Shown here: positions 1 to 63,288 of the stretch, piece by piece
Layout of the letters: every line of letters starts with the position of its first letter
Numbering within the stretch: the stretch's first letter is position 1
Source of the DNA: Negaprion brevirostris
Taxonomy: Eukaryota
Reading direction: 5' to 3'
DNA length: 63,288 nucleotides
Assembly (NCBI GenBank): GCA_030324005.1
Contig: JARDVH010000084.1
Span: 50,934,737 to 50,998,024, forward strand
The notes under the pieces: generated by a model
The model's input: only the letters and a program-made list of their open reading frames with translations
What the model was told of the DNA's origin: nothing
Database searches by the model: none
Position numbers and translations under genes: made by a program

Positions 1-80
1 ATCCTCTCCATGTCCACTCCATCCAGGCCTTTCTGTAGCCTGCAAGTTTCAATAAGATCCCCCCTCATCCTTCTAAACAT
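1..80 (-). mobile_element. CR1-clade LINE fragment (ORF2 C-terminus)
   Basis: The reverse strand reads RMRGDLIET, a CR1 ORF2 motif. Confidence 0.7.
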
Positions 81-477
81 CTCAACCAACAAGATGAGAG
101 CCATCATGAACATTCCCATTCTTGTCAGAGCCCAGCCCAGGACTGTAAAAGACGAGAGTGAAGAATTTTGGAACAATATTCAGGGAGAAGTTCCAAGGTG
201 ATGGATCATCAATCTCTTTCTAAGCCTGTCCCAGCAAAGCTAGTCTTCACCTAATTTGATGCATTCCATTGCACCATCAAGAATCAGCTGAGCACAATGA
301 ATATAGCAAATAGCCCCCAAGACATCCTAGCTCTTGCACTGAACACCAGAGTGAACCGCATCTCCAGCCGAGTTGTCCAATGTGGCTCATGATGACTCTC
401 ATCTTGTTGGTTGTTTAATTATCCACCCTTACTATCTGAAATCAGTAATGTGGGCGCTGTGCTTTATCCAAACCAGT

Positions 478-700
478 GTAAGCACTGTACATTCCCTGAG
501 CCGGCAGCTTAATCACTTGCAAGTTCACGGAACTCAGAGGGGTCGGCACTATGCATTCCCCGAACTCGGCAGGGTAGGCACTGTGCACTCCCTGAACCCA
601 GCAGATGGATATTGTACGCTCTTGGAGCCTGGCAGGTCAGGTACTACCACTTCTGCAACCTGGTAGGATGGGCACTGCGTGCTCCCAGAACCCAGCAGGG
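478..700. repeat. Degenerate tandem repeat, unit about 31-32 bp, about 6-7 units
   Basis: Units such as gggtcggcactatgcattccccgaactcggca / gggtaggcactgtgcactccctgaacccagca / ggatgggcactgcgtgctcccagaacccagca. Confidence 0.75.
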
Positions 701-1199
701 CAATGCAGAGAACATTGAATTACTCCACATGGATTAATGGTAATGGGTCAAATTACCATTCCTCATAAACTAGTGTGCCATGCCTTCTAAGTAGATCAGT
801 CCAAATTCGATTTCAGCAACTTCAGTTGCACTCATTGCCAGCTTACAATAAGAAATAAAACATCAAACAAAACTTTGAATGCTTCCTTCCTTGAGCTCAC
901 ACAGCATAGAAATATTAAAAGTAAAAAGGAGCACCTTTCTGCAATGAATTCTCACTCGTACCCAGATTTCAACTTTGATACCGTTCGTGATGAGCTCTGT
1001 TTACATGACACCCTCTGGTTTCGCTCCAGTCCTCACCTTTGTGGAATAAATCATCCAAAATAGTTTACAAGTATCGATTTAAAGTGAAATGGCAACCAGT
1101 AGAGACAATTGCAACTTAAACTCTCAGTAACAAATAAATTATTCAATCTGCTCTAGTTGAAAAATGAACTTGAACTTTTCCTGAGCTCATTAAATACAG

Positions 1200-1236
1200 A
1201 ATGAAGGTGCAAGCTTATGATCTTCACAATCCACAG
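1200..1236 (+). CDS. ODR4: ODR4-family gene, internal exon (xMKVQAYDLHNPQ); upstream exons lie outside the window
   Basis: acag|...CAG|gtaaga, 37 bp, phase 2 to 0. Resembles recalled human ODR4 KIFCRTYDIHDPK and joins in frame to exon 4951. Confidence 0.8.
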
Positions 1237-2394
1237 GTAAGAATAGTGTGATAGAGTTTAAATTCACCTTATTCAAATGAAATGGTTTTTCCATTTTATT
1301 GTGTTAATTCTGTAGCAGAGTTTTTCTTTGCAGAATTATCAAGTATAGCTTTAAATTTTAAATTTCAGTCTGTGGATGTGTATGCCATTAAAATATGGGT
1401 TACTAGAAGGCTTTACAATCAGTGTGGAAATTTGTCCAATGCAAGCAGCACTGGTGTTTGAGCTTTCAAAATTGCCCCTGTGATATGTTACATTAATAAG
1501 CTGTGTAAGTGCCGTGCATTAACTAATAAAGATTTTTTATACAAAAACTCATATAGTATTATCAAATCTGGAGATTGCTGAAAGGAGAAACATGTTGTCA
1601 AAGCTTTTCGTCTTGCACCCATCAAGATAAATGCNNNNNNNNNNNNNNNNNNNNNNNNNNNNNNNNNNNNNNNNNNNNNNNNNNNNNNNNNNNNNNNNNN
1701 NNNNNNNNNNNNNNNNNNNNNNNNNNNNNNNNNNNNNNNNNNNNNNNNNNNNNNNNNNNNNNNNNNNNNNNNNNNNNNNNNNNNNNNNNNNNNNNNNNNN
1801 NNNNNNNNNNNNNNNNNNNNNNNNNNNNNNNNNNNNNNNNNNNNNNNNNNNNNNNNNNNNNNNNNNNNNNNNNNNNNNNNNNNNNNNNNNNNNNNNNNNN
1901 NNNNNNNNNNNNNNNNNNNNNNNNNNNNNNNNNNNNNNNNNNNNNNNNNNNNNNNNNNNNNNNNNNNNNNNNNNNNNNNNNNNNNNNNNNNNNNNNNTCT
2001 GGTTAAATAAATACGACTAACCAAAGGAACATGCATTTTTATTTGATCAGCCAGTTGTTGGGACAGCTGGCTGTTAAAGGCTTTGCCATTCCAGAGTAAT
2101 TTAAGGTAGACAATACACTTTTCAGGTTTGAAAGGGTAACTTTTGGCCCTTTGCAATTTTGCAAGGTACACAGTGAATAAATTATCTGATCATGATTGCC
2201 ATTGTGTGGCAGAATAGCTTTGACGCACTCTATTTCTGTGTTGAGCTTGCAAGGTGAGCAAATAGCTAGGGTCTTTTTACAAATTGGGGGTTTGCGGTGC
2301 TATGCAAATCCCAATGTGCATATTGACCAGTGAAGGTATGCTTGCAATAGACAGTAGCAGAGAACCTATTAGTGGATTTCTCAATTAGCACGTC

Positions 2395-2990
2395 AAGGAG
2401 ATTGACTTTTCAAAAAGCATTTGACACAGTACCATGTAATAGAGCTTTTCTCAAAATTAAAGCTCATGCGTTTGAAGGTACAGTGGCAGTATGGAATTAA
2501 ATTAGCTAAGGGACAAAAAGCAGAAAGGCATGATGCATGATTATTTTTTGTGAATAGAGGGAAATGTGCACACATGTTCCCCACTTACGAAACTCAAAAA
2601 TGCAGCAATGAGGAGGTAACTGACTTCAAGAAGACATTGACAGACTGATGAAATAGGCAGATACATTGCAGATAGAAGTTAACAGAGTGTGAAATAATTC
2701 ATTTTTTTCAGAATGAAAAATACCAATATAGGCTAATTGATACAATTTTAATGGGGTTATGAGAACACATTGAAATGAGGAGGATGTTTTTACACAAATC
2801 TTTGAACGTAGCAGGACAACTTGAAAACATTTTTAAAAAGCCATTCTGGATCGTTGAATTTATTTGTCGAAGCATGGAATACAAAAAGCATGGAGGCACA
2901 AACACTGACTAGGCCTCAGCTAGAGTAATATGTTCAGTTCTGGGTGCTACACTTTAGCAAGGACGTAAAGATGTAGAGAGATGCATCGTT
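2395..2990 (+). mobile_element. Decayed CR1 LINE RT region
   Basis: gacttttcaaaaagcatttgacacagtacc (DFQKAFD.VP-like) and later aggcctcagctagagtaatatgttcagttctgg (RPQLEY.VQFW-like). Confidence 0.75.
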
Positions 2991-3504
2991 GTGCATCGCT
3001 GAACATCACAATAGGAGGCTAATATCACAACTTGTAGGACAGACCNNNNNNNNNNNNNNNNNNNNNNNNNNNNNNNNNNNNNNNNNNNNNNNNNNNNNNN
3101 NNNNNNNNNNNNNNNNNNNNNNNNNNNNNNNNNNNNNNNNNNNNNCAGACCCAAGTGTTGCCTTCCTCAGCCAGAACAGAATACTAATGCCCATTAGTAC
3201 AAAAATTACAAGGTTCCTTTGAACGCTTAGTTGTTCAAGAATATTTGGAACGTGCTATTGCTGCTGTTCTTTTAAAGGATAAAATCTAAGTAATGCATGC
3301 CCAATATACAGGATAGGCATAATGTTTCACAAAAATATCTTAAAACGAAGGTGAGCCTTTTTCCTTACCCATTGTTTGGGGCATGCCAATTTGCAGCAGC
3401 TCCATCTATGTGCAGAACATTGAATGGAGAAGAACAAAAAAGGTAAGTAATTCTTTTTTTGGTCCTTGGGCCCTGATTTTCCTTGGACTTTCTGTTGTTG
3501 TGCA

Positions 3505-3927
3505 GTTGTGTGCCTGATGCGAGACCCCCGAAACAAGTGTTCTACTCGGAGCTTCAACATAGCAAGCAAACCCCATGAGGGAAGAGGAAATGCCTGAAGG
3601 ATGCATTCAAGGCTTCCTTGAAGAAGTGCAACATGCCTACCAGCACCTGGGAACCCCTGGCCCAGGATCACCCAAGTGGAAGAAAAGTATCCAGGGAGGA
3701 GCTGAACACCTTAGGTTTCCTCACCAAGAGCAAGTTGAAGCCAAGTGTCAACAGCAAAAGGAGCACATGGCAACCCAAGCATCCAACCCACCCACTCCCT
3801 CCAACCATCTCTGCCCCATCTGTGACAGAGATTGTAGGTTACGCATTGGACTTCTCAGTCGCCTGAGAACTAACTTTTAGTGTGGAAGCAAATCATCCTG
3901 GATTCCAAGGGACTGCCTAAGAAGAAG
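3505..3927 (+). mobile_element. RTE-clade LINE 3' end
   Basis: ORF 3575 ends in CPICDRDCRLRIGLLSRLRT (RTE-type C-terminal Zn-finger-like motif), then a short 3' UTR and (aag)n tail. Confidence 0.8.
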
Positions 3928-4269
3928 TATATTTGTTAATGCAGCAGTTCACAAACATAAACAGGGTTTCCATTGCATTTCCAGGAAAGTTAAGGCGTAT
4001 AGCGCAGGATTAAAAAATTTGTTGCCACAATGACACATAGTGAACAGAAATGTTGAGAGGAAAGTATACAAATATTTCACATCTACCTGTACAACAGTTT
4101 CATAACATGCTTGTTTGCATTTAACTGTTTTTCAGTTGTACTGCTGGAAGCTATAATTTGTAACCTTGCCAATTCTTAACTTTGCCACTTTTTTTTTGCA
4201 TTAAAGATCAAAAAATGTGTAAATATTGGGATCTTTAATGCTAACTTCATGCAGCTGTGGCATTTTATA

Positions 4270-4650
4270 CTTTTAGTCAGAAGGTTCTAGCTTTAAATAC
4301 TATACCAGAATTTGAATACTGAAGGATCACTACATGGTTGAAGGTGTGCTGTCTTTCAGAATGAGATTAAACCAAGACTCTGTCTGCTTATACAAGTGTA
4401 TGTAAAAGATTACACAGCATTACTTGAAGAAAATGTGACTTTTCTAATGGCTGCTATTCTTCTGTCAGGTTAGCACCACCAAAAGCACAAATTAATCATT
4501 CATCTCACTTGCTGTTTGTGGGACCTTGCCCAATTAAAGATGTCTGCAATGCTTGTGAGATGGACAGTCTCTGTTCATTAGAAGTAATTAATGCTTGTGA
4601 GGTACATTAGGGGACGTCTTGAACATTGTGTAAATGCACATTTTTCTTCA
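4270..4650 (+). mobile_element. Deu-domain SINE (SacSINE1/AmnSINE-like), decayed
   Basis: gtctttcagaatgagattaaaccaagac...aaagat...ttgctgtttgtgggaccttg...aaatgcacatt. Similar copies occur elsewhere in the window. Confidence 0.7.
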
Positions 4651-4950
4651 TCTTTAAGTATCTCAACATACATTTGTAAGATAGTTTCGTGACATAAAAC
4701 TATTTTTTGGGATAATACAAGCAGGAAAACAACCAATAGCAAATATGTCAAAACAAAGTAAAAACTGATAAATCCCTAGAAACTGATGGTAAATATGTTG
4801 GTTTAAAACTTTGACATCAAGGTATTAAATAGAAATATTTGAACATTTTTAACAGTGGGAACAGTATTATGAATGCCAAATACTTATGCAATAATTCCAG
4901 CAAGAAAATATTCTATCTAATAATGAATCTTAATTTTTTGTATTTTCAAG

Positions 4951-5085
4951 GCTTCTATTAAAGCGCTGGATTGTAAATCTAGCAGTTTGTCAGCTCCATG
5001 GCAGATTATGGAAGCCACCTTGAATGTGGATGTTCATATCCCGATACCTGTAGCTGCAGAACATCAGTTTGACAAGGATTCATTG
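4951..5085 (+). CDS. ODR4: ODR4-family exon (ASIKALDCKSSSLSAPWQIMEATLNVDVHIPIPVAAEHQFDKDSL)
   Basis: ttttcaag| and |gtatgt, 135 bp open, phase 0-0. Aligns with recalled ODR4 SSARPADWKYQSGLSSSWLSLECTVHINIHIP. Confidence 0.9.
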
Positions 5086-5829
5086 GTATGTGTTACATAT
5101 TTTGTTCTAAAGCATTCCATTTTTCCACTGATTAGAGTTTCATGAGTCAAATATTCGTCTGTTATTTTGGATTCCTCCCACTGTTCCTAAAGTTTGATTT
5201 AGGTTTGATTGAACAGTACAAGAAATGGAAGATGGATACGATGTGATAAAAGAGAGATACAGAGATATTTGGCAAACCAATCGCCCCTTTTCCATTTAAA
5301 ATTGCCAGTATAAGAATAGTGAATACAGTATATTATATTGATAGAGATACTTAGGAATCACTATGATACAGACGATACGTTTAGGGGAGTGAAGAATGGT
5401 GCAAGCTTATTCCATGTGTTGAAGTTTGAGGTAAAAGTACAGCTGCTGGTAGGATACCGGAAAATAATAATGCTGTAGAGACAACAGTACCTCTAGAAAG
5501 AAAAATGGAGAAGCAACAAATGAACAGCATCAGCTGCATGTGGCAGAAATAGTAGAAAATGATCCAGCATTGGCAAATGAGATTAAGAAATTCTGTCATT
5601 CTGCAAGAAGAGAGGAGTCATGTGCAGGTGGATACTAACTGAACAGAGTAAAAGAGGATAGGGTGAAAAAAAAGCAAATGGTTTTGGTGTAAGAAGAAAA
5701 TGCTAAAACAATGGCTCTCCCAGTACAGTCCAAATGAATCATGAGCGCACAGGATAAAGTGGCAGGGAGCAGATGGTGCTCAGAAGGATAATGATCTCCT
5801 GTTAGGTGGTTCTCTCTTCATTTCATTCA

Positions 5830-7790
5830 ATCTTTTCACAGGATGTGTGTTTCATTGGCTATGCCAGCATTTATTTAAGAACATAAGAAATAGGAGCAGG
5901 AGTAGGCCATCCAGCCCCTTGAGCCCACCCCGCCATCCAATAAGATCATGGCTGATCTGTCGTGTCTCAGTTCCACATTCCCACCCTCTCCCCATAACCC
6001 TTAATCCCCTTGCCNNNNNNNNNNNNNNNNNNNNNNNNNNNNNNNNNNNNNNNNNNNNNNNNNNNNNNNNNNNNNNNNNNNNNNNNNNNNNNNNNNNNNN
6101 NNNNNNNNNNNNNNTCCAGCTGCGGCCTCACCAGTGCCCTATACAGCTGCAGCAAGACCTCCCTACTTTTATATTCAATCCCCCTCGCTATTTGCCCATC
6201 CCTAATTGCCCTTGAGAAGGTGGTGGTGATTGATCCACTTGCATTCTATATGATGTAGGTACAGCACTGTTAGGAAGGGAATTTTGTGATTTTGACCCAG
6301 TGACAGCAAAGGAATAGTAATATAATTCCAAATTAGGTTGTTGGGTGGTTTGGAGGGGAATTTACAACTTGTGATATCCTCTTCCATCTATCTTTGTCCT
6401 AGAGGTCAGAGGTTCACAAGGTGCTGTCGAAGGAGGTTTGGTGAGTTGCTGCAGTCACATCTTGTAGATCCTGCCATTGTGCATTAATGGTGGAGGGAGT
6501 GAATGTTTAAGGTGGTGGTTGAGATGCCAGTCAAGCGGGTTGCTTTGCCCTGTGTGGTGTCAGGATTCTTGAGTGTTGTTAGGTCTGCACTTATCTAGGC
6601 AAGTGAAGAGTATTCCATAACACTCCTGTTTTGTGGCTTGGAAGCGGCCAGCAGGCTTTCAGGAGTCAGGGGGTGGTTTACTCTCCACTGAATTCCCAGC
6701 CCCGACCTACTCTTGTACCCCAATATTTATATGGCTGGTCCATTTCAGTTTTGGATTCAGCATGGGAATTGTGGTTGGATTCTCTGATGTTAGATGCTGG
6801 GGATGATTGTTGCCTGACAGTTGTGCAGCGCGAATATTATTTGCAACTGCCAGCCCGAGCCTGAATTTTGTTCAGTTCTTGCTGCTAATGAGACACGTAC
6901 TGCTCAGCTATCTGAGGAATCATGAATGGTGCTGACCGTTGTGCAGTCATCATATGCGAATATCCCTGCCTCTGACCATATGATGGAAGGGAACGTCATT
7001 GATGAAGCACCTGATGATGTTTGGGCTAAGGAAACTATCCTGAGAATCTCCTCCAGTGAAATCTTAGGCCTGAGCTGATCGATCGCCAACATCCACAACA
7101 TCTTCCTTTGTGCCAAGTATGATATCAATCAGTGGAGAATTTTCCCCTTGATTCCCATTGACACCAGTTTTTCTAGGTGTAGTGTTCTCACAGAGGCCAG
7201 TCTTCTGTCACTATTCTCCTTTTATGTGCATAAAGTTGCACTCAGCGGCTACAGTGTACAAGTCAAACCCCGGAGTCTTTTGACTGCTGACTTGAGTGGG
7301 GACAACTGATTTTAAACCCCTTGCTACTCCATCCCTATTGGGCAAGTGCCCTAATGGGGAGCTCGTACTCTACAAGGCAGATACATTGACAATCCCCTGT
7401 GGCCATCATAACACTAGGGCTCCTTGATGCCACATTTGGTCAATTGCAACCTCAATATCAAGGGCATTCACTCTCACCTCACCTCTGACGTTATGCTCCT
7501 TTGTCTATATTTGAACCAAGGCTATAATGAGACCAGGAACTGAGTGACCCAGTAGAATCCAAACTGAGCACCAAAGAACAGATTATTGCTGAGCAAGTAA
7601 TACTTGATAGCACTGGTGATAACACTTCCCATCACTTTGCTGGTGATTGTGAGTTGATTGAAATAGTGGCAATTCCCTGTATTCGATTTGTTCTGCTTCC
7701 AATGAACAGGGCGTACCTGGCCAAATTTCCGCATTGCTGGATAGATACCATTGTTATAGGTATACTGGAACAGGTTGGCTAGGGACAATG
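5830..7790 (-). mobile_element. CR1/L2-type LINE ('family B'), interrupted by a CR1 3' fragment (about 5876-6190) and a solo LTR (7178-7413)
   Basis: Tail ccagcatttatt...tgcccatccctaattgcccttgagaaggtgg. RT remnants in minus ORFs 6904 (FAYDD) and 7522 (QFGF). Confidence 0.8.
7178..7413 (-). mobile_element. Solo LTR (Gypsy-like), 236 bp
   Basis: TG...CA termini with perfect 5-bp TSD ctagg (7173-7177 and 7414-7418). Orientation is tentative. Confidence 0.85.
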
Positions 7791-8068
7791 TCAGTGATGT
7801 AAAAATGTTCTAGAGAGGGTACTAGTTTAGCAAATTACATTGTTTGAAATAGTGTTGATTTATTAATCTCTTAAAATTTGTGAATTGAGATGTCTAATCG
7901 AAGATAGAATATTCAAAGAAAGCTAACAAAGCTGATAGCTGTACTGCTCAAATATATTTTACTGAATGAAAGAAGTTCATTTTCTAATACAAATTAACTC
8001 ATTTTAAATTAATTGGTTGAAAATTCAAACTGAATTGTAGCAACTGTCGTAATACAGTTACCTATTGT

Positions 8069-8222
8069 GGGTGGCGTGGTGGCACAGTGGTTAGCATTGC
8101 TGCCTTGTAGCTCCAGAAACCTGGGTTTAGTTATGGCCTTGGGTGATTATCCACGTGGAGTTTGCACTTCTTCTGAGTGGGTTTCCTCCAGATGCTTTAG
8201 CATTCTCCCACAGATTTAAAGT
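8069..8222 (+). mobile_element. HE1-type V-SINE, 5' part
   Basis: tRNA-like head (tggcacagtggttagca...gggtttag) plus V-domain gtggagtttgcac...gggtttcctcc. Confidence 0.8.
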
Positions 8223-8224
8223 GG

Positions 8225-8885
8225 GAAACCAGACATCCAAGATAAATCAACTTTGGTGACATTTTAATATAACCCATGAAACAGTGATGTTCTGTTGGCA
8301 TGCTGGGTACCCAAGAGACTGTGGAGCTTGAATACACGTGACAGTTCGAGGCAGAGGAATACCGAAAGGAGAGATTGAAGTCTTTGAAGTGAATCCTTGG
8401 TGAAGGCATCCAAGAGAAAGCATTGTTTGGTTGAAGATTCTAAGGCATGTTTTTTGGGAGTGGATTTTGGAGACACTCGTGGAAGCCAGATTTCGACTGA
8501 GATCATTTGGATTTTGTAATAAGCTTTAGGGGAGATTTGATGAGAAGTCCACAGAAGTTATATCGAGTTGCGCCAACCACTTAATTTCAAAGAGTGGTGT
8601 ATCTGACCACAGTTGGGTTGTAAGTTTATGTGGCCCATGTGCATACAGAGACCATTATAGTACAAGATATATTTTGTAACATCTGTGAATATATATGTGA
8701 GATGAAGGAGTATTGTATTATAGTCAATCTTTTAATGTTTAATAACTATTTTCTTTTGTTAAGTTATTTGACAGTCTTTAAATCTGTTCATTCATGTGTC
8801 TAAATAAAAAAATAGAAGTCTATGGCACTAGGGTTCTACTTCGGGATCTGACTGTCCAGTAGTAACATCAGTTGGGATTGTAACA
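8225..8885 (+). mobile_element. Probable LTR remnant
   Basis: Ends ...aataaaa...cagttgggattgtaaca and sits between two SINE fragments; no TSD confirmed. Confidence 0.45.
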
Positions 8886-9075
8886 TGGTAAATATCACTC
8901 CCTCAAACGGTTTACCCGGCCATTACGACATTGATTGTGGAAGATTGCTGAGCACAAATTAGTTGCTGTGTTTCCTGCATTACAACAGTGACTACACTTC
9001 AAAAATACTTAATTCCAAAGTCCTTTGAGATTTCTGGTTGTTATGCAAAGTGCTATATTAAAGGCAAGTCTTTCT
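8886..9075 (+). mobile_element. Deu-domain SINE 3' part
   Basis: cattacaacagtgactacacttcaaaa...gtgctatattaaaggcaagtctttc tail. Confidence 0.75.
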
Positions 9076-9338
9076 CTTTTTTTTGCCTCTGCCTCTGAAC
9101 TTTAGATCAGTGGAATTTTTATTTCCAAAGATTTCATTTCATTGTCAGTATATACCTTGTAATGCAGCATTTTTCTTTCAGATGTAATTCCGTTAAGTTG
9201 CGCTTGTCTATGATGACATGTTGAGGAAAATATCAGAGTTAGAGAGGATAAGCAATGCAATAAGCAATCATTATTGTTTGTGTAATTTTTACGGAATATA
9301 TTGTTGTTCTCTTTCCTTCCACCGTTTTCCCTCCCCAG

Positions 9339-9434
9339 AAAGGTCTGATTACCTGGGCAAAACAAATTATGCAAAGCAGTTACCTGATAAACGGACAGTT
9401 TAAAGAACCAGAGAGCTTATTAGGGGAAGGATCG
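9339..9434 (+). CDS. ODR4: ODR4-family exon (KGLITWAKQIMQSSYLINGQFKEPESLLGEGS)
   Basis: Long pyrimidine tract ending ccccag|, donor |gtatgg, 96 bp, phase 0-0. Matches recalled NGLTRWAKEIENGVYLINGQVKDED. Confidence 0.93.
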
Positions 9435-9829
9435 GTATGGAATCTCAATAATATTTTGGATTTGTTCCTTTTTAAAAGTGCATTTAATATAACCTATCTA
9501 AGAGTTGCTGACCAAAATATGCTATTTTCCTGTTCCCTTTAATATTTATAACTTACAACAGTTTCTGTACTATCATCTAGTTGGGTGGGATTGCAAATAT
9601 CTCGTTCTGTTCATATCCATCTACTCATGGCCAGAGGACCATTGCAAGTTCTATTCTGGTTCCTATACTGTTACCACTGTTGCTTCCCAAAGATATCTCC
9701 TGTTTCTCATCCATGTACTGCTATATGGCTACAACATCAGTTTTCATATGTATGAAAACACCAGAGTCTACGTTGTCAGACAGAAATTTCCTACAACCTA
9801 ATATTAGAAAGACTGAAGCTTCTGTTTTT

Positions 9830-11420
9830 TTCAGTCAAGGGTTGAGGTGTCGTTAGCTAGGGCAGTATTCATTGCCCATCTTAATTGCCCATAAAAAGGT
9901 GGATGTGAGCTGCCTTCTTGAACTGCTTCAGTCCGTGTGGTATAGTTAGACCCACAGTGCTGTTAGGGAGTGAATTTCAGGATTTTGTCCCAGACAAATA
10001 GGAAGGCAAGGCTATGGGGGATTTGCAAACAAGGATGAGAAGTTAAAATTAGGGCATAACNNNNNNNNNNNNNNNNNNNNNNNNNNNNNNNNNNNNNNNN
10101 NNNNNNNNNNNNNNNNNNNNNNNNNNNNNNNNNNNNNNNNNNNNNNNNNNNNNNNNNNNNAAGGCTATGGAGGATTTGCAAACAAGGATGAGAAGTTAAA
10201 ATTAGGGCATAACCAGGAGCCCATGTAGTGTCAAGGACAGGAATGATGGGGAAAACAGGATTTGAGAGTTCCTCTCAAATATATCATTGTTCCTAGTGAA
10301 GGAACAATGATATATTTCCAAGTCAGAATGAATAACTTGAAAGGGAACTTCCATGTGATCGCGGTGTTCCCATGTATCTGCTGCTGTTGTCCTTCTAGAT
10401 GGTAGTGGTCATGGGGTTTGGTAGGTGCAATCTCAAGCATCCTTTTGTAGTCCTGCACCTTATGGATGGTACACACAGTTGCTACAATGCATCAGTGATG
10501 TAGTTAGTGAATGTTATGGAAGGGATGCCAATCAAGCAGGCTGTGTTGTCCTGGGTGGTGTCAAGCTTCTTCACTGTTGTTGGGGCTGCATTCTTCCAGG
10601 CAAGTGGAGAGAATTCCATCACACTCCTGATCTGTGCCTGTAGATCGTAGACAGACCTTCTCAGGAATCAGGAGGTGAGTTGCCTACTTTGTCCCTGACC
10701 TGTTTTTATATGATTAGTCCAGTTTAATTTCTGGTCAGTGGTACCCCACAGGATGTTGATAGTGGGGGATTTCAGTGAGGATATCAAGGATGTTTTCCCC
10801 TCTTGTTAGATCCCTTACCACCTATCACAGACCCAGTCTAGCAGCACAGTGGTTAGCACTACTACTTCACAGCATCAGAATTTGGGTTCAATTCCAGCCT
10901 TGGATGACTGTCTCTGTGAAGTTTGCATATTCTCCCCATGTTTGAATAGGTTTCCTTCTGGTCCTCCAATTTCCTCTCACAGTTCAAAGATGTGTAGGTG
11001 AGGTGGATTGGGGGGGGGGGTGGGGGGGGGGGCAATGTTCTTTTGGAGAGTTGATGCACACTCAATGGGCTGGATGGCTTCTTTCTGCATAATAGATTCT
11101 GTGTCCTTTGCGACTTGACCAGCGTGGTCAGTAGTGATATTACTGAGCCATTCTTGATGATGCACCTTGAATTCCCCCACCCAGGGTATACCTGACCTGG
11201 GGCTTTGTCTGTATGGTACAATTACTGTCAGGCCATTGCTTGATTAGTCCGTGAGACAGCTCTCTCAATTTTGTTACAAGCGCCAGATATTTGTAAGGAG
11301 GACTTTGCAGAGTCAACAGAGCTGGGTTTGCCTTCTTCATTCCCAGTGCCTAGGTTGATGTCAGATTGTCTGACGGTTTCATACAATTGAGTGGCTTACT
11401 AGGCCATTTAAGAGTCCCAT
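9830..11420 (-). mobile_element. LINE 'family B' fragment containing an inverted L2 piece (9994-10275) and an HE1 SINE (about 10838-11105, + strand)
   Basis: attgcccatcttaattgccc tail shared with 5830 and 20452. SINE head agcacagtggttagcact. Confidence 0.75.
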
Positions 11421-11429
11421 ATTTCATAG

Positions 11430-11952
11430 CCACAATTCCCATCTTTGTCCTTGCAACTGTTGAGAGCTGAACCAGACTGTTCAGAATCTCAAAGTCATAT
11501 TTGATCCTGAGATGAGCTGCCGACTATATATCCACAGCTGCACTAAGCTTGCCTCTGCATCATCACTCAATTCTGTTCTTATCTCAACTCATCTGCTGAA
11601 ACACTCATCCATGTTTTTAATAGCTATGGGCTTGACTATTCCTATGCATTCCTGGCTGACATCTCACATTCAATCATTCATAAACTTGAGGCCAGCCAAA
11701 ATAGTCCTTGTCCTAACTCTCAAATTCTGTTTTCCCCATCACTCCTGTCCTTGACACTACATGGACTCCTGGTTATGCCCTAATTTTAACTTCTCATCCT
11801 TGTTTGCAAATCCTCCATAGTTTTGCCTTCCTATTTCTGTAATCTCCTCTAGGCCTCCCACTCTCCGATGTATATCTGGCTTCTTGAGCATTTCAAACTT
11901 GGGGATATGTTATAACTTTAAATCTGCTTATAAATGCAGACTGTTGTTGTAG
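11430..11952 (+). mobile_element. L2-clade LINE 3' end
   Basis: ctgctgaaacactcatccatg...cttgactattcc...ccccatcactcctgtcctt...ctacatggactcctgg (ETLIH..LDY..HITPVL..LHWLP-like) with a tgttgttg tail. Confidence 0.8.
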
Positions 11953-11979
11953 TTATCCTATCTTTTAAAGTTATGAAAG

Positions 11980-12450
11980 TATAGAGTCATAGAGGTTTAC
12001 AGCATGGAAATAGGTCCCTCAGCCCAACTTGTCCATGCCGCCCTTTTTTATGAACCCCTAAGCAAGTCCCAATTGTCCGCATTTGGCCTATATCCCTCTA
12101 TACCCATTTTACCCATGTAACTGTCTAAACGCTTTTTAAAAGACAAAATTGTACCTGCCTCTACTACTACCTCGGGCAGTTTGTTCCAGACACTTNNNNN
12201 NNNNNCCCAACTTGTTCATGCCACCCTTTTTTTTAAACTATTAAGCAAGTCCCAATTGCCTGCATTTGGCTCATATCCCTCTCCACCAATCTTACCAATG
12301 TGACTAAATGCTTTTTAAAAGACAAAATTGTACCTGCCTCTACTACTATCTCTGGCAGCTTGTTCCAGACACACACCACCCTCTGTGAAAAAATTATCCC
12401 TCTGGACCCTTTTGTATCTCTCCCCTCTCACCTTAAACCTATGTCCTCGA
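11980..12450 (-). mobile_element. CR1 LINE 3' end, present as two tandem copies around a 10-N gap
   Basis: cccaacttgt.catgcc...aaaagacaaaattgtacctgcctctactact occurs at about 12023-12195 and again at 12206-12375. Confidence 0.75.
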
Positions 12451-12591
12451 GTGTCCTATCTTCAAACAGTATTATCTATGCACAATTTATCAAAACCCTA
12501 ATGTATTGAAGAGAATTTAATTTATTATATGTGCAGTTTGTTGATCTTTAAATTGCCACTGAATTTTCTTTTGTTTTTGTTACTTCCACAG

Positions 12592-12633
12592 AAGAAGAAG
12601 GCACCAGCGGAAGTCCAGTTCCTGACAGCTCCT
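12592..12633 (+). CDS. ODR4: ODR4-family short exon (KKKAPAEVQFLTAP)
   Basis: Strong acceptor ttgtttttgttacttccacag|, donor |gttagt, 42 bp, phase 0-0. Corresponds to a shortened KKS...DVRVLTQL segment. Confidence 0.8.
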
Positions 12634-13915
12634 GTTAGTTCCGAATACTAATTTTTCAAAGTTTCATTTATTTGTTCATCTGACCAGTAATCCATGTTTA
12701 AGTGTGGTTATTTTCTTTGTTAATTGACATTGAACGTTTCAACGTGTGGATTTTGTTTTTTTTTTTCATTATTTTGCAAAGGAATTTTTAACAGTTTGCA
12801 GGTTCTGCGCTAATTAAATAGAATGATTATTAAACCTTGTAGATTGTTTATACACACACTAGTAAGGGTATGCATTATGAAAGAAATGTTAGAAAAAGTG
12901 TCAAGTAAAATTTATGCTGTTTGATGTATTTATTATTTTCATAACTGAAAACAAGCAACTCAGCTATACCCCAATAAAACATTCCAGCCTAGAAAATGTT
13001 ACTAATGAAAAGCAAAGAAACAGCACATACTGAAAATCTGAAACGAAACAGAAAATACTGAAAGCATGAGGTAGGTCAGTCAGCATCTGGTAGTCACCAA
13101 AAGACATTTTGATAGTTTGGTGCACACTGAGGAATGGCGCGTTAGCCAAGGTAGAATGGGAGTTTGATTCACCACCATATTTATCAGAGCTCAGCTTAAT
13201 CATGTGGGAGCCTCATTACTGCATACACATTGAGTTCCCATGATATAAGTGGGGCGATGATTCAATTTCAGGGGATAACTAGATGGAGCTCGTACACTAA
13301 GCACAAGTTTTTCAAATTATACAGGGCAGTGAAATGGAAGATGCCCCAAAAAGCGAAGTGTAAAACATCTTCTGTGAGACGTAGATAAGCAGGAGTGTTN
13401 NNNNNNNNNNNNNNNNNNNNNNNNNNNNNNNNNNNNNNNNNNNNNNNNNNNNNNNNNNNNNNNNNNNNNNNNNNNNNNNNNNNNNNNNNNNNNNNNNNNT
13501 TCTTTTGGTCTCCAACTGGATATTCTCTGCCTCGTGCAGAACTGGTTCCTCTTCCGTGTACCTCCCTGCCTGACAACTAGGCTGGTCTCCAGTCTGCTCG
13601 ATATTGCACAACAACTTGTTTATGTAATGCAAAGCCTAGACAGCATGATGTGCTGATGAGGCCTGGACCACTAAATAGCCAGCCAACAAGAATGAGTAGC
13701 TGGGACAGCTGATGTATCTGTCTTAACTATACAAGAGTTATAGTTATACTGTTCTTTACGGTATTATGATGAACAGCATTGTCCAAAATATAGATACTGA
13801 CTACCCTCTGTGTTCCAGCATGTTCCAGCTTTACATTAAAATTACTTTTAAAACAATATAACACTGTACAATGCACTGCAACTGGCTTATGAATGGATGT
13901 GTATTTTGTTTTAAG

Positions 13916-14044
13916 GTTGCTATCGCTGATGATGAACTTGCTGCTTTAATTGAAGACTGCAGCAGCTCTGTCACAGTGAGGGGTACTGTCCGCTGCAGAG
14001 CTTATCTCCATGGCAGTAAATCAAAAGTAAAAGATGCCATACAG
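13916..14044 (+). CDS. ODR4: ODR4-family exon (VAIADDELAALIEDCSSSVTVRGTVRCRAYLHGSKSKVKDAIQ)
   Basis: ttttaag| and CAG|gtacag, 129 bp. Matches recalled CSGSVNLKGAVKCRAYIHSSKPKVKDAVQ. Lies inside ORF 13871..14137. Confidence 0.95.
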
Positions 14045-14792
14045 GTACAGTACCTGATCTGTACTCTGAGAAAGGAGTTTCTTCAACTAAAACATTCTCA
14101 ACAACATAAATATAAACAAGCTCTTCTATATTTTTAATTTGTTGTTAAGTTATATCTGCAGAGAATCTTTTGGACTTGGGTGATACAAGTATGCAGTTTA
14201 CACAGATTCATTTTACAACCAGAATAGGTATTCTGTAAGTGGAGATACCTAAAGGCTTTATATTGATTATATTCAAAGAACATTTCCACCAATATTTTGC
14301 ATTAGAATTTTCTAAGCCAGTTCTTTTATTATATTGCACATACCATGGATATACCAGAAAGAAGATAAAAGTCATTTGTTTTTCTATTCTGTTCATTTGC
14401 CAACATTCTTTGGTGCAAGTGTAAACTTATGAACTCTTGGCCATAAAAGAGAAGTAGGAGTTGCTGAAAACGAAGACTCTACATTATCCTTATTTAGTTT
14501 CTGTTTTTCTAATTTTGAAGAAGGTCTTTCTGTCTGGACTTTGTTTCCTGTATCCACATGTACAGAATACCACTTCTCTATTGCCTGTTGCTAAATTACA
14601 ATTTTATGGTTTGTGAAAGTTAGACAGAATAGAAAAAGGCAAAGCTTAAGGAGCTCCACATTAGGTACAAACATCGGTCAATTGGTAACCTACCTCTACA
14701 TTGACATTCTTCCAGCAACCTGATGAGTGTAATCAGCTGTGAATTGTAAATGCTGTTATATTCATCTTCCTAAAAGAAAGATGAATATATAT

Positions 14793-14917
14793 GCTGGAAT
14801 TCTGTGGCCCGCCCGTCACGGAATAGGAGCGGGCAAAGAGTGGACAATGGAAAAGTTCATTGACCTCAGGCAGAATTTTCTGGTCTCAGGTCGAAAAAGA
14901 CTGTAAAATTCCGCCCA
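14793..14917. mobile_element. Short non-autonomous DNA-transposon-like element (MITE)
   Basis: Imperfect terminal inverted repeats gctggaattctgtgg ... ctgtaaaattccgccc; GC-rich island in AT-rich intron. Confidence 0.5.
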
Positions 14918-14994
14918 TAGTGTAAATGCGTTTTTGAGAATTCAACACAAAACGGGTATCATTGCAAAGCTTTTCTGGGGGTACCATGAATACT

Positions 14995-15985
14995 AGAAAT
15001 AAATGGGACATTTTCCAAATGGTAGGCAATGACTAGTGGGATCGGTGCAGGACCCCAGCTATTCTCAATATATATTAATGATTCAGAGGTGGGAATGAAA
15101 TACAATATCTCCAAATTTGCAAAACACACAAAGCTAGGTGGGAGGATGAGCTGTGAGGAGGATGCAGAGATGCTTCAGTGTGATGTGGACAAGCTGAGTA
15201 AGTGGGCAAATGCAAGGCATATGCTGTATAATGTGGATAAATGTGAGGTTATCTACTTTGGTAGCAAAATCAGGTTTTATCTAAATGGCTATAAATTAAG
15301 AGAAGGAATGTGCAAGAAGACCTAGATGTCTTTGGACACCAGTCGCTGAAGGTAAGCATGCAGTAAAGAAGGCAAATGATATGTTGACCTTCATAATAAG
15401 AGGCTTTGAGTACTGGAGCAGGGATGTCTTGCTACAATTATATAGAGCTTTGGTGAGGCCACACATGGAATTGTACAGTTTTTGTTTCCTTCTCTGGGGA
15501 AGGATGTTCTTGCTATGGAGGGAGTGCACAGAATGTTAACTGGACTAATTTCTGGATGGTGGAACTGAAATATGAGGAGAGGTTGAGTCGGTTAGGATTA
15601 TATTTGCAGCTCTTTAAAAGAAAGAGGGGGATCTCATAGAAACCTATAAAGTTCTAACAAGGAAAGATACAAGAAGGGTGTTACTAATGATGGAGATGTC
15701 CAGTACCAGGGGTCATAGTCTAAGAATATGGAGTAAACCTTTTAAGGACAGAGATGAGGAGAAATCTCTTTATCCAGTTAGTGTTAAGCCTGTGGAACTT
15801 GCTACCACAAAAAGCTTACCTTCAGGCCAAAACATGTTTTCAGGAAAGAGTTTGATATAGTTCCTGGGGTGAAGGGAATCAAAGGGGGCAGGGGGTGGTG
15901 GGATTGAGTTGGATGATCAGCCATGATCATAATGTTGGAGCAGGATTGAATGGCCTACACCTGTTCCTATTTTCTGTTTCCATGT
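14995..15985 (+). mobile_element. CR1 (HER1-like) LINE 3' portion
   Basis: ORF 15029 GPQLFSIYIND...ISKFAKHTKLGG...NVDKCEVIYFG; tail tgaatggcctacacctgttcctatt. Confidence 0.9.
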
Positions 15986-16029
15986 TGCGATATCCTAATT
16001 TTCAGAGATTTTGTCATCACAAAAATTGT

Positions 16030-16880
16030 TACTAATGGTCATTAATGACCTTGCATCCATCATAAGTTCAGATGTGGCAATGTTCACTGATGATTGCAGT
16101 GTCCATTTCCATTAACAGTTACTCAAATAATGCAGCAACCTGTATCCACATGCAACAAGACCTGATATCATTCAGGCCTGGGCTGATAAGTGGCAAATAT
16201 GATTCCTGTCAAATAAGACCATTTCCAACAAGATAGCATCTAATCACCTCTCCTTGGTGATCAACAGCTGAGCACCACCACCATCAACATGCTGAGAGTA
16301 ACCATTGAGCAAAACCTGAACTATATTAGCCATATAAATGCAAAAGCAGGTCAAAGGTTGGGTATTCTATGGTGACTAACTCCTGTCCTGACTCACTAAG
16401 CCTTGCCATTACCAACAAGGCACAAATCAGAAGCATGTTGGAATATCCTCCACTTACCTGGCTGAGTACAGCTCCAGCTCAAGAAATGTAACACTGTCCA
16501 GGCTCAAGTAGTCCACTTGATAGACGCCCCATTCACCAGCTTAAACATCATTGCCTCCACCACCAGCATACTGTAGCTGCAGTATGTATCATATACGGGA
16601 TTCGTTGCAGCAACTCAATAAGGCTCCTTCAGCAGCCAACAACCCAGAAGAACATGGGCAGCAAAGATGTGGGAAGACTAAAATCTGCAAGTCTCACATT
16701 ATCATGACTCAGAAATTTATTGTCATTCTTTCATTATTATTGGGCCAAAAACCTGTACCTCCCTAGCTAACAGCATTGCAGGTGAATCTTGAAAAGATTC
16801 AGGAATCAGACTCACCATGAGGGCAATTAGCATTGGGCAATAAATGCTGTCCTTGTCAGCAAAGCTCAAATACCATAAAC
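16030..16880 (+). mobile_element. LINE 'family B' 3' portion
   Basis: atgttcactgatgattgc (MFxDDC) and tail gggcaattagcattgggcaataaatgctg. Confidence 0.8.
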
Positions 16881-17201
16881 AAAAAAAGAGCCCCTTGTTT
16901 CCTTCACAGTCTTTAGTGAAACCTTTCCACATATATTCATAAGCTCTTTCATAATATTCATACATTTCTTTTGGAAACATTCTCCTTAAACATAGTAAGA
17001 CTAACCACTCAGATGATGAAATTCCCCACCATTAGATATGCATCTGCTTTTCAAACCAAACCTGATGATTAAATAAAACTAAAGGGTGGTAAAAGACAGA
17101 AAGAGAGACAATCCTGAGTAAATTTAGCATCCTATAAACCTCAGATAAGATGTCTCAATAGGATGCTGAGTATCTATCATTCATCTGGGTAAAATGTAGC
17201 A

Positions 17202-17460
17202 CAGTAAGAATTCTCACAACACCAGGTTAAAGTCCAGCTGGTTTATTTGGTAGCAAATGCCACTAGCTTTTGGGGCTCTGCCCCTTCGTCAGGTGAGTGG
17301 AGTGAGTCAGGTGAGTGCAGAACTCCCCACTCACCTGACGAAGGGGCAGAGCCCCAAAAGTTAGTGGCATTTGCTACCAAATAGACCTGTTGGACTTTAA
17401 CCTGGTGTTGTGAGACTTCTTACTGTGTTTATCCCAGTCCAACGCCGGCATTGCTACATC
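17202..17460. mobile_element. Penelope-like terminal-repeat fold-back insertion with hammerhead-like motifs in both arms
   Basis: About 100-bp inverted arms (17202-17299 vs 17327-17426), 13-bp TSD gtaaaaYgtagca (17189-17201 and 17461-17473), core CTGACGA-A-GGGGC-aga-GCCCC-AAAA. Confidence 0.8.
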
Positions 17461-18121
17461 GTAAAACGTAGCATACAGCTTTCTATCATTAATAAATAAA
17501 CTCCTGTCTGTCAAAGCACATGAACTGATCAAGCACACGTTTAGAGAAAGTTTGCAATGCATGCTGTTGAGTCCATAGTTTCATCCTCAGCATGGATTGG
17601 GAAAGCTGTATGATACATTTTCTAGAGGTCTTAGATTAAAAAAAAACTTATCCTTGCAAACTAGATAACATCAAATTTTTATCTTCATAGGAGAAGCCTG
17701 AATTTCCACTTTTAGGGTATATTAGGAAATGGCTGCGTGTCAACAAATAATATTGCTTTGCATCCTAAAGCAAGAACTCCACACAAATTCAGGGGATCAA
17801 GGATAAATGTTCCAGATCGACTGCTTGAACATCTGAAGTACCTCAAGTTGTTGATAAATGATTTGAAGTTTCACTTAGCATTATCAGCCTACACAAACGT
17901 TCTGGCTTAAGCTATCAGATGTAATGTCATTCAAAACTTTGTCTCATTAGGTCTTTGAAAAACATCTGGTAATTACTAATCAGCTGTGAAAAGTCATTAT
18001 GCTATTCTTTTGTCACATTTGATGTAAGTACAACTATTGAATAAGACCATGTGATTGCCATGGACAAAACTTTGAAGTATTTTAAGGCATGATTCAACAT
18101 GTCTGCCCCTATAAAAATGTA

Positions 18122-18234
18122 GTAAGAAGTCTCACAACACCAGGTTAAAGTCCAACAGGTTTATTTGCTGGCAAATGCCGCTAGCTTTTGGAGCTCTGCC
18201 CCTTCGTCAGGTGAATGGGGAGTTCCACACCATG
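18122..18234 (-). mobile_element. Penelope-like terminal-repeat fragment
   Basis: Same family as 17202; 14-bp TSD cctataaRaatRta (18108-18121 and 18235-18248). Confidence 0.75.
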
Positions 18235-18637
18235 CCTATAAGAATATAACACTCTAATGGTTGATGAGCTTCACAAATGATTTTATGCTATTCTCAGTTA
18301 CTGCAAACAAAATGTTCCTTCACTTTTAATTGTAAAATAAATTTCAGCACTTATTCAACTGCAAGACTTGCTTTATGTTCTGCTTTCTTCATTTTCTAAA
18401 CATAACTCAGTTAACATTAGGTGATTTTGTTTGCAGAAAAGGAGGATTAATATAAAGGTTGTATTGTGGTATGATGCTTGCTATTTGATCTGATTGCAGT
18501 ATTTTGGTTTGTGTGCACAGAATAACAGATGAACTTCATTAAGTGTGCTATTGTCTGTCAAAAAATAAAGTATGGTGTATTCCCCATAATGGCATTTCAG
18601 ATGTAACAGCTAATCATGCCAAATACTCTTTTACCAG

Positions 18638-18719
18638 GCACTAAAGAGAGATGTGCTGAACACTGTGTTTATCCGCTGTCAAATGGTATTTGAGGACCAA
18701 ATTCTGAACAAAAATGTTG
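18638..18719 (+). CDS. ODR4: ODR4-family exon (ALKRDVLNTVFIRCQMVFEDQILNKNV)
   Basis: cttttaccag| and G|gtaagt, 82 bp, phase 0 to 1. Matches recalled AVKRDILNTVADRCEMLFEDLLLN. Confidence 0.95.
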
Positions 18720-19465
18720 GTAAGTAACTGATAACCCATTGATTTCTCCCACCTTCTTTAATAATGTCAAACTCTTAACATTTTTTTTGATTGTGTGACC
18801 AGAATAATACTTAGGAATTTTAATAATTAGGGATAAGCAATAAATGCTGGCCTAGCCAGCGATGCCCATATCCCATGAATTAATGAAAAAATTTCTGATG
18901 AACAGCTGAGGTTTCTGCTTAACATTAATGTCATCAGTGAACTATTAGGCACTCCACATTTTATAAGTTTGTTGCCCTTCATTTCCCGGTATTTGATGTC
19001 CTCCTGGTATAGAAACAGACATTTAAGTAGAGTGATTTTTTTGCCATGCTCTGATGCTTAGTATAGATACTATCCCTTTTCAGCTGTAACATGCTTAATT
19101 GATGAAAGATGTGAACTTTCAACAGTAGCGAACTAGCTCTGGAATATTCCCTGACTCATTAATGAGAGGCTTGGAGGATGTCATATGGTTACTCTGCATC
19201 TAGTTCAAAATAACTCTGCAAGTCAGTGTCCCAACAGTTAATACAGCCATAGCTTACCAAGAAATGAGAAGTTTACCATCAATGTGTAGTAAATTGTGCT
19301 ATTCTAGATAATTAATCTCTAGTCAGTCTGTACAGCTTAGATATTGCCAAGCAGCTCGTATGCTGTCCAAATTCATATGAGTGTTGTGTATCTTTACTGG
19401 GAGAAATTGCCTGCTATATTTCAGTCAAGAAAAAGCTCAAACTTTGAATGTTTCTGCTATAAGAA

Positions 19466-19682
19466 GAGGGAATGCTCAGCACATTTACAGCATCAGCAGA
19501 GAGAAATTGACCAATCATTTCAGTCTATTGACCTTTTGTGAGAATTGTTCCGCTGAAAGGGTCATCAACTTGAAATGTTAATGCAGCTATTTTCTCTCCA
19601 CAAATGCTGTCCGACCTTTGAACATTTCAAGCATTTCCTGTTTTTATNNNNNNNNNCCAGCATGTGCAGTATTTTACTTCTG
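19466..19682. mobile_element. Second Penelope-like family, decayed fold-back; related fragment at about 13015-13095
   Basis: aatgctcagcac...cagcatc.gcagagagaaa is inverted against tttctctccacaaatgctg...agcattt. Degenerate core ctgaaagggtcatcaacttgaaatgtta. Confidence 0.55.
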
Positions 19683-19844
19683 AATTTCTTAGGTGATTTG
19701 GAACTCTTAAACATAGGCCTTAGTATGCATCAGACAATAGTCTAACCAGAAAAAAACAAGAATAGCATAGCCCAAAGGTATTGTTGCTGAAAATGCAGTT
19801 AGATGAATCTAGATAATTTGCAAAAAGTAAGCCATATAAAGTAT

Positions 19845-20058
19845 ATCACTTCTCCGTCTTTTGGCTAAGATCAAGCACAAGATGGGGTATAATGCCTTAT
19901 CTTGTCAGCTTGGATCTTGTTTGTCTCTCTTATAGGGAACTTGAATTGCATTAAATTGGATTTTGAATTTAGTTCTAGGAGCAATCAAAGGATGGATTTG
20001 GGTTTGCCAGTCCATTCTGAGTATTAGCTTAAGGATGGAGTGAAACAAAATTTAAAAT
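19845..20058 (+). mobile_element. U2 snRNA-derived retroposon (SINEU-like element or processed U2 pseudogene)
   Basis: Starts atcacttctccgtcttttggctaagatcaag (U2 5' end ATCGCTTCTCGGCCTTTTGGCTAAGATCAAG), continues with degenerate U2-like blocks and an A-rich end. 12-bp TSD catataRagtat (19833-19844 and 20059-20070). Confidence 0.8.
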
Positions 20059-20209
20059 CATATAGAGTATATACAGATGTTTTTAAACATGATTTAATTT
20101 ACAATACTTCTCACAATATAAAAGCACATATTTAGCTATGCTTGGGGGTGGGGGGACAGAGGAGACGGTGGTGGGGCTGCCAAGTGTGTTGGAACAGTTA
20201 GATCCCTAG

Positions 20210-23200
20210 ATAATGAGGTGTGGATGAGGATTTGAGCAGCCTGTGAGCTGAGACAGGGAAAATCAACCAGTATTACAGACGTAGAAATTAGTGCTCGTAG
20301 TGATGGTGTAAATATGAGGTCAAAAGCTCACCACAATACCAATGTGACACTAAGATTACAAACAAACTAATTTAATTCCAGCTTGTTACTAAGAAGAGGA
20401 AAGGAGTGAGTGCATAGGGAATAGTATTTGGAACGAGTACTGCAAACAATATTCTTTTAAATTCATGGGATTGGGGGATCACTGCCTAGGCTGCTATTTA
20501 TTGCCTATCCCTAATTGCCCTTGATAAGGTGTTGATCAGCTGTCTACTTGAACTGCTGCAGTCCATGTGGCGTAAGTACACCCACAGTGTTGGTAGGAGG
20601 GAGTTCCAGGATTTAATCCAGTGACAGTGAAGGAAGGGCGATATATTTCTGAGTCAGGATGGTGAATACCTTGGAGGTGAACCTCCAGGTGGTGGTGTTC
20701 CCATGTATCTGCTGTATTTGTCCTTCTCGATGGTAGTAGTCATAAGTTTGCAGAGTGCTGTCTAAGGAGGCTTAGTAAGTTCCTGGTGCCACTAAGTGCT
20801 GGTCATGAAGGAAATAATTGCCTGTGGGTGGGGTAGTAATAAAGCAGGCTGCTTGTCCTTATTGATGTCAGTTTTTTTTTATTGTTTTTGGATTTGCACT
20901 GGAAAATGTTAAGTATTCCATCATACTTCTGACAAATGTCTTTAAATGCTGGGTAGGCTTTGGGGAGATGAATTACTCACTTCAGCATTCCAAGCCTCTG
21001 AACTGTTCTTGTAGCCACATGTGGCTACTCCAGTTCCTTTTCTAGTCAATGGTAATTTCAGGATGTTAGTAGTGAGGGATTTTTGGTTGGTAATTCCACT
21101 AAATGTCATGGGACAATGGTTAAATTTTCCTTTGTTGATGAAGATGATTATTACTTGGCACTTGTGTGATGCAAACGTTACATGCCAAAGCCTGGATATT
21201 GTCTAGGTCTTGCTGCATTTGGGCGTGGACTGCTTCAATATCTGAAAGTCACGAATGGTGCTGAATAGTTTGCAGTCATCAGCAAACATCCCCACTTATC
21301 TTATGGTGAAATGAAGGTCATTAGTGAAGCAGCTGAAGATGGTTGGGCCAGGATACTATCCTGCAGCAGTGATCTCCAACCTTTTTAAATGCAAGATCAC
21401 TTTTAGAATCTAAATGCAGCACAAGATCTACCCTTAAATGTTTGACTTTACTATAATCCCCAAAAATGTATGTAGTGCACAACACCCAACTATTCTTTGT
21501 GTGACACTTCCACTTGCACACAGTCTGTGAATGCTGTGAAGTCTGAGTCGTAGTTTGAGATGGCCAGTCTCAAACAGCCCATCAGATGGACATCTATGAG
21601 ATGAGTGTGTTACGTGGCCTTGATTATTTTCATCTGGGGAAAAGCCAGAGGTATGTGGAACCAAAGTAGGCCTTCACCTTGAGCGTGCAAGATGTCAGAA
21701 GAAGGTACTTCCCTGTTTACAAGTCCTCAACAACCTTTGTCCTTTGACCTAGCTTTCATTTTGCATTGTGATGAATTCCATGCCAAGTCTACAGCTTTGT
21801 TCAAACACATGCTGTAATTTTGCTGTCAGTTCTCCAAAGACCATTTGAAGAAGAGGATTTGAGACAAATATAATGATTTGTTCCATTTGTCTACCTACAG
21901 AAATTGTCTTTTTCAGTTTGTTCAGGGGGGTCACAGAATTTGTTTGGGTGCAACACTTTCCGTTTGACCTGTTGTTGAATTTTCTCCAGATTTGGAAAGT
22001 GCTCAGTAATTTTGCTGTTTAACTGGGAGGATCACAGGCTCAGTTTTCAGTTGAATGCATTCACTGCACTGATCATGTGTGACAAGACTGTTCTTTCCCT
22101 TCAGTTCATGATTCAATTTTGCGCTAATGTCTGTAAGAAATGCGAAGTCCAGCAACTATACATTTATTTGACAGCTCATTTCTTGATTTAAGAAAGGTGA
22201 CAATTTCAGGGAGGAAATCTAAAAATCTCTGGAGGAATTTTTCCTTGATTTAATCACCTTACATCTGCCTGAAGAATTAGCTCACCCTGAGGAATTACTC
22301 ACCGTAGGTGGCCTCAAGCTCATCGAATCATGATTTGAACAAGCATTGTTGCAGAGCTTTGGCATGAATTGAGTTGACGAACTTGACAGAAACTGTCATT
22401 ACATGAGAAGAGTCAGTAACCTTGCTCACTAGCACCAGTTGGTGGTTAACACTGTGGTAATCGACAAAGAAGAAGAATTCAGGATTATTTCTGCGAAGTG
22501 CAACAAAGCCTGCATTGACACGCAGCATTGACAGTGCACCATCAGTTGTGATTGAAACCAGTTCTTTGATTGTAATGTTTTTCTCAGTCATGTACCTTCT
22601 GAATTTGTTGTAGACATACTCACCTCTTGTCTTTTTGAGTGGCAAAAGACTGAGAAACTCCTCCTTTGTTGCTGAGTCTTTGAATGTTGTGAAAAAGAAA
22701 ACAATCAGTTAGGCCATATTCACTATATCTACAGATTCATCAAACTACAGTGAGTAAGTCTCATGGTATTTGCTGAGGCTCATCCTCAGACTACAGTTCC
22801 ACCCTTCTGATTGTTAAAGCACCAAGCAGCACGCTCTTGATGACTAACATAATTTCGTTTTCGTTTTTCAAGTCTTTGACCAAGGTGTCAGCAGCAACTG
22901 TCAGAGCCTCCTTGATGACTTTGCTATTGGGTGAATGGTTCCTTATGTTTCACCAGTGGATAGCGAATGCAAAAAGACACCTCTGGGCTAGCCTTGCCCT
23001 TAGCCGCTGGTTTCAAAAAGAGTGACTGCTGAGCTTTCAAAATTCCTTTTAACTGCCCAACCTTTTTTGTATGAATCTGCTGTTTACAGGGAAATTTTCT
23101 TTTAATTTTACATGTATTGTCTTGTGACGCCATTCCAATTTGCCTCTTTTACTCTGCTACACTCTGGTGACAAATGCTGTTGTCTTTGATTAACTTGTTA

Positions 23201-24185
23201 GAAGAAATTCACGTTCCCATTCTTGCTGGAAATGGTAGGTTTTTGCCCTCTTGGTTGTCACTGGCTCCGCACTTGTCATTTTGACTTTAGGAAATTAATC
23301 TTAGCAATGTGAAAAATGGAAGGCCCTGTTTATTCTAAGGTTCAGTGCGGGTTGACAATAGGCAGTGAGCTAACAGCTGAACAATGGTCGCAGTAGTTCA
23401 TTGGTGGACGTTTAGCTCGTTTAAACATAATGAATTTCTGATTGGTCTGAGTGCCGACATTTAGCTCAGTTTTTTCTTAACTCTGCAGCACCTTGCATTA
23501 TAACCCATGGCAACCACAGAATCTGGGCTTTTCCCACTCTCTTTTATACTTTTTAAATGTTAAGATCGACTGTTTAAGACGCTAGGATCGATTTTCTTGA
23601 TTGTGGTTGACTGGTTGGAGACCACTCTTATAGTGATGTCTTGGAACTGAGATGATGGATCTCCAACAATCACAACCATTTTCTTTGTGCAAGGTATGAC
23701 TCCAACTAGCAGAGAATTTTCCCTCTGATTTCTACTGACTGCAGTTTTGCTAGGAGTCCTTGATGCCAAACCCAGTTGAATGTTGTCTTGGTGTCAAGGG
23801 CAGTCACTCTCACTTCTCCTACAATGACCTCACTGTTCCCAGTACTAATCAGAGGAAATTTTTGCACATCCAGTACTGGTTCACGGATGAGCAGTCTGAT
23901 AATTTAGCAATGGAGGAATAGTCAAAAGATGGTGATGAGGTAGAGCTGTGTGCTGTCACCTTATACATGAAAGTCAAAGCCCAACATGTAGATGAGAAAT
24001 AGGAAAGAACTAAGGATAGATCTTTGGGGATATGAGAGGTAATGGTATAAGAGATGGAAGAGTATTTCTCTGGCTATGATCAGATAACAACGCGAGAACA
24101 GACCAACTCAGCTGGATGATAATGTAGAGGATGGTGTGGTCAACAGTGTCAGAGGTTGCAGAAAGATAAGGAGAAAATGTTTATC
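20210..24185 (-). mobile_element. L2 remnant (20210-20450 and 23825-24185) split by LINE 'family B' (20452-21366 and 23628-23822)
   Basis: Each host sequence resumes collinearly after its insert (ggatactatcctgcag ... tgatgtcttggaactgagatga). Confidence 0.7.
21367..23627 (-). mobile_element. hAT DNA transposon (Charlie/SPIN-like) with pseudogenised transposase (about 23279 to 21490)
   Basis: TIRs cagtgatctccaacc (21367-21381) and ggttggagaccactc (23613-23627). Fragments MTSAEPVTTKRAKTYHFQQEWEREF, LVSITTDGALSM, DYHSVNHQ, and C-terminal HLMGCLRLAISNY; many stops and frameshifts. Confidence 0.9.
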
Positions 24186-24599
24186 TTTTTGGCCTGATTT
24201 TCATTGTTGCTGACTCCATTACATTCTTCTGCTGCAGTAGTGGACATGGTGCATATTGCTAATACTAATCATATAGGCCACTTTCATCTCTGCAGGGTCA
24301 ACCTGCCCTACTCCACTATAATTCTTGGTTGTCCATTTGCCATAGACACACCTTTAACATTATATTCTCAATAGTGTACTCTTCAAATTCCTCCTGGACT
24401 TGACCTCCATATTACCTCTGACATTAGTGGACATTAGTTTGTTGATACTCTGTCCTACCTATATAAATTTTATACAACGTGCACAAGAGCACCAACTTCC
24501 AATCAACAGTTCCTCCATTTATGTCCCTTCCGTTCTCCATTTACTACCAAGGTGTAACTTCCATAAAATCCCTACTGTGTAGAAGGGGTCTGCCCTCTT

Positions 24600-24870
24600 C
24601 TGTTTCCACTTAAACTGCTTCTGTTTCTTGTAGAATCCTCTCGCTTACCACCCCCAAAGGCTTTATCACTTCCCTATTGACCCTTTCAGCCACAAATCCC
24701 ATGCAGTTCAGATGGAACCCATCCCATTAGTACTGTTCCTTTCTGTCCTAGAACTGGTGCCAGTGTCTCGTGAAAAGGAACCCCATTTTCCCAGATCAAC
24801 CCTTTAGTCATCTGTTGATTTCCCTGATCTGTCTGCTCCAATGCCAACTTGCATATTCACTTGTTAAACA
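24600..24870 (-). mobile_element. CR1 ORF1 (SGNH esterase-like) remnant
   Basis: The reverse strand gives RQIREINR...HWHQF...WDGFHLN, typical of the CR1 ORF1 esterase. Confidence 0.6.
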
Positions 24871-25374
24871 TTCCCGAACAGTGTGAAGTGGCTGTAGGGA
24901 AAACATGTAAGATTTCAGTTTTTATAACTACAGCCATTGTGTACAAAATGAAGACCACTATACTTGGGCTTTATAAGGTTCTGGAATAACTGCACTTGGA
25001 AATTTTTGGTGCCTGCAAAATGAAGAATACTGAGTCTCTGAAAAGGGAAGGGGTCCTAATTTACCCAAGGGATGAATTTTTACCCTGATTTGGGAACAAG
25101 AACAATGTGGGAAGGCATTTAATTTAGTGCTGCCAGCCATGCTGCCAACTTGTAGTCACTGTTCTGAGTCAGTGATTTTGCTCAGAAATCTGCCTGATTC
25201 AGATTTATGGCCACTTGTTGTCAGATCACCTAGGGCCAGTTTGGAATTGTTTTGGGGAACCAAAGATTCCGTAATGATCCAAAGCAGCCCAGTGGACAGA
25301 AACAGCAACACGGTGGGAAGCGGTCATGGCCGTGCCATTCAATTAGAAATGGTGCATGGCTGAGAGATTTCATT

Positions 25375-26232
25375 TAGATCTAGATTTAGATTTGATTTAT
25401 TATTGTCACATGTATTGGCATAAAGTGAAAAATATTGTTTCTTGCACACAAAGAGTAGGAAAGGAGAAAGTGCACAATGTAGTGTTATAGTTATAGGTAG
25501 GATGTAGAGAAAGATGAGCTTAATATGAGGTAGGTCCATTTCAAAAGTCTGGTGACAGCAGAGAAGAAGCAGTTCTTGAGTCATTTGGTACGTGTCCTTG
25601 GACTTTTGTATCTTTGTCCGAACGGAAGAAGTTGGAAGAGAAAATGTTCGGGTGCATGGGGTTCTCAATTATGCTGGCTGCTTTTTCAAAGCAGCAGGAA
25701 ATGTAGACAGAGTCAATGAATGGGAGGCTGGTTTGCGTGATGAATTGGGCTTCTTTGTAGTTTCTTGCAGTCTTGGGCAGAGCAGGACCATACCAAGCTG
25801 TGATACAACCAGAAAGAATGCTTTCTATGATGCGTCTGTAAAGATTTGTGAGAGTCATAGCAGACATGCCAACTTTCCGTAGTCTCCTGAGAATGTAGCG
25901 GCGTCGTTGGGCTTTCTTAACTATAACATTGACATGGCAGTCCAGGACAGGTTGTTGGTGATCTGGACACCTAAAAATTTGAAGCTCTCGACCATTTGCA
26001 CTTTGTCCCCATTGATGTAGGCATGGGTATGTCCTCCACTGCATTTCCTGAAGTCGATGACTGTCTCCTTATTTCATTGACGTTGAGGGAGAGATTATTG
26101 TTGTCGCACCAGTTCACCAGATTCTCTATCTCTTTCCTGTACTCTGCTTCATCGTTGTTTGAGATCCAACCCACAACAGTGGTGTCATCAACAAACTTGA
26201 AAATCGAATTGATGGGGAATTTGGCCACACAG
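25375..26232 (-). mobile_element. Rex1/Babar-clade LINE, 5'-truncated
   Basis: FKFVDDTTVVGWISNNDEAEYRKEIENLVNWCDNNNLSLNV and KKAQRRRYILRRLRK...IESILSGCITAWYG; aataaatcaaatctaaa tail. Confidence 0.9.
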
Positions 26233-26589
26233 CAATTGACACACAGACACCATCATGCAAACAAAGTTAGTAATGCAACTGGTTTGTGTGTGCTCCATCA
26301 CTGGGGAGGGTTGTGAGTTTGCAAGAATCGGGATCAACAGCGGCAGGTCCCTTAAGAATTGGGACACTGAAATTTGTGCTCGGATTAAGGGAAAACTCAA
26401 ATCTCTCAACACTGCCTGCAGTGCCATGCCAGTCACTGTTCCAGTTGCTGTGCCTTGAACTTCTTCATCTCTGGCTCATTCTCAGGATCAGCAGCTGACC
26501 TTGGTGGCTTCTCTCAAGCATTGCATCTTACCTGATTTGAGAGAACTGGGAAGCTCATACAATTTCAAACAAATTAGATCTTGCAAGCA

Positions 26590-27470
26590 CAAAGACAGTA
26601 GAACGTGGCTCCATTGCTGGATTCCCATAGGTGCAGGATCTCATCACTTGAACCCATTTGACCATCAGGGTGCCAAGTGAGCAACCAGTGAGATTCATCA
26701 ACAAGAAGGGCTTCCATTCCCTAAACCTTCAACTGATACACAACAAAAGCAACATCTTTATGCATGTGTGCACTCACTCACCTTGCAGCTGCAGTTATCA
26801 GTTTGACATTTAAGTTTAAAATCTTGTACTTTGGGCTTTGATGGAAAGTAATGGTTGAAATTGGGACACCATCATAATTTTCTTTTCCTTTTACTGTTAA
26901 GAAATAATAACCTTCATACAAAGGGTAGTGGCAATCTAGGACTCTCTCCCTGAATAAAGCTTGAGGATCAGAGTTGAATAAAAATTTAAAAACAAGAACT
27001 AATGAATGTTTGTTCAGTAAGGGTAGTGAGAGTTATAGTACCAAGGCAGGTAGATGAAGAGTTATGAAACCTGGGCAAATAGGTGAAGGTAAGATACAGA
27101 TCAGTCATGATCAAAATGAATGTTGGAACATGCTCAAGGGGCTGAATGGCCTGCTCCTGTTCCTATGGATTATATAGCTTTCCTCATCCTCCAACTGTCC
27201 AAGATTTTGCAGGTCTTTATGTCACTACCAAATTCAGTGGATGAATTCTCAGGCAAGGATGAGAGATGACTATTGATCTCTTTTCGGGACCCCCTGAGAC
27301 AGAGGTGCTGCTGCCAAAGCCAACTGCATACAAGGGCCCTCAGTATGCAGGTCATCAGGCTTCTGAAGATGCAGTTCTAGTGTCTGGCCTCGTTGGGTGG
27401 CGCCCTGCTGCAAGGATCATCTGCGTTGTGGTGGTCCGCTGTGCTCTCCATAGTATGGCTGTCCAGGGAG
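26590..27470 (+). pseudogene. PIF/Harbinger transposase (HARBI1-like) remnant, split by a CR1 3' end (about 26905-27170)
   Basis: GSIAGFP*VQ, IRVPSEQPVRFINKKGFHSLNLQL, IRLLKMQF*CL..LGGAL, ARIICVVVVRCALHSMA. Confidence 0.8.
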
Positions 27471-28797
27471 CTGGACCTTAAAGAATATTAAGCATTACAT
27501 CAACCCACTTCTTTGGAGGTGGAGGAGAAAGGTACAAAACAGAACGGCACTCACGGTGTACAGGAAGTTGGCTGGAGCTAGCTCAGGAGTCAAAGCTCTG
27601 ATCAGGATGAAACAAATGCCAATGAATACCTGATCCAGGCATATTTCTCCTGAGTGTGATTCATCCAGCAGCACCATGTTCTCTGAGACTCACTTTGATC
27701 TCCCTTTCAGAACACATTAAAAAAAATGTAGCTTTAAATAGATCCATTCCTGCCACCGATGGATAATGCATGGTTTTACCATTCAAAGACTAGGGCTTCC
27801 CTTCAGCATTTCTTCCTTCATTTGCAGTCATGTTAAAGAATCAAGCTTACATACAGGGAGTGTGACTCAGCATTTCCAGTGTTATTAATACATTACAAAA
27901 TATACATTTTACAAGTGCACTGATGAATGCAGTGGCTTTCTGTCTCAGCCACTTCCACACGATCCCTCAGATGAGGCTGCTTCCATGTTGTAAACCTCTA
28001 AGACTCTACGAAATGCAAGCGTGTTTGCTTCTGGCTGTGATCCATTAGCAGTTGTCATCATCATGGAGATTGCTGCTGGTATCAATTAAGCAGTGGCCAA
28101 GGAAGCTTATGACGATGATGGTGCAATGTGAAGGTTAGCACCCCATCCTCATTGGTGACTGCCTCAGCCTTTAGATTAGCACTCTGGATTGCAGTAGGCT
28201 GCTGACCAGTCAATGCTCCAGAGCATTGCATGTATTTGTGCATGTCAATGCATTGTTCCTGCATCTGCTCCTTTTGCTGTCACACATGGCTCTTCATAAG
28301 GTTGGCCAGTTTACTCCATCCCTTCAATTACAGAATTCAATATTTTTTCACTTTCACTTCAAGGTATATATCACTCTCCTCATGTGGCATCATCCTTGGA
28401 CTATTAATCCCACCTCCTCATGTGGCTGTAATGATGATAAGCAAGGGCACCCTCCTCCACTGAATGCCTTCTCACTTGTATTCTGTGCCCTCTTTGCTTG
28501 CGAGGACTATAAAATAGAGATAAGGTAATGCTGACGTCAGCTACAAAGAATAAAATCAATTTCTCCCTTTCTTCTCTCTCTCATCACTGCCTGTACCCCA
28601 GTCTATCTATCTATATCTTTGTCATCAAACTGTTACAGTGTAATTTGGAACATAGAAATTTGCATTCTTGCTGAACTGCTGATATTTAGCATCCATTATA
28701 TTATGTACATTGCTTCATTAGATTAGGCATTGTCTCAGGTAAAGTATAACATACATGTCTCATTTAAAAATTAGTTTTATGTTCTGTTTCTCACCAG

Positions 28798-28983
28798 AGG
28801 GCGATTCTTCAAACCTCAAAGCTCCACACAGGATATTTGCCTCAGTCTTGCCTTCCAGTGTTGCTTTTTGTGATTATGGGTTTGCAGATGAGGGAAATAA
28901 GGAGCTGGAAGAACGTTATAAGGAATTGTTGGATTATGACCTAAACCCAGCACAGTTGGATAGAGTAGAAGAAGCCATGTTGG
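28798..28983 (+). CDS. ODR4: ODR4-family exon (EGDSSNLKAPHRIFASVLPSSVAFCDYGFADEGNKELEERYKELLDYDLNPAQLDRVEEAML)
   Basis: tttctcaccag| and G|gtgagt, 186 bp, phase 1-1. Matches recalled LPYRVFVPLPGSTVMLCDYKFDDE...EMLD. Confidence 0.95.
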
Positions 28984-29529
28984 GTGAGTATTTGCCCACC
29001 TTTACCATGTAAATGCTGGCAAACTGTATTCCTTCAAAATTGAGGTGATTATGTATCTAACAGTCTGTTCGCTTGCAATTACATTGCTGCATGTGTCTAC
29101 ACTAAAAATGCTTGTTAAGGCTCTGAACTAGAGACCCACTTAAGTTTACTTTTTGAGCTGGTTGAATGGATTAAATGATAATAATGATGCCTCCTTTGTT
29201 ATATTTGAGCAGTCAGAAATTAAGTAATGGTTAATAAATTTGCAAAGATAGATATATGTTATAAAGCTTAATAACAAAAGAATTCTGCTAACAGGAACTA
29301 TACTTCAGTTAGTATTAATCCAGCTTCCTGTGGACGAGTTCGGAGCTTCTTATGGGAACACTGCAACTTTATTTTTTCGTGTAAGCATCTTGTCAAATTG
29401 ATTTTAAAAGGCTTTTGCAGATGCCTTATCCTCAAGCAATTTGTCCATATTAGCATAGATAAGGTAAGAAATATAGCCAAGAAATTTTGAGGTGAATGTC
29501 AGATAGGAATTTCAGTGGATTGCTGTAAT

Positions 29530-30375
29530 GATGGTGCAGTCACATTTAAGCATCCATCAAGATTACAAAAACATTAATGGACATTGAACACATATCTGTT
29601 GCACCCCAAATGGCAGGAAAGTAACAAATGGAATTTGAGTTAATGCGCTTAGGGAGAGCACACAAAGCTAGGGAACACGTATTAAATAGAAGGACATTGA
29701 GAAGGGTAGAGGAGGTGAGAGACCTTGGAGTGCATGTCCAGAAAGGTGCCAGGACAGGTGGATAAGATGGTAAAGAAAGCATGTGGAATATTTCCTTTGT
29801 TAGACAAGATATTGAACATAAAATCAGGGATGTATTTCAGGAACTGTATAAGCGCAGGTTTAACCAGACTTCGAATTTTGTGTGCAGTTCTGGTCACAAC
29901 ATTACAAAAAGGACGTAATTGCTCTGGAGAAAGTACAGAGGAGATTTACAAGAATGTTGCCCAGATTTCAAAATTGCAGCCATGAGGAAAGATTAGATAG
30001 GCTAGGGTTGCTTCTTTTGTATCACAGGAGGGGTGACTCAATTGAGGTATTCAAAATCGAGCAATCTAAATGAAGTAAGCAGAAAAGATCTAGCTGAGGG
30101 GCAAATACCAGGAGGCGTGGATTTAAATAGATTAGTAGAAGGATTAGAGAGGATATGAGCAAAAGTCTATTAAGTTAGAGAGTCGTGGGCATTTGGAATT
30201 CACTGCCCAAATTGGTGGTTCAGGTTGAAATGCCCAACATATTTAAAAGGTACCTGGATCTGCCCCCGAAATGCTGTAACCCGCAAGGTTGCGGACCAGG
30301 TGCTGAAAAGTGGGATTACAATGAGCAGCTGGTTTCTTTATTCCTCTTTTTCTTGGCTGATGCAGATACGATGTT
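29530..30375 (+). mobile_element. CR1 LINE 3' portion
   Basis: [26 protein letters not shown] and GIWNSLP. Confidence 0.9.
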
Positions 30376-31874
30376 GCCGTAACCTTTCTGTGATCCACTG
30401 GTCCCCCATGTTGTGTTATCAGGAACCATATCTAGTTTCTGGCTATAACAGGAAGGTAAAACTTAGTCAACTAAGGGAAACCTTCTATTGGAAATGATAA
30501 TGATAGTCATGCACAACAAAATATCATTTTGTGATACAAGTTTTGGCAAAATAAGGAACCTGTAGCCTTGAACAAAGTAAGTGGGAAGAGAGCAATTAAA
30601 GATGCATAGCAAGTGCAATGAAAAAAGACCTAGAGCATTATTTCAAGTTGAATAATGGCTGTAACAAGGTAGATAAAGGTACAAACTGGAGAAAGACATG
30701 TTTATAAAATAAACCTTACAAAATATCTAAAATTCTGGAAAGGAGAGACATGTCAAGATTTCTAAGGAAGAACAAGCTAGAAGACCAACTGACTTCCTTA
30801 TTTCTTCTGATCTTTGATGTGTAATATATATATATTATGCAATTTTAGATTTCTACTTCATGTTTCTTTAATTCTTTATGATCAAATGATTGGCCAAAGA
30901 TGTATGTAGTTGCGTCATTTGATAAATTGTTAACTATACAGTTAAATCTGGTTTAACTTGAACAGTTTTCGTCTTCATGCTACTTCATTCTGTAATAATT
31001 GTGTAGCGTTGTAACTATTCTGAATTGCACAGGTAGCATGTACTCATGGTTTTCTGTCTTGATAGAACTTTGTGTACTTTGTCTGAAATATATAACTTGT
31101 TCTGTGTTACAATGATTAGTATCATTGAAATTTTGCTCCCTATTTGCTGAAGTTTATTCATATATGGAGACTATCAAGTAAAATAACAATGCCCAGGGTT
31201 AGCAAAGCATTCTTGCATGATCACTTGCTCATAAGAATTGTCTTGAGTGTGGAACCATATGGTTGCATACACAGTATAAAATTATGTATGGAACCATATG
31301 GTTGCATATGTAATCTGCAGATTACAAATATAAAATTCATGTTTTGTAAAAATTTAAGATTTTTACAGCAGATCTTGTTCAGCTACAGCATTAAAGTTAG
31401 AGCTCCTTTGTTCATATAGATCTTGAACATTGGCCAGCTCCCACAACACAAAACTTAGAAATAAAGATAAGACTTTTATGGGAAACATTCATGAGGTCAC
31501 TCCTGCATTGATCTAAATACCTGTAGTAGAATTAACGATCAGCAGTTTGTTCAGAATCATAACTCTTTACNNNNNNNNNNNNNNNNNNNNNNNNNNNNNN
31601 NNNNNNNNNNNNNNNNNNNNNNGAGAATTGTTAGCCATTTAGCAATTGCTGCCTGTTCATTAAGCAGAATGCATACAATACAGCATCTATGATTGCAATT
31701 CGTAACTCCAAAATCTCCTATTGGCTTTCCAGCATCAAAAGCCATTACACTGTCCATAGTTGGATAGTGAGCTTTTCCTCTGGCCACAATTTGGCCAAGT
31801 CAGGGAAAATCATGCACGAATGCCTGTTTCCTGCACACTGCAGGCTTCTGATCCCAATTAGACCATAATGAACA

Positions 31875-32070
31875 GTACTACTTCTCACAAAGCGTGGTGA
31901 ATTTGTGGAACTCAGCCTCATAGCCTGATGGAGTTTGAATCATTAAATAGTTTCAGAAAGGAACTAAGTATATTTCTGATTCAAATAAAAGGTTAAACTA
32001 ACATAGGAACAGATAAGGAGGTGGATTTAAGACCATGAAGAGATCAGCCATGGTCTGACTGAATGGCAAA
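31875..32070 (+). mobile_element. CR1 LINE 3' end fragment
   Basis: ttctcacaaagcgtggtgaatttgtggaactc...agatcagccatggtctgactgaatggc. Confidence 0.7.
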
Positions 32071-33631
32071 GGACACCCTTCCCCCATCTTGTTCTCTTTT
32101 CTGTCATGGCTTAACTGTGCCTGAACCAAAAAGAAGTTGGAATTGAGAGCAGTTAGATTTCATATATATTGTCCATGCTTCCTGTCTTACAAATACCCCA
32201 TTGGATTTAGCGTCAACTGATTGATGCACTACACGTTGTTCAGAAGAGCTCTGGGCTAGCACCCTCCAGAGAGATGGGGCCAAACAGATATAAGGATAAA
32301 AGCTTAGAGAGTCATGCCATTAGCAATGCGCCATCAGCAAGTGAGCTTTCTGTGAGGAAGGGTGAGAGGTCCACAGTGGCCTCCATCTGCAGAGCAGATG
32401 GAATGTAATGAGGCCATGATGCATATCCTTATCGCATTGTCACTGAGGCCTAAGACTCCNNNNNNNNNNNNNNNNNNNNNNNNNNNNNNNNNNNNNNNNN
32501 NNNNNNNNNNNNGAATAAGGTAATTCATCCTTTTGCAGCTTTGCAGGGCAGTCCTTTACTGGAGGCTCTGGGCACTGTCTGCCCTGGAGACTTGTAGGGT
32601 TCATCTCCCTGTTTAGCCACCATCTCCCATTTGGTGGGTAAAGGCCATCCCTCCTGGCCTACACTTAGTTAAACAACTCCCAGGAAGACATTATTGAACT
32701 TGTGCTCTGGCAGATGTCACACATATCCCCTGCCTAATCCATCTAACCTATATATCTTGAGACACTAAGGGACAATTTAGCATATCCAGTTGACCTATCC
32801 TGATATCTTTTAAATATGATACCTGGATATAAAGGTTGGGCACTTGCCATCCAGTCCAATTTGCTGCAAAAATGTCAGGAAACCTTCTGATTGGATAATT
32901 AATGAAACCAGATTGCGTGGTCCCCATTCCCGCCCTGCCACAGGACTTAATCCCAGAAGGGCAAGTTCTGCCTATGCTGTATTTCTACCTTTTGAAGGAC
33001 CATATGCAATGGGTATCCCAAAGTATTTCTGCTACAGACCCTTTTCAAAAAGAGCAGTTTATTAGCTTTTAGGTGCATTACATCCCATTCAGTGCATAAG
33101 TACATAAGAGATATAGGTTAAGTATTGAAATTGCCTCAGGTAGTGAGCAGAGGAAAGAGTACTTTGGCAGATGGCCTGAGCTTAAAATCGGAAGTAGCTT
33201 TTCTTATCTATTTTACTTTCTCCAGGAGTGTCTCAACAATTTATTTAATGGTTACTCAGAGCGCATAAATGGACTTTCAAATTAAATGTCAAAAAGAGCA
33301 AGTGCTTTTATTAATCCTTTATAGACGAACAAAATCTTCCAAATAAACTTGACTTTCATTGTTTGTAGAAATATTCACCAGAACTTTTACAGCAAGGGTA
33401 TAAAATGCAATATCAGACTGGTCAATCATGATACACTTTATTGAAGAAAGAGAATTCAGGCAGAACATCCATTTTGTACCCTCAGTAAAGTTGAAAGTTC
33501 CATATGATATATTTAAAGTAAATTTAATATGAAGTTCATGGATAAGGAATATGCTTCTTTTCTACTATCCACATGTCTAACATTGTTCCATTTTTAAAAT
33601 TATATTTTATACTTGGATGCAACAACTACAG

Positions 33632-33658
33632 AAGAGATGGGGGTCAAAGAAGAGGAGG
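33632..33658 (+). CDS. ODR4: Putative 27-bp ODR4-family microexon (EEMGVKEEE)
   Basis: ctacag| and G|gtaagt, phase 1-1, purine-rich. Fits the acidic linker before the TM helix; no recognisable homology. Confidence 0.6.
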
Positions 33659-33825
33659 GTAAGTTTTGAAACTGTATGATTCAATAAATGGTAGACTCTA
33701 GGTCCATAATTAGGGAGAAGAGTGAGATAAACATCTAGATTGTCTATGCATTTTGAAACAATGGGTGAAAAATGTAACTGTAATGGTTATAACTTTGAAC
33801 TGTTAAGATTAAGACTTCATATTGA

Positions 33826-34372
33826 AGATTTGATTTGATTCATTAGTGTCACATATGACAATACAGTGAAAAGTGTTGTTTCTTGCACATTATACAGACA
33901 AAACATACCGTTCATAGAGAAGGAAATGCGAGAGTATAGAATGTAGTGTTACGGTTATAGTTAGGGCATAAAGATCAACTTAATGCAAGCTAGGTCCATT
34001 CAAAAGTCTGATGGCAGCAAGGAAGAAGCTTTTTTGTTTCGGTTGGTACGTGACCTCAGACTTCTGTATCCATTTCCTAACGGAGGAAGGTAGAAGAAAG
34101 AATATTCAGGATGCGTGGAATTCTTAATTATGCTGGCTGCTTTGCCGAAGCAGCGGCAAGTGTAGACGGAGTCAATGGGTAGAGGGCTGGTTTGCGTGAT
34201 GGATTGGGCTATATTCACGATCTTTTGTAGTTTCTTGCAGTCTTGGGCAGAGCAGGAGCCATACCAAGCTGTGATTAAAAACCAGAAAGAATGCTTTCAA
34301 TGGTGCATCTGTAAAAGTTGGTGAGAGTAGTAGCTGACATACCAAATTTCCTTAGTCTTCTGAGAAAATAGA
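33826..34372 (-). mobile_element. Rex1/Babar LINE 3' fragment, second copy
   Basis: Homologous to 25385-25900; ORF 34000 AQSITQT.PLPIDSVYTCRCFGKAASII. Confidence 0.85.
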
Positions 34373-35648
34373 GTTATTGCAGCAATGCTGGTATTTTCAT
34401 GTGACTTTGTAAGCATATCCTATCTTTCTTATGATATCATACATTTACCTGGTGTAATATTGCATTTATGTGCAGTACTATTCAATAACGTTTTGAAAAG
34501 ATCAGGTTTTCCCTTCGGAACTAGTCCATACCACAAGATAATACTAATTGTTATTAGGCTCTGACATAAAGATCATTTTCCCCCAACAATGCCTGAGGAT
34601 TGAAAACAGCTACGTGAGTTTTTGCTGAATACAACAACAACAAATGTGAATGTTTGTTTATTCACACTTTGAAAAATTCTATTTTACAATACCCATTTTA
34701 CAATCTGCTTTTCTCCCATAAGAATGCCAGACGAATTTCCTGAACGAGTAACACAAATAATAAAAGGACAAGATTTAATGTGTTAAGACTTCTACTGTAG
34801 CAAGCAAACTGAAATCAACATAAATCAAGCATAAAAGACTTCATTGCATCAAACTAAAGAAAAGCCACTTTAGCATTAACTAATGCAATCAGGATATATC
34901 TTCTAACCTCTTACAGACTGCGCCGCATCACTGCACTACTGGCAGATGTGTAGCATTACATAATCAAATTTAATGTTGTTCCTGGTTCTCCAGCAGGTTC
35001 TCTGCCTTGTAAGTTTGCAACTTCCAGTGTTCTTTGAAATCGTTCCACTTAGCCCGAGTTTTCCAAATCTGGCTTCCACCAACAAAGCTCACCTCAGTGA
35101 CTCCTTATTCCTTAAATCTCCAAAACTCCCATTTTTTTCCCTGGCTGTTGAAAAGAAAATAAATCTTTACAAGCATCCTGCTTCTCCATAGCTGCTTTGT
35201 TTCTCTCCCTGTGTTTCACTAAGTAATTGACCTTTGCTGTGAGTTACTGTGTAAAGGTGTGAAAACTGTCACTTAATTTCAATAGGTTTCTGTTTGAATT
35301 TCAGCTCAGTGCAACCAGACATAGCCATGTCTCTGAGCTGGGGTGCTTCTGGAATTTCCAAATTTTCCTTAAGTTAAAGGAGACATCTTAAAACATAACT
35401 ATCTTGTAAAGGCCAGCATTTGTGACAATTCTCAACAACATATAGTGTTCTTGAAGTTTAAAATTTGTTGTTCCTCATAAGTTAACTAGTTTGAGTCACG
35501 TGTGAAACATAGCCTATTGGCATTTAATACTCCCCTAGCATTCATAAGTTATAGAAAAATACAGTTAAGTGGATTGAAACATGATTGTATAGGAAATAAA
35601 GTTAACTTTGACTAATACAAAATATATTTTCTTTAATTAAATGACAAG

Positions 35649-35690
35649 ACCTATCAAAGAAACCAGAAGAAGAGGAAATCATAGAGACTG
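35649..35690 (+). CDS. ODR4: Putative ODR4-family linker exon (DLSKKPEEEEIIET...); its 3' end runs into an N gap
   Basis: acaag| acceptor, open in phase 1, acidic GAA-rich sequence. The donor is not visible (gap 35691-35711). Confidence 0.55.
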
Positions 35691-36029
35691 NNNNNNNNNN
35701 NNNNNNNNNNNTTGTATATAACTGTCATTTATATTCTTCCTGAAATTGATGATGCAAGAATCTGCTGGAATGCTTGCTTGTTTATAGATTTGTTATCTTC
35801 CAGTTTTCTGGGAGCAGGCTCTGATACCATCAATGTTTATCTGGGACTTGGGCGACTTTTACCGACCGTTACTGGAGCTCTCACTCCCTTGTAATTTTGA
35901 TTAAAGAAACGCCCATCCACAATAAGCTCAATACAGGAAAAATAAAGCACATTGAGGTGGCACAGCTCCGCATTTTAGAGCATGTATGATGTGCTGGGTT
36001 ATTAGATGGAGTGAANNNNNNNNNNCATT

Positions 36030-36288
36030 CAATCCATTGAGCCTGCACCAACAACATTGCCAACCAGGCCCTACGCCATAACCCCACGTATTTACCCTCT
36101 AACGCTAAGGGGCAATTTAGCATGGCCAAACCACTTAACCCACACATCTTTGGACTGTGGGAGGAAACCAGAGAACCCAGAGGAAACCCACGTGAGCAAA
36201 CTCCATACAGTCACCTGAGGCCAGAATTGAACCTGGGTTCTTACAGCTGTGAGGCAGCAGTACTAACTAAAGTGCCACTGTGCAGCCC
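36030..36288 (-). mobile_element. HE1-type V-SINE
   Basis: Reverse of the tRNA head and V-domain (ctaaggggcaatttagcatggcc...gtgaggcagcagtactaac). Confidence 0.85.
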
Positions 36289-37044
36289 TTGTTTATGGAT
36301 TTATTATCTTTCAGTTTATCCATCAAAGAGGACTTAATCTGAGGAAATATCAGTATTCCATTTGTCTATCTCAACTAAATTTGTGTTCATTCTCCCTTTT
36401 TAAAATGTTAGACATGAGGGGGGATAGCACTACACTCATCTGAGTGTTCTCTGAATCTATTCCGTGACATAATTTGGAGGGCTCAAGAAGCTTTCTATTT
36501 CAAGGACCTGATTGCATGTACCTCAGCCCAAGATGAAAAGCTGCCACGTCAAATAGATCTCTGAAGAGCCCTTATGATGAGAGATGGGTAAAACAATTTG
36601 CAATAGCACATTAACTGCCTCTGACCTTTGTGAGACAATAGGGCATGGGTATTATGGTACAAAACTAACCTCTGCCTATTAATTGTTAGCAAGCAGCACA
36701 TAAAATCCATGCTGCCTGCTGATTAACAGGATTTTGCGTATAGCAAGTGCTACTTGTGCTGTTCATTGCCTGCACTCATGAAGTAGATGCCTGATATCGG
36801 GAGTCTAAAATGCTAATTAAAGGCTGCAAGTAGCTGGTACCTCTTCATGGGCAGGTGCATTGTGGCTGCAGGTCAAGTGAAAATAGTCTGTGTGGTGAAA
36901 TTATTGAAGCTGACAGAGCGTGAACAGTAATATTCTCAAATGCTGCACTGGAGTTCTTGATGCAGGAGGAGGAGAAGATTCTATATCATCTGTCAATGGA
37001 GCAGCAAGAAACCTTCCAGTCATCTGATAGCATGCAATGGAAGG

Positions 37045-37790
37045 AAGAAGGAAAGATTTGTACTTATTTGGTGTTTTTCACAACCACCAGACAACTTAAA
37101 ATGCTATACAACTGACATACAGGCGATGGCCTAGTGGAATTATCACTAGACCATTAATCCAGAATCTCGGCTAATATTCTGGGGACCTATGTTTGAATCC
37201 CACCAAGGTAGATGGTTGAATTTGAANNNNNNNNNNNNNNNNNNNNNNNNNNNNNNNNNNNNNNNNNNNNNNNNNNNNNNNNNNNNNNNNNNNNNNNNNN
37301 NNNNNNNNNNNNNNNNNNNNNNNNNNNNNNNNNNNNNNNNNNNNNNNNNNNNNNNNNNNNNNNNNNNNNNNNNNNNNNNNNNNNNNNNNNNNNNNNNNNN
37401 NNNNNNNNNNNNNNNNNNNNNNNNNNNNNNNNNNNNNNNNNNNNNNNNNNNNNNNNNNNTGAAGTACTTTTTGAAGTGTCGTTATTGTTGTGTAGGAAAC
37501 ATGATACAAATATGTGTACGCAAACTCTCTCAAACAGCAGTGTGCTAATGACAGGATAATCTCTTTTTTGATGTTAATTGAGGAATAAATATTGGCCAGG
37601 ACACGTGGGATAATTCCCCTGCCATTCTTCAAAATAGTGGCCTATTTTGCATCCACCCATGCAGTTACATGGGGCTAGATTTAATGTCTCCTTTGAAAGA
37701 CAGCACACCTGACAATCCCAGGCTTCATCAGCATGAAACAGTCGTGATGGCTTTGGATTTTGTGCTCTAGCCCTGGAGCCCTTGAACAAA
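37045..37790 (-). mobile_element. Deu-domain SINE interrupted by a second tRNA-SINE (37121-37225, + strand, running into a gap)
   Basis: gaggaataaatattggccaggacac...ttgaaagacagcac (Deu domain, reversed); insert head ggcgatggcctagtgg...gtttgaatcccacc. Confidence 0.75.
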
Positions 37791-38554
37791 CATTTTCTAT
37801 GGATATGCCTTCTTGGGTGTGGATATAGTGTTGAAAGATGGTTAATAATCTGACAAGAATTGTCAAGGTAAGAATGGTCTTCTGATTACAGAGCCTCATT
37901 AACTGTTGAATTCAAACTGCCTCCGTTCCCCACTATCCGGAGTCTTCAGCAAAGTATGATACAGTTCAATTGATATCCTTTACATTGCACTCTCATCCTG
38001 TGCACCATTACTGAATTCTCAGCTGCATCACACAGTAGCAGTCATTTAATGATTACATTATGCAAAGCTGTTGGAAGAACCTTACTAACCACCTACAGAT
38101 TTTTTGCAGGAGATGGTGGTACCATGACACTAGATCGTAGACTGCCACTAGAGGAGGAGCCAGGAAATTACATATCCTTTTGCCCGTTTCAGAGATGTTG
38201 TCAATAATGGGATAGGGAAGAATGGAAACTGTGACGTCTTGCAATAATGATGGACGTGCCAAGTAGGATTTCATGCCTCCCCTAGCCCACTCTTTATGGC
38301 AAGCTGTTGATGTTCTCAGCTATATTCTTCTTGTCCTCTGCTCTCTCCACGCCACAACCTAACCCTAGCACACTTTATTTTCAGCTTGTTAGCCTATGGA
38401 AATTCCTCAGTCAGTGGAGAAAGGTCACGAGTGATGATGAAGAAGATGTAGCATCATTTTTCTTGCTCTTGCAGCCATTGATAGGCTAGGTTAGAGGGGG
38501 GACTCTGCATGTAGTGAATCACAAGCCTGCTTGATTAGTACACTATTCACCACA

Positions 38555-38950
38555 ATAAATGTTCACTCCATCTACCACTGAAGCACAATGGCAGCAGTGG
38601 GTACAATCTACAAGAGGCACTGCAGCAATTCATTACAACTCCTGAACAGCATCTTCTAAATCCGTGACCTCTACCACCCAGAAGGACAAGGGCAGAAAAT
38701 GCATGGGAACATGACCACCTGCAAGTTTTGTTCCAAGCCACACATAACCTTGAGATATATATATATATATCTGTTCCTTCACTGTCACTGGGTCAAAATC
38801 CTGGAACTCTCTTATCAGCTCTGTGCATATATTTGCATCACATGGGCTGCAGTGGCTCGAGAAGCAGTTCACCATTACCTTCTCAAGAGCAATTAGGGAT
38901 GGGCAATAAAAGCTGGCTTAGCCAGCAACACCCAGCCCACTTTAATGAAA
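38555..38950 (+). mobile_element. LINE 'family B' 3' end with an internal (TA)n
   Basis: gcatgggaacatgaccacctgcaagtt...gcaattagggatgggcaataaa. Confidence 0.8.
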
Positions 38951-41900
38951 AAAAACACTACAAAGTCGGGCAAGGAAAGAGGTTGCAACTGGTGCCAGTT
39001 CACTAGCGGTTATTTGCTGTTATTTGNNNNNNNNNNNNNNNNNNNNNNNNNNNNNNNNNNNNNNNNNNNNNNNNNNNNNNNNNNNNNNNNNNNNNNNNNN
39101 NNNNNNNNNNNNNNNNNNNNNNNNNNNNNNNNNNNNNNNNNNNNNNNNNNNNNNNNNNNNNNNNNNNNNNNNNNNNNNNNNNNNNNNNNNNNNNNNNNNN
39201 NNNNNNNNNNNNNNNNNNNNNNNNNNNNNNNNNNNNNNNNNNNNNNNNNNNNNNNNNNNNNNNNNNNNNNNNNNNNNNNNNNNNNNNNNNNNNNNNNNNN
39301 NNNNNNNNNNNNNNNNNNNNNNNNNNNNNNNNNNNNNNNNNNNNNNNNNNNNNNNNNNNNNNNNNNNNNNNNNNNNNNNNNNNNNNNNNNNNNNNNNNNN
39401 NNNNNNNNNNNNNNNNNNNNNNNNNNNNNNNNNNNNNNNNNNNNNNNNNNNNNNNNNNNNNNNNNNNNNNNNNNNNNNNNNNNNNNNNNNNNNNNNNNNN
39501 NNNNNNNNNNNNNNNNNNNNNNNNNNNNNCAGGGTAGGTGTAGGAAAATGCTTTGTTAAAATGGCGGCCTGGGCTCGTTGGGCCGAAGGGCCTGTTTCCC
39601 GTGCTGGGTTGTTCTTTGTTCTTTGAACTGCTGAGTCAGATTTTGGGTAGAATGGAGCACTCGATTGTTCCTCTCCTGGATTTGTTGGCATGCAAGTATT
39701 GTTAAGCGCTCATCTCTCATGATGCCAAAATTGTGGAGCTTGCAGCAGATGACTGTAAATATTGAGTTCCACTCAGTAATGAACTGCAGGAATTCCTAAA
39801 TAACGCAAATAGTGGAAGTGTTTTTTGAGAATGCCAGTTGCATAATCTGGAAACCTGTCATGCAGTCAGAACTCATTTAGTCTGTTTTTCTCCCATCAAC
39901 GGGGAAGGAAATATAAGTGTTTCTGTCCCTTTGTGGAGCCTTGGTGACCACCCTGATACATCAGTCATTGCAAATTATGCACCATTGCTTATGTTACAAT
40001 CTTGAGAGAGACCATTAACTTTTAAAGAGACATTCAAACTCTCAGTTGTTAGGTGAAGGAATTGCAACGAAAGGTTTCTCATTTTAAAGTTTTTACTATG
40101 CAAAAATCAAACAAAACAAGTTCTAATTTAACGCTTAAAAATCTTAACAGATCATTTTCCGTTTTGTTTTCAATTCCTCCAGGAGTCCCTAAATGTTACA
40201 GGATCTTGAAGGGTTCCTTCACTTCTCCTGGGATCAAATATGGCATGCCACACTCAGGGGTTCAGTTTGATTTTCCTCAATATTCCTGTTGTTCAATGAC
40301 ACAGATTTCTTGGGGTCCTTCCACTAGCCTTCAACAAGCGATGCTCCAATGTTTTGTGGATACTCCAACACAAACATGGGCTTTGCTGACTTCTTGCTCA
40401 GTAGCTTCTGTCAAGCTGACTTGACAGCTTTCTCTCTGCCTATTTCCTGTTCAAGCTCCACAGGTACAACTGCCTGCTTCAATTCTATCCCCAAGCTGAC
40501 TAACTGTTTCTGAGACAAAACACATGGATTAGCTCAAAGCAAAATGCGGAATCCCCGTAATCTGTCCCCATGATAACATTGCATGCCTGGAATCTCCCAG
40601 ATAGAAATTGCAATTAATTTAAAGTTCCAAACATATGATGTGAAAGGCACATGTATACTTTAAGATCTTGCCATGTTTATCTGTTGTTTTCTTTGATCTG
40701 GGGAAACTACATGAGTAATTCACGTCACTAATGAAGACAAGATAGCATTCCTCAGATTTACTGTTTTCTTTTCCCCAGTTAAGTAGTCCCACCTGCTGTG
40801 TTATGGTTCTTTTATTTCTGACCTTGTAAGTACAAGTGGAAGAATGTTTATGTGATCTGGAAGCTCATGATTTCCAGAATTTAAGTGACTTTACACTTAA
40901 AAAATGTAACTTTCAAAACGTGAATCAGAAAGTTAAATATTTTCACAACCCTTTTGTAGCCTGCTGACGTAGCTCATATATTGCTCCTCAGTGAAGAGAA
41001 ATGCTCCCTGAGACCCCCTAGGACGTAGCTACCTGTCAGATCTCTCCTCCTCCCCCTTCTGGTGGATTATCTACTCTTTGCTTCTTCCTTCATACTCCCA
41101 GTCATCCTCTATTCCCAGAGAAATCTTACAAGGCCACCTATGACTGGAAGCAGATAATTTATAAACAAACAAACAATAACAGAAGTGTAAGAGCAGCCAG
41201 TTCCCCCCCTCTGCAAACAAATTGTGCTTCAGTGTAGGAACTCAGCAAATATCACCGAGAAATTGAGCAGCAGCCAGAAGTAATAATCAATTTACCTGTA
41301 AATCCCATATAATCTCTTTACATGCCATTGGAGAGGGGGCTTTCATTGCATTTACAGTCATATTTGGCTGAACAAGGTCAACACATTCCCAATTACTGGA
41401 GACTTCCTAAGTGGCAATCCCAGTTTACAAACAGTTTTGCACACTTATCTAGATGATTATTTTTCTCTTTGGCACCTTGTTGGCAATGATACTTGTGCAA
41501 ATAATCCTTCTCTCACCATGATGGCTTGCTGTGCACTTCATGCAATTCCATTGGCACAGATGCAGAAGACCTTGAACAAAATTTTCTATAATTTGTTAAC
41601 AGGGTGTGTTGGAGCTCCAATACAGTCTGCCCTTCAGAGATGAAAAGATTGTAGAATTTTGATAACATTTTCCAATAAGAATATTATTACTTTTTAATAT
41701 TATTCTGCAATAATGAATACTGCATTGTTTAATGACAATGTTTACCTCCCTAGTATGTAGTTGCATTGATTCTCTTTTCATTTTCTGTACCTTTTGTAAT
41801 GACTTTAACAAGACTCATGAGGTTAGTGCTTGGAGTCTGAGTTCCCCGATTAAGATCATCTGACCCCTTTAATCACATTTTAATTTGATGTTTTAAGTTT

Positions 41901-42009
41901 CCTTTCTGCTTTGTCTTTTGTTTCAGGCGTTTCCCCTCCTTTTAGGGAGCTGAGCTGACCCTTTTGAGTTAATTTGATTTCATTTATTTTGTTGGACAAC
42001 AAAAGATGT

Positions 42010-45000
42010 CCCTAATTGAGGTCATAATTGCCTCCCGAATCAGAGAACTTCATCTATATGTATATATATAATATATATACATATAGATTGTATCTGATCG
42101 ACTGGCTCTTCTGATTCTAACTTTATACCAGAAGCAGTCGTGGAGTGGAATAGAGTTTGCAAATAAAAGGAATCTGGTCAATGAATACCGGCCTCTTAGG
42201 AGTTATTTCAGTGGAGACGAGGCAGAAGAATGACCTAAAGGAACTTGTGTGCTAACAGCCGGCTTTGCTTGGGATAAGCCCTTTTTAGGCACCAAGCCTG
42301 AAACTAGATTCTTTTGACCGTGCTGTGTAGGCCCAATATGTGGAATGCATGCATTATCTTTCAAAAGTTAATGACATTGTGACAGATGAAAAGCAAATTA
42401 TCATTCTTCTAACCACTTGTGGACCATTGGCATTTGCTGTTGTTCACAGCTTAACTTTCCCAAAGGCACCAGATACTGAAACCTTCCAGGAATTGGTGGA
42501 AGCATGTGATTTTGGGGTGACGTTTAATAAAGAAACCATTTGGTATGTGGGATAAATAATACAACTATCCAAAAAAGCATGTTGGCTGAAGCCCAACTGG
42601 ACTTCAAACAGGCGCTACAGATAGCCATATCATTGGAAAATGCGGCCAGTGGTGCATGTGAGTTGTAAGGTGTCCCGATGGAAATGGACACCTACACTAA
42701 TTCGACTGAGTTCAAGAACCAACACAGAGCGCAGATGATTACATAGCCTCTGTCAGGAAGCATCTGGATACAAGGAAGCATAGGTCTGCCTGCAGTACAG
42801 CCCCATAGCAAAGCCAAGCTTTGACCACACAGACACTGTCCCTTCAGACTTCCACCCGACAAGGCATTGTAATTGTTGCCAGTGTGCAGAGCCAGANNNN
42901 NNNNNNCCAGAGCAGCACAGTAAGCCTTCAAGTTCCTCAGTTTAGGAAAATGACACATGGCCTGTATCCAGGAGAGTGCATGCCCTGGAAGATCCACCTA
43001 CATTCATCGTGGAACAATTGCACTGCATAGCAACATCCAAATTGGACCCAATTAAGATAACCATAAGATTAAATCGATGTTCTGTATTAATGGAGATCGA
43101 TGTAGGTGTGGCAATATCGGTGGTCAAAGAATCAGTGTTAAGTAATATTCACACTGGATTCCAACTAAGACTTGAGCAAGTCTGAGAACTTATACAGGGG
43201 AACCTCTAAGGGTTGTAGGTACGACATTGTTCCTGTCTTTTATGAAAGGTAACTGGTTCCATTACCATTAATGGTAGTGGAGGGTAAGGACCCAAGCCTA
43301 ATGGGGTGAAACTGATTGAGAGAAATTCGCTTGGGTTGGGTAAACATCTTCCAATTAGAAAATGGTCACTTGAGTGAAGTCCTGCCCAAATACCCAGAAG
43401 TTGCCCAAGATGGGCTGCCTGTTGAGATCTGGCTTTTAAGAGAACAAGGCACCAGCTTTGAATGTCTTAGCACGTTACAATCCTAGAAAAATGTTACTGC
43501 TAACCTACAATGTGTCTCCGTATGGCATCGGGATGGTATTGGTACATAGATGGTCAAATGGAGAGGAACGCACAATAGCATATGCCTCCAGGACCTTGGC
43601 CATAGCAGAAAGAAAGTATGCCCACATTGAAAAAGAAGGGTTGGCATTAACATTTGGAGTAAAGTATTTCTAAATGGGTGGAAATTTCTGATTGTCACTG
43701 ATTACAAGCCACTATTGGGACTTCTAGAAGAGGACAAAGCAGCGCCGCTGATAGCATCGATGGTATTCAGCAATGGACTCCATTATTGGCTGCCTACAAC
43801 TATCGGTTGAAGCAACGGTGGGAGCCTGAGTGGCAAGCGCGAGTGCCTTAAGTAGGCCAAGTTTAGCAGATGCCCACCAATGGTACCACAAGGAGAAGAG
43901 ATGGTAATGACCTTAAATTTTCTGGATACCCTTCCAGTGGCCACACGCAAAATGCGTCCTTGGACGGAAAAGACCCTGTCTTTACAAAAGTTAAACAGTT
44001 AATACTGACAGGGGAAATGGTAAGGCAGTACAGCCCCAATTCCATCCTTATTGGACTAGAAGAGAGTAGCTCATGGTAGAAGAATATTCTTTGGGGGGGG
44101 TTATTCTGAGTCAGAGCCACCATGTCATAGTGGCTGAACTACATCGCAGCCGTCCAGGAGTATCCAAAACAAAGATGTTGGCCAGAAGCTATGATTGGTG
44201 GCCTGAAATAGACATGTACGTAGCAGCATTCGTGGGTAAGTGCCAGGGATGCCAGCAAAGACAGATCTTTACCCAGAGGGTGGTGAGGGATTGGAATGCT
44301 CTGCCTGCGGCAGTTGTAAATGCGCCTAGTTTGGGGGCGTTTAAGAGATCCGTGGATAGGTTTATGGATGGAAAGGGATTGGTTTAGGTTAGAGGGTCAT
44401 TGCTTTTTAATTGGTCGGCGCAACATCGTGGGCCGAAGGGCCTGTTCTGCGCTGCAATGTTCTATGTTCTATGTTCTACATCTATAGACCCCCCTCTATC
44501 TACTCTGCCTGTTACATCCTCAAAGAATTCGAGCAAATTTGTGAAACATGATTTACCTTTCATAAAACTATGTTTACTAGGTTTAATTATATTCAGTTTT
44601 CCTAAACGACTAGTCATTTCTTCTTTGATTATTGGCTCTAGTGCATTGCCAATAATAGATGTTAAACTAACTGACTCATAGTTCCCTTCCTTCTGCCTTT
44701 CTCCTTTTTTTTCCCAATCTTTTGATGCCCTCGCCGAATTTAGAGATTTATGAAAAAATTTCAACCAATAGGTCCACTGTCTTTGAAGTGACATCCATTA
44801 AAATCCCAGAGTGCAGTTCTTTGTGTCCTGTCAATTGTCCATCTTTAGCCCTTACGTTTCTCTGATACTCTATCCCTTGTGACTGGGATTTTTGTTAGTT
44901 CTACCATGATATTTTAAATCAACCCATCTGAAAACTTTGGGATATTTCCACAGTGAAGACTGAGACAAAAAATACTATTGAGCATATCAGCTATTTCTTT

Positions 45001-47361
45001 GTTTGGTGTTATTAAATCACCGCTTTGCAACCGTGCTGCCCCAATACTCTGTCATCCCTGCCATTTATATATCCATAAAAAAATCTTATTGTTTGTTTTA
45101 GTGCTAAATGCAAGTTTTCTCTCAAAACTCATTTTCACCCCTCTTATGAGCTTCTCAGTCTTTTATTGCTGGATCCTAAAATCTTCCCAGTCGTTTGATC
45201 TTTTCTCACTTTGTATATCCTGCTTTTCACTTTAACATTATCCTTGACCTCCTTTGTTAAAAAATTTGCCTCTTTCTCGTGGAATCTCTCTTTTTGATTG
45301 GGATAAACTCTTGCTGAGCATTTTGGACCAGCTGTTTGAATATCTGCCACCGATCATCTACTAACCTGTACTTTAGCTTGTTTACCCAGTTCACCCTAGA
45401 CAACTCCTCCCTCATACCATTGTAATCGCTCTCATCTAAGTTGAAGACACTCGTGATGGACCTATGGCATTCACCTTCAAACTGTATCTGGAATTCTATC
45501 ATATTGTGGTCACTACACCCCAGAGGTTCTTTAACCACAGGATCCCTTATTAATTCATTTTCATTTACACAAAACCAAATCTAAAATAGCCCATTCCCAG
45601 TTAGGTTCCATATCATACTGCTCTAAAAAGCAATTCCCTCATGTACCCCTGATTTTTTTAAACCTTCCATTCTTGGAACTCTCCAGGAATGAATGGAGTT
45701 GCCCAATTGCTTATCATCAAGGATTTGATCACTCCATTTTTAATTAATCTTTCAAGTTCCATTTTAACACTTGGCTTAATAATGTATGGCTTAGTTCTTG
45801 CTTTTAAGCATTTTGGGTTATTATCAGGTTTTATCTTACGTTGTGACTGGACTCTGATCATTTCCCCTAAGTGAGAAGTCTCACAACACCAGGTTAAAGT
45901 CCAACAGGTTTATTTGATAGCAAAAGCTGCTCCTTCGTCAGGTGAGTGGGATTTCAGTTCACAAACAGGGCAAATNNNNNNNNNNNNNNNNNNNNNNNNN
46001 NNNNNNNNNNNNNNNNNNNNNNNNNNNNNNNNNNNNNNNNNNNNNNNNNNNNNNNNNNNNNNNNNNNNNNNNNNNTTTTAATTGGTCGGCGCAACATCGT
46101 GGACCGAAGGGCCTGTTCTGCGCTGGAGTGTTCTATGTTCTATGTTACCACCAGCAGCTCCCCTCGTTCATGGGAATGGCCAAGTAGACCATGGATGCGG
46201 CTGCACTTGGATAATGCAAAGTCATTCTTGGTCATAATGGACGCCTATTTCAAGTGGATGATTGCCCTAGGGTGCAGTTGACGACCACAACTATAACAGT
46301 AGAGAAAATTTGCACCTCATTTTGGCCACACGGGATCCCAGAGGTGTTGGCCTCTGACAATGGATTGACTTTTGCCAGCCAGGAGTTCACCCGGGTTCAT
46401 GAGGTCAAATGGGATTTGACAAATCAGGATGGCACCGTACCATCTATTGTCAAATTCAGGGAGAAAGCANNNNNNNNNNGTATCAGTGGACACCAACCTC
46501 TCCCATTGATTATAGAACAACCCCCACCCCCCAGACCACTATGGGAATAGCGTCTGCAGAATTGCTCATGGGCAGATGTCTCCCCACCAGATTATTTTTG
46601 CTCCTCCCAAACCTGGAGGGGAAGGTGAAAAAGTGACAAGAAGCCCAATACAAAGGCCATGACAATAGCAGCCAGCAGAGACAATTGGAGGCCTGTGGTA
46701 AGATCTAGGTAAAGAATTATGCCAATGGTCCTATGTAGTTACCAGGAATGGTGGACTCTAGGATGGCACCTGCATCCTACAAAATAATCAGGTGCAGGCC
46801 TCAAAATCACAGTTCGTCCTGGAGCCAACTGTGCCTAGCAGACCGAGAACTGAGGAGAGCTGTCCGGGTCAGCCAGCTCCATTTTTATGTCGCCCATCGT
46901 AAGGAACTCAAGAGTCTGAAATGGATACTGCCAATGAAGCTGAGGCTGTTCCTCTCTGCTGCGTGAGGAAGGGAGAGAACCAGAAACATGGTAACTTGTT
47001 AACTACACCCCTCCCAAGTCAGTCACTGAGTTGGAGGATGAGGATCAGGACCCAGTGCTGAAATGTCACAAGAGAGACATGAGATGCATGAACCAACAGG
47101 GTTCCCCAGACTTATGGGGAAGGGATGTAAAGGAAGCTTCAACAGGATCTATGAGGTTGGCCTCTTTGAGTATGAGCTCCTTGATTGAGGTCATAATTGC
47201 CTGCCCAACCAGGGAGCCTCCTGTGTATATAAATATGGGAGTGTCAGATCCACTGGCACTCCTGACTTTGATTTTGTACCTGAAGCACTCTAGGAGCAGA
47301 ATAGAGTTTATAATTTAAAGGAATCTGGTGAATGGATACCAACCCCTGATAAGTTATTTTA
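42010..47361 (+). mobile_element. Decayed Gypsy LTR retrotransposon: partial 5' LTR 42010-42210, 3' LTR 47126-47361
   Basis: LTR homology (attgaggtcataattgcc...aaggaatctggt...agttattt). PBS-like tggagacgagg at 42212 and PPT ggggaaggga before 47126. gag LLTTCGP; protease MEIDVGVAISV; RNase H IAYASRTL..AERKYAHIEKEGLA; integrase HxxxPG...KMLARSY.WWP...CQGC and GIPEVLASDNG. RT is largely deleted. Confidence 0.92.
44263..46147. mobile_element. Composite insert in the Gypsy integrase: CR1 3' end (+), CR1 ORF2 piece (-), Gypsy RT N-terminal piece (-), Penelope-like fragment, gap, second CR1 3' end (+)
   Basis: FTQRVVRDWNALP; SKHSFMKGKSCFTNLLEFFE; SDHNMIEF; KARTKPY..K..VKMELERL.KNGVI...SNWATP; (ttcta)n tails at about 44460 and 46130. 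Confidence 0.8.
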
Positions 47362-48099
47362 TCTTTCATCACAAAATAATTGCTCAATTCTAATAAGCTG
47401 CTGTAATTTGTACAATTTCATTGCCACAATGAAGTTAAAAACTAATCTGATACAAAAGTGTAAATTATCCACTTTGGCGCATGGAATTGTGCCCACCAGG
47501 AGTATATATTAAAAATATATTAGGGTCTCAATTCTTAACTTTCATTCACTGGCTGGAGTGGCCACAAAGTAAGCTTACCCTTAAACAGCGGACTCCATAA
47601 ATACTTTTTTTTCTTAAAAGAACACCATTTAATGATTAAAATGTTGTTTGCTATTTTAGAAAATGAGCTAAAAATTGGTTTCCCTTGATTTTTGGGTGCT
47701 GGGCTTCATGATTTGCAACCTGCCTGCACTGGTTTCCTTGGGGGGTGTGCAGCAAGTAAATTTAATACTGCGATTTAATTACCAGAGGGGCACTGTAGAG
47801 TGTTTTTGGAAGTGTTGTGGTGAGTTCTTTGAGTTGATAAGGAATGTTGCCACATGTTTATAAGGATAGCAAAGAAGTATGTTATTGGTCCACACTAAAA
47901 TTGCACCAGGTATGGTACCAGNNNNNNNNNNTACATTCTTTGCTCTTGGCTGATTTTGTGCTCTGCGGGGCTCTGTGTGCCATTTCACTGATAACAGGTG
48001 GTGCACTCAATCTGCTCTTAAAGGCAGGCTGCCCCACTTAAAGGGAATCTGCACCAAATAATGTTGATGTAATCTAAACCTTGGAATCTGGAACTCCAG

Positions 48100-48300
48100 T
48101 ACAAAGAAGGATTCCAAGGTAACAGATGCAACACTAGAGACATTGGTTATGCAGGTGGACAGGAGAAGAGAGACTGTGATCCAATGGGGATGAGGATGCC
48201 CTCAAGAGCCACCCTCCAAAAGGAGTAGGAACAATGGTGAGGTCAGTCAATTCTAGCATCTGGCTTTAAGGTGCACCAAAAGTCGAATGACCTCACTTAG
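48100..48300 (+). pseudogene. Myb/SANT-like DNA-binding gene remnant of a Harbinger-type transposon
   Basis: SKVTDATLETLVMQVDRRRETV...GMRMPSRATLQKE*EQ...C.K.NDL, resembling the Myb-like ORF of PIF/Harbinger elements. A weaker similar remnant lies at about 36930-37045. Confidence 0.6.
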
Positions 48301-48415
48301 AATCAGTGAATTCATCTTCATATGACATCTCTAACCCACTATACCGTTAGCTATCACACAGCTCAATACACCACACACCCATTACTCAGCAACATTGCCT
48401 GATACTCAGAATTCA

Positions 48416-48817
48416 GTAAGAAGTCTCTCAACANNNNNNNNNNNNNNNNNNNNNNNNNNNNNNNNNNNNNNNNNNNNNNNNNNNNNNNNNNNNNNNNNNN
48501 NNNNNNNNNNNNNNNNNNNNNNNNNNNNNNNNNAATTTACAGAATGATGATTGCAATGTGATTCTTTACAGCTAATCAAGTGTTGAAGGTACAGACAATG
48601 TGAGTGGACTCACTCACTGTAAAGAATCACATTCCAATCAATATTCTGTAAATTGAGTTTGTGTCTTTATATGCCCTGTTCGTGATTATAACTCCCACTC
48701 ACCTGACAAAGGAGCAGCCAGCACTCCAAAAGCTAGTGGCTTTTAGCACCAAATAAACCTGATATTGAGAGACTTCCTACTGTGTTTATCCCAGTCCAAC
48801 GCCAGCATCTTCACATC
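48416..48817. mobile_element. Penelope-like fold-back insertion
   Basis: Inverted arms, 12-bp TSD actcagaattca (48404-48415 and 48818-48829), degenerate core cacctgacaaaggagc...ctccaaaagctagtgg. Confidence 0.8.
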
Positions 48818-50319
48818 ACTCAGAATTCATACATAACATCCAGATACTTGTACTCCACCTCTGCTCACACCCATCACTTGCTGCCTCCTCATATCTCCAG
48901 CTATACAACTATAACAGGCATATCATCCAAACAGTGCAATGCAGCCAATGACATTCTGCCTCTCTATTCCAGGAGAAGGTGGGGTACAATGAAAGTGAGC
49001 TGAGCAGAATTGGTGGGAGACCAGATTGCCTGCATCTGAGGTGGCTCTCCACATCACAGGGCCAGCTGCAACAAAGCCCACGCCATCCAGCATGTTGAAA
49101 ACTTGATGATGGTATGTTCATGCCTCATGCCCCTTCTCTCCTCCCAGCTGGTCTCATCTTGAAAATGATATGATGAACAAGTTGTGTGACCATGGACCTC
49201 TTGCTTCCCACCCACTTCTGATTTGTTTTGCATGCAGACACCCAAGAACTGCCATCAACCCAGCCACAGCAGCCCAAGGAGCCAGAAGATGAGAAAGACC
49301 ACAGCATGGATGAAGTTGCCCCATCATTTGATATTGCATTTGCAACCAACTGCTCAAGTACCTTCGCTGAAAATATCTTGGAGGCTACTATTGAGTTTTC
49401 ACATGGTGAGCCACTGGGCATGAGTGGGCTGCATAGCCACACCAGCAATAAAGGTTGGTTCATATGTCAGCTAACCAGAGAGCAAGGTTGCAGATGAGTT
49501 CTGCGACAGAGAACTTGGTGAGGACCTGAAGTGATGCCATAAAGGAAAGTCGAATGACCTCACTAGAATCAGTGAATTCATCTTCATGTGACATCTCTAA
49601 CCCACCATACCATTAGCCATCACACAGCTCAATGCACTCATCTGATGAGCATTCACACCAATGCTAAGTGCATTGGCTGGACTGCCAATTAGCTGCCTGT
49701 TACTGCTGGAGAACACGGAGGAGTTCAGCTTTTGCTTAGCAGAGGACATCACACACAGCCTTGCTGCAGCCTCTGCTCCATCTCCCTTTTGTCCTGCTAA
49801 CCCAGATGCATTGCAACTGTCGGCTCCATACCTGGTGCAATTTTAGCGTGGACAGATAACATACTTCTTTGCTATCCTTGTAAATGCGGCAACACTCCTT
49901 GTCAAGCCAAAGAACTCACCACAACATCTTCAAAAACACTCTACAGTGCAGCTGGACATTTTGTAACAGGGGGCGTTCTTCAAAATTACCATGCTTGCAC
50001 GTTAGGTGGTTGGCCCCTCTGGCAGCTCAACACTTTCTTTGTGAATTATGCACAGATTTGTTGCCTGGATCTGTGTGACCTAAATTCAGAAGTTTGATGT
50101 CACAACAGCTATTAGGGCTGTGTGATGTCAGCGTCCCATCACTTACTTTCAGTGTGCATAGGGAACAGCAACGCAAACACACTCTCAAGATAGCTTACCA
50201 GAGTCAGCCAGTGGTGTTGCATGCACCTTCAGGAAGGTGCATAGCTCATGTGGAAGATAAAATTCACACTCAAAGTTTTTTAAATTCATTCACAGGATTG
50301 ACCGTTGCTGATAACATGA

Positions 50320-50616
50320 AGGCACAGTGATTAACACTGCTGTCTCATAGTGCTAAGGATCCAGGTTTGATTCCAGCCTTGGGTGACTGTGTGGAGTTCG
50401 CATGCTGTCCCCATGCGTCTGCGTGGCTTTCTTCTGGGTACTCCGTTTTCCTCTTACAAACCAAAAATGTGCAGGTGAAGTGGATTGGCTGTGATCAGTG
50501 AATGGGATTACGAGGATAGGGTGCAGGATTGGGCCAAGGCAGGGTGTTCTTTCGGAGGGTTCATAAGGACCCGATGAGCTGAATGGCCTCCTCCTGCATT
50601 GTCAGGATTCTATGGA
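50320..50616 (+). mobile_element. HE1-type V-SINE, near full length, with CR1-like tail
   Basis: Head ggcacagtgattaacactgctg; tail gctgaatggcctcctcctgcattg. Confidence 0.85.
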
Positions 50617-50810
50617 TTTATTGCCCATCCCTAATTGCCCCTGCACTGAGTAGCTCGTTAGACCATTTCAGAGTTCATTTTAAGATTCTGCCACATTGCT
50701 ATTGGTTTGGAATTGCTTGTAAGCCAGACCAGGTAAGGATGGCAGACTTCCTCCTCTAAAGGACATTAATGAACCAGATGGGTTTTTAACAACAATTGAT
50801 AATGGTTCCA
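50617..50810 (-). mobile_element. SINE 3' part sharing its tail with LINE 'family B'
   Basis: tttattgcccatccctaattgccc followed by a non-LINE body (ccagaccaggtaaggatggcag...gaaccagatgggttttt). Confidence 0.7.
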
Positions 50811-50919
50811 TATGTTCAAAGATCCAATGTTTGTAATTATAGCTATTCATGGTGGCTAACATGCACCATTTGCTCTATGACCCAATCCTTATAAATTCTG
50901 TTTGTTCCTTGTGTACTAG

Positions 50920-50993
50920 GTGTGGCAGCAGCAGCAGGTGTAGGAGTCATCGCAGTAGCAGTCTCTGTGATTTATTTTGGGAACTTCATTGGT
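50920..50993 (+). CDS. ODR4: ODR4-family exon encoding the C-terminal transmembrane anchor (GVAAAAGVGVIAVAVSVIYFGNFIG)
   Basis: tttgttccttgtgtactag| and |gtaagt, phase 1 to 0. Matches recalled GVIAAFTVAVLAAGISFHYF. Unspliced read-through gives VSVP* at 51008. Confidence 0.9.
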
Positions 50994-52474
50994 GTAAGTG
51001 TACCTTAATTCTTACAAACTAAATTGTATAAAAATGCTTTTTCATGCTTTTCTACATGAATCAATTGTTTGTTTCACAAGGTTTCCCTTGTTAATGTCAC
51101 CAGAATCTTGCTGTCTACATACCTTCTGAAATTGAGCAATACTTTGGCCCAGATCCTCTGAGACCAGACACGCCCCCATGATGTATCTCAATACACTGCA
51201 GAAGTTCCTGAATGCATTGGCTCCAAGGAAATTGCCTGGGAAGTTTTGAACTTCCAACAGACAATTCCCCTGTCCCTGGGACCCTCCAATGAAGTTTCCA
51301 ACTTGTAGCTAGAGTTGGAGACTTCAGTCCATTTCGATTTACTAACCTGAGTAATTAACCGGGAAATCTTGGACAGCAAAGTCTTGTACAGCAAAAACTC
51401 CTGGGTAACTATACAACCAACACTTAAAACTCCCCACTCAATTCACTGACTTCCACCACACCCTGACCATCTCCCATCCCCCCAAATTCTCACCAAGCCC
51501 ACCTGACTAGTCCCCACCATGTGATTTGCTCAACCTGATGTGACTAGTCCCTACCACCTGATCCACCCAACTCCTGAGTAACCTCCAACGTACAATGTCC
51601 CCCCTCAACTTCCCAACTCTCTGACACCCCAAATCCCCCTCCAACCTGACCTGATTCGCTCCCACCACTTGATTCCATCACATCACTCCACTGACCATCC
51701 CACTTCCATCCTCCCTAATCCAACATCCTGCCCCCAACAAGACCTGAATGGCCCCTAATTTAACAACCCCTTACAACCCGACAACCCCACAACCCAGTTA
51801 CTCTACCTATATAACCCACCTCCACCCTACCCACCTTACCCATTCACTGCACGCTGAAAACCTCTTCAAATGTCCCAGAAAATTGCAGGGCTGGATATGA
51901 CCGCCAGTGTTCTAAAAAAGACCGTGTGGTTTCTCTCCTTTCCCTACTCCAATGGTCCAGCACCACAGGAAAGCAATTCAGGTGAAAACATGCACTATAA
52001 AGGTCAATTTCTGAGCATTTTTATCTTGATGACATTATCTAAGTAGAACCAAGTTTGTGTTAATTATGTGGTAAATTAAACTCCAGTAAGAAATAATGAG
52101 GTAATAGTTCTTCCTTCCTGTCTACATACATGATGTTTTTATAAAAGAGCATGTATCTGGACGATAAATGTTTTGCTTAATGAAATATTAAGACATAGCC
52201 AAAATGAGCATCTATCAAGGTCTCATTGTAAATTTGCTTACTTTTAGAATTACACTCTTGTACCTCTCATTATAGAAAATGTTTTAATTAATTTCCACTT
52301 TTAGTACATAAATATTGCCTATAACAATTGAGGAAAAATGACCAAAGTGAAGTTCATTTGTTTTCACTATGTTTACATCTTAATCATCCCTTCAACCCCA
52401 ATTATCATCTCTGTGCATAGTGTAGTATCTTACCTTTTAAATCCAGAAATGCTTTCTGTAAAGTAATTTTGACA

Positions 52475-52970
52475 TGGAAAATAGAAGCAGGAGAAGTCCA
52501 TTTGGCTCCTCAAGCCTGCTCTGCCATTCACAATGATCATACCTGATCATCTTTCTTAACACCATACTCCCACACTTTTTGTTACTTTTAGTGTCTAGAA
52601 ATCCAACTTAAGTATATTCAGTGACTTGGCTTCCACTGCCTTCTGTTGCAAAGAATTCCACAGGTTCACTACCCTCTGAATGTTGAGACTTTTCCTCACC
52701 TCAGTCCTAAGTAGTCTATCCTGAGACCATGATCCTTTGTTCCAGACACCCTAGCCTAGAGGGAACATCATCTCTGCATCCAGTCTGTCCTGCCCTGTCA
52801 GAATTTTATACATTTCAGTGAGATCCCCTGTCATTCTTTTAAACTACAGTAAACATAGGCCTAATCAACCTAATTTCTCCTCGTATGACAATCCTGCTAT
52901 TCCAGGAGTCAGTCTGGTGAACCTTTGCTGCACTCCCTCTATGATAAGTATATCTTTTCTTTGGTGAGGA
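52475..52970 (-). mobile_element. CR1 LINE 3' end
   Basis: aatagaagcaggag...agaattccacaggttcactaccctctg...tggtgaacctttgctgcactcc. Confidence 0.85.
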
Positions 52971-53518
52971 TGATTTTAGTTCCTCCCTCTTACTTCACAG
53001 GCTGGCTTTGCCTCTGGAATTTTCCAGTGTTGTAAGATGGCACTCTGTCTTTCTCATGCAAAAGAAAAGTTGAAGGAAGCGGGCTCTGCTAACGTTGATA
53101 GCATGACTCAATGTACTATCAGACCCATAGTATTAATTGTGTGCTTTCATCTACATTTGCATGAAAGGGAAGTCAAATTGATAAAACAATGATCCATGCA
53201 TAATTTTACTCTGAAGCCCACATGTTCAAACTACGTTCTATAAATAAATAGCATGGCCTGATTACAACATTTAAGATCTGCAGACAAGACAACATTTGAC
53301 ATGAAGCTTAACAGATTCCTTTGCAAACAGCTAACTGAAATCTTAGGAGGTAGGCTGCCTGGTAGAAGGCTTGGATAGATGAGCAATATTTTGAAACTGA
53401 TCATGTAATTTTTGGGAAGTAGTAGGGTTATATTAAAAACATTAGATGATGTAGTTTTACAAAAAACGTAGCTAGCATGTGAGGAATTTTGAACTTGCCT
53501 TCTTTTGTTCTATTCCAG

Positions 53519-53530
53519 GAATCAACTTGA
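53519..53530 (+). CDS. ODR4: Probable terminal coding exon (EST*), followed by 3' UTR
   Basis: Strong acceptor ccttcttttgttctattccag|GAA TCA ACT TGA. Phase 0 matches the donor at 50994, and AATAAA lies about 100 bp downstream. Confidence 0.65.
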   Translation, partial: EST

Positions 53531-53627
53531 GTACTGATGAACAGTAATCCAACTCTTTTTTTCAAGGAACATATAAGATCCAGTTCCCATGCTTTTTTGA
53601 CTGAAACTGTATTCTCAGCTCCGTTTG

Positions 53628-53633
53628 AATAAA
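53628..53633 (+). promoter_or_regulatory. Candidate polyadenylation signal of the ODR4-family gene
   Basis: AATAAA about 100 bp after the predicted stop codon. Confidence 0.5.
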
Positions 53634-54387
53634 AGCATTACACAGAGAGAGAAGCAATGGATTTTGGTGCCGTTTTTAATCTTGTATTAATACCACAGAA
53701 CGGACAGGTTTTTCATCACTATTGACTGTTATAGTTGGTAATGAATCTGAATATATAAAGAAAAGTGACCACTTTTGATATTGTTCTTGCACTTACTGAA
53801 ATTGTTGGAGAATTATAATTACAGTATAAATCAAGCATTTTTATCTCTCTTTGCCTGATTATGATAGTCCATCTTTTTTAGGTAGGAGACACTGCAATCT
53901 ATAGATAATCAGAAACCACTGAGGGGTTTATTTACATTTACAGATGTCAGTCTCGGTGTTCGTAAAAGATTTTAAATTTGTTCCTTATGCTATCCAAACT
54001 TAGCCAGTATATTTTGGCTCCAAATAGCATGAGACCTACTTCAGCAGAGAAACTCATAACTTGGCAGTTATTAAGCAGGTATCTAAATGTTGCACGCAAA
54101 TTTCATGTTTCTGCTATCTCTCCCAAAGCTGTTTTGCACACTCATCCAATTCTTTTCTCTTACTTGGCTGCTGCTTGATGAGCAACTGAAAGCAGACCAA
54201 AGAGCTTTTCTCAAAAAAAGTGTTTCAATTCTAAGGTTGTTAATCTTCATTTTGGGCAGCAATGATGGAGCTAGATAAGCAAAAGATTAAATAAAGACTG
54301 CTGCTACTGATCATTTTTCATTGAACCCTTCTGCAAAACATGAATTAACAAACAGTTGAAGTAAATTTACAGACATCAAGGGGCCAT

Positions 54388-55073
54388 CAAGCAGCACTCC
54401 CAACCTTCCTGATTCCATTGCAGAGGTGGACTTTACAGATCTTTCCACAATTATGCCAGAATTGGACCCATTTTGTTAGAGGTGGTTCATAGCACCATAG
54501 AGGAGTTGTAAACTATGGGGGAACACTACTCCTGAGACATGCAACCAAATAAAAGCAGCCATTCAACAGTTTGTTTGAAACACAAATGAGTCATGAAAGT
54601 TGAGGAGGTCTCGATCCACCATATTTTCTCTCCAAGGATGGCAGCGGCAAGGAGTCGGCATGAAGTCTCTGGAGGCAGGTAATGTTGACGCAGCTTGGAG
54701 GGGTGTGCTGGCTTGTTTGTTTGACATCTTTATTAAGTTGTAGTAATCTGATTTTGAAGAGTTATTTTCAATGCTTATGCTTTTACACAAGATTAAAAGG
54801 ATAATAATGACCATCTTTTGCCATTAATGTTATGAATGATTGTGATTAATTGCCAGCTTTATGGGAAGGTTAAAGGGCAATGTATTTCAAAGGAACAGTT
54901 GAATGGCTGTTTTTCTTTGGTTGCTTTCTCAGGAGTAGTGTTCATCCATAGATGACAACTCCGCTGAGGTGCCGTGAACTAACTCTAACAGAATGGGTCC
55001 AATTCTGGCATAATTGTGGGAACATCTGAAATGTCCATCCCTGCAATGGAGTCAGGAATGCTGGGAGTGCTGT
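54388..55073. repeat. Long inverted repeat (about 190-bp arms, about 290-bp spacer); fold-back/MITE-like
   Basis: 54388-54587 is the diverged reverse complement of 54881-55073 (e.g. ccacaattatgccagaattggacccatt vs aatgggtccaattctggcataattgtgg). Confidence 0.85.
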
Positions 55074-55387
55074 TTACAAGTTGCCTACCCACACCCTTAA
55101 GTACATGTTTCCAGAAACGGGGATGGATCATGAAGCCCAGAATCAGGTCCTGTCCACACTTATTAAAGACCTCTCAAATCAGCCCGATTCCACCAATATC
55201 CAGGCTAAGGTAAGGACTGGTTTGCTCTTCTTCTAGCTGCGTGGGCTGATGACACAATACTCTTACTTGACAAATGAATTTGCCAATTCCATTGTGAGTT
55301 ACAGCTTTCCATAGCAGAACAAATTATTAATGCAGTAAGTTTTTAAATCAATCACTGTGAATGCATATCATCTTTTGAAGTGCATAC

Positions 55388-55940
55388 TCAAAGAACAAAG
55401 AAAATTACAGCCCGGGAACAGACCCTTCGGCCCTCTAAGCTTGCACTGACCATGTGCCTGACTGAACTAAAACCCCCTACCTTTCCGGGGACCATATCCC
55501 TCTATTCTCATCCTATTCATGTATTTGTCCAGATGCCCCTTAAATGTCACTATCGTATCTGCTTCCACTACCTCCCCCAGCAACAAGTTCCAAGCACCCA
55601 CCACCCTCATTACTGTCAGCAGAGAGGTAGTGCTTGATAGACTAATGAGACTGAAGGTGGACAAGTCCCCAAGACCAGATGGAATGCATCCCAGGGTTCT
55701 GAAAGAAATGGCAGAGGTGATAGTGGATGTCTTAGTAATTATTTGCCAAAATTCGCTGGACTGTGGGGAAGTGCCGGAAGAATGGAAATCGGCTAATGTT
55801 ACGCCGCTGTTNNNNNNNNNNNNNNNNNNNNNNNNNNNNNNNNNNNNNNNNNNNNNNNNNNNNNNNNNNNNNNNNNNNNNNNNNNNNNNNNNNNNNNNNN
55901 NNNNNNNNNNNTATTCATGTATTTGTCAAGACGCCCCTTA
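55388..55940. mobile_element. CR1 with internal inversion: 3' end on - (55388-55607) joined to an upstream ORF2 piece on + (55608-55811)
   Basis: - strand RVVGAWNLL..EVVEADTIVTFK; + strand LKVDKSPRPDGMHPRVLKE...VPEEWKSANVTPL. Confidence 0.8.
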
Positions 55941-56427
55941 AAAGTCCCATTTTTTTAAGGTACCTGTGATTTCTGCAGCCTTCCCTTACACATGGCCAAG
56001 TTTGTATAACTGCTGCACAGAGATGCTGCCAGCCATAGCAAAGCAGAAGTGAACTGGGAAGGCATTGGTTATTGTTTGTTTTATCAGCTAGCAGTGAATT
56101 TTGTATGCAGGATAAATGTACAATCAGTCAGTAATTACAGTAAAGCTGCTTTAGTAAATTAAACACTTCTGTGTGCTACACACATTGGTGGTTTGGTTTC
56201 CTGGGATGCAAATTTCAACGTGCGATATAAACCAGAATTATTTCTGATTACCCAATTACAGTTTAAGGAAGATAGCTTGATGTGCCTGTAGCTATTTTTA
56301 GCAAAGCATCCCTAGAGAAATAGTGGATTTTTTTTATGTTTCACTTTTTGCAAATTACCCTGCCTAGTAAAGACACCTCTAATGTAGAGAAGGGTACACC
56401 CTGCACCCAGGCTGCCAACTGTGCCAA

Positions 56428-56498
56428 TGGGGGCAGCATAGTGGCACAGTGGTTAGCACTCAGGTTCAAATCCTGGCTTGGGTCACTGTCTGTGTGGA
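56428..56498 (+). mobile_element. HE1-type SINE head running into a gap
   Basis: ggggcagcatagtggcacagtggttagcac...gggtcactgtctgtgtgga. Confidence 0.75.
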
Positions 56499-56979
56499 NN
56501 NNNNNNNNNNNNNNNNNNNNNNNNNNNNNNNNNNNNNNNNNNNNNNNNNNNNNNNNNNNNNNNNNNNNNNNNNNNNNNNNNNNNNNNNNNNNNNNNNNNN
56601 NNNNNNNNNNNNNNNNNNNNNNNNNNNNNNNNNNNNNNNNNNNNNNNNNNNNNNNNNNNNNNNNNNNNNNNNNNNNNNNNNNNNNNNNNNNNNNNNNNNN
56701 NNNNNNNNNNNNNNNNNNNNNNNNNNNNNNNNNNNNNNNNNNNNNNNNNNNNNNNNNNNNNNNNNNNNNNNNNNNNNNNNNNNNNNNNNNNNNNNNNNNN
56801 NNNNNNNNNNNNNNNNNNNNNNNNNNNNNNNNNNNNNNNNNNNNNNNNNNNNNNNNNNNNNNNNNNNNNNNNNNNNNNNNNNNNNNNNNNTAATGTGACA
56901 TTCACTGGGAACTCCAAGTAGTCTATATTGATAGTATCCATGGATCAAGACTGGGTACTAGAGATCCAACTCCAACTTC

Positions 56980-57520
56980 AGGGGCAACACAGTGGTTAGC
57001 ACTGATGCCTCAGCACCAGGGACCTGGGTTCAATTCCCAGTTTGGGTTACTATTTGTGTGGAGTTTGCATATTCTCTCCATGTCTGCATGTGTTTCCTCC
57101 TGGTGTTCCAGTTGCTTCCACAGTCTGAAAGACATGTTGGTTGTTTCCTCAGAAGGAACTCTTCAAAATGCAGCTAATGAAAATACAACAAAACTTACTC
57201 CAAACTTGGGGGCCGCGCCCTGGGCCGCTCCAAACTTCCCACAATTCTACATAGTTGCTTATTTATAATGAATCAGCTGGTCAGCTGTCTATTACATCAC
57301 CCTGTGATTGGTTCCATGTTTTATTAAGTTAGCTGACCCTTACATCTTGTTCCCATTGGTCACATAACATCCAATACAAAGTTGTCACTGGTTACATTCT
57401 AACACTGGTTAGGTGCATTGACCCAAACAGGTGCCATAGTGTGGCGACTAGGGGAATTTCACAGTAACTTCATTGCAATGGTAATGTAAGCCTTACTTGT
57501 GACTAATAAATAAACTTTTA
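56980..57520 (+). mobile_element. V-SINE variant split by a solo LTR
   Basis: Head and V-domain at 56980-57141; resumes at 57405 with ctggttaggtgcattgaccc...cttacttgtgactaataaataaac. Confidence 0.8.
57142..57404 (-). mobile_element. Solo LTR, 263 bp
   Basis: TGTT...AACA termini, 5-bp TSD ttggt/ctggt (57137-57141 and 57405-57409). The - strand has two CCAAT boxes followed by TATAAA. Confidence 0.85.
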
Positions 57521-57744
57521 CTTATATCAGCTCCGTGTACTTAAAATAGAATGCTATCTGCATAGCTGACGATAATATGCTGGTCATGACGTTGAATTCT
57601 GTTCAGCAAAACTAAATGTTTTGGATCTGCCTAACCAAAGTAAAGGTGCACATTCTATCTTAATTTTATGAATGGAATATTAAGAGTGTAATTATAGAAT
57701 GCTACTTGTGCCTCCGCTATTTACACTATCAATAATTTAAACAA

Positions 57745-58310
57745 GATGCTAAGAGGTTGCTTTCCCTTATTGGAGAATCTGGAACTAGGAAGTAAGATAA
57801 AGGGGTCAGCCATTTAGGGCTGAGATGAGAAGTCATTTTTTCAGACATAAGGTTTTGAATCTTTGGAAGAATAGATTTCTGGGCACCAAGAGAATTGAAA
57901 CATTAATAAAATACTTTTTAAGTAGAGGCAGTTGTAGGAAATATGACCACTGATTTTTGTACAGCAAGCTCTCACAACAAAAATGATAATGACCAGATGA
58001 TCTGTTCTTGTGATATTGAACGAGGGATAAATATTGTCCAGGACACAGGGGATAACTCCCCTGCTCTTTTTTTAAATGTTATTATGGGATTTTCTACATC
58101 CACCTGAAAGTGTGTACATCTTCAACAGGAGCACCATACTTCATTTTTGTGCTCATGTTCTGGAGTGAGATTTGAACTTTATGACTCCAAAGTGGGAATG
58201 TTACTGACTTAACCATGTAACTATGTAGAAGTACAGTCAAAACTTTTTGAATGTTGGTGTAACAGACTTGAGGGGTAGTATGACCTACTCCTGTACCTAC
58301 TTCTCATGTT
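57745..58310. mobile_element. CR1 3' end (+) interrupted by a Deu-domain SINE (-, about 57905-58215)
   Basis: gagggataaatattgtccaggacacagggg (Deu domain, reversed); CR1 tail acctactcctgtacctac. Confidence 0.7.
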
Positions 58311-61080
58311 TTTTGTAATAAATGTATAGATAGTAAATAAGGAATTAATGGGTCATGGCTTCTTAGCTCCCAGACATCATATTTGGGGTTATCTTGGGGA
58401 ATCTCTCTCGGACTAACTACCCTGGACAATTGTGCTGGGCTCAGAATCATTAAGAAAGCAATTTAAATATCTAACCACAGGACAGTTCTGTTAGTTTTAT
58501 CATCACAGATAGTCTGAATGATAAATATGAGTAACTATTTTAAAGAGCCAATCCAACCGCTCCCCCCAACATCTCACAGATCCAACTTATCTGGTCTGGC
58601 CCCCCTGCCCCATTCATTTACTTTTGAAATTTACCTTCTTCCTTTCAATGGTCCCTTTAAACTAACCATGTACCCGATTGCTGCACTCCATTTATATCTC
58701 ACTCAAACAGCCAGGGACATGCTTTACTTTTCTGTCCCATCTGGCTCGAGTGAGGAAGGTTAAGTGAGACAGGGGCTTTGGAATTACGACAATCTGCCAG
58801 TGATTGCCTCTCCCAGGAATTTGCAGGCCCATGTCAATATAAGGTTCCAGGTGAAGGCTAGCTGTTTTGACAACATCTCAGTTATTTGTGGAACTAAAAG
58901 TCAACTCCAGCAGTTCTAGTGCACCATCTATTTTGCCATAGAATTTGATGAGTGATTGGGTGATATGGCTGGTTTGCTTCCACATAATGCCATATTTTTT
59001 GGAAGGCTGTCCATCTCTTATTGGGTTCAAAATCCTGATTCCAATCTGAAGGCCTGTTTTATCAGTTCATTGTTACAGTATACAGGACAATAGATAATGG
59101 ACCACTTTCATAGCTGGCATTTAATATACAATAATAGACAAGATTGACTTCAAGATGCTTCTTTGAGGCCCACTAGCATCAATACCTTAGATGGTGAACC
59201 TTTCATGGCAATTCCAATGAGATGATTTTACAATCTGCTATACGATTTGTCAGCATATCATATTAACTTAGCTGTCTAACTTTGACGTCGTTGCTAGAGA
59301 TGCCCAACTTATATCTCATGAACTGCATGCAGCTCCCCTTTGGCTGAAGTGCAGGCTTGTGAGTACTTTGAGGTTGTTGTGTCAATAAACATAAATTAGC
59401 TATAAAAGTGAAAGGCATGATTAATCAGAAGAAATCATGCAATATTTTCCCTTTTAACTCTGCTAACCCTCTCTTGCCCTCTCTCTGTCTCTCTATATAT
59501 ATCTTTCTATAAATATATAATAAATCTTATACATGGTTTCTGTAAAACTGATGTCAACAGTTGCAATGAAATCTGTCTGTACCTTACATAATGGGGAAAT
59601 TAAGTTAAACATGTTAACATTTCATAATAGAAAAATCTTTTGCCATCATGGCTCATTGATAAACCAATCCAATTGGTGAAAGCACTTCTTTAAAAAGCCA
59701 CCTTTTTCTGAGTCGCTAATAATTCTAATATTGTATCGAAAATATAGCTTCAAATAAAAATGTACGCTTTTTACAATATTATGCATACTTTTATTGATTG
59801 AATTGTTCTTTATGTCCTAACAGATTGCCCTTGAAGGCTTTGACCTCTCTCAAACCGGGCTCAGGCTTGTTATTCTTGCCCAAAACTGAGATTCCATGAG
59901 CTGGGCGCAAACTCTGCAGTCTAAATGTCTGCAGTGTGCAGAAGGATGTTTCACTAAAAGGAGATGGTGGAATGCTTCCCTCATAGTCTCTGATAAAAAT
60001 TTGTGTGATTGTTTCTCCAAGTTGTTTGAAGAAAAGATGAGGGACATGTATCAAAATCTCTTTTAAGATAAAATTTGTGCTAGTAAATAGTAAGCAGTTG
60101 CCCAATTTGGCAAGGAAGGCTTTCCTCACGGCAAGCTCTTGCGTGCTGGTGCCAATGAATAATTAAAGAATTTAACTCCTCTTTGGCCAAAGGGTACCCT
60201 GGAGTTACCCTACCCTGTTGTTGCTGTTTAAATTTATTACATTCTTCCCCAGCTCCCAACTCTGTATAGTTTGGTGGGTTTCAGCAGTCTCAGGTGAATA
60301 TGCCTAAACAATTTCAGAGCCTACATTTTTCAAAATAACATGAGGTAAATCTATCTAATTCTCTCTTATCTCTTTGATGATATGTTTTAGTTCAAGTACT
60401 CAGTCTTAGTCCCCAAAGGTTTAGGATGAGATTTGATATTTTTATTCAGTGCTGTGATTATGTTTTTAAAAAATGCAGGTGCCACAGTCTAAGCAGTATG
60501 CAAGGTTACTAATTGCCCAGGACGCATCAGTACCATTTANNNNNNNNNNNNNNNNNNNNNNNNNNNNNNNNNNNNNNNNNNNNNNNNNNNNNNNNNNNNN
60601 NNNNNNNNNNNNNNNNNNNNNNNNNNNNNNNNNNNNNNNNNNNNNNNNNNNNNNNNNNNNNNNNNNNNNNNNNNNNNNNNNNNNNNNNNNNNNNNNNNNN
60701 NNNNNNNNNNNNNNNNNNNNNNNNNNNNNNNNNNNNNNNNNNNNNNNNNNNNNNNNNNNNNNNNNNNNNNNNNNNNNNNNNNNNNNNNNNNNNNNNNNNN
60801 NNNNNNNNNNNNNNNNNNNNNNNNNNNNNNNNNNNNNNNNNNNNNNNNNNNNNNNNNNNNNNNNNNNNNNNNNNNNNNNNNNNNNNNNNNNNNNNNNNNN
60901 NNNNNNNNNNNNNNNNNNNNNNNNNNNNNNNNNNNNNNNNNNNNNNNNNNNNNNNNNNNNNNNNNNNNNNNNNNNNNNNNNNNNNNNNNNNNNNNNNNNN
61001 NNNNNNNNNNNNNNNNNNNNNNNNNNNNNNNNNNNNNNNNNNNNNNNNNNNNNNNNNNNNNNNNNNNNNNNNNNNNNNNN

Positions 61081-61435
61081 CCTTTCCTCATAAGACCTAC
61101 CCTCCAAGGCAGCATCCTGGTAAATCTCCTCTGCACGCTCTCCAACGCTTCCACATCCTTCTTATAGTGAGGTGACCAGAACTGCACACACTGTTCCAAA
61201 AGTGGTGTCACCAAGGTCCTTTATAGTTGCAAGATAACCCCACAGCTCTTAAACTCAAACCACCTGTTAATAAATGCTAACACACTATAGGCATTCTTCA
61301 TGGCTCTATCCACTTGAGTGGCAACCTTCAGAGATCTGTGGATATGAACCCCAAGATCTCTTGTTCCTCCACGTTCCTCAGAACTCTGCCGTTGACCCTG
61401 TAATCCACATTCAAGTTTGCCCTACCAAAATGAAT
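61081..61435 (-). mobile_element. CR1 LINE ORF2 fragment
   Basis: [31 protein letters not shown]. Confidence 0.9.
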
Positions 61436-61799
61436 CAAGGTTTATTATAAAAATAAAGGTTTATTATAAATATATTGAAGAGAATAACATGCTGCACATA
61501 TTTAACTTTGCATTTAGACTTGTGTAGTTTCATCTTTACATCTAGCAGGGGTTAAAACTATACATTGTACTGTAGACATATGCTTTCTGTGCAGTTCCAT
61601 ATGATGAATTAACATTGAACAAGTTTGTAAGGTAAAACAGAGTTAGAGGGTGGGGTTTGGGTGGTGGGGGAGGTATAATTAGACCATAAGTGCAACATAT
61701 AGAGAATAAATGTTGGAAAAATATTTTGAAGTAAATGAATTTCAAACATAAATGATTGAATAAAAGCTTTAGCATCTGTCTCAAGGATCTCCGTCTCTG

Positions 61800-62778
61800 G
61801 TGTTCCTCCGGGATCTTTGCTGTTTGTGATATACATGTAAATGATTTTGAGAAAAATGTAACTGGATTGATTAGTAAATTTATGAACGACGCAAAGGTTG
61901 GTGGATTTGTGGATAACAATGAGAACCATCAGAGATACAGCAGGATATAGATCAGTTGGAGACTTGGGCGGAGAGATGGCAGATGGAGTTTAATCCAGNN
62001 NNNNNNNNATGTGAGGTAATGCATTTTGTAAGGTCTAATACAGATAGGAAATATACAGTAAATGGCAGAACCCTTAAAAGTATTGATAGGCAAAGGGATC
62101 TGAGAGTACAGGTACACAGGTCACTGAAAGTGGCAATGCGAGTGGAGAAGGTAGTCAAGACAGCATACGGCATGCTTGCCTTTATTGACCGGGGTATTGA
62201 GTTTAAAATTTGGCAAATCATGTTGCAGCTTTTTAGAACCTTTGTTAGGCCGCACATGGAATATAGTGTTCAGTTGTGGTCACCACACTACCAGAAGGAT
62301 GTGGAGACTTTGGAGAGAGTACAGAAAAGATTTACCAGGATGTTGCTTGGTATGGCATTAATTATGAGGAGAGGTTGGAGAAACTTGGTGTGTTCTCACT
62401 GGAGCAATGAAGGTTGAAGGACGATCTGATAGAAGTCTACAAGATTGTGAGAGGCATGGACAGAGTAGATAGAGGCTTTTTCCCAGGGTGGAAGAGTCAA
62501 TTATTAGGAGGCACAGATTTAAGGTGTGAGAGTTTAAAGGAGATGTACGAGGCATATTTTTTACATATAATGAGTGCCTGGAACTCATTGCCAGAGGAAG
62601 TAGTGGAAGCAGATACGGTAGTGACTTTTAAGGAGTGTCTTGACAAGTACATGAATAGGATAGGAATGGAGGGTCCCTGGAAGGATGGGGGGTTTTAGTT
62701 AAGTTGGGCAACATGGTCTGTGCAGGCTTGGAAGGCCGAAGGGCCTGTTCCTGTGCTGCAAATTTCTTTGTTCTTTGT
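61800..62778 (+). mobile_element. CR1 LINE 3' portion
   Basis: WAERWQMEFNP..CEVMHF...QLWSPHYQKDVETLERVQKRFTRML; tail ggccgaagggcctgttcctgtgctg. Confidence 0.92.
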
Positions 62779-63214
62779 CTCCATGTTTGCAAAACTGAGC
62801 TGAAAATTTTCACCTGACTTTTCTTTGATTGCATAGAGGCAGTTTCCATGCTCAATATGAGCACAAAAATTAATAATGAAAAAGTTGACATAATAAGTAA
62901 TGAAAATATGACAATATGAAATTAAGTAACTCAGCTAAGAAATGTATATTGCAGATATAAGGGGTTACTCATCTCTGCTTTTCACAATTAGGACAGAGTT
63001 ATGAAACTCGCAATTCCAAAGCCTGGTGGTGGTTCTTAACCAGCCATGGGAGTAATTTTCAACTTTTCCTTGGCATTAACTTGATAGAGCAAGTCATCTG
63101 CTTGTTTCCATCTACTTTTTGTTGCATAGAAAATAACTCCAATGATTTATGAAACAGACCTGCTGGAAGATAATTTAGTCTTGTCAAGAACTAAATGCCC
63201 TGGGCTTAATTTGA

Positions 63215-63288
63215 ACACAGTAAGAAGTCTCACAACACCAGGTTAAAGTCCAACAGGTTTATTTGGTAGCAAAAGCCACTAGCTTTCG
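63215..63288 (-). mobile_element. Penelope-like terminal repeat cut by the window end
   Basis: Same family as 17202; the reverse strand begins CGAAAGCTAGTGG with an intact GAAA. Confidence 0.75.

Follow-up and report, generated by a model that had tools for sequence, protein, structure and literature searches.

A U2-like element lies in an intron of ODR4

The window (the whole stretch of shark DNA that was analyzed, 63,288 nt) carries an ODR4 gene of about nine exons, which tblastn places from about 1198 to 51002 on the + strand. Within one of its introns is a 214-nt unit whose first base corresponds to nucleotide 1 of U2 snRNA.

18638..18719, + strand: upstream ODR4 exon (25/28 to 27/28 amino acids with shark ODR4 by tblastn; splice sites read from the sequence)
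18720-28797, + strand: host ODR4 intron, ~10 kb, with the element in sense orientation starting 1,125 nt into it
19845-20058, + strand: U2-derived unit, 214 nt
28798..28983, + strand: downstream ODR4 exon (Pfam PF14778; similar to ODR4 of Scyliorhinus canicula and Mustelus asterias)

The downstream exon (28800-28982) matched ODR4 at 92% in Scyliorhinus canicula, 90% in Mustelus asterias and 77-84% in other sharks and rays, and all matches in the ODR4 exon search (17/17) were from elasmobranchs. By this measure the shark host is nearest to the catsharks and houndsharks. The Pfam ODR4-like family was matched by 2/337 of the stop-free frames scanned, none of which gave an ORF or Pfam match near the element. 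The element itself is shorter than 500 bp, with a longest stop-free frame of 48 codons. Rfam recognized U2 at 19845-20029 with 25.6 bits (E 0.0046), below the RF00004 gathering score for a functional gene (46 bits), compared with 181-184 bits for fish-type U2. The gathering score was reached by no Rfam family anywhere in the 63,288-nt window.

The octamer was absent from the 300 nt upstream of the element, where the sole PSE-like core, at -233, is out of position, and the upstream sequence is unlike the promoters of the U2 loci from the GTDB scan described below. The element contains no internal A or B boxes and has two T4 runs, and ARAGORN found no tRNA in the window. For the octamer, PSE, A/B box and Sm site, the scans used what we take to be the consensus motifs. 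The copy in the ODR4 intron has no promoter and is probably inert, except that it would be carried along in ODR4 pre-mRNA. A stretch of pyrimidines closed by TAG (19924-19935, + strand), sense to the intron, is a possible cryptic 3' splice site.

The flanks of the element had no match to any repeat family within the window. Several unrelated repeats are present elsewhere in it, including a broken LTR-retrotransposon pol remnant with RNase H and integrase zinc-finger Pfam matches (43440-44384, +) and the C-terminal remnant of a LINE reverse transcriptase (25544-26068, -; PF09004), of which a second copy lies at 34109-34371 (82-84%). A young dispersed repeat (17187-17429, 18105-18230, 45854-45975, 48409-48761 and 63203-63286) shows up to 92-96% between copies; two head-to-head copies form a near-palindrome at 17200-17427, an arrangement that we presume to be Penelope-like. 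Copies of a SINE with a tRNA-type head, presumably HE1/V-SINE, occur at 8082-8166, 10844-10976, 50322-50390, 56463-56489 and 56987-57118, in which ARAGORN finds no tRNA. Three long inverted-repeat pairs (54389-55075, 166 nt at 82%; 9996-11836, 106 nt at 97% and 65 nt at 95%; 47790-49949, 66 and 59 nt) are probable non-autonomous DNA transposons, and a decayed DNA-transposon-like stretch was seen by eye at about 21360-23470 (-), with no Pfam match in the frames scanned.

The element is a duplicated and remodeled U2

U2 references were obtained by scanning GTDB with a head pattern, which gave 44 matches in 42 loci, with 28 distinct sequences among them, all in eukaryote DNA inside MAG records. 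Three vertebrate-type genes (L002, L032 and L029, two of them scored by Rfam at 181-184 bits) served as pairwise references, and 14 loci were taken into a U2 profile, the remainder being duplicates, truncated or variant. These references are fish-type and not shark U2, so divergence is inflated in the variable part of the molecule, where they agree among themselves at 58-69 of 80-81 positions; U2 32-66 is invariant among the three (35/35).

19845..19878, + strand: U2 head, nt 1-34 (28/31 over nt 1-31)
19879..19908, + strand: second copy of U2 23-34 followed by U2 35-52 (12-nt tandem duplication; 20/30 ungapped)
19926..19938, + strand: weak hairpin at the U2 stem-loop IIb position (pair probability about 0.4)
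19959..19966, + strand: Sm-site-like GATTTTGA at the U2 Sm-site position (presumed consensus motif)
19989..20018, + strand: hairpin at the U2 stem-loop III position (z -3.7)
20015..20047, + strand: segment colinear with U2 141-173, the 5' strand and loop of stem-loop IV (14-15/33 ungapped)

A preliminary description of this locus had the unit starting exactly at U2 nucleotide 1 and following U2 closely for ~31 nt, and this holds: 28 of 31 positions agree, the changes being G4A, G11C and C13T, with three transitions at nt 32-34. The extra hairpin-like segment reported next is no foreign insertion but a second, tandem copy of the 12 nt at U2 23-34, and what had been called structured insertions are likewise remodeled U2. 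Compared with U2 23-52, 19879-19908 agrees at 20 of 30 positions and 7 of the 10 differences are transitions, and position 23 was the best offset in the whole of U2 when tested with 19879-19899. Against U2 32-62 only, the extra segment scored negatively, with 453-475 of 1000 shuffles as good, and became positive once U2 23-31 was added; without the shared AAGAT, support for the duplication is marginal (P 0.02-0.12). Since U2 is self-complementary there, a tandem duplication is hard to tell from an inverted one of the downstream arm. The duplicated segment carries A30G (19886) and U43A (19899). GTAGTA is lost, as had been noted, through change of the branch-point recognition sequence in place to ATAATG (19889-19894) and not through deletion.

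The U2-like blocks and Sm-like site (19959-19966) named in the preliminary description are also present. Shuffles equaled the match of the middle of the element (19900-19969) to U2 32-112 in 0, 4 and 1 of 1000 cases with the three vertebrate-type genes, and in 56, 1 and 68 of 1000 with three invertebrate-type U2 sequences. In stem-loop III the homology by sequence is weak, with 6, 81 and 731 of 1000 shuffles scoring equally well. The segment at 20015-20047 differs from U2 141-173 by 10-12 transitions (P 0.002-0.011 on identity, 0.0002-0.0006 counting transitions), so that homology, previously thought to stop at the last of the named blocks, runs on to about U2 nt 173. Overall, the element is colinear with nt 1 to ~173 of fish-type U2, and the last ~15 nt are missing. 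Homology of the body to U2 is visible only in such position-anchored tests; the body alone gave no U2 match by Rfam (E<=10) or by nhmmer with the head masked. Among spliceosomal features, the branch-point recognition sequence, stem IIa and stem-loop IV are absent.

Three short blocks near the 3' end resemble U6/U6atac by eye, and a chimera was considered and rejected: there was no Rfam U6 match, and the segment is colinear with U2 141-173. The likeness is discounted because anything complementary to the U2 5' end resembles U6.

A target-site duplication encloses the whole unit

19833..19844, + strand: 5' target-site duplication copy, CATATAAAGTAT, reaching 19846 through a 2-nt overlap with the head
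20044..20058, + strand: short A-rich end, read from the sequence
20059..20070, + strand: 3' target-site duplication copy, CATATAGAGTAT, with 1 mismatch

The 12-bp target-site duplication (TSD) first noticed around the unit was confirmed, with the two copies agreeing at 11/12 positions, or 13/14 when the first 2 nt of the U2 head are counted. When every third position of the window was used as a mock start and a repeat was sought 150-260 nt downstream, an equally good one was found at 31/18,496 starts and, among AT-rich 12-mers, at 18/4,504. Given this null frequency of 0.2-0.4%, the duplication is unlikely to be due to chance. A longer duplication of ~25 bp appears as a gappy local alignment and is not preferred. 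The nt-1 start, with its 2-nt junction overlap, was counted in favor of retroposition.

The A-rich end that had been reported is present, but it is short and impure: the tail AACAAAATTTAAAAT has 10 A in 15 nt, is broken by C and T, and is not a clear poly(A). The single insertion site lacks a TT/AAAA look. No partner LINE was identified for the element; the sole similarity to its end, at 26958-26994 (E 0.04), is AT-rich and outside any recognizable LINE end, and was rejected as a shared LINE tail. The YY1-like CAAGATGG at 19878-19885 occurs three times in the window, which is about the number expected by chance; passages in the literature quote a YY1-like motif as an L1 site, and also give a peak of 14-16 bp for the TSD lengths of full-length human L1.

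The RNA is predicted to close into a strand-specific fold

All structure described here is predicted, with registers and helices picked after inspection, and it was the head that first drew attention to the element. For the + strand the fold has an energy of -71.1 kcal/mol (z -4.9 to -5.2), and for the - strand z is -1.4. The background was 110 other 214-nt tiles of the window, skipping tiles that contain N, among which 3/220 strand-folds reached z -4.5 and 0/110 tiles had such a gap between strands. The strongest background fold (z -5.7) comes from a near-palindromic 20-mer present twice, 39 nt apart, at 31250-31310.

19868..19917, + strand: predicted 22-bp hairpin (13-bp core 19877-19889/19893-19905; core pair probabilities 0.68-1.0)

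The register of the core (U2 i+j=70) is that of the branchpoint-interacting stem-loop of U2, which pairs G25-C45 and C28-G42 (PMC13019295), and fish-type U2 20-52 adopts it unaided at -3.1. In the predicted 22-bp extension, the first duplicate pairs with the remnant of stem-loop IIa. The nine substitutions in U2 23-47 keep all 11 stem pairs closed, as did 184/200,000 random placements with the same transition ratio, and 115/40,000 random placements folded as well as the stem-loop of the element. The energy of this register shifts from -2.9 to -14.8 kcal/mol. Thus modeled, the hairpin is the branchpoint-interacting stem-loop of U2 itself, in which all mismatches have been closed, among other changes by A30G and U43A. 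These two changes were engineered in human U2 as stem-loop stabilizers, M1 and M2 respectively; in that study, little to no splicing of the reporter remained in human cells with M2 or M1/M2, M1 alone had little effect, and U43A, also in M1/M2, lowered the level of U2 RNA (PMC13019295). By analogy, a U2 locked in this hairpin may be unstable, because U43A lowered the RNA level in human cells.

At the other end, 20025-20043 is predicted to pair with 19846-19867 of the head, closing the molecule at -20.4 kcal/mol, compared with -7 to -12 for the equivalent parts of real U2. Random mutants of the U2 segment paired as well in 62/40,000 cases with the head of the element and in 1,675/40,000 with a canonical head, making the predicted pairing only modestly unusual with the canonical head. 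The three head changes add about 3 kcal/mol to the pairing, as 1.3% of random triples do, and substituting the canonical head shifts the energy of the whole molecule by 2 kcal/mol. Among 51 helix positions there are 8 G-U, 0 A-C and 1 U-U (p 0.035 from composition, for helices chosen on the + strand).

Divergence from U2 is uneven

The head agrees with U2 at 28/31 positions (90%) and the body at 89-92 of 140-141 aligned nt (63-65%). Within the invariant U2 32-66, the element agrees at 23/36 positions against 28/31 in the head (Fisher p 0.02). A uniform decay of 35% leaves a head this intact in 0.1-0.2% of trials and a TSD this intact with p 0.002, and 0/302 neutral-decay simulations folded to z -4.5, in a model that leaves out indels and inverted duplication. 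The even, structure-blind divergence expected of an ordinary U2 retropseudogene is therefore not what is seen (Fisher p 0.02 and the simulations, against fish-type references). With a head at 90%, a body at 63-65% and a nearly intact TSD, we consider it well supported, as the simplest reading and the main result, that the RNA was remodeled under structural constraint first and that the present copy was inserted later. The preliminary view that this is no one-off decayed pseudogene thus gains support from both the uneven divergence and the structure-improving substitutions.

Searches for further copies and relatives

Searches with blastn, nhmmer, a covariance model and a pattern found no second copy in the 63,288 nt, and the element is therefore not a very high-copy family. 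The covariance model (R1) was built with the element included, giving a self match of 87.6 bits by construction and a next best of 5.6 bits. The junction of the element was present in 0/42 U2-head loci of the GTDB scan. Its translations returned no candidate relatives from protein collections, and the same search was also blank for a control repeat present at least four times in the window; a single protein match among 1.84 billion, to a repetitive 517-aa protein (35% over 19 aa), was dismissed as unrelated. Searching plasmids and phages by blastn gave 0 and 1 chance matches, respectively, and snoRNA and miRNA families matched at chance level only, with a best E of 0.39 and none at gathering. 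The literature searched, which excluded subscription papers and Repbase Reports, yielded no report of a shark snRNA-derived SINE, and its main texts lacked a 17-mer specific to the element; prior cataloguing of the element is possible.

The GTDB scan contained other altered U2 sequences. In animal-type DNA within a Rubritalea MAG contig, L033:246-435 (+) is a full-length U2 variant (Rfam 150.8 bits) in which the stems are kept with compensatory changes, the Sm site is intact and the branch-point segment is replaced (AGAAAUA, with one extra base), making it by sequence a candidate U2 paralogue with altered branch-site specificity. L003, L022, L025 (two matches) and L033:696-814 all have this variant U2 head, up to about nt 63, joined to a common non-U2 body, five times in two contigs and in some cases with stacked head fragments; this repeat appears to be a SINEU-like or U2-targeting retroelement. 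In L005 and L015, U2 nt 1-41 and 1-33, respectively, run into foreign sequence, and upstream of both lies sequence almost identical to that preceding L011, an intact U2 array; they are possibly U2 genes interrupted by insertions of the Keno/Utopia type.

Comparison with known snRNA-derived elements

SINEs derived from snRNA were found in crocodilians (SINEU) and nowhere else according to Kojima 2015 (PMC4494074). There, SINEU-3 is described as the first 32 bp of U2, a ~50-bp deletion, 83 bp more of U2 and a ~40-bp unique 3' end, in about 1,600 copies, and SINEU-1 and -2 as having U1 parts or a common non-snRNA 3' half; mobilization of the Tx1 type was proposed. The shark element resembles SINEU-3 in being a short (<500 bp), wholly U2-derived monomer that retains the initial 31-32 nt of U2 while the branch-point region is lost, has an altered 3' end and internal oligo-T, lacks Pol III boxes and is flanked by a TSD. 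In contrast, SINEU-3 has the ~50-bp deletion, the ~40-bp non-U2 3' end, a poly(A) and a Mariner-N4 target, whereas the element has a 12-nt duplication with a net gain of length, colinearity to U2 ~173, an impure A-rich end and an insertion site in unremarkable intron DNA of a shark. It thus shares the SINEU features of a U2 head (28/31), short non-coding length (214 nt) and TSD, and has the architecture of none of SINEU-1, -2 or -3, judged against their description in text. By sequence it appears to work like SINEU-3, but its architecture differs and we do not file it as a SINEU-3 member. A Pol III SINE with a tRNA, 5S or 7SL head is also a poor description, as the element has no A/B box, contains two T4 runs and has no tRNA.

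Structured small RNAs derived from housekeeping RNAs, such as BC1 for ID elements and monomeric Alu, are templates for dispersed copies. Such RNAs are transcribed by Pol III from internal promoters, and no promoter of this kind is apparent in the element. An Alu analogy was also drawn for SINEU (PMC4494074).

Processed and tailless U2 retropseudogenes (PMC5322556, PMC2912911) share with the element the nt-1 start, 3' truncation, a 12-14-bp TSD and microhomology at the junction; among the vertebrates surveyed, tailless retrocopies are listed there only for therians and a lizard (PMC5322556). They are canonical U2 copies decaying evenly, whereas the element shows discordant ages for its head, body and TSD, and substitutions that favor a new fold. 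Like the element, U2 variant genes (PMC8457000) and engineered U2 (PMC13019295) have a changed branch-point sequence and branchpoint-interacting stem-loop, the engineered U2 sharing both A30G and U43A with it; expressed variants have few nucleotides changed and keep their protein-binding sites (PMC8457000). In the element, by contrast, stem IIa and stem-loop IV are lost, and its locus shows no snRNA promoter upstream.

Origin of the element

The unit is real and derives from U2, and retroposition from a previously restructured RNA is very probable; SINE status, which is defined by many dispersed copies, is plausible. We lean toward the view that the element is a LINE-mobilized copy of a spreading, splicing-dead, U2-derived master RNA that resembles SINEU-3 and evolved independently. 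A serious competitor, though one we regard as unlikely, is a single or rare retrocopy of a divergent U2 paralogue that the host maintains, with the fold selected for a cellular job as an Sm-class or hairpin RNA. Rebuilding under structural constraint before insertion fits this equally well, the exact nt-1 start implies an snRNA-type promoter, the Sm-like site and stem-loop III are retained, and the window holds a single copy. Such a paralogue would nonetheless have lost all of its spliceosomal contact surfaces (branch-point sequence, stem IIa and the stem-loop IV loop), far beyond known variants. The numerous family is favored mainly because a random 63-kb window is much likelier to hold a member of such a family, an argument from sampling and not from data.

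An old, ordinary U2 pseudogene decayed in place, its hairpins the product of local duplication and chance and its TSD lucky or unusually preserved, could account for the colinearity with U2 1-173, the transition-rich differences and the single copy. U2's own stem-loop would have given the hairpin a head start, and snRNA retrocopies, often 3'-truncated, are described as common in mammals (PMC2912911, PMC5322556). It is improbable in view of the mismatch in divergence between head, body and TSD, the simulations (184/200,000, 62/40,000 and 0/302 neutral-decay folds) and the strand-asymmetric folding; the RNA was very likely rebuilt before the copy was inserted, which sets the element apart from an ordinary decayed pseudogene. 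Slightly more improbable is remodeling after insertion into ODR4, with the copy itself a functional intron-encoded RNA (a small-RNA hairpin precursor or H/ACA-like). The sense orientation in an intron, the 22-bp hairpin, the closed ends and an ACA just past the closing helix would suit such an RNA, but the near-intact TSD argues that insertion is younger than remodeling, and no snoRNA or miRNA family rose above chance (best E 0.39). Least probable of all are three further origins taken together, namely a scar left in a U2 gene by Keno/Utopia, an older element that gained a fresh U2 head by template switching, and a MITE with inverted-repeat ends. Keno (Tx1) and Utopia insertions are described as a foreign element followed by U2 from nt 39 (PMC4640811), and the similarity break of the element falls near this site, within the disrupted U2 30-45 region. 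By this junction rule such an insertion is not supported: the added 12 nt copy U2 23-34 and not foreign DNA, no ORF, Pfam match or nt-39 junction is found in or near it, and the TSD flanks the whole unit. Recurrent addition of a U2 head is documented for SINEU-1 (PMC4494074), but here head and 3' end show co-adaptation. As in a MITE, the two ends are complementary, but they pair strand-specifically and by means of G-U pairs, and an A-rich tail comes next, within the 12-bp TSD, unlike terminal inverted repeats.

For the favored origin, a splicing-dead master RNA, the alignment shows that a copy of a U2 gene duplicated nt 23-34, mutated its branch-point sequence, diverged to 63-65% in the body and lost ~15 nt at its 3' end. 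The resulting RNA is predicted to close the branchpoint-interacting stem-loop to a 13-bp stem, or 22 bp with its extension, and to pair its 5' U6-binding region with the remodeled 3' end while keeping the Sm-like site and stem-loop III. It would then be unable to form the branch helix or to pair with U6, and for this reason could be expressed as a passenger that does not poison splicing. We infer a master at another locus that has kept its external U2-type promoter, from which Pol II would make a capped RNA; this would explain the nt-1 start, the lack of A/B boxes and the internal T4 runs. A reverse transcriptase of the L1/Tx1 type would prime on the A-rich end, in target-primed reverse transcription, and leave a duplication of 12-14 bp, and repeated copying would give a putative dispersed family.

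A more speculative proposal, which we consider doubtful, is that sharks have a "disarmed U2": an RNA maintained by the host and driven by a U2 promoter, with its stem-loop locked, its U6-pairing 5' end hidden and its Sm site kept, that has taken on a non-spliceosomal role (for example, as an Sm/SMN decoy or a small-RNA precursor) and is also the retroposon master. As a master gene it would parallel BC1 for ID elements. If the source is a conserved host gene, it would represent a new snRNA-derived RNA.

Implications for U2-derived retroposons

The transcription of SINEU without an internal promoter was left unexplained in 2015 (Kojima 2015, PMC4494074). The nt-1 start of the shark element predicts that its master sits behind a U2 promoter, and such a locus would bear directly on this question. 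A spreading U2-derived element in a shark would mean that such elements arose a second time, beyond the crocodilians. An independent origin that once more retains U2 nt 1-31 while abolishing branch-point recognition would suggest a rule, in which U2 becomes a mobile passenger only after being made harmless to splicing. In the shark, this harmlessness was seemingly reached by perfecting U2's own stem-loop, using the two substitutions that were engineered in human cells.
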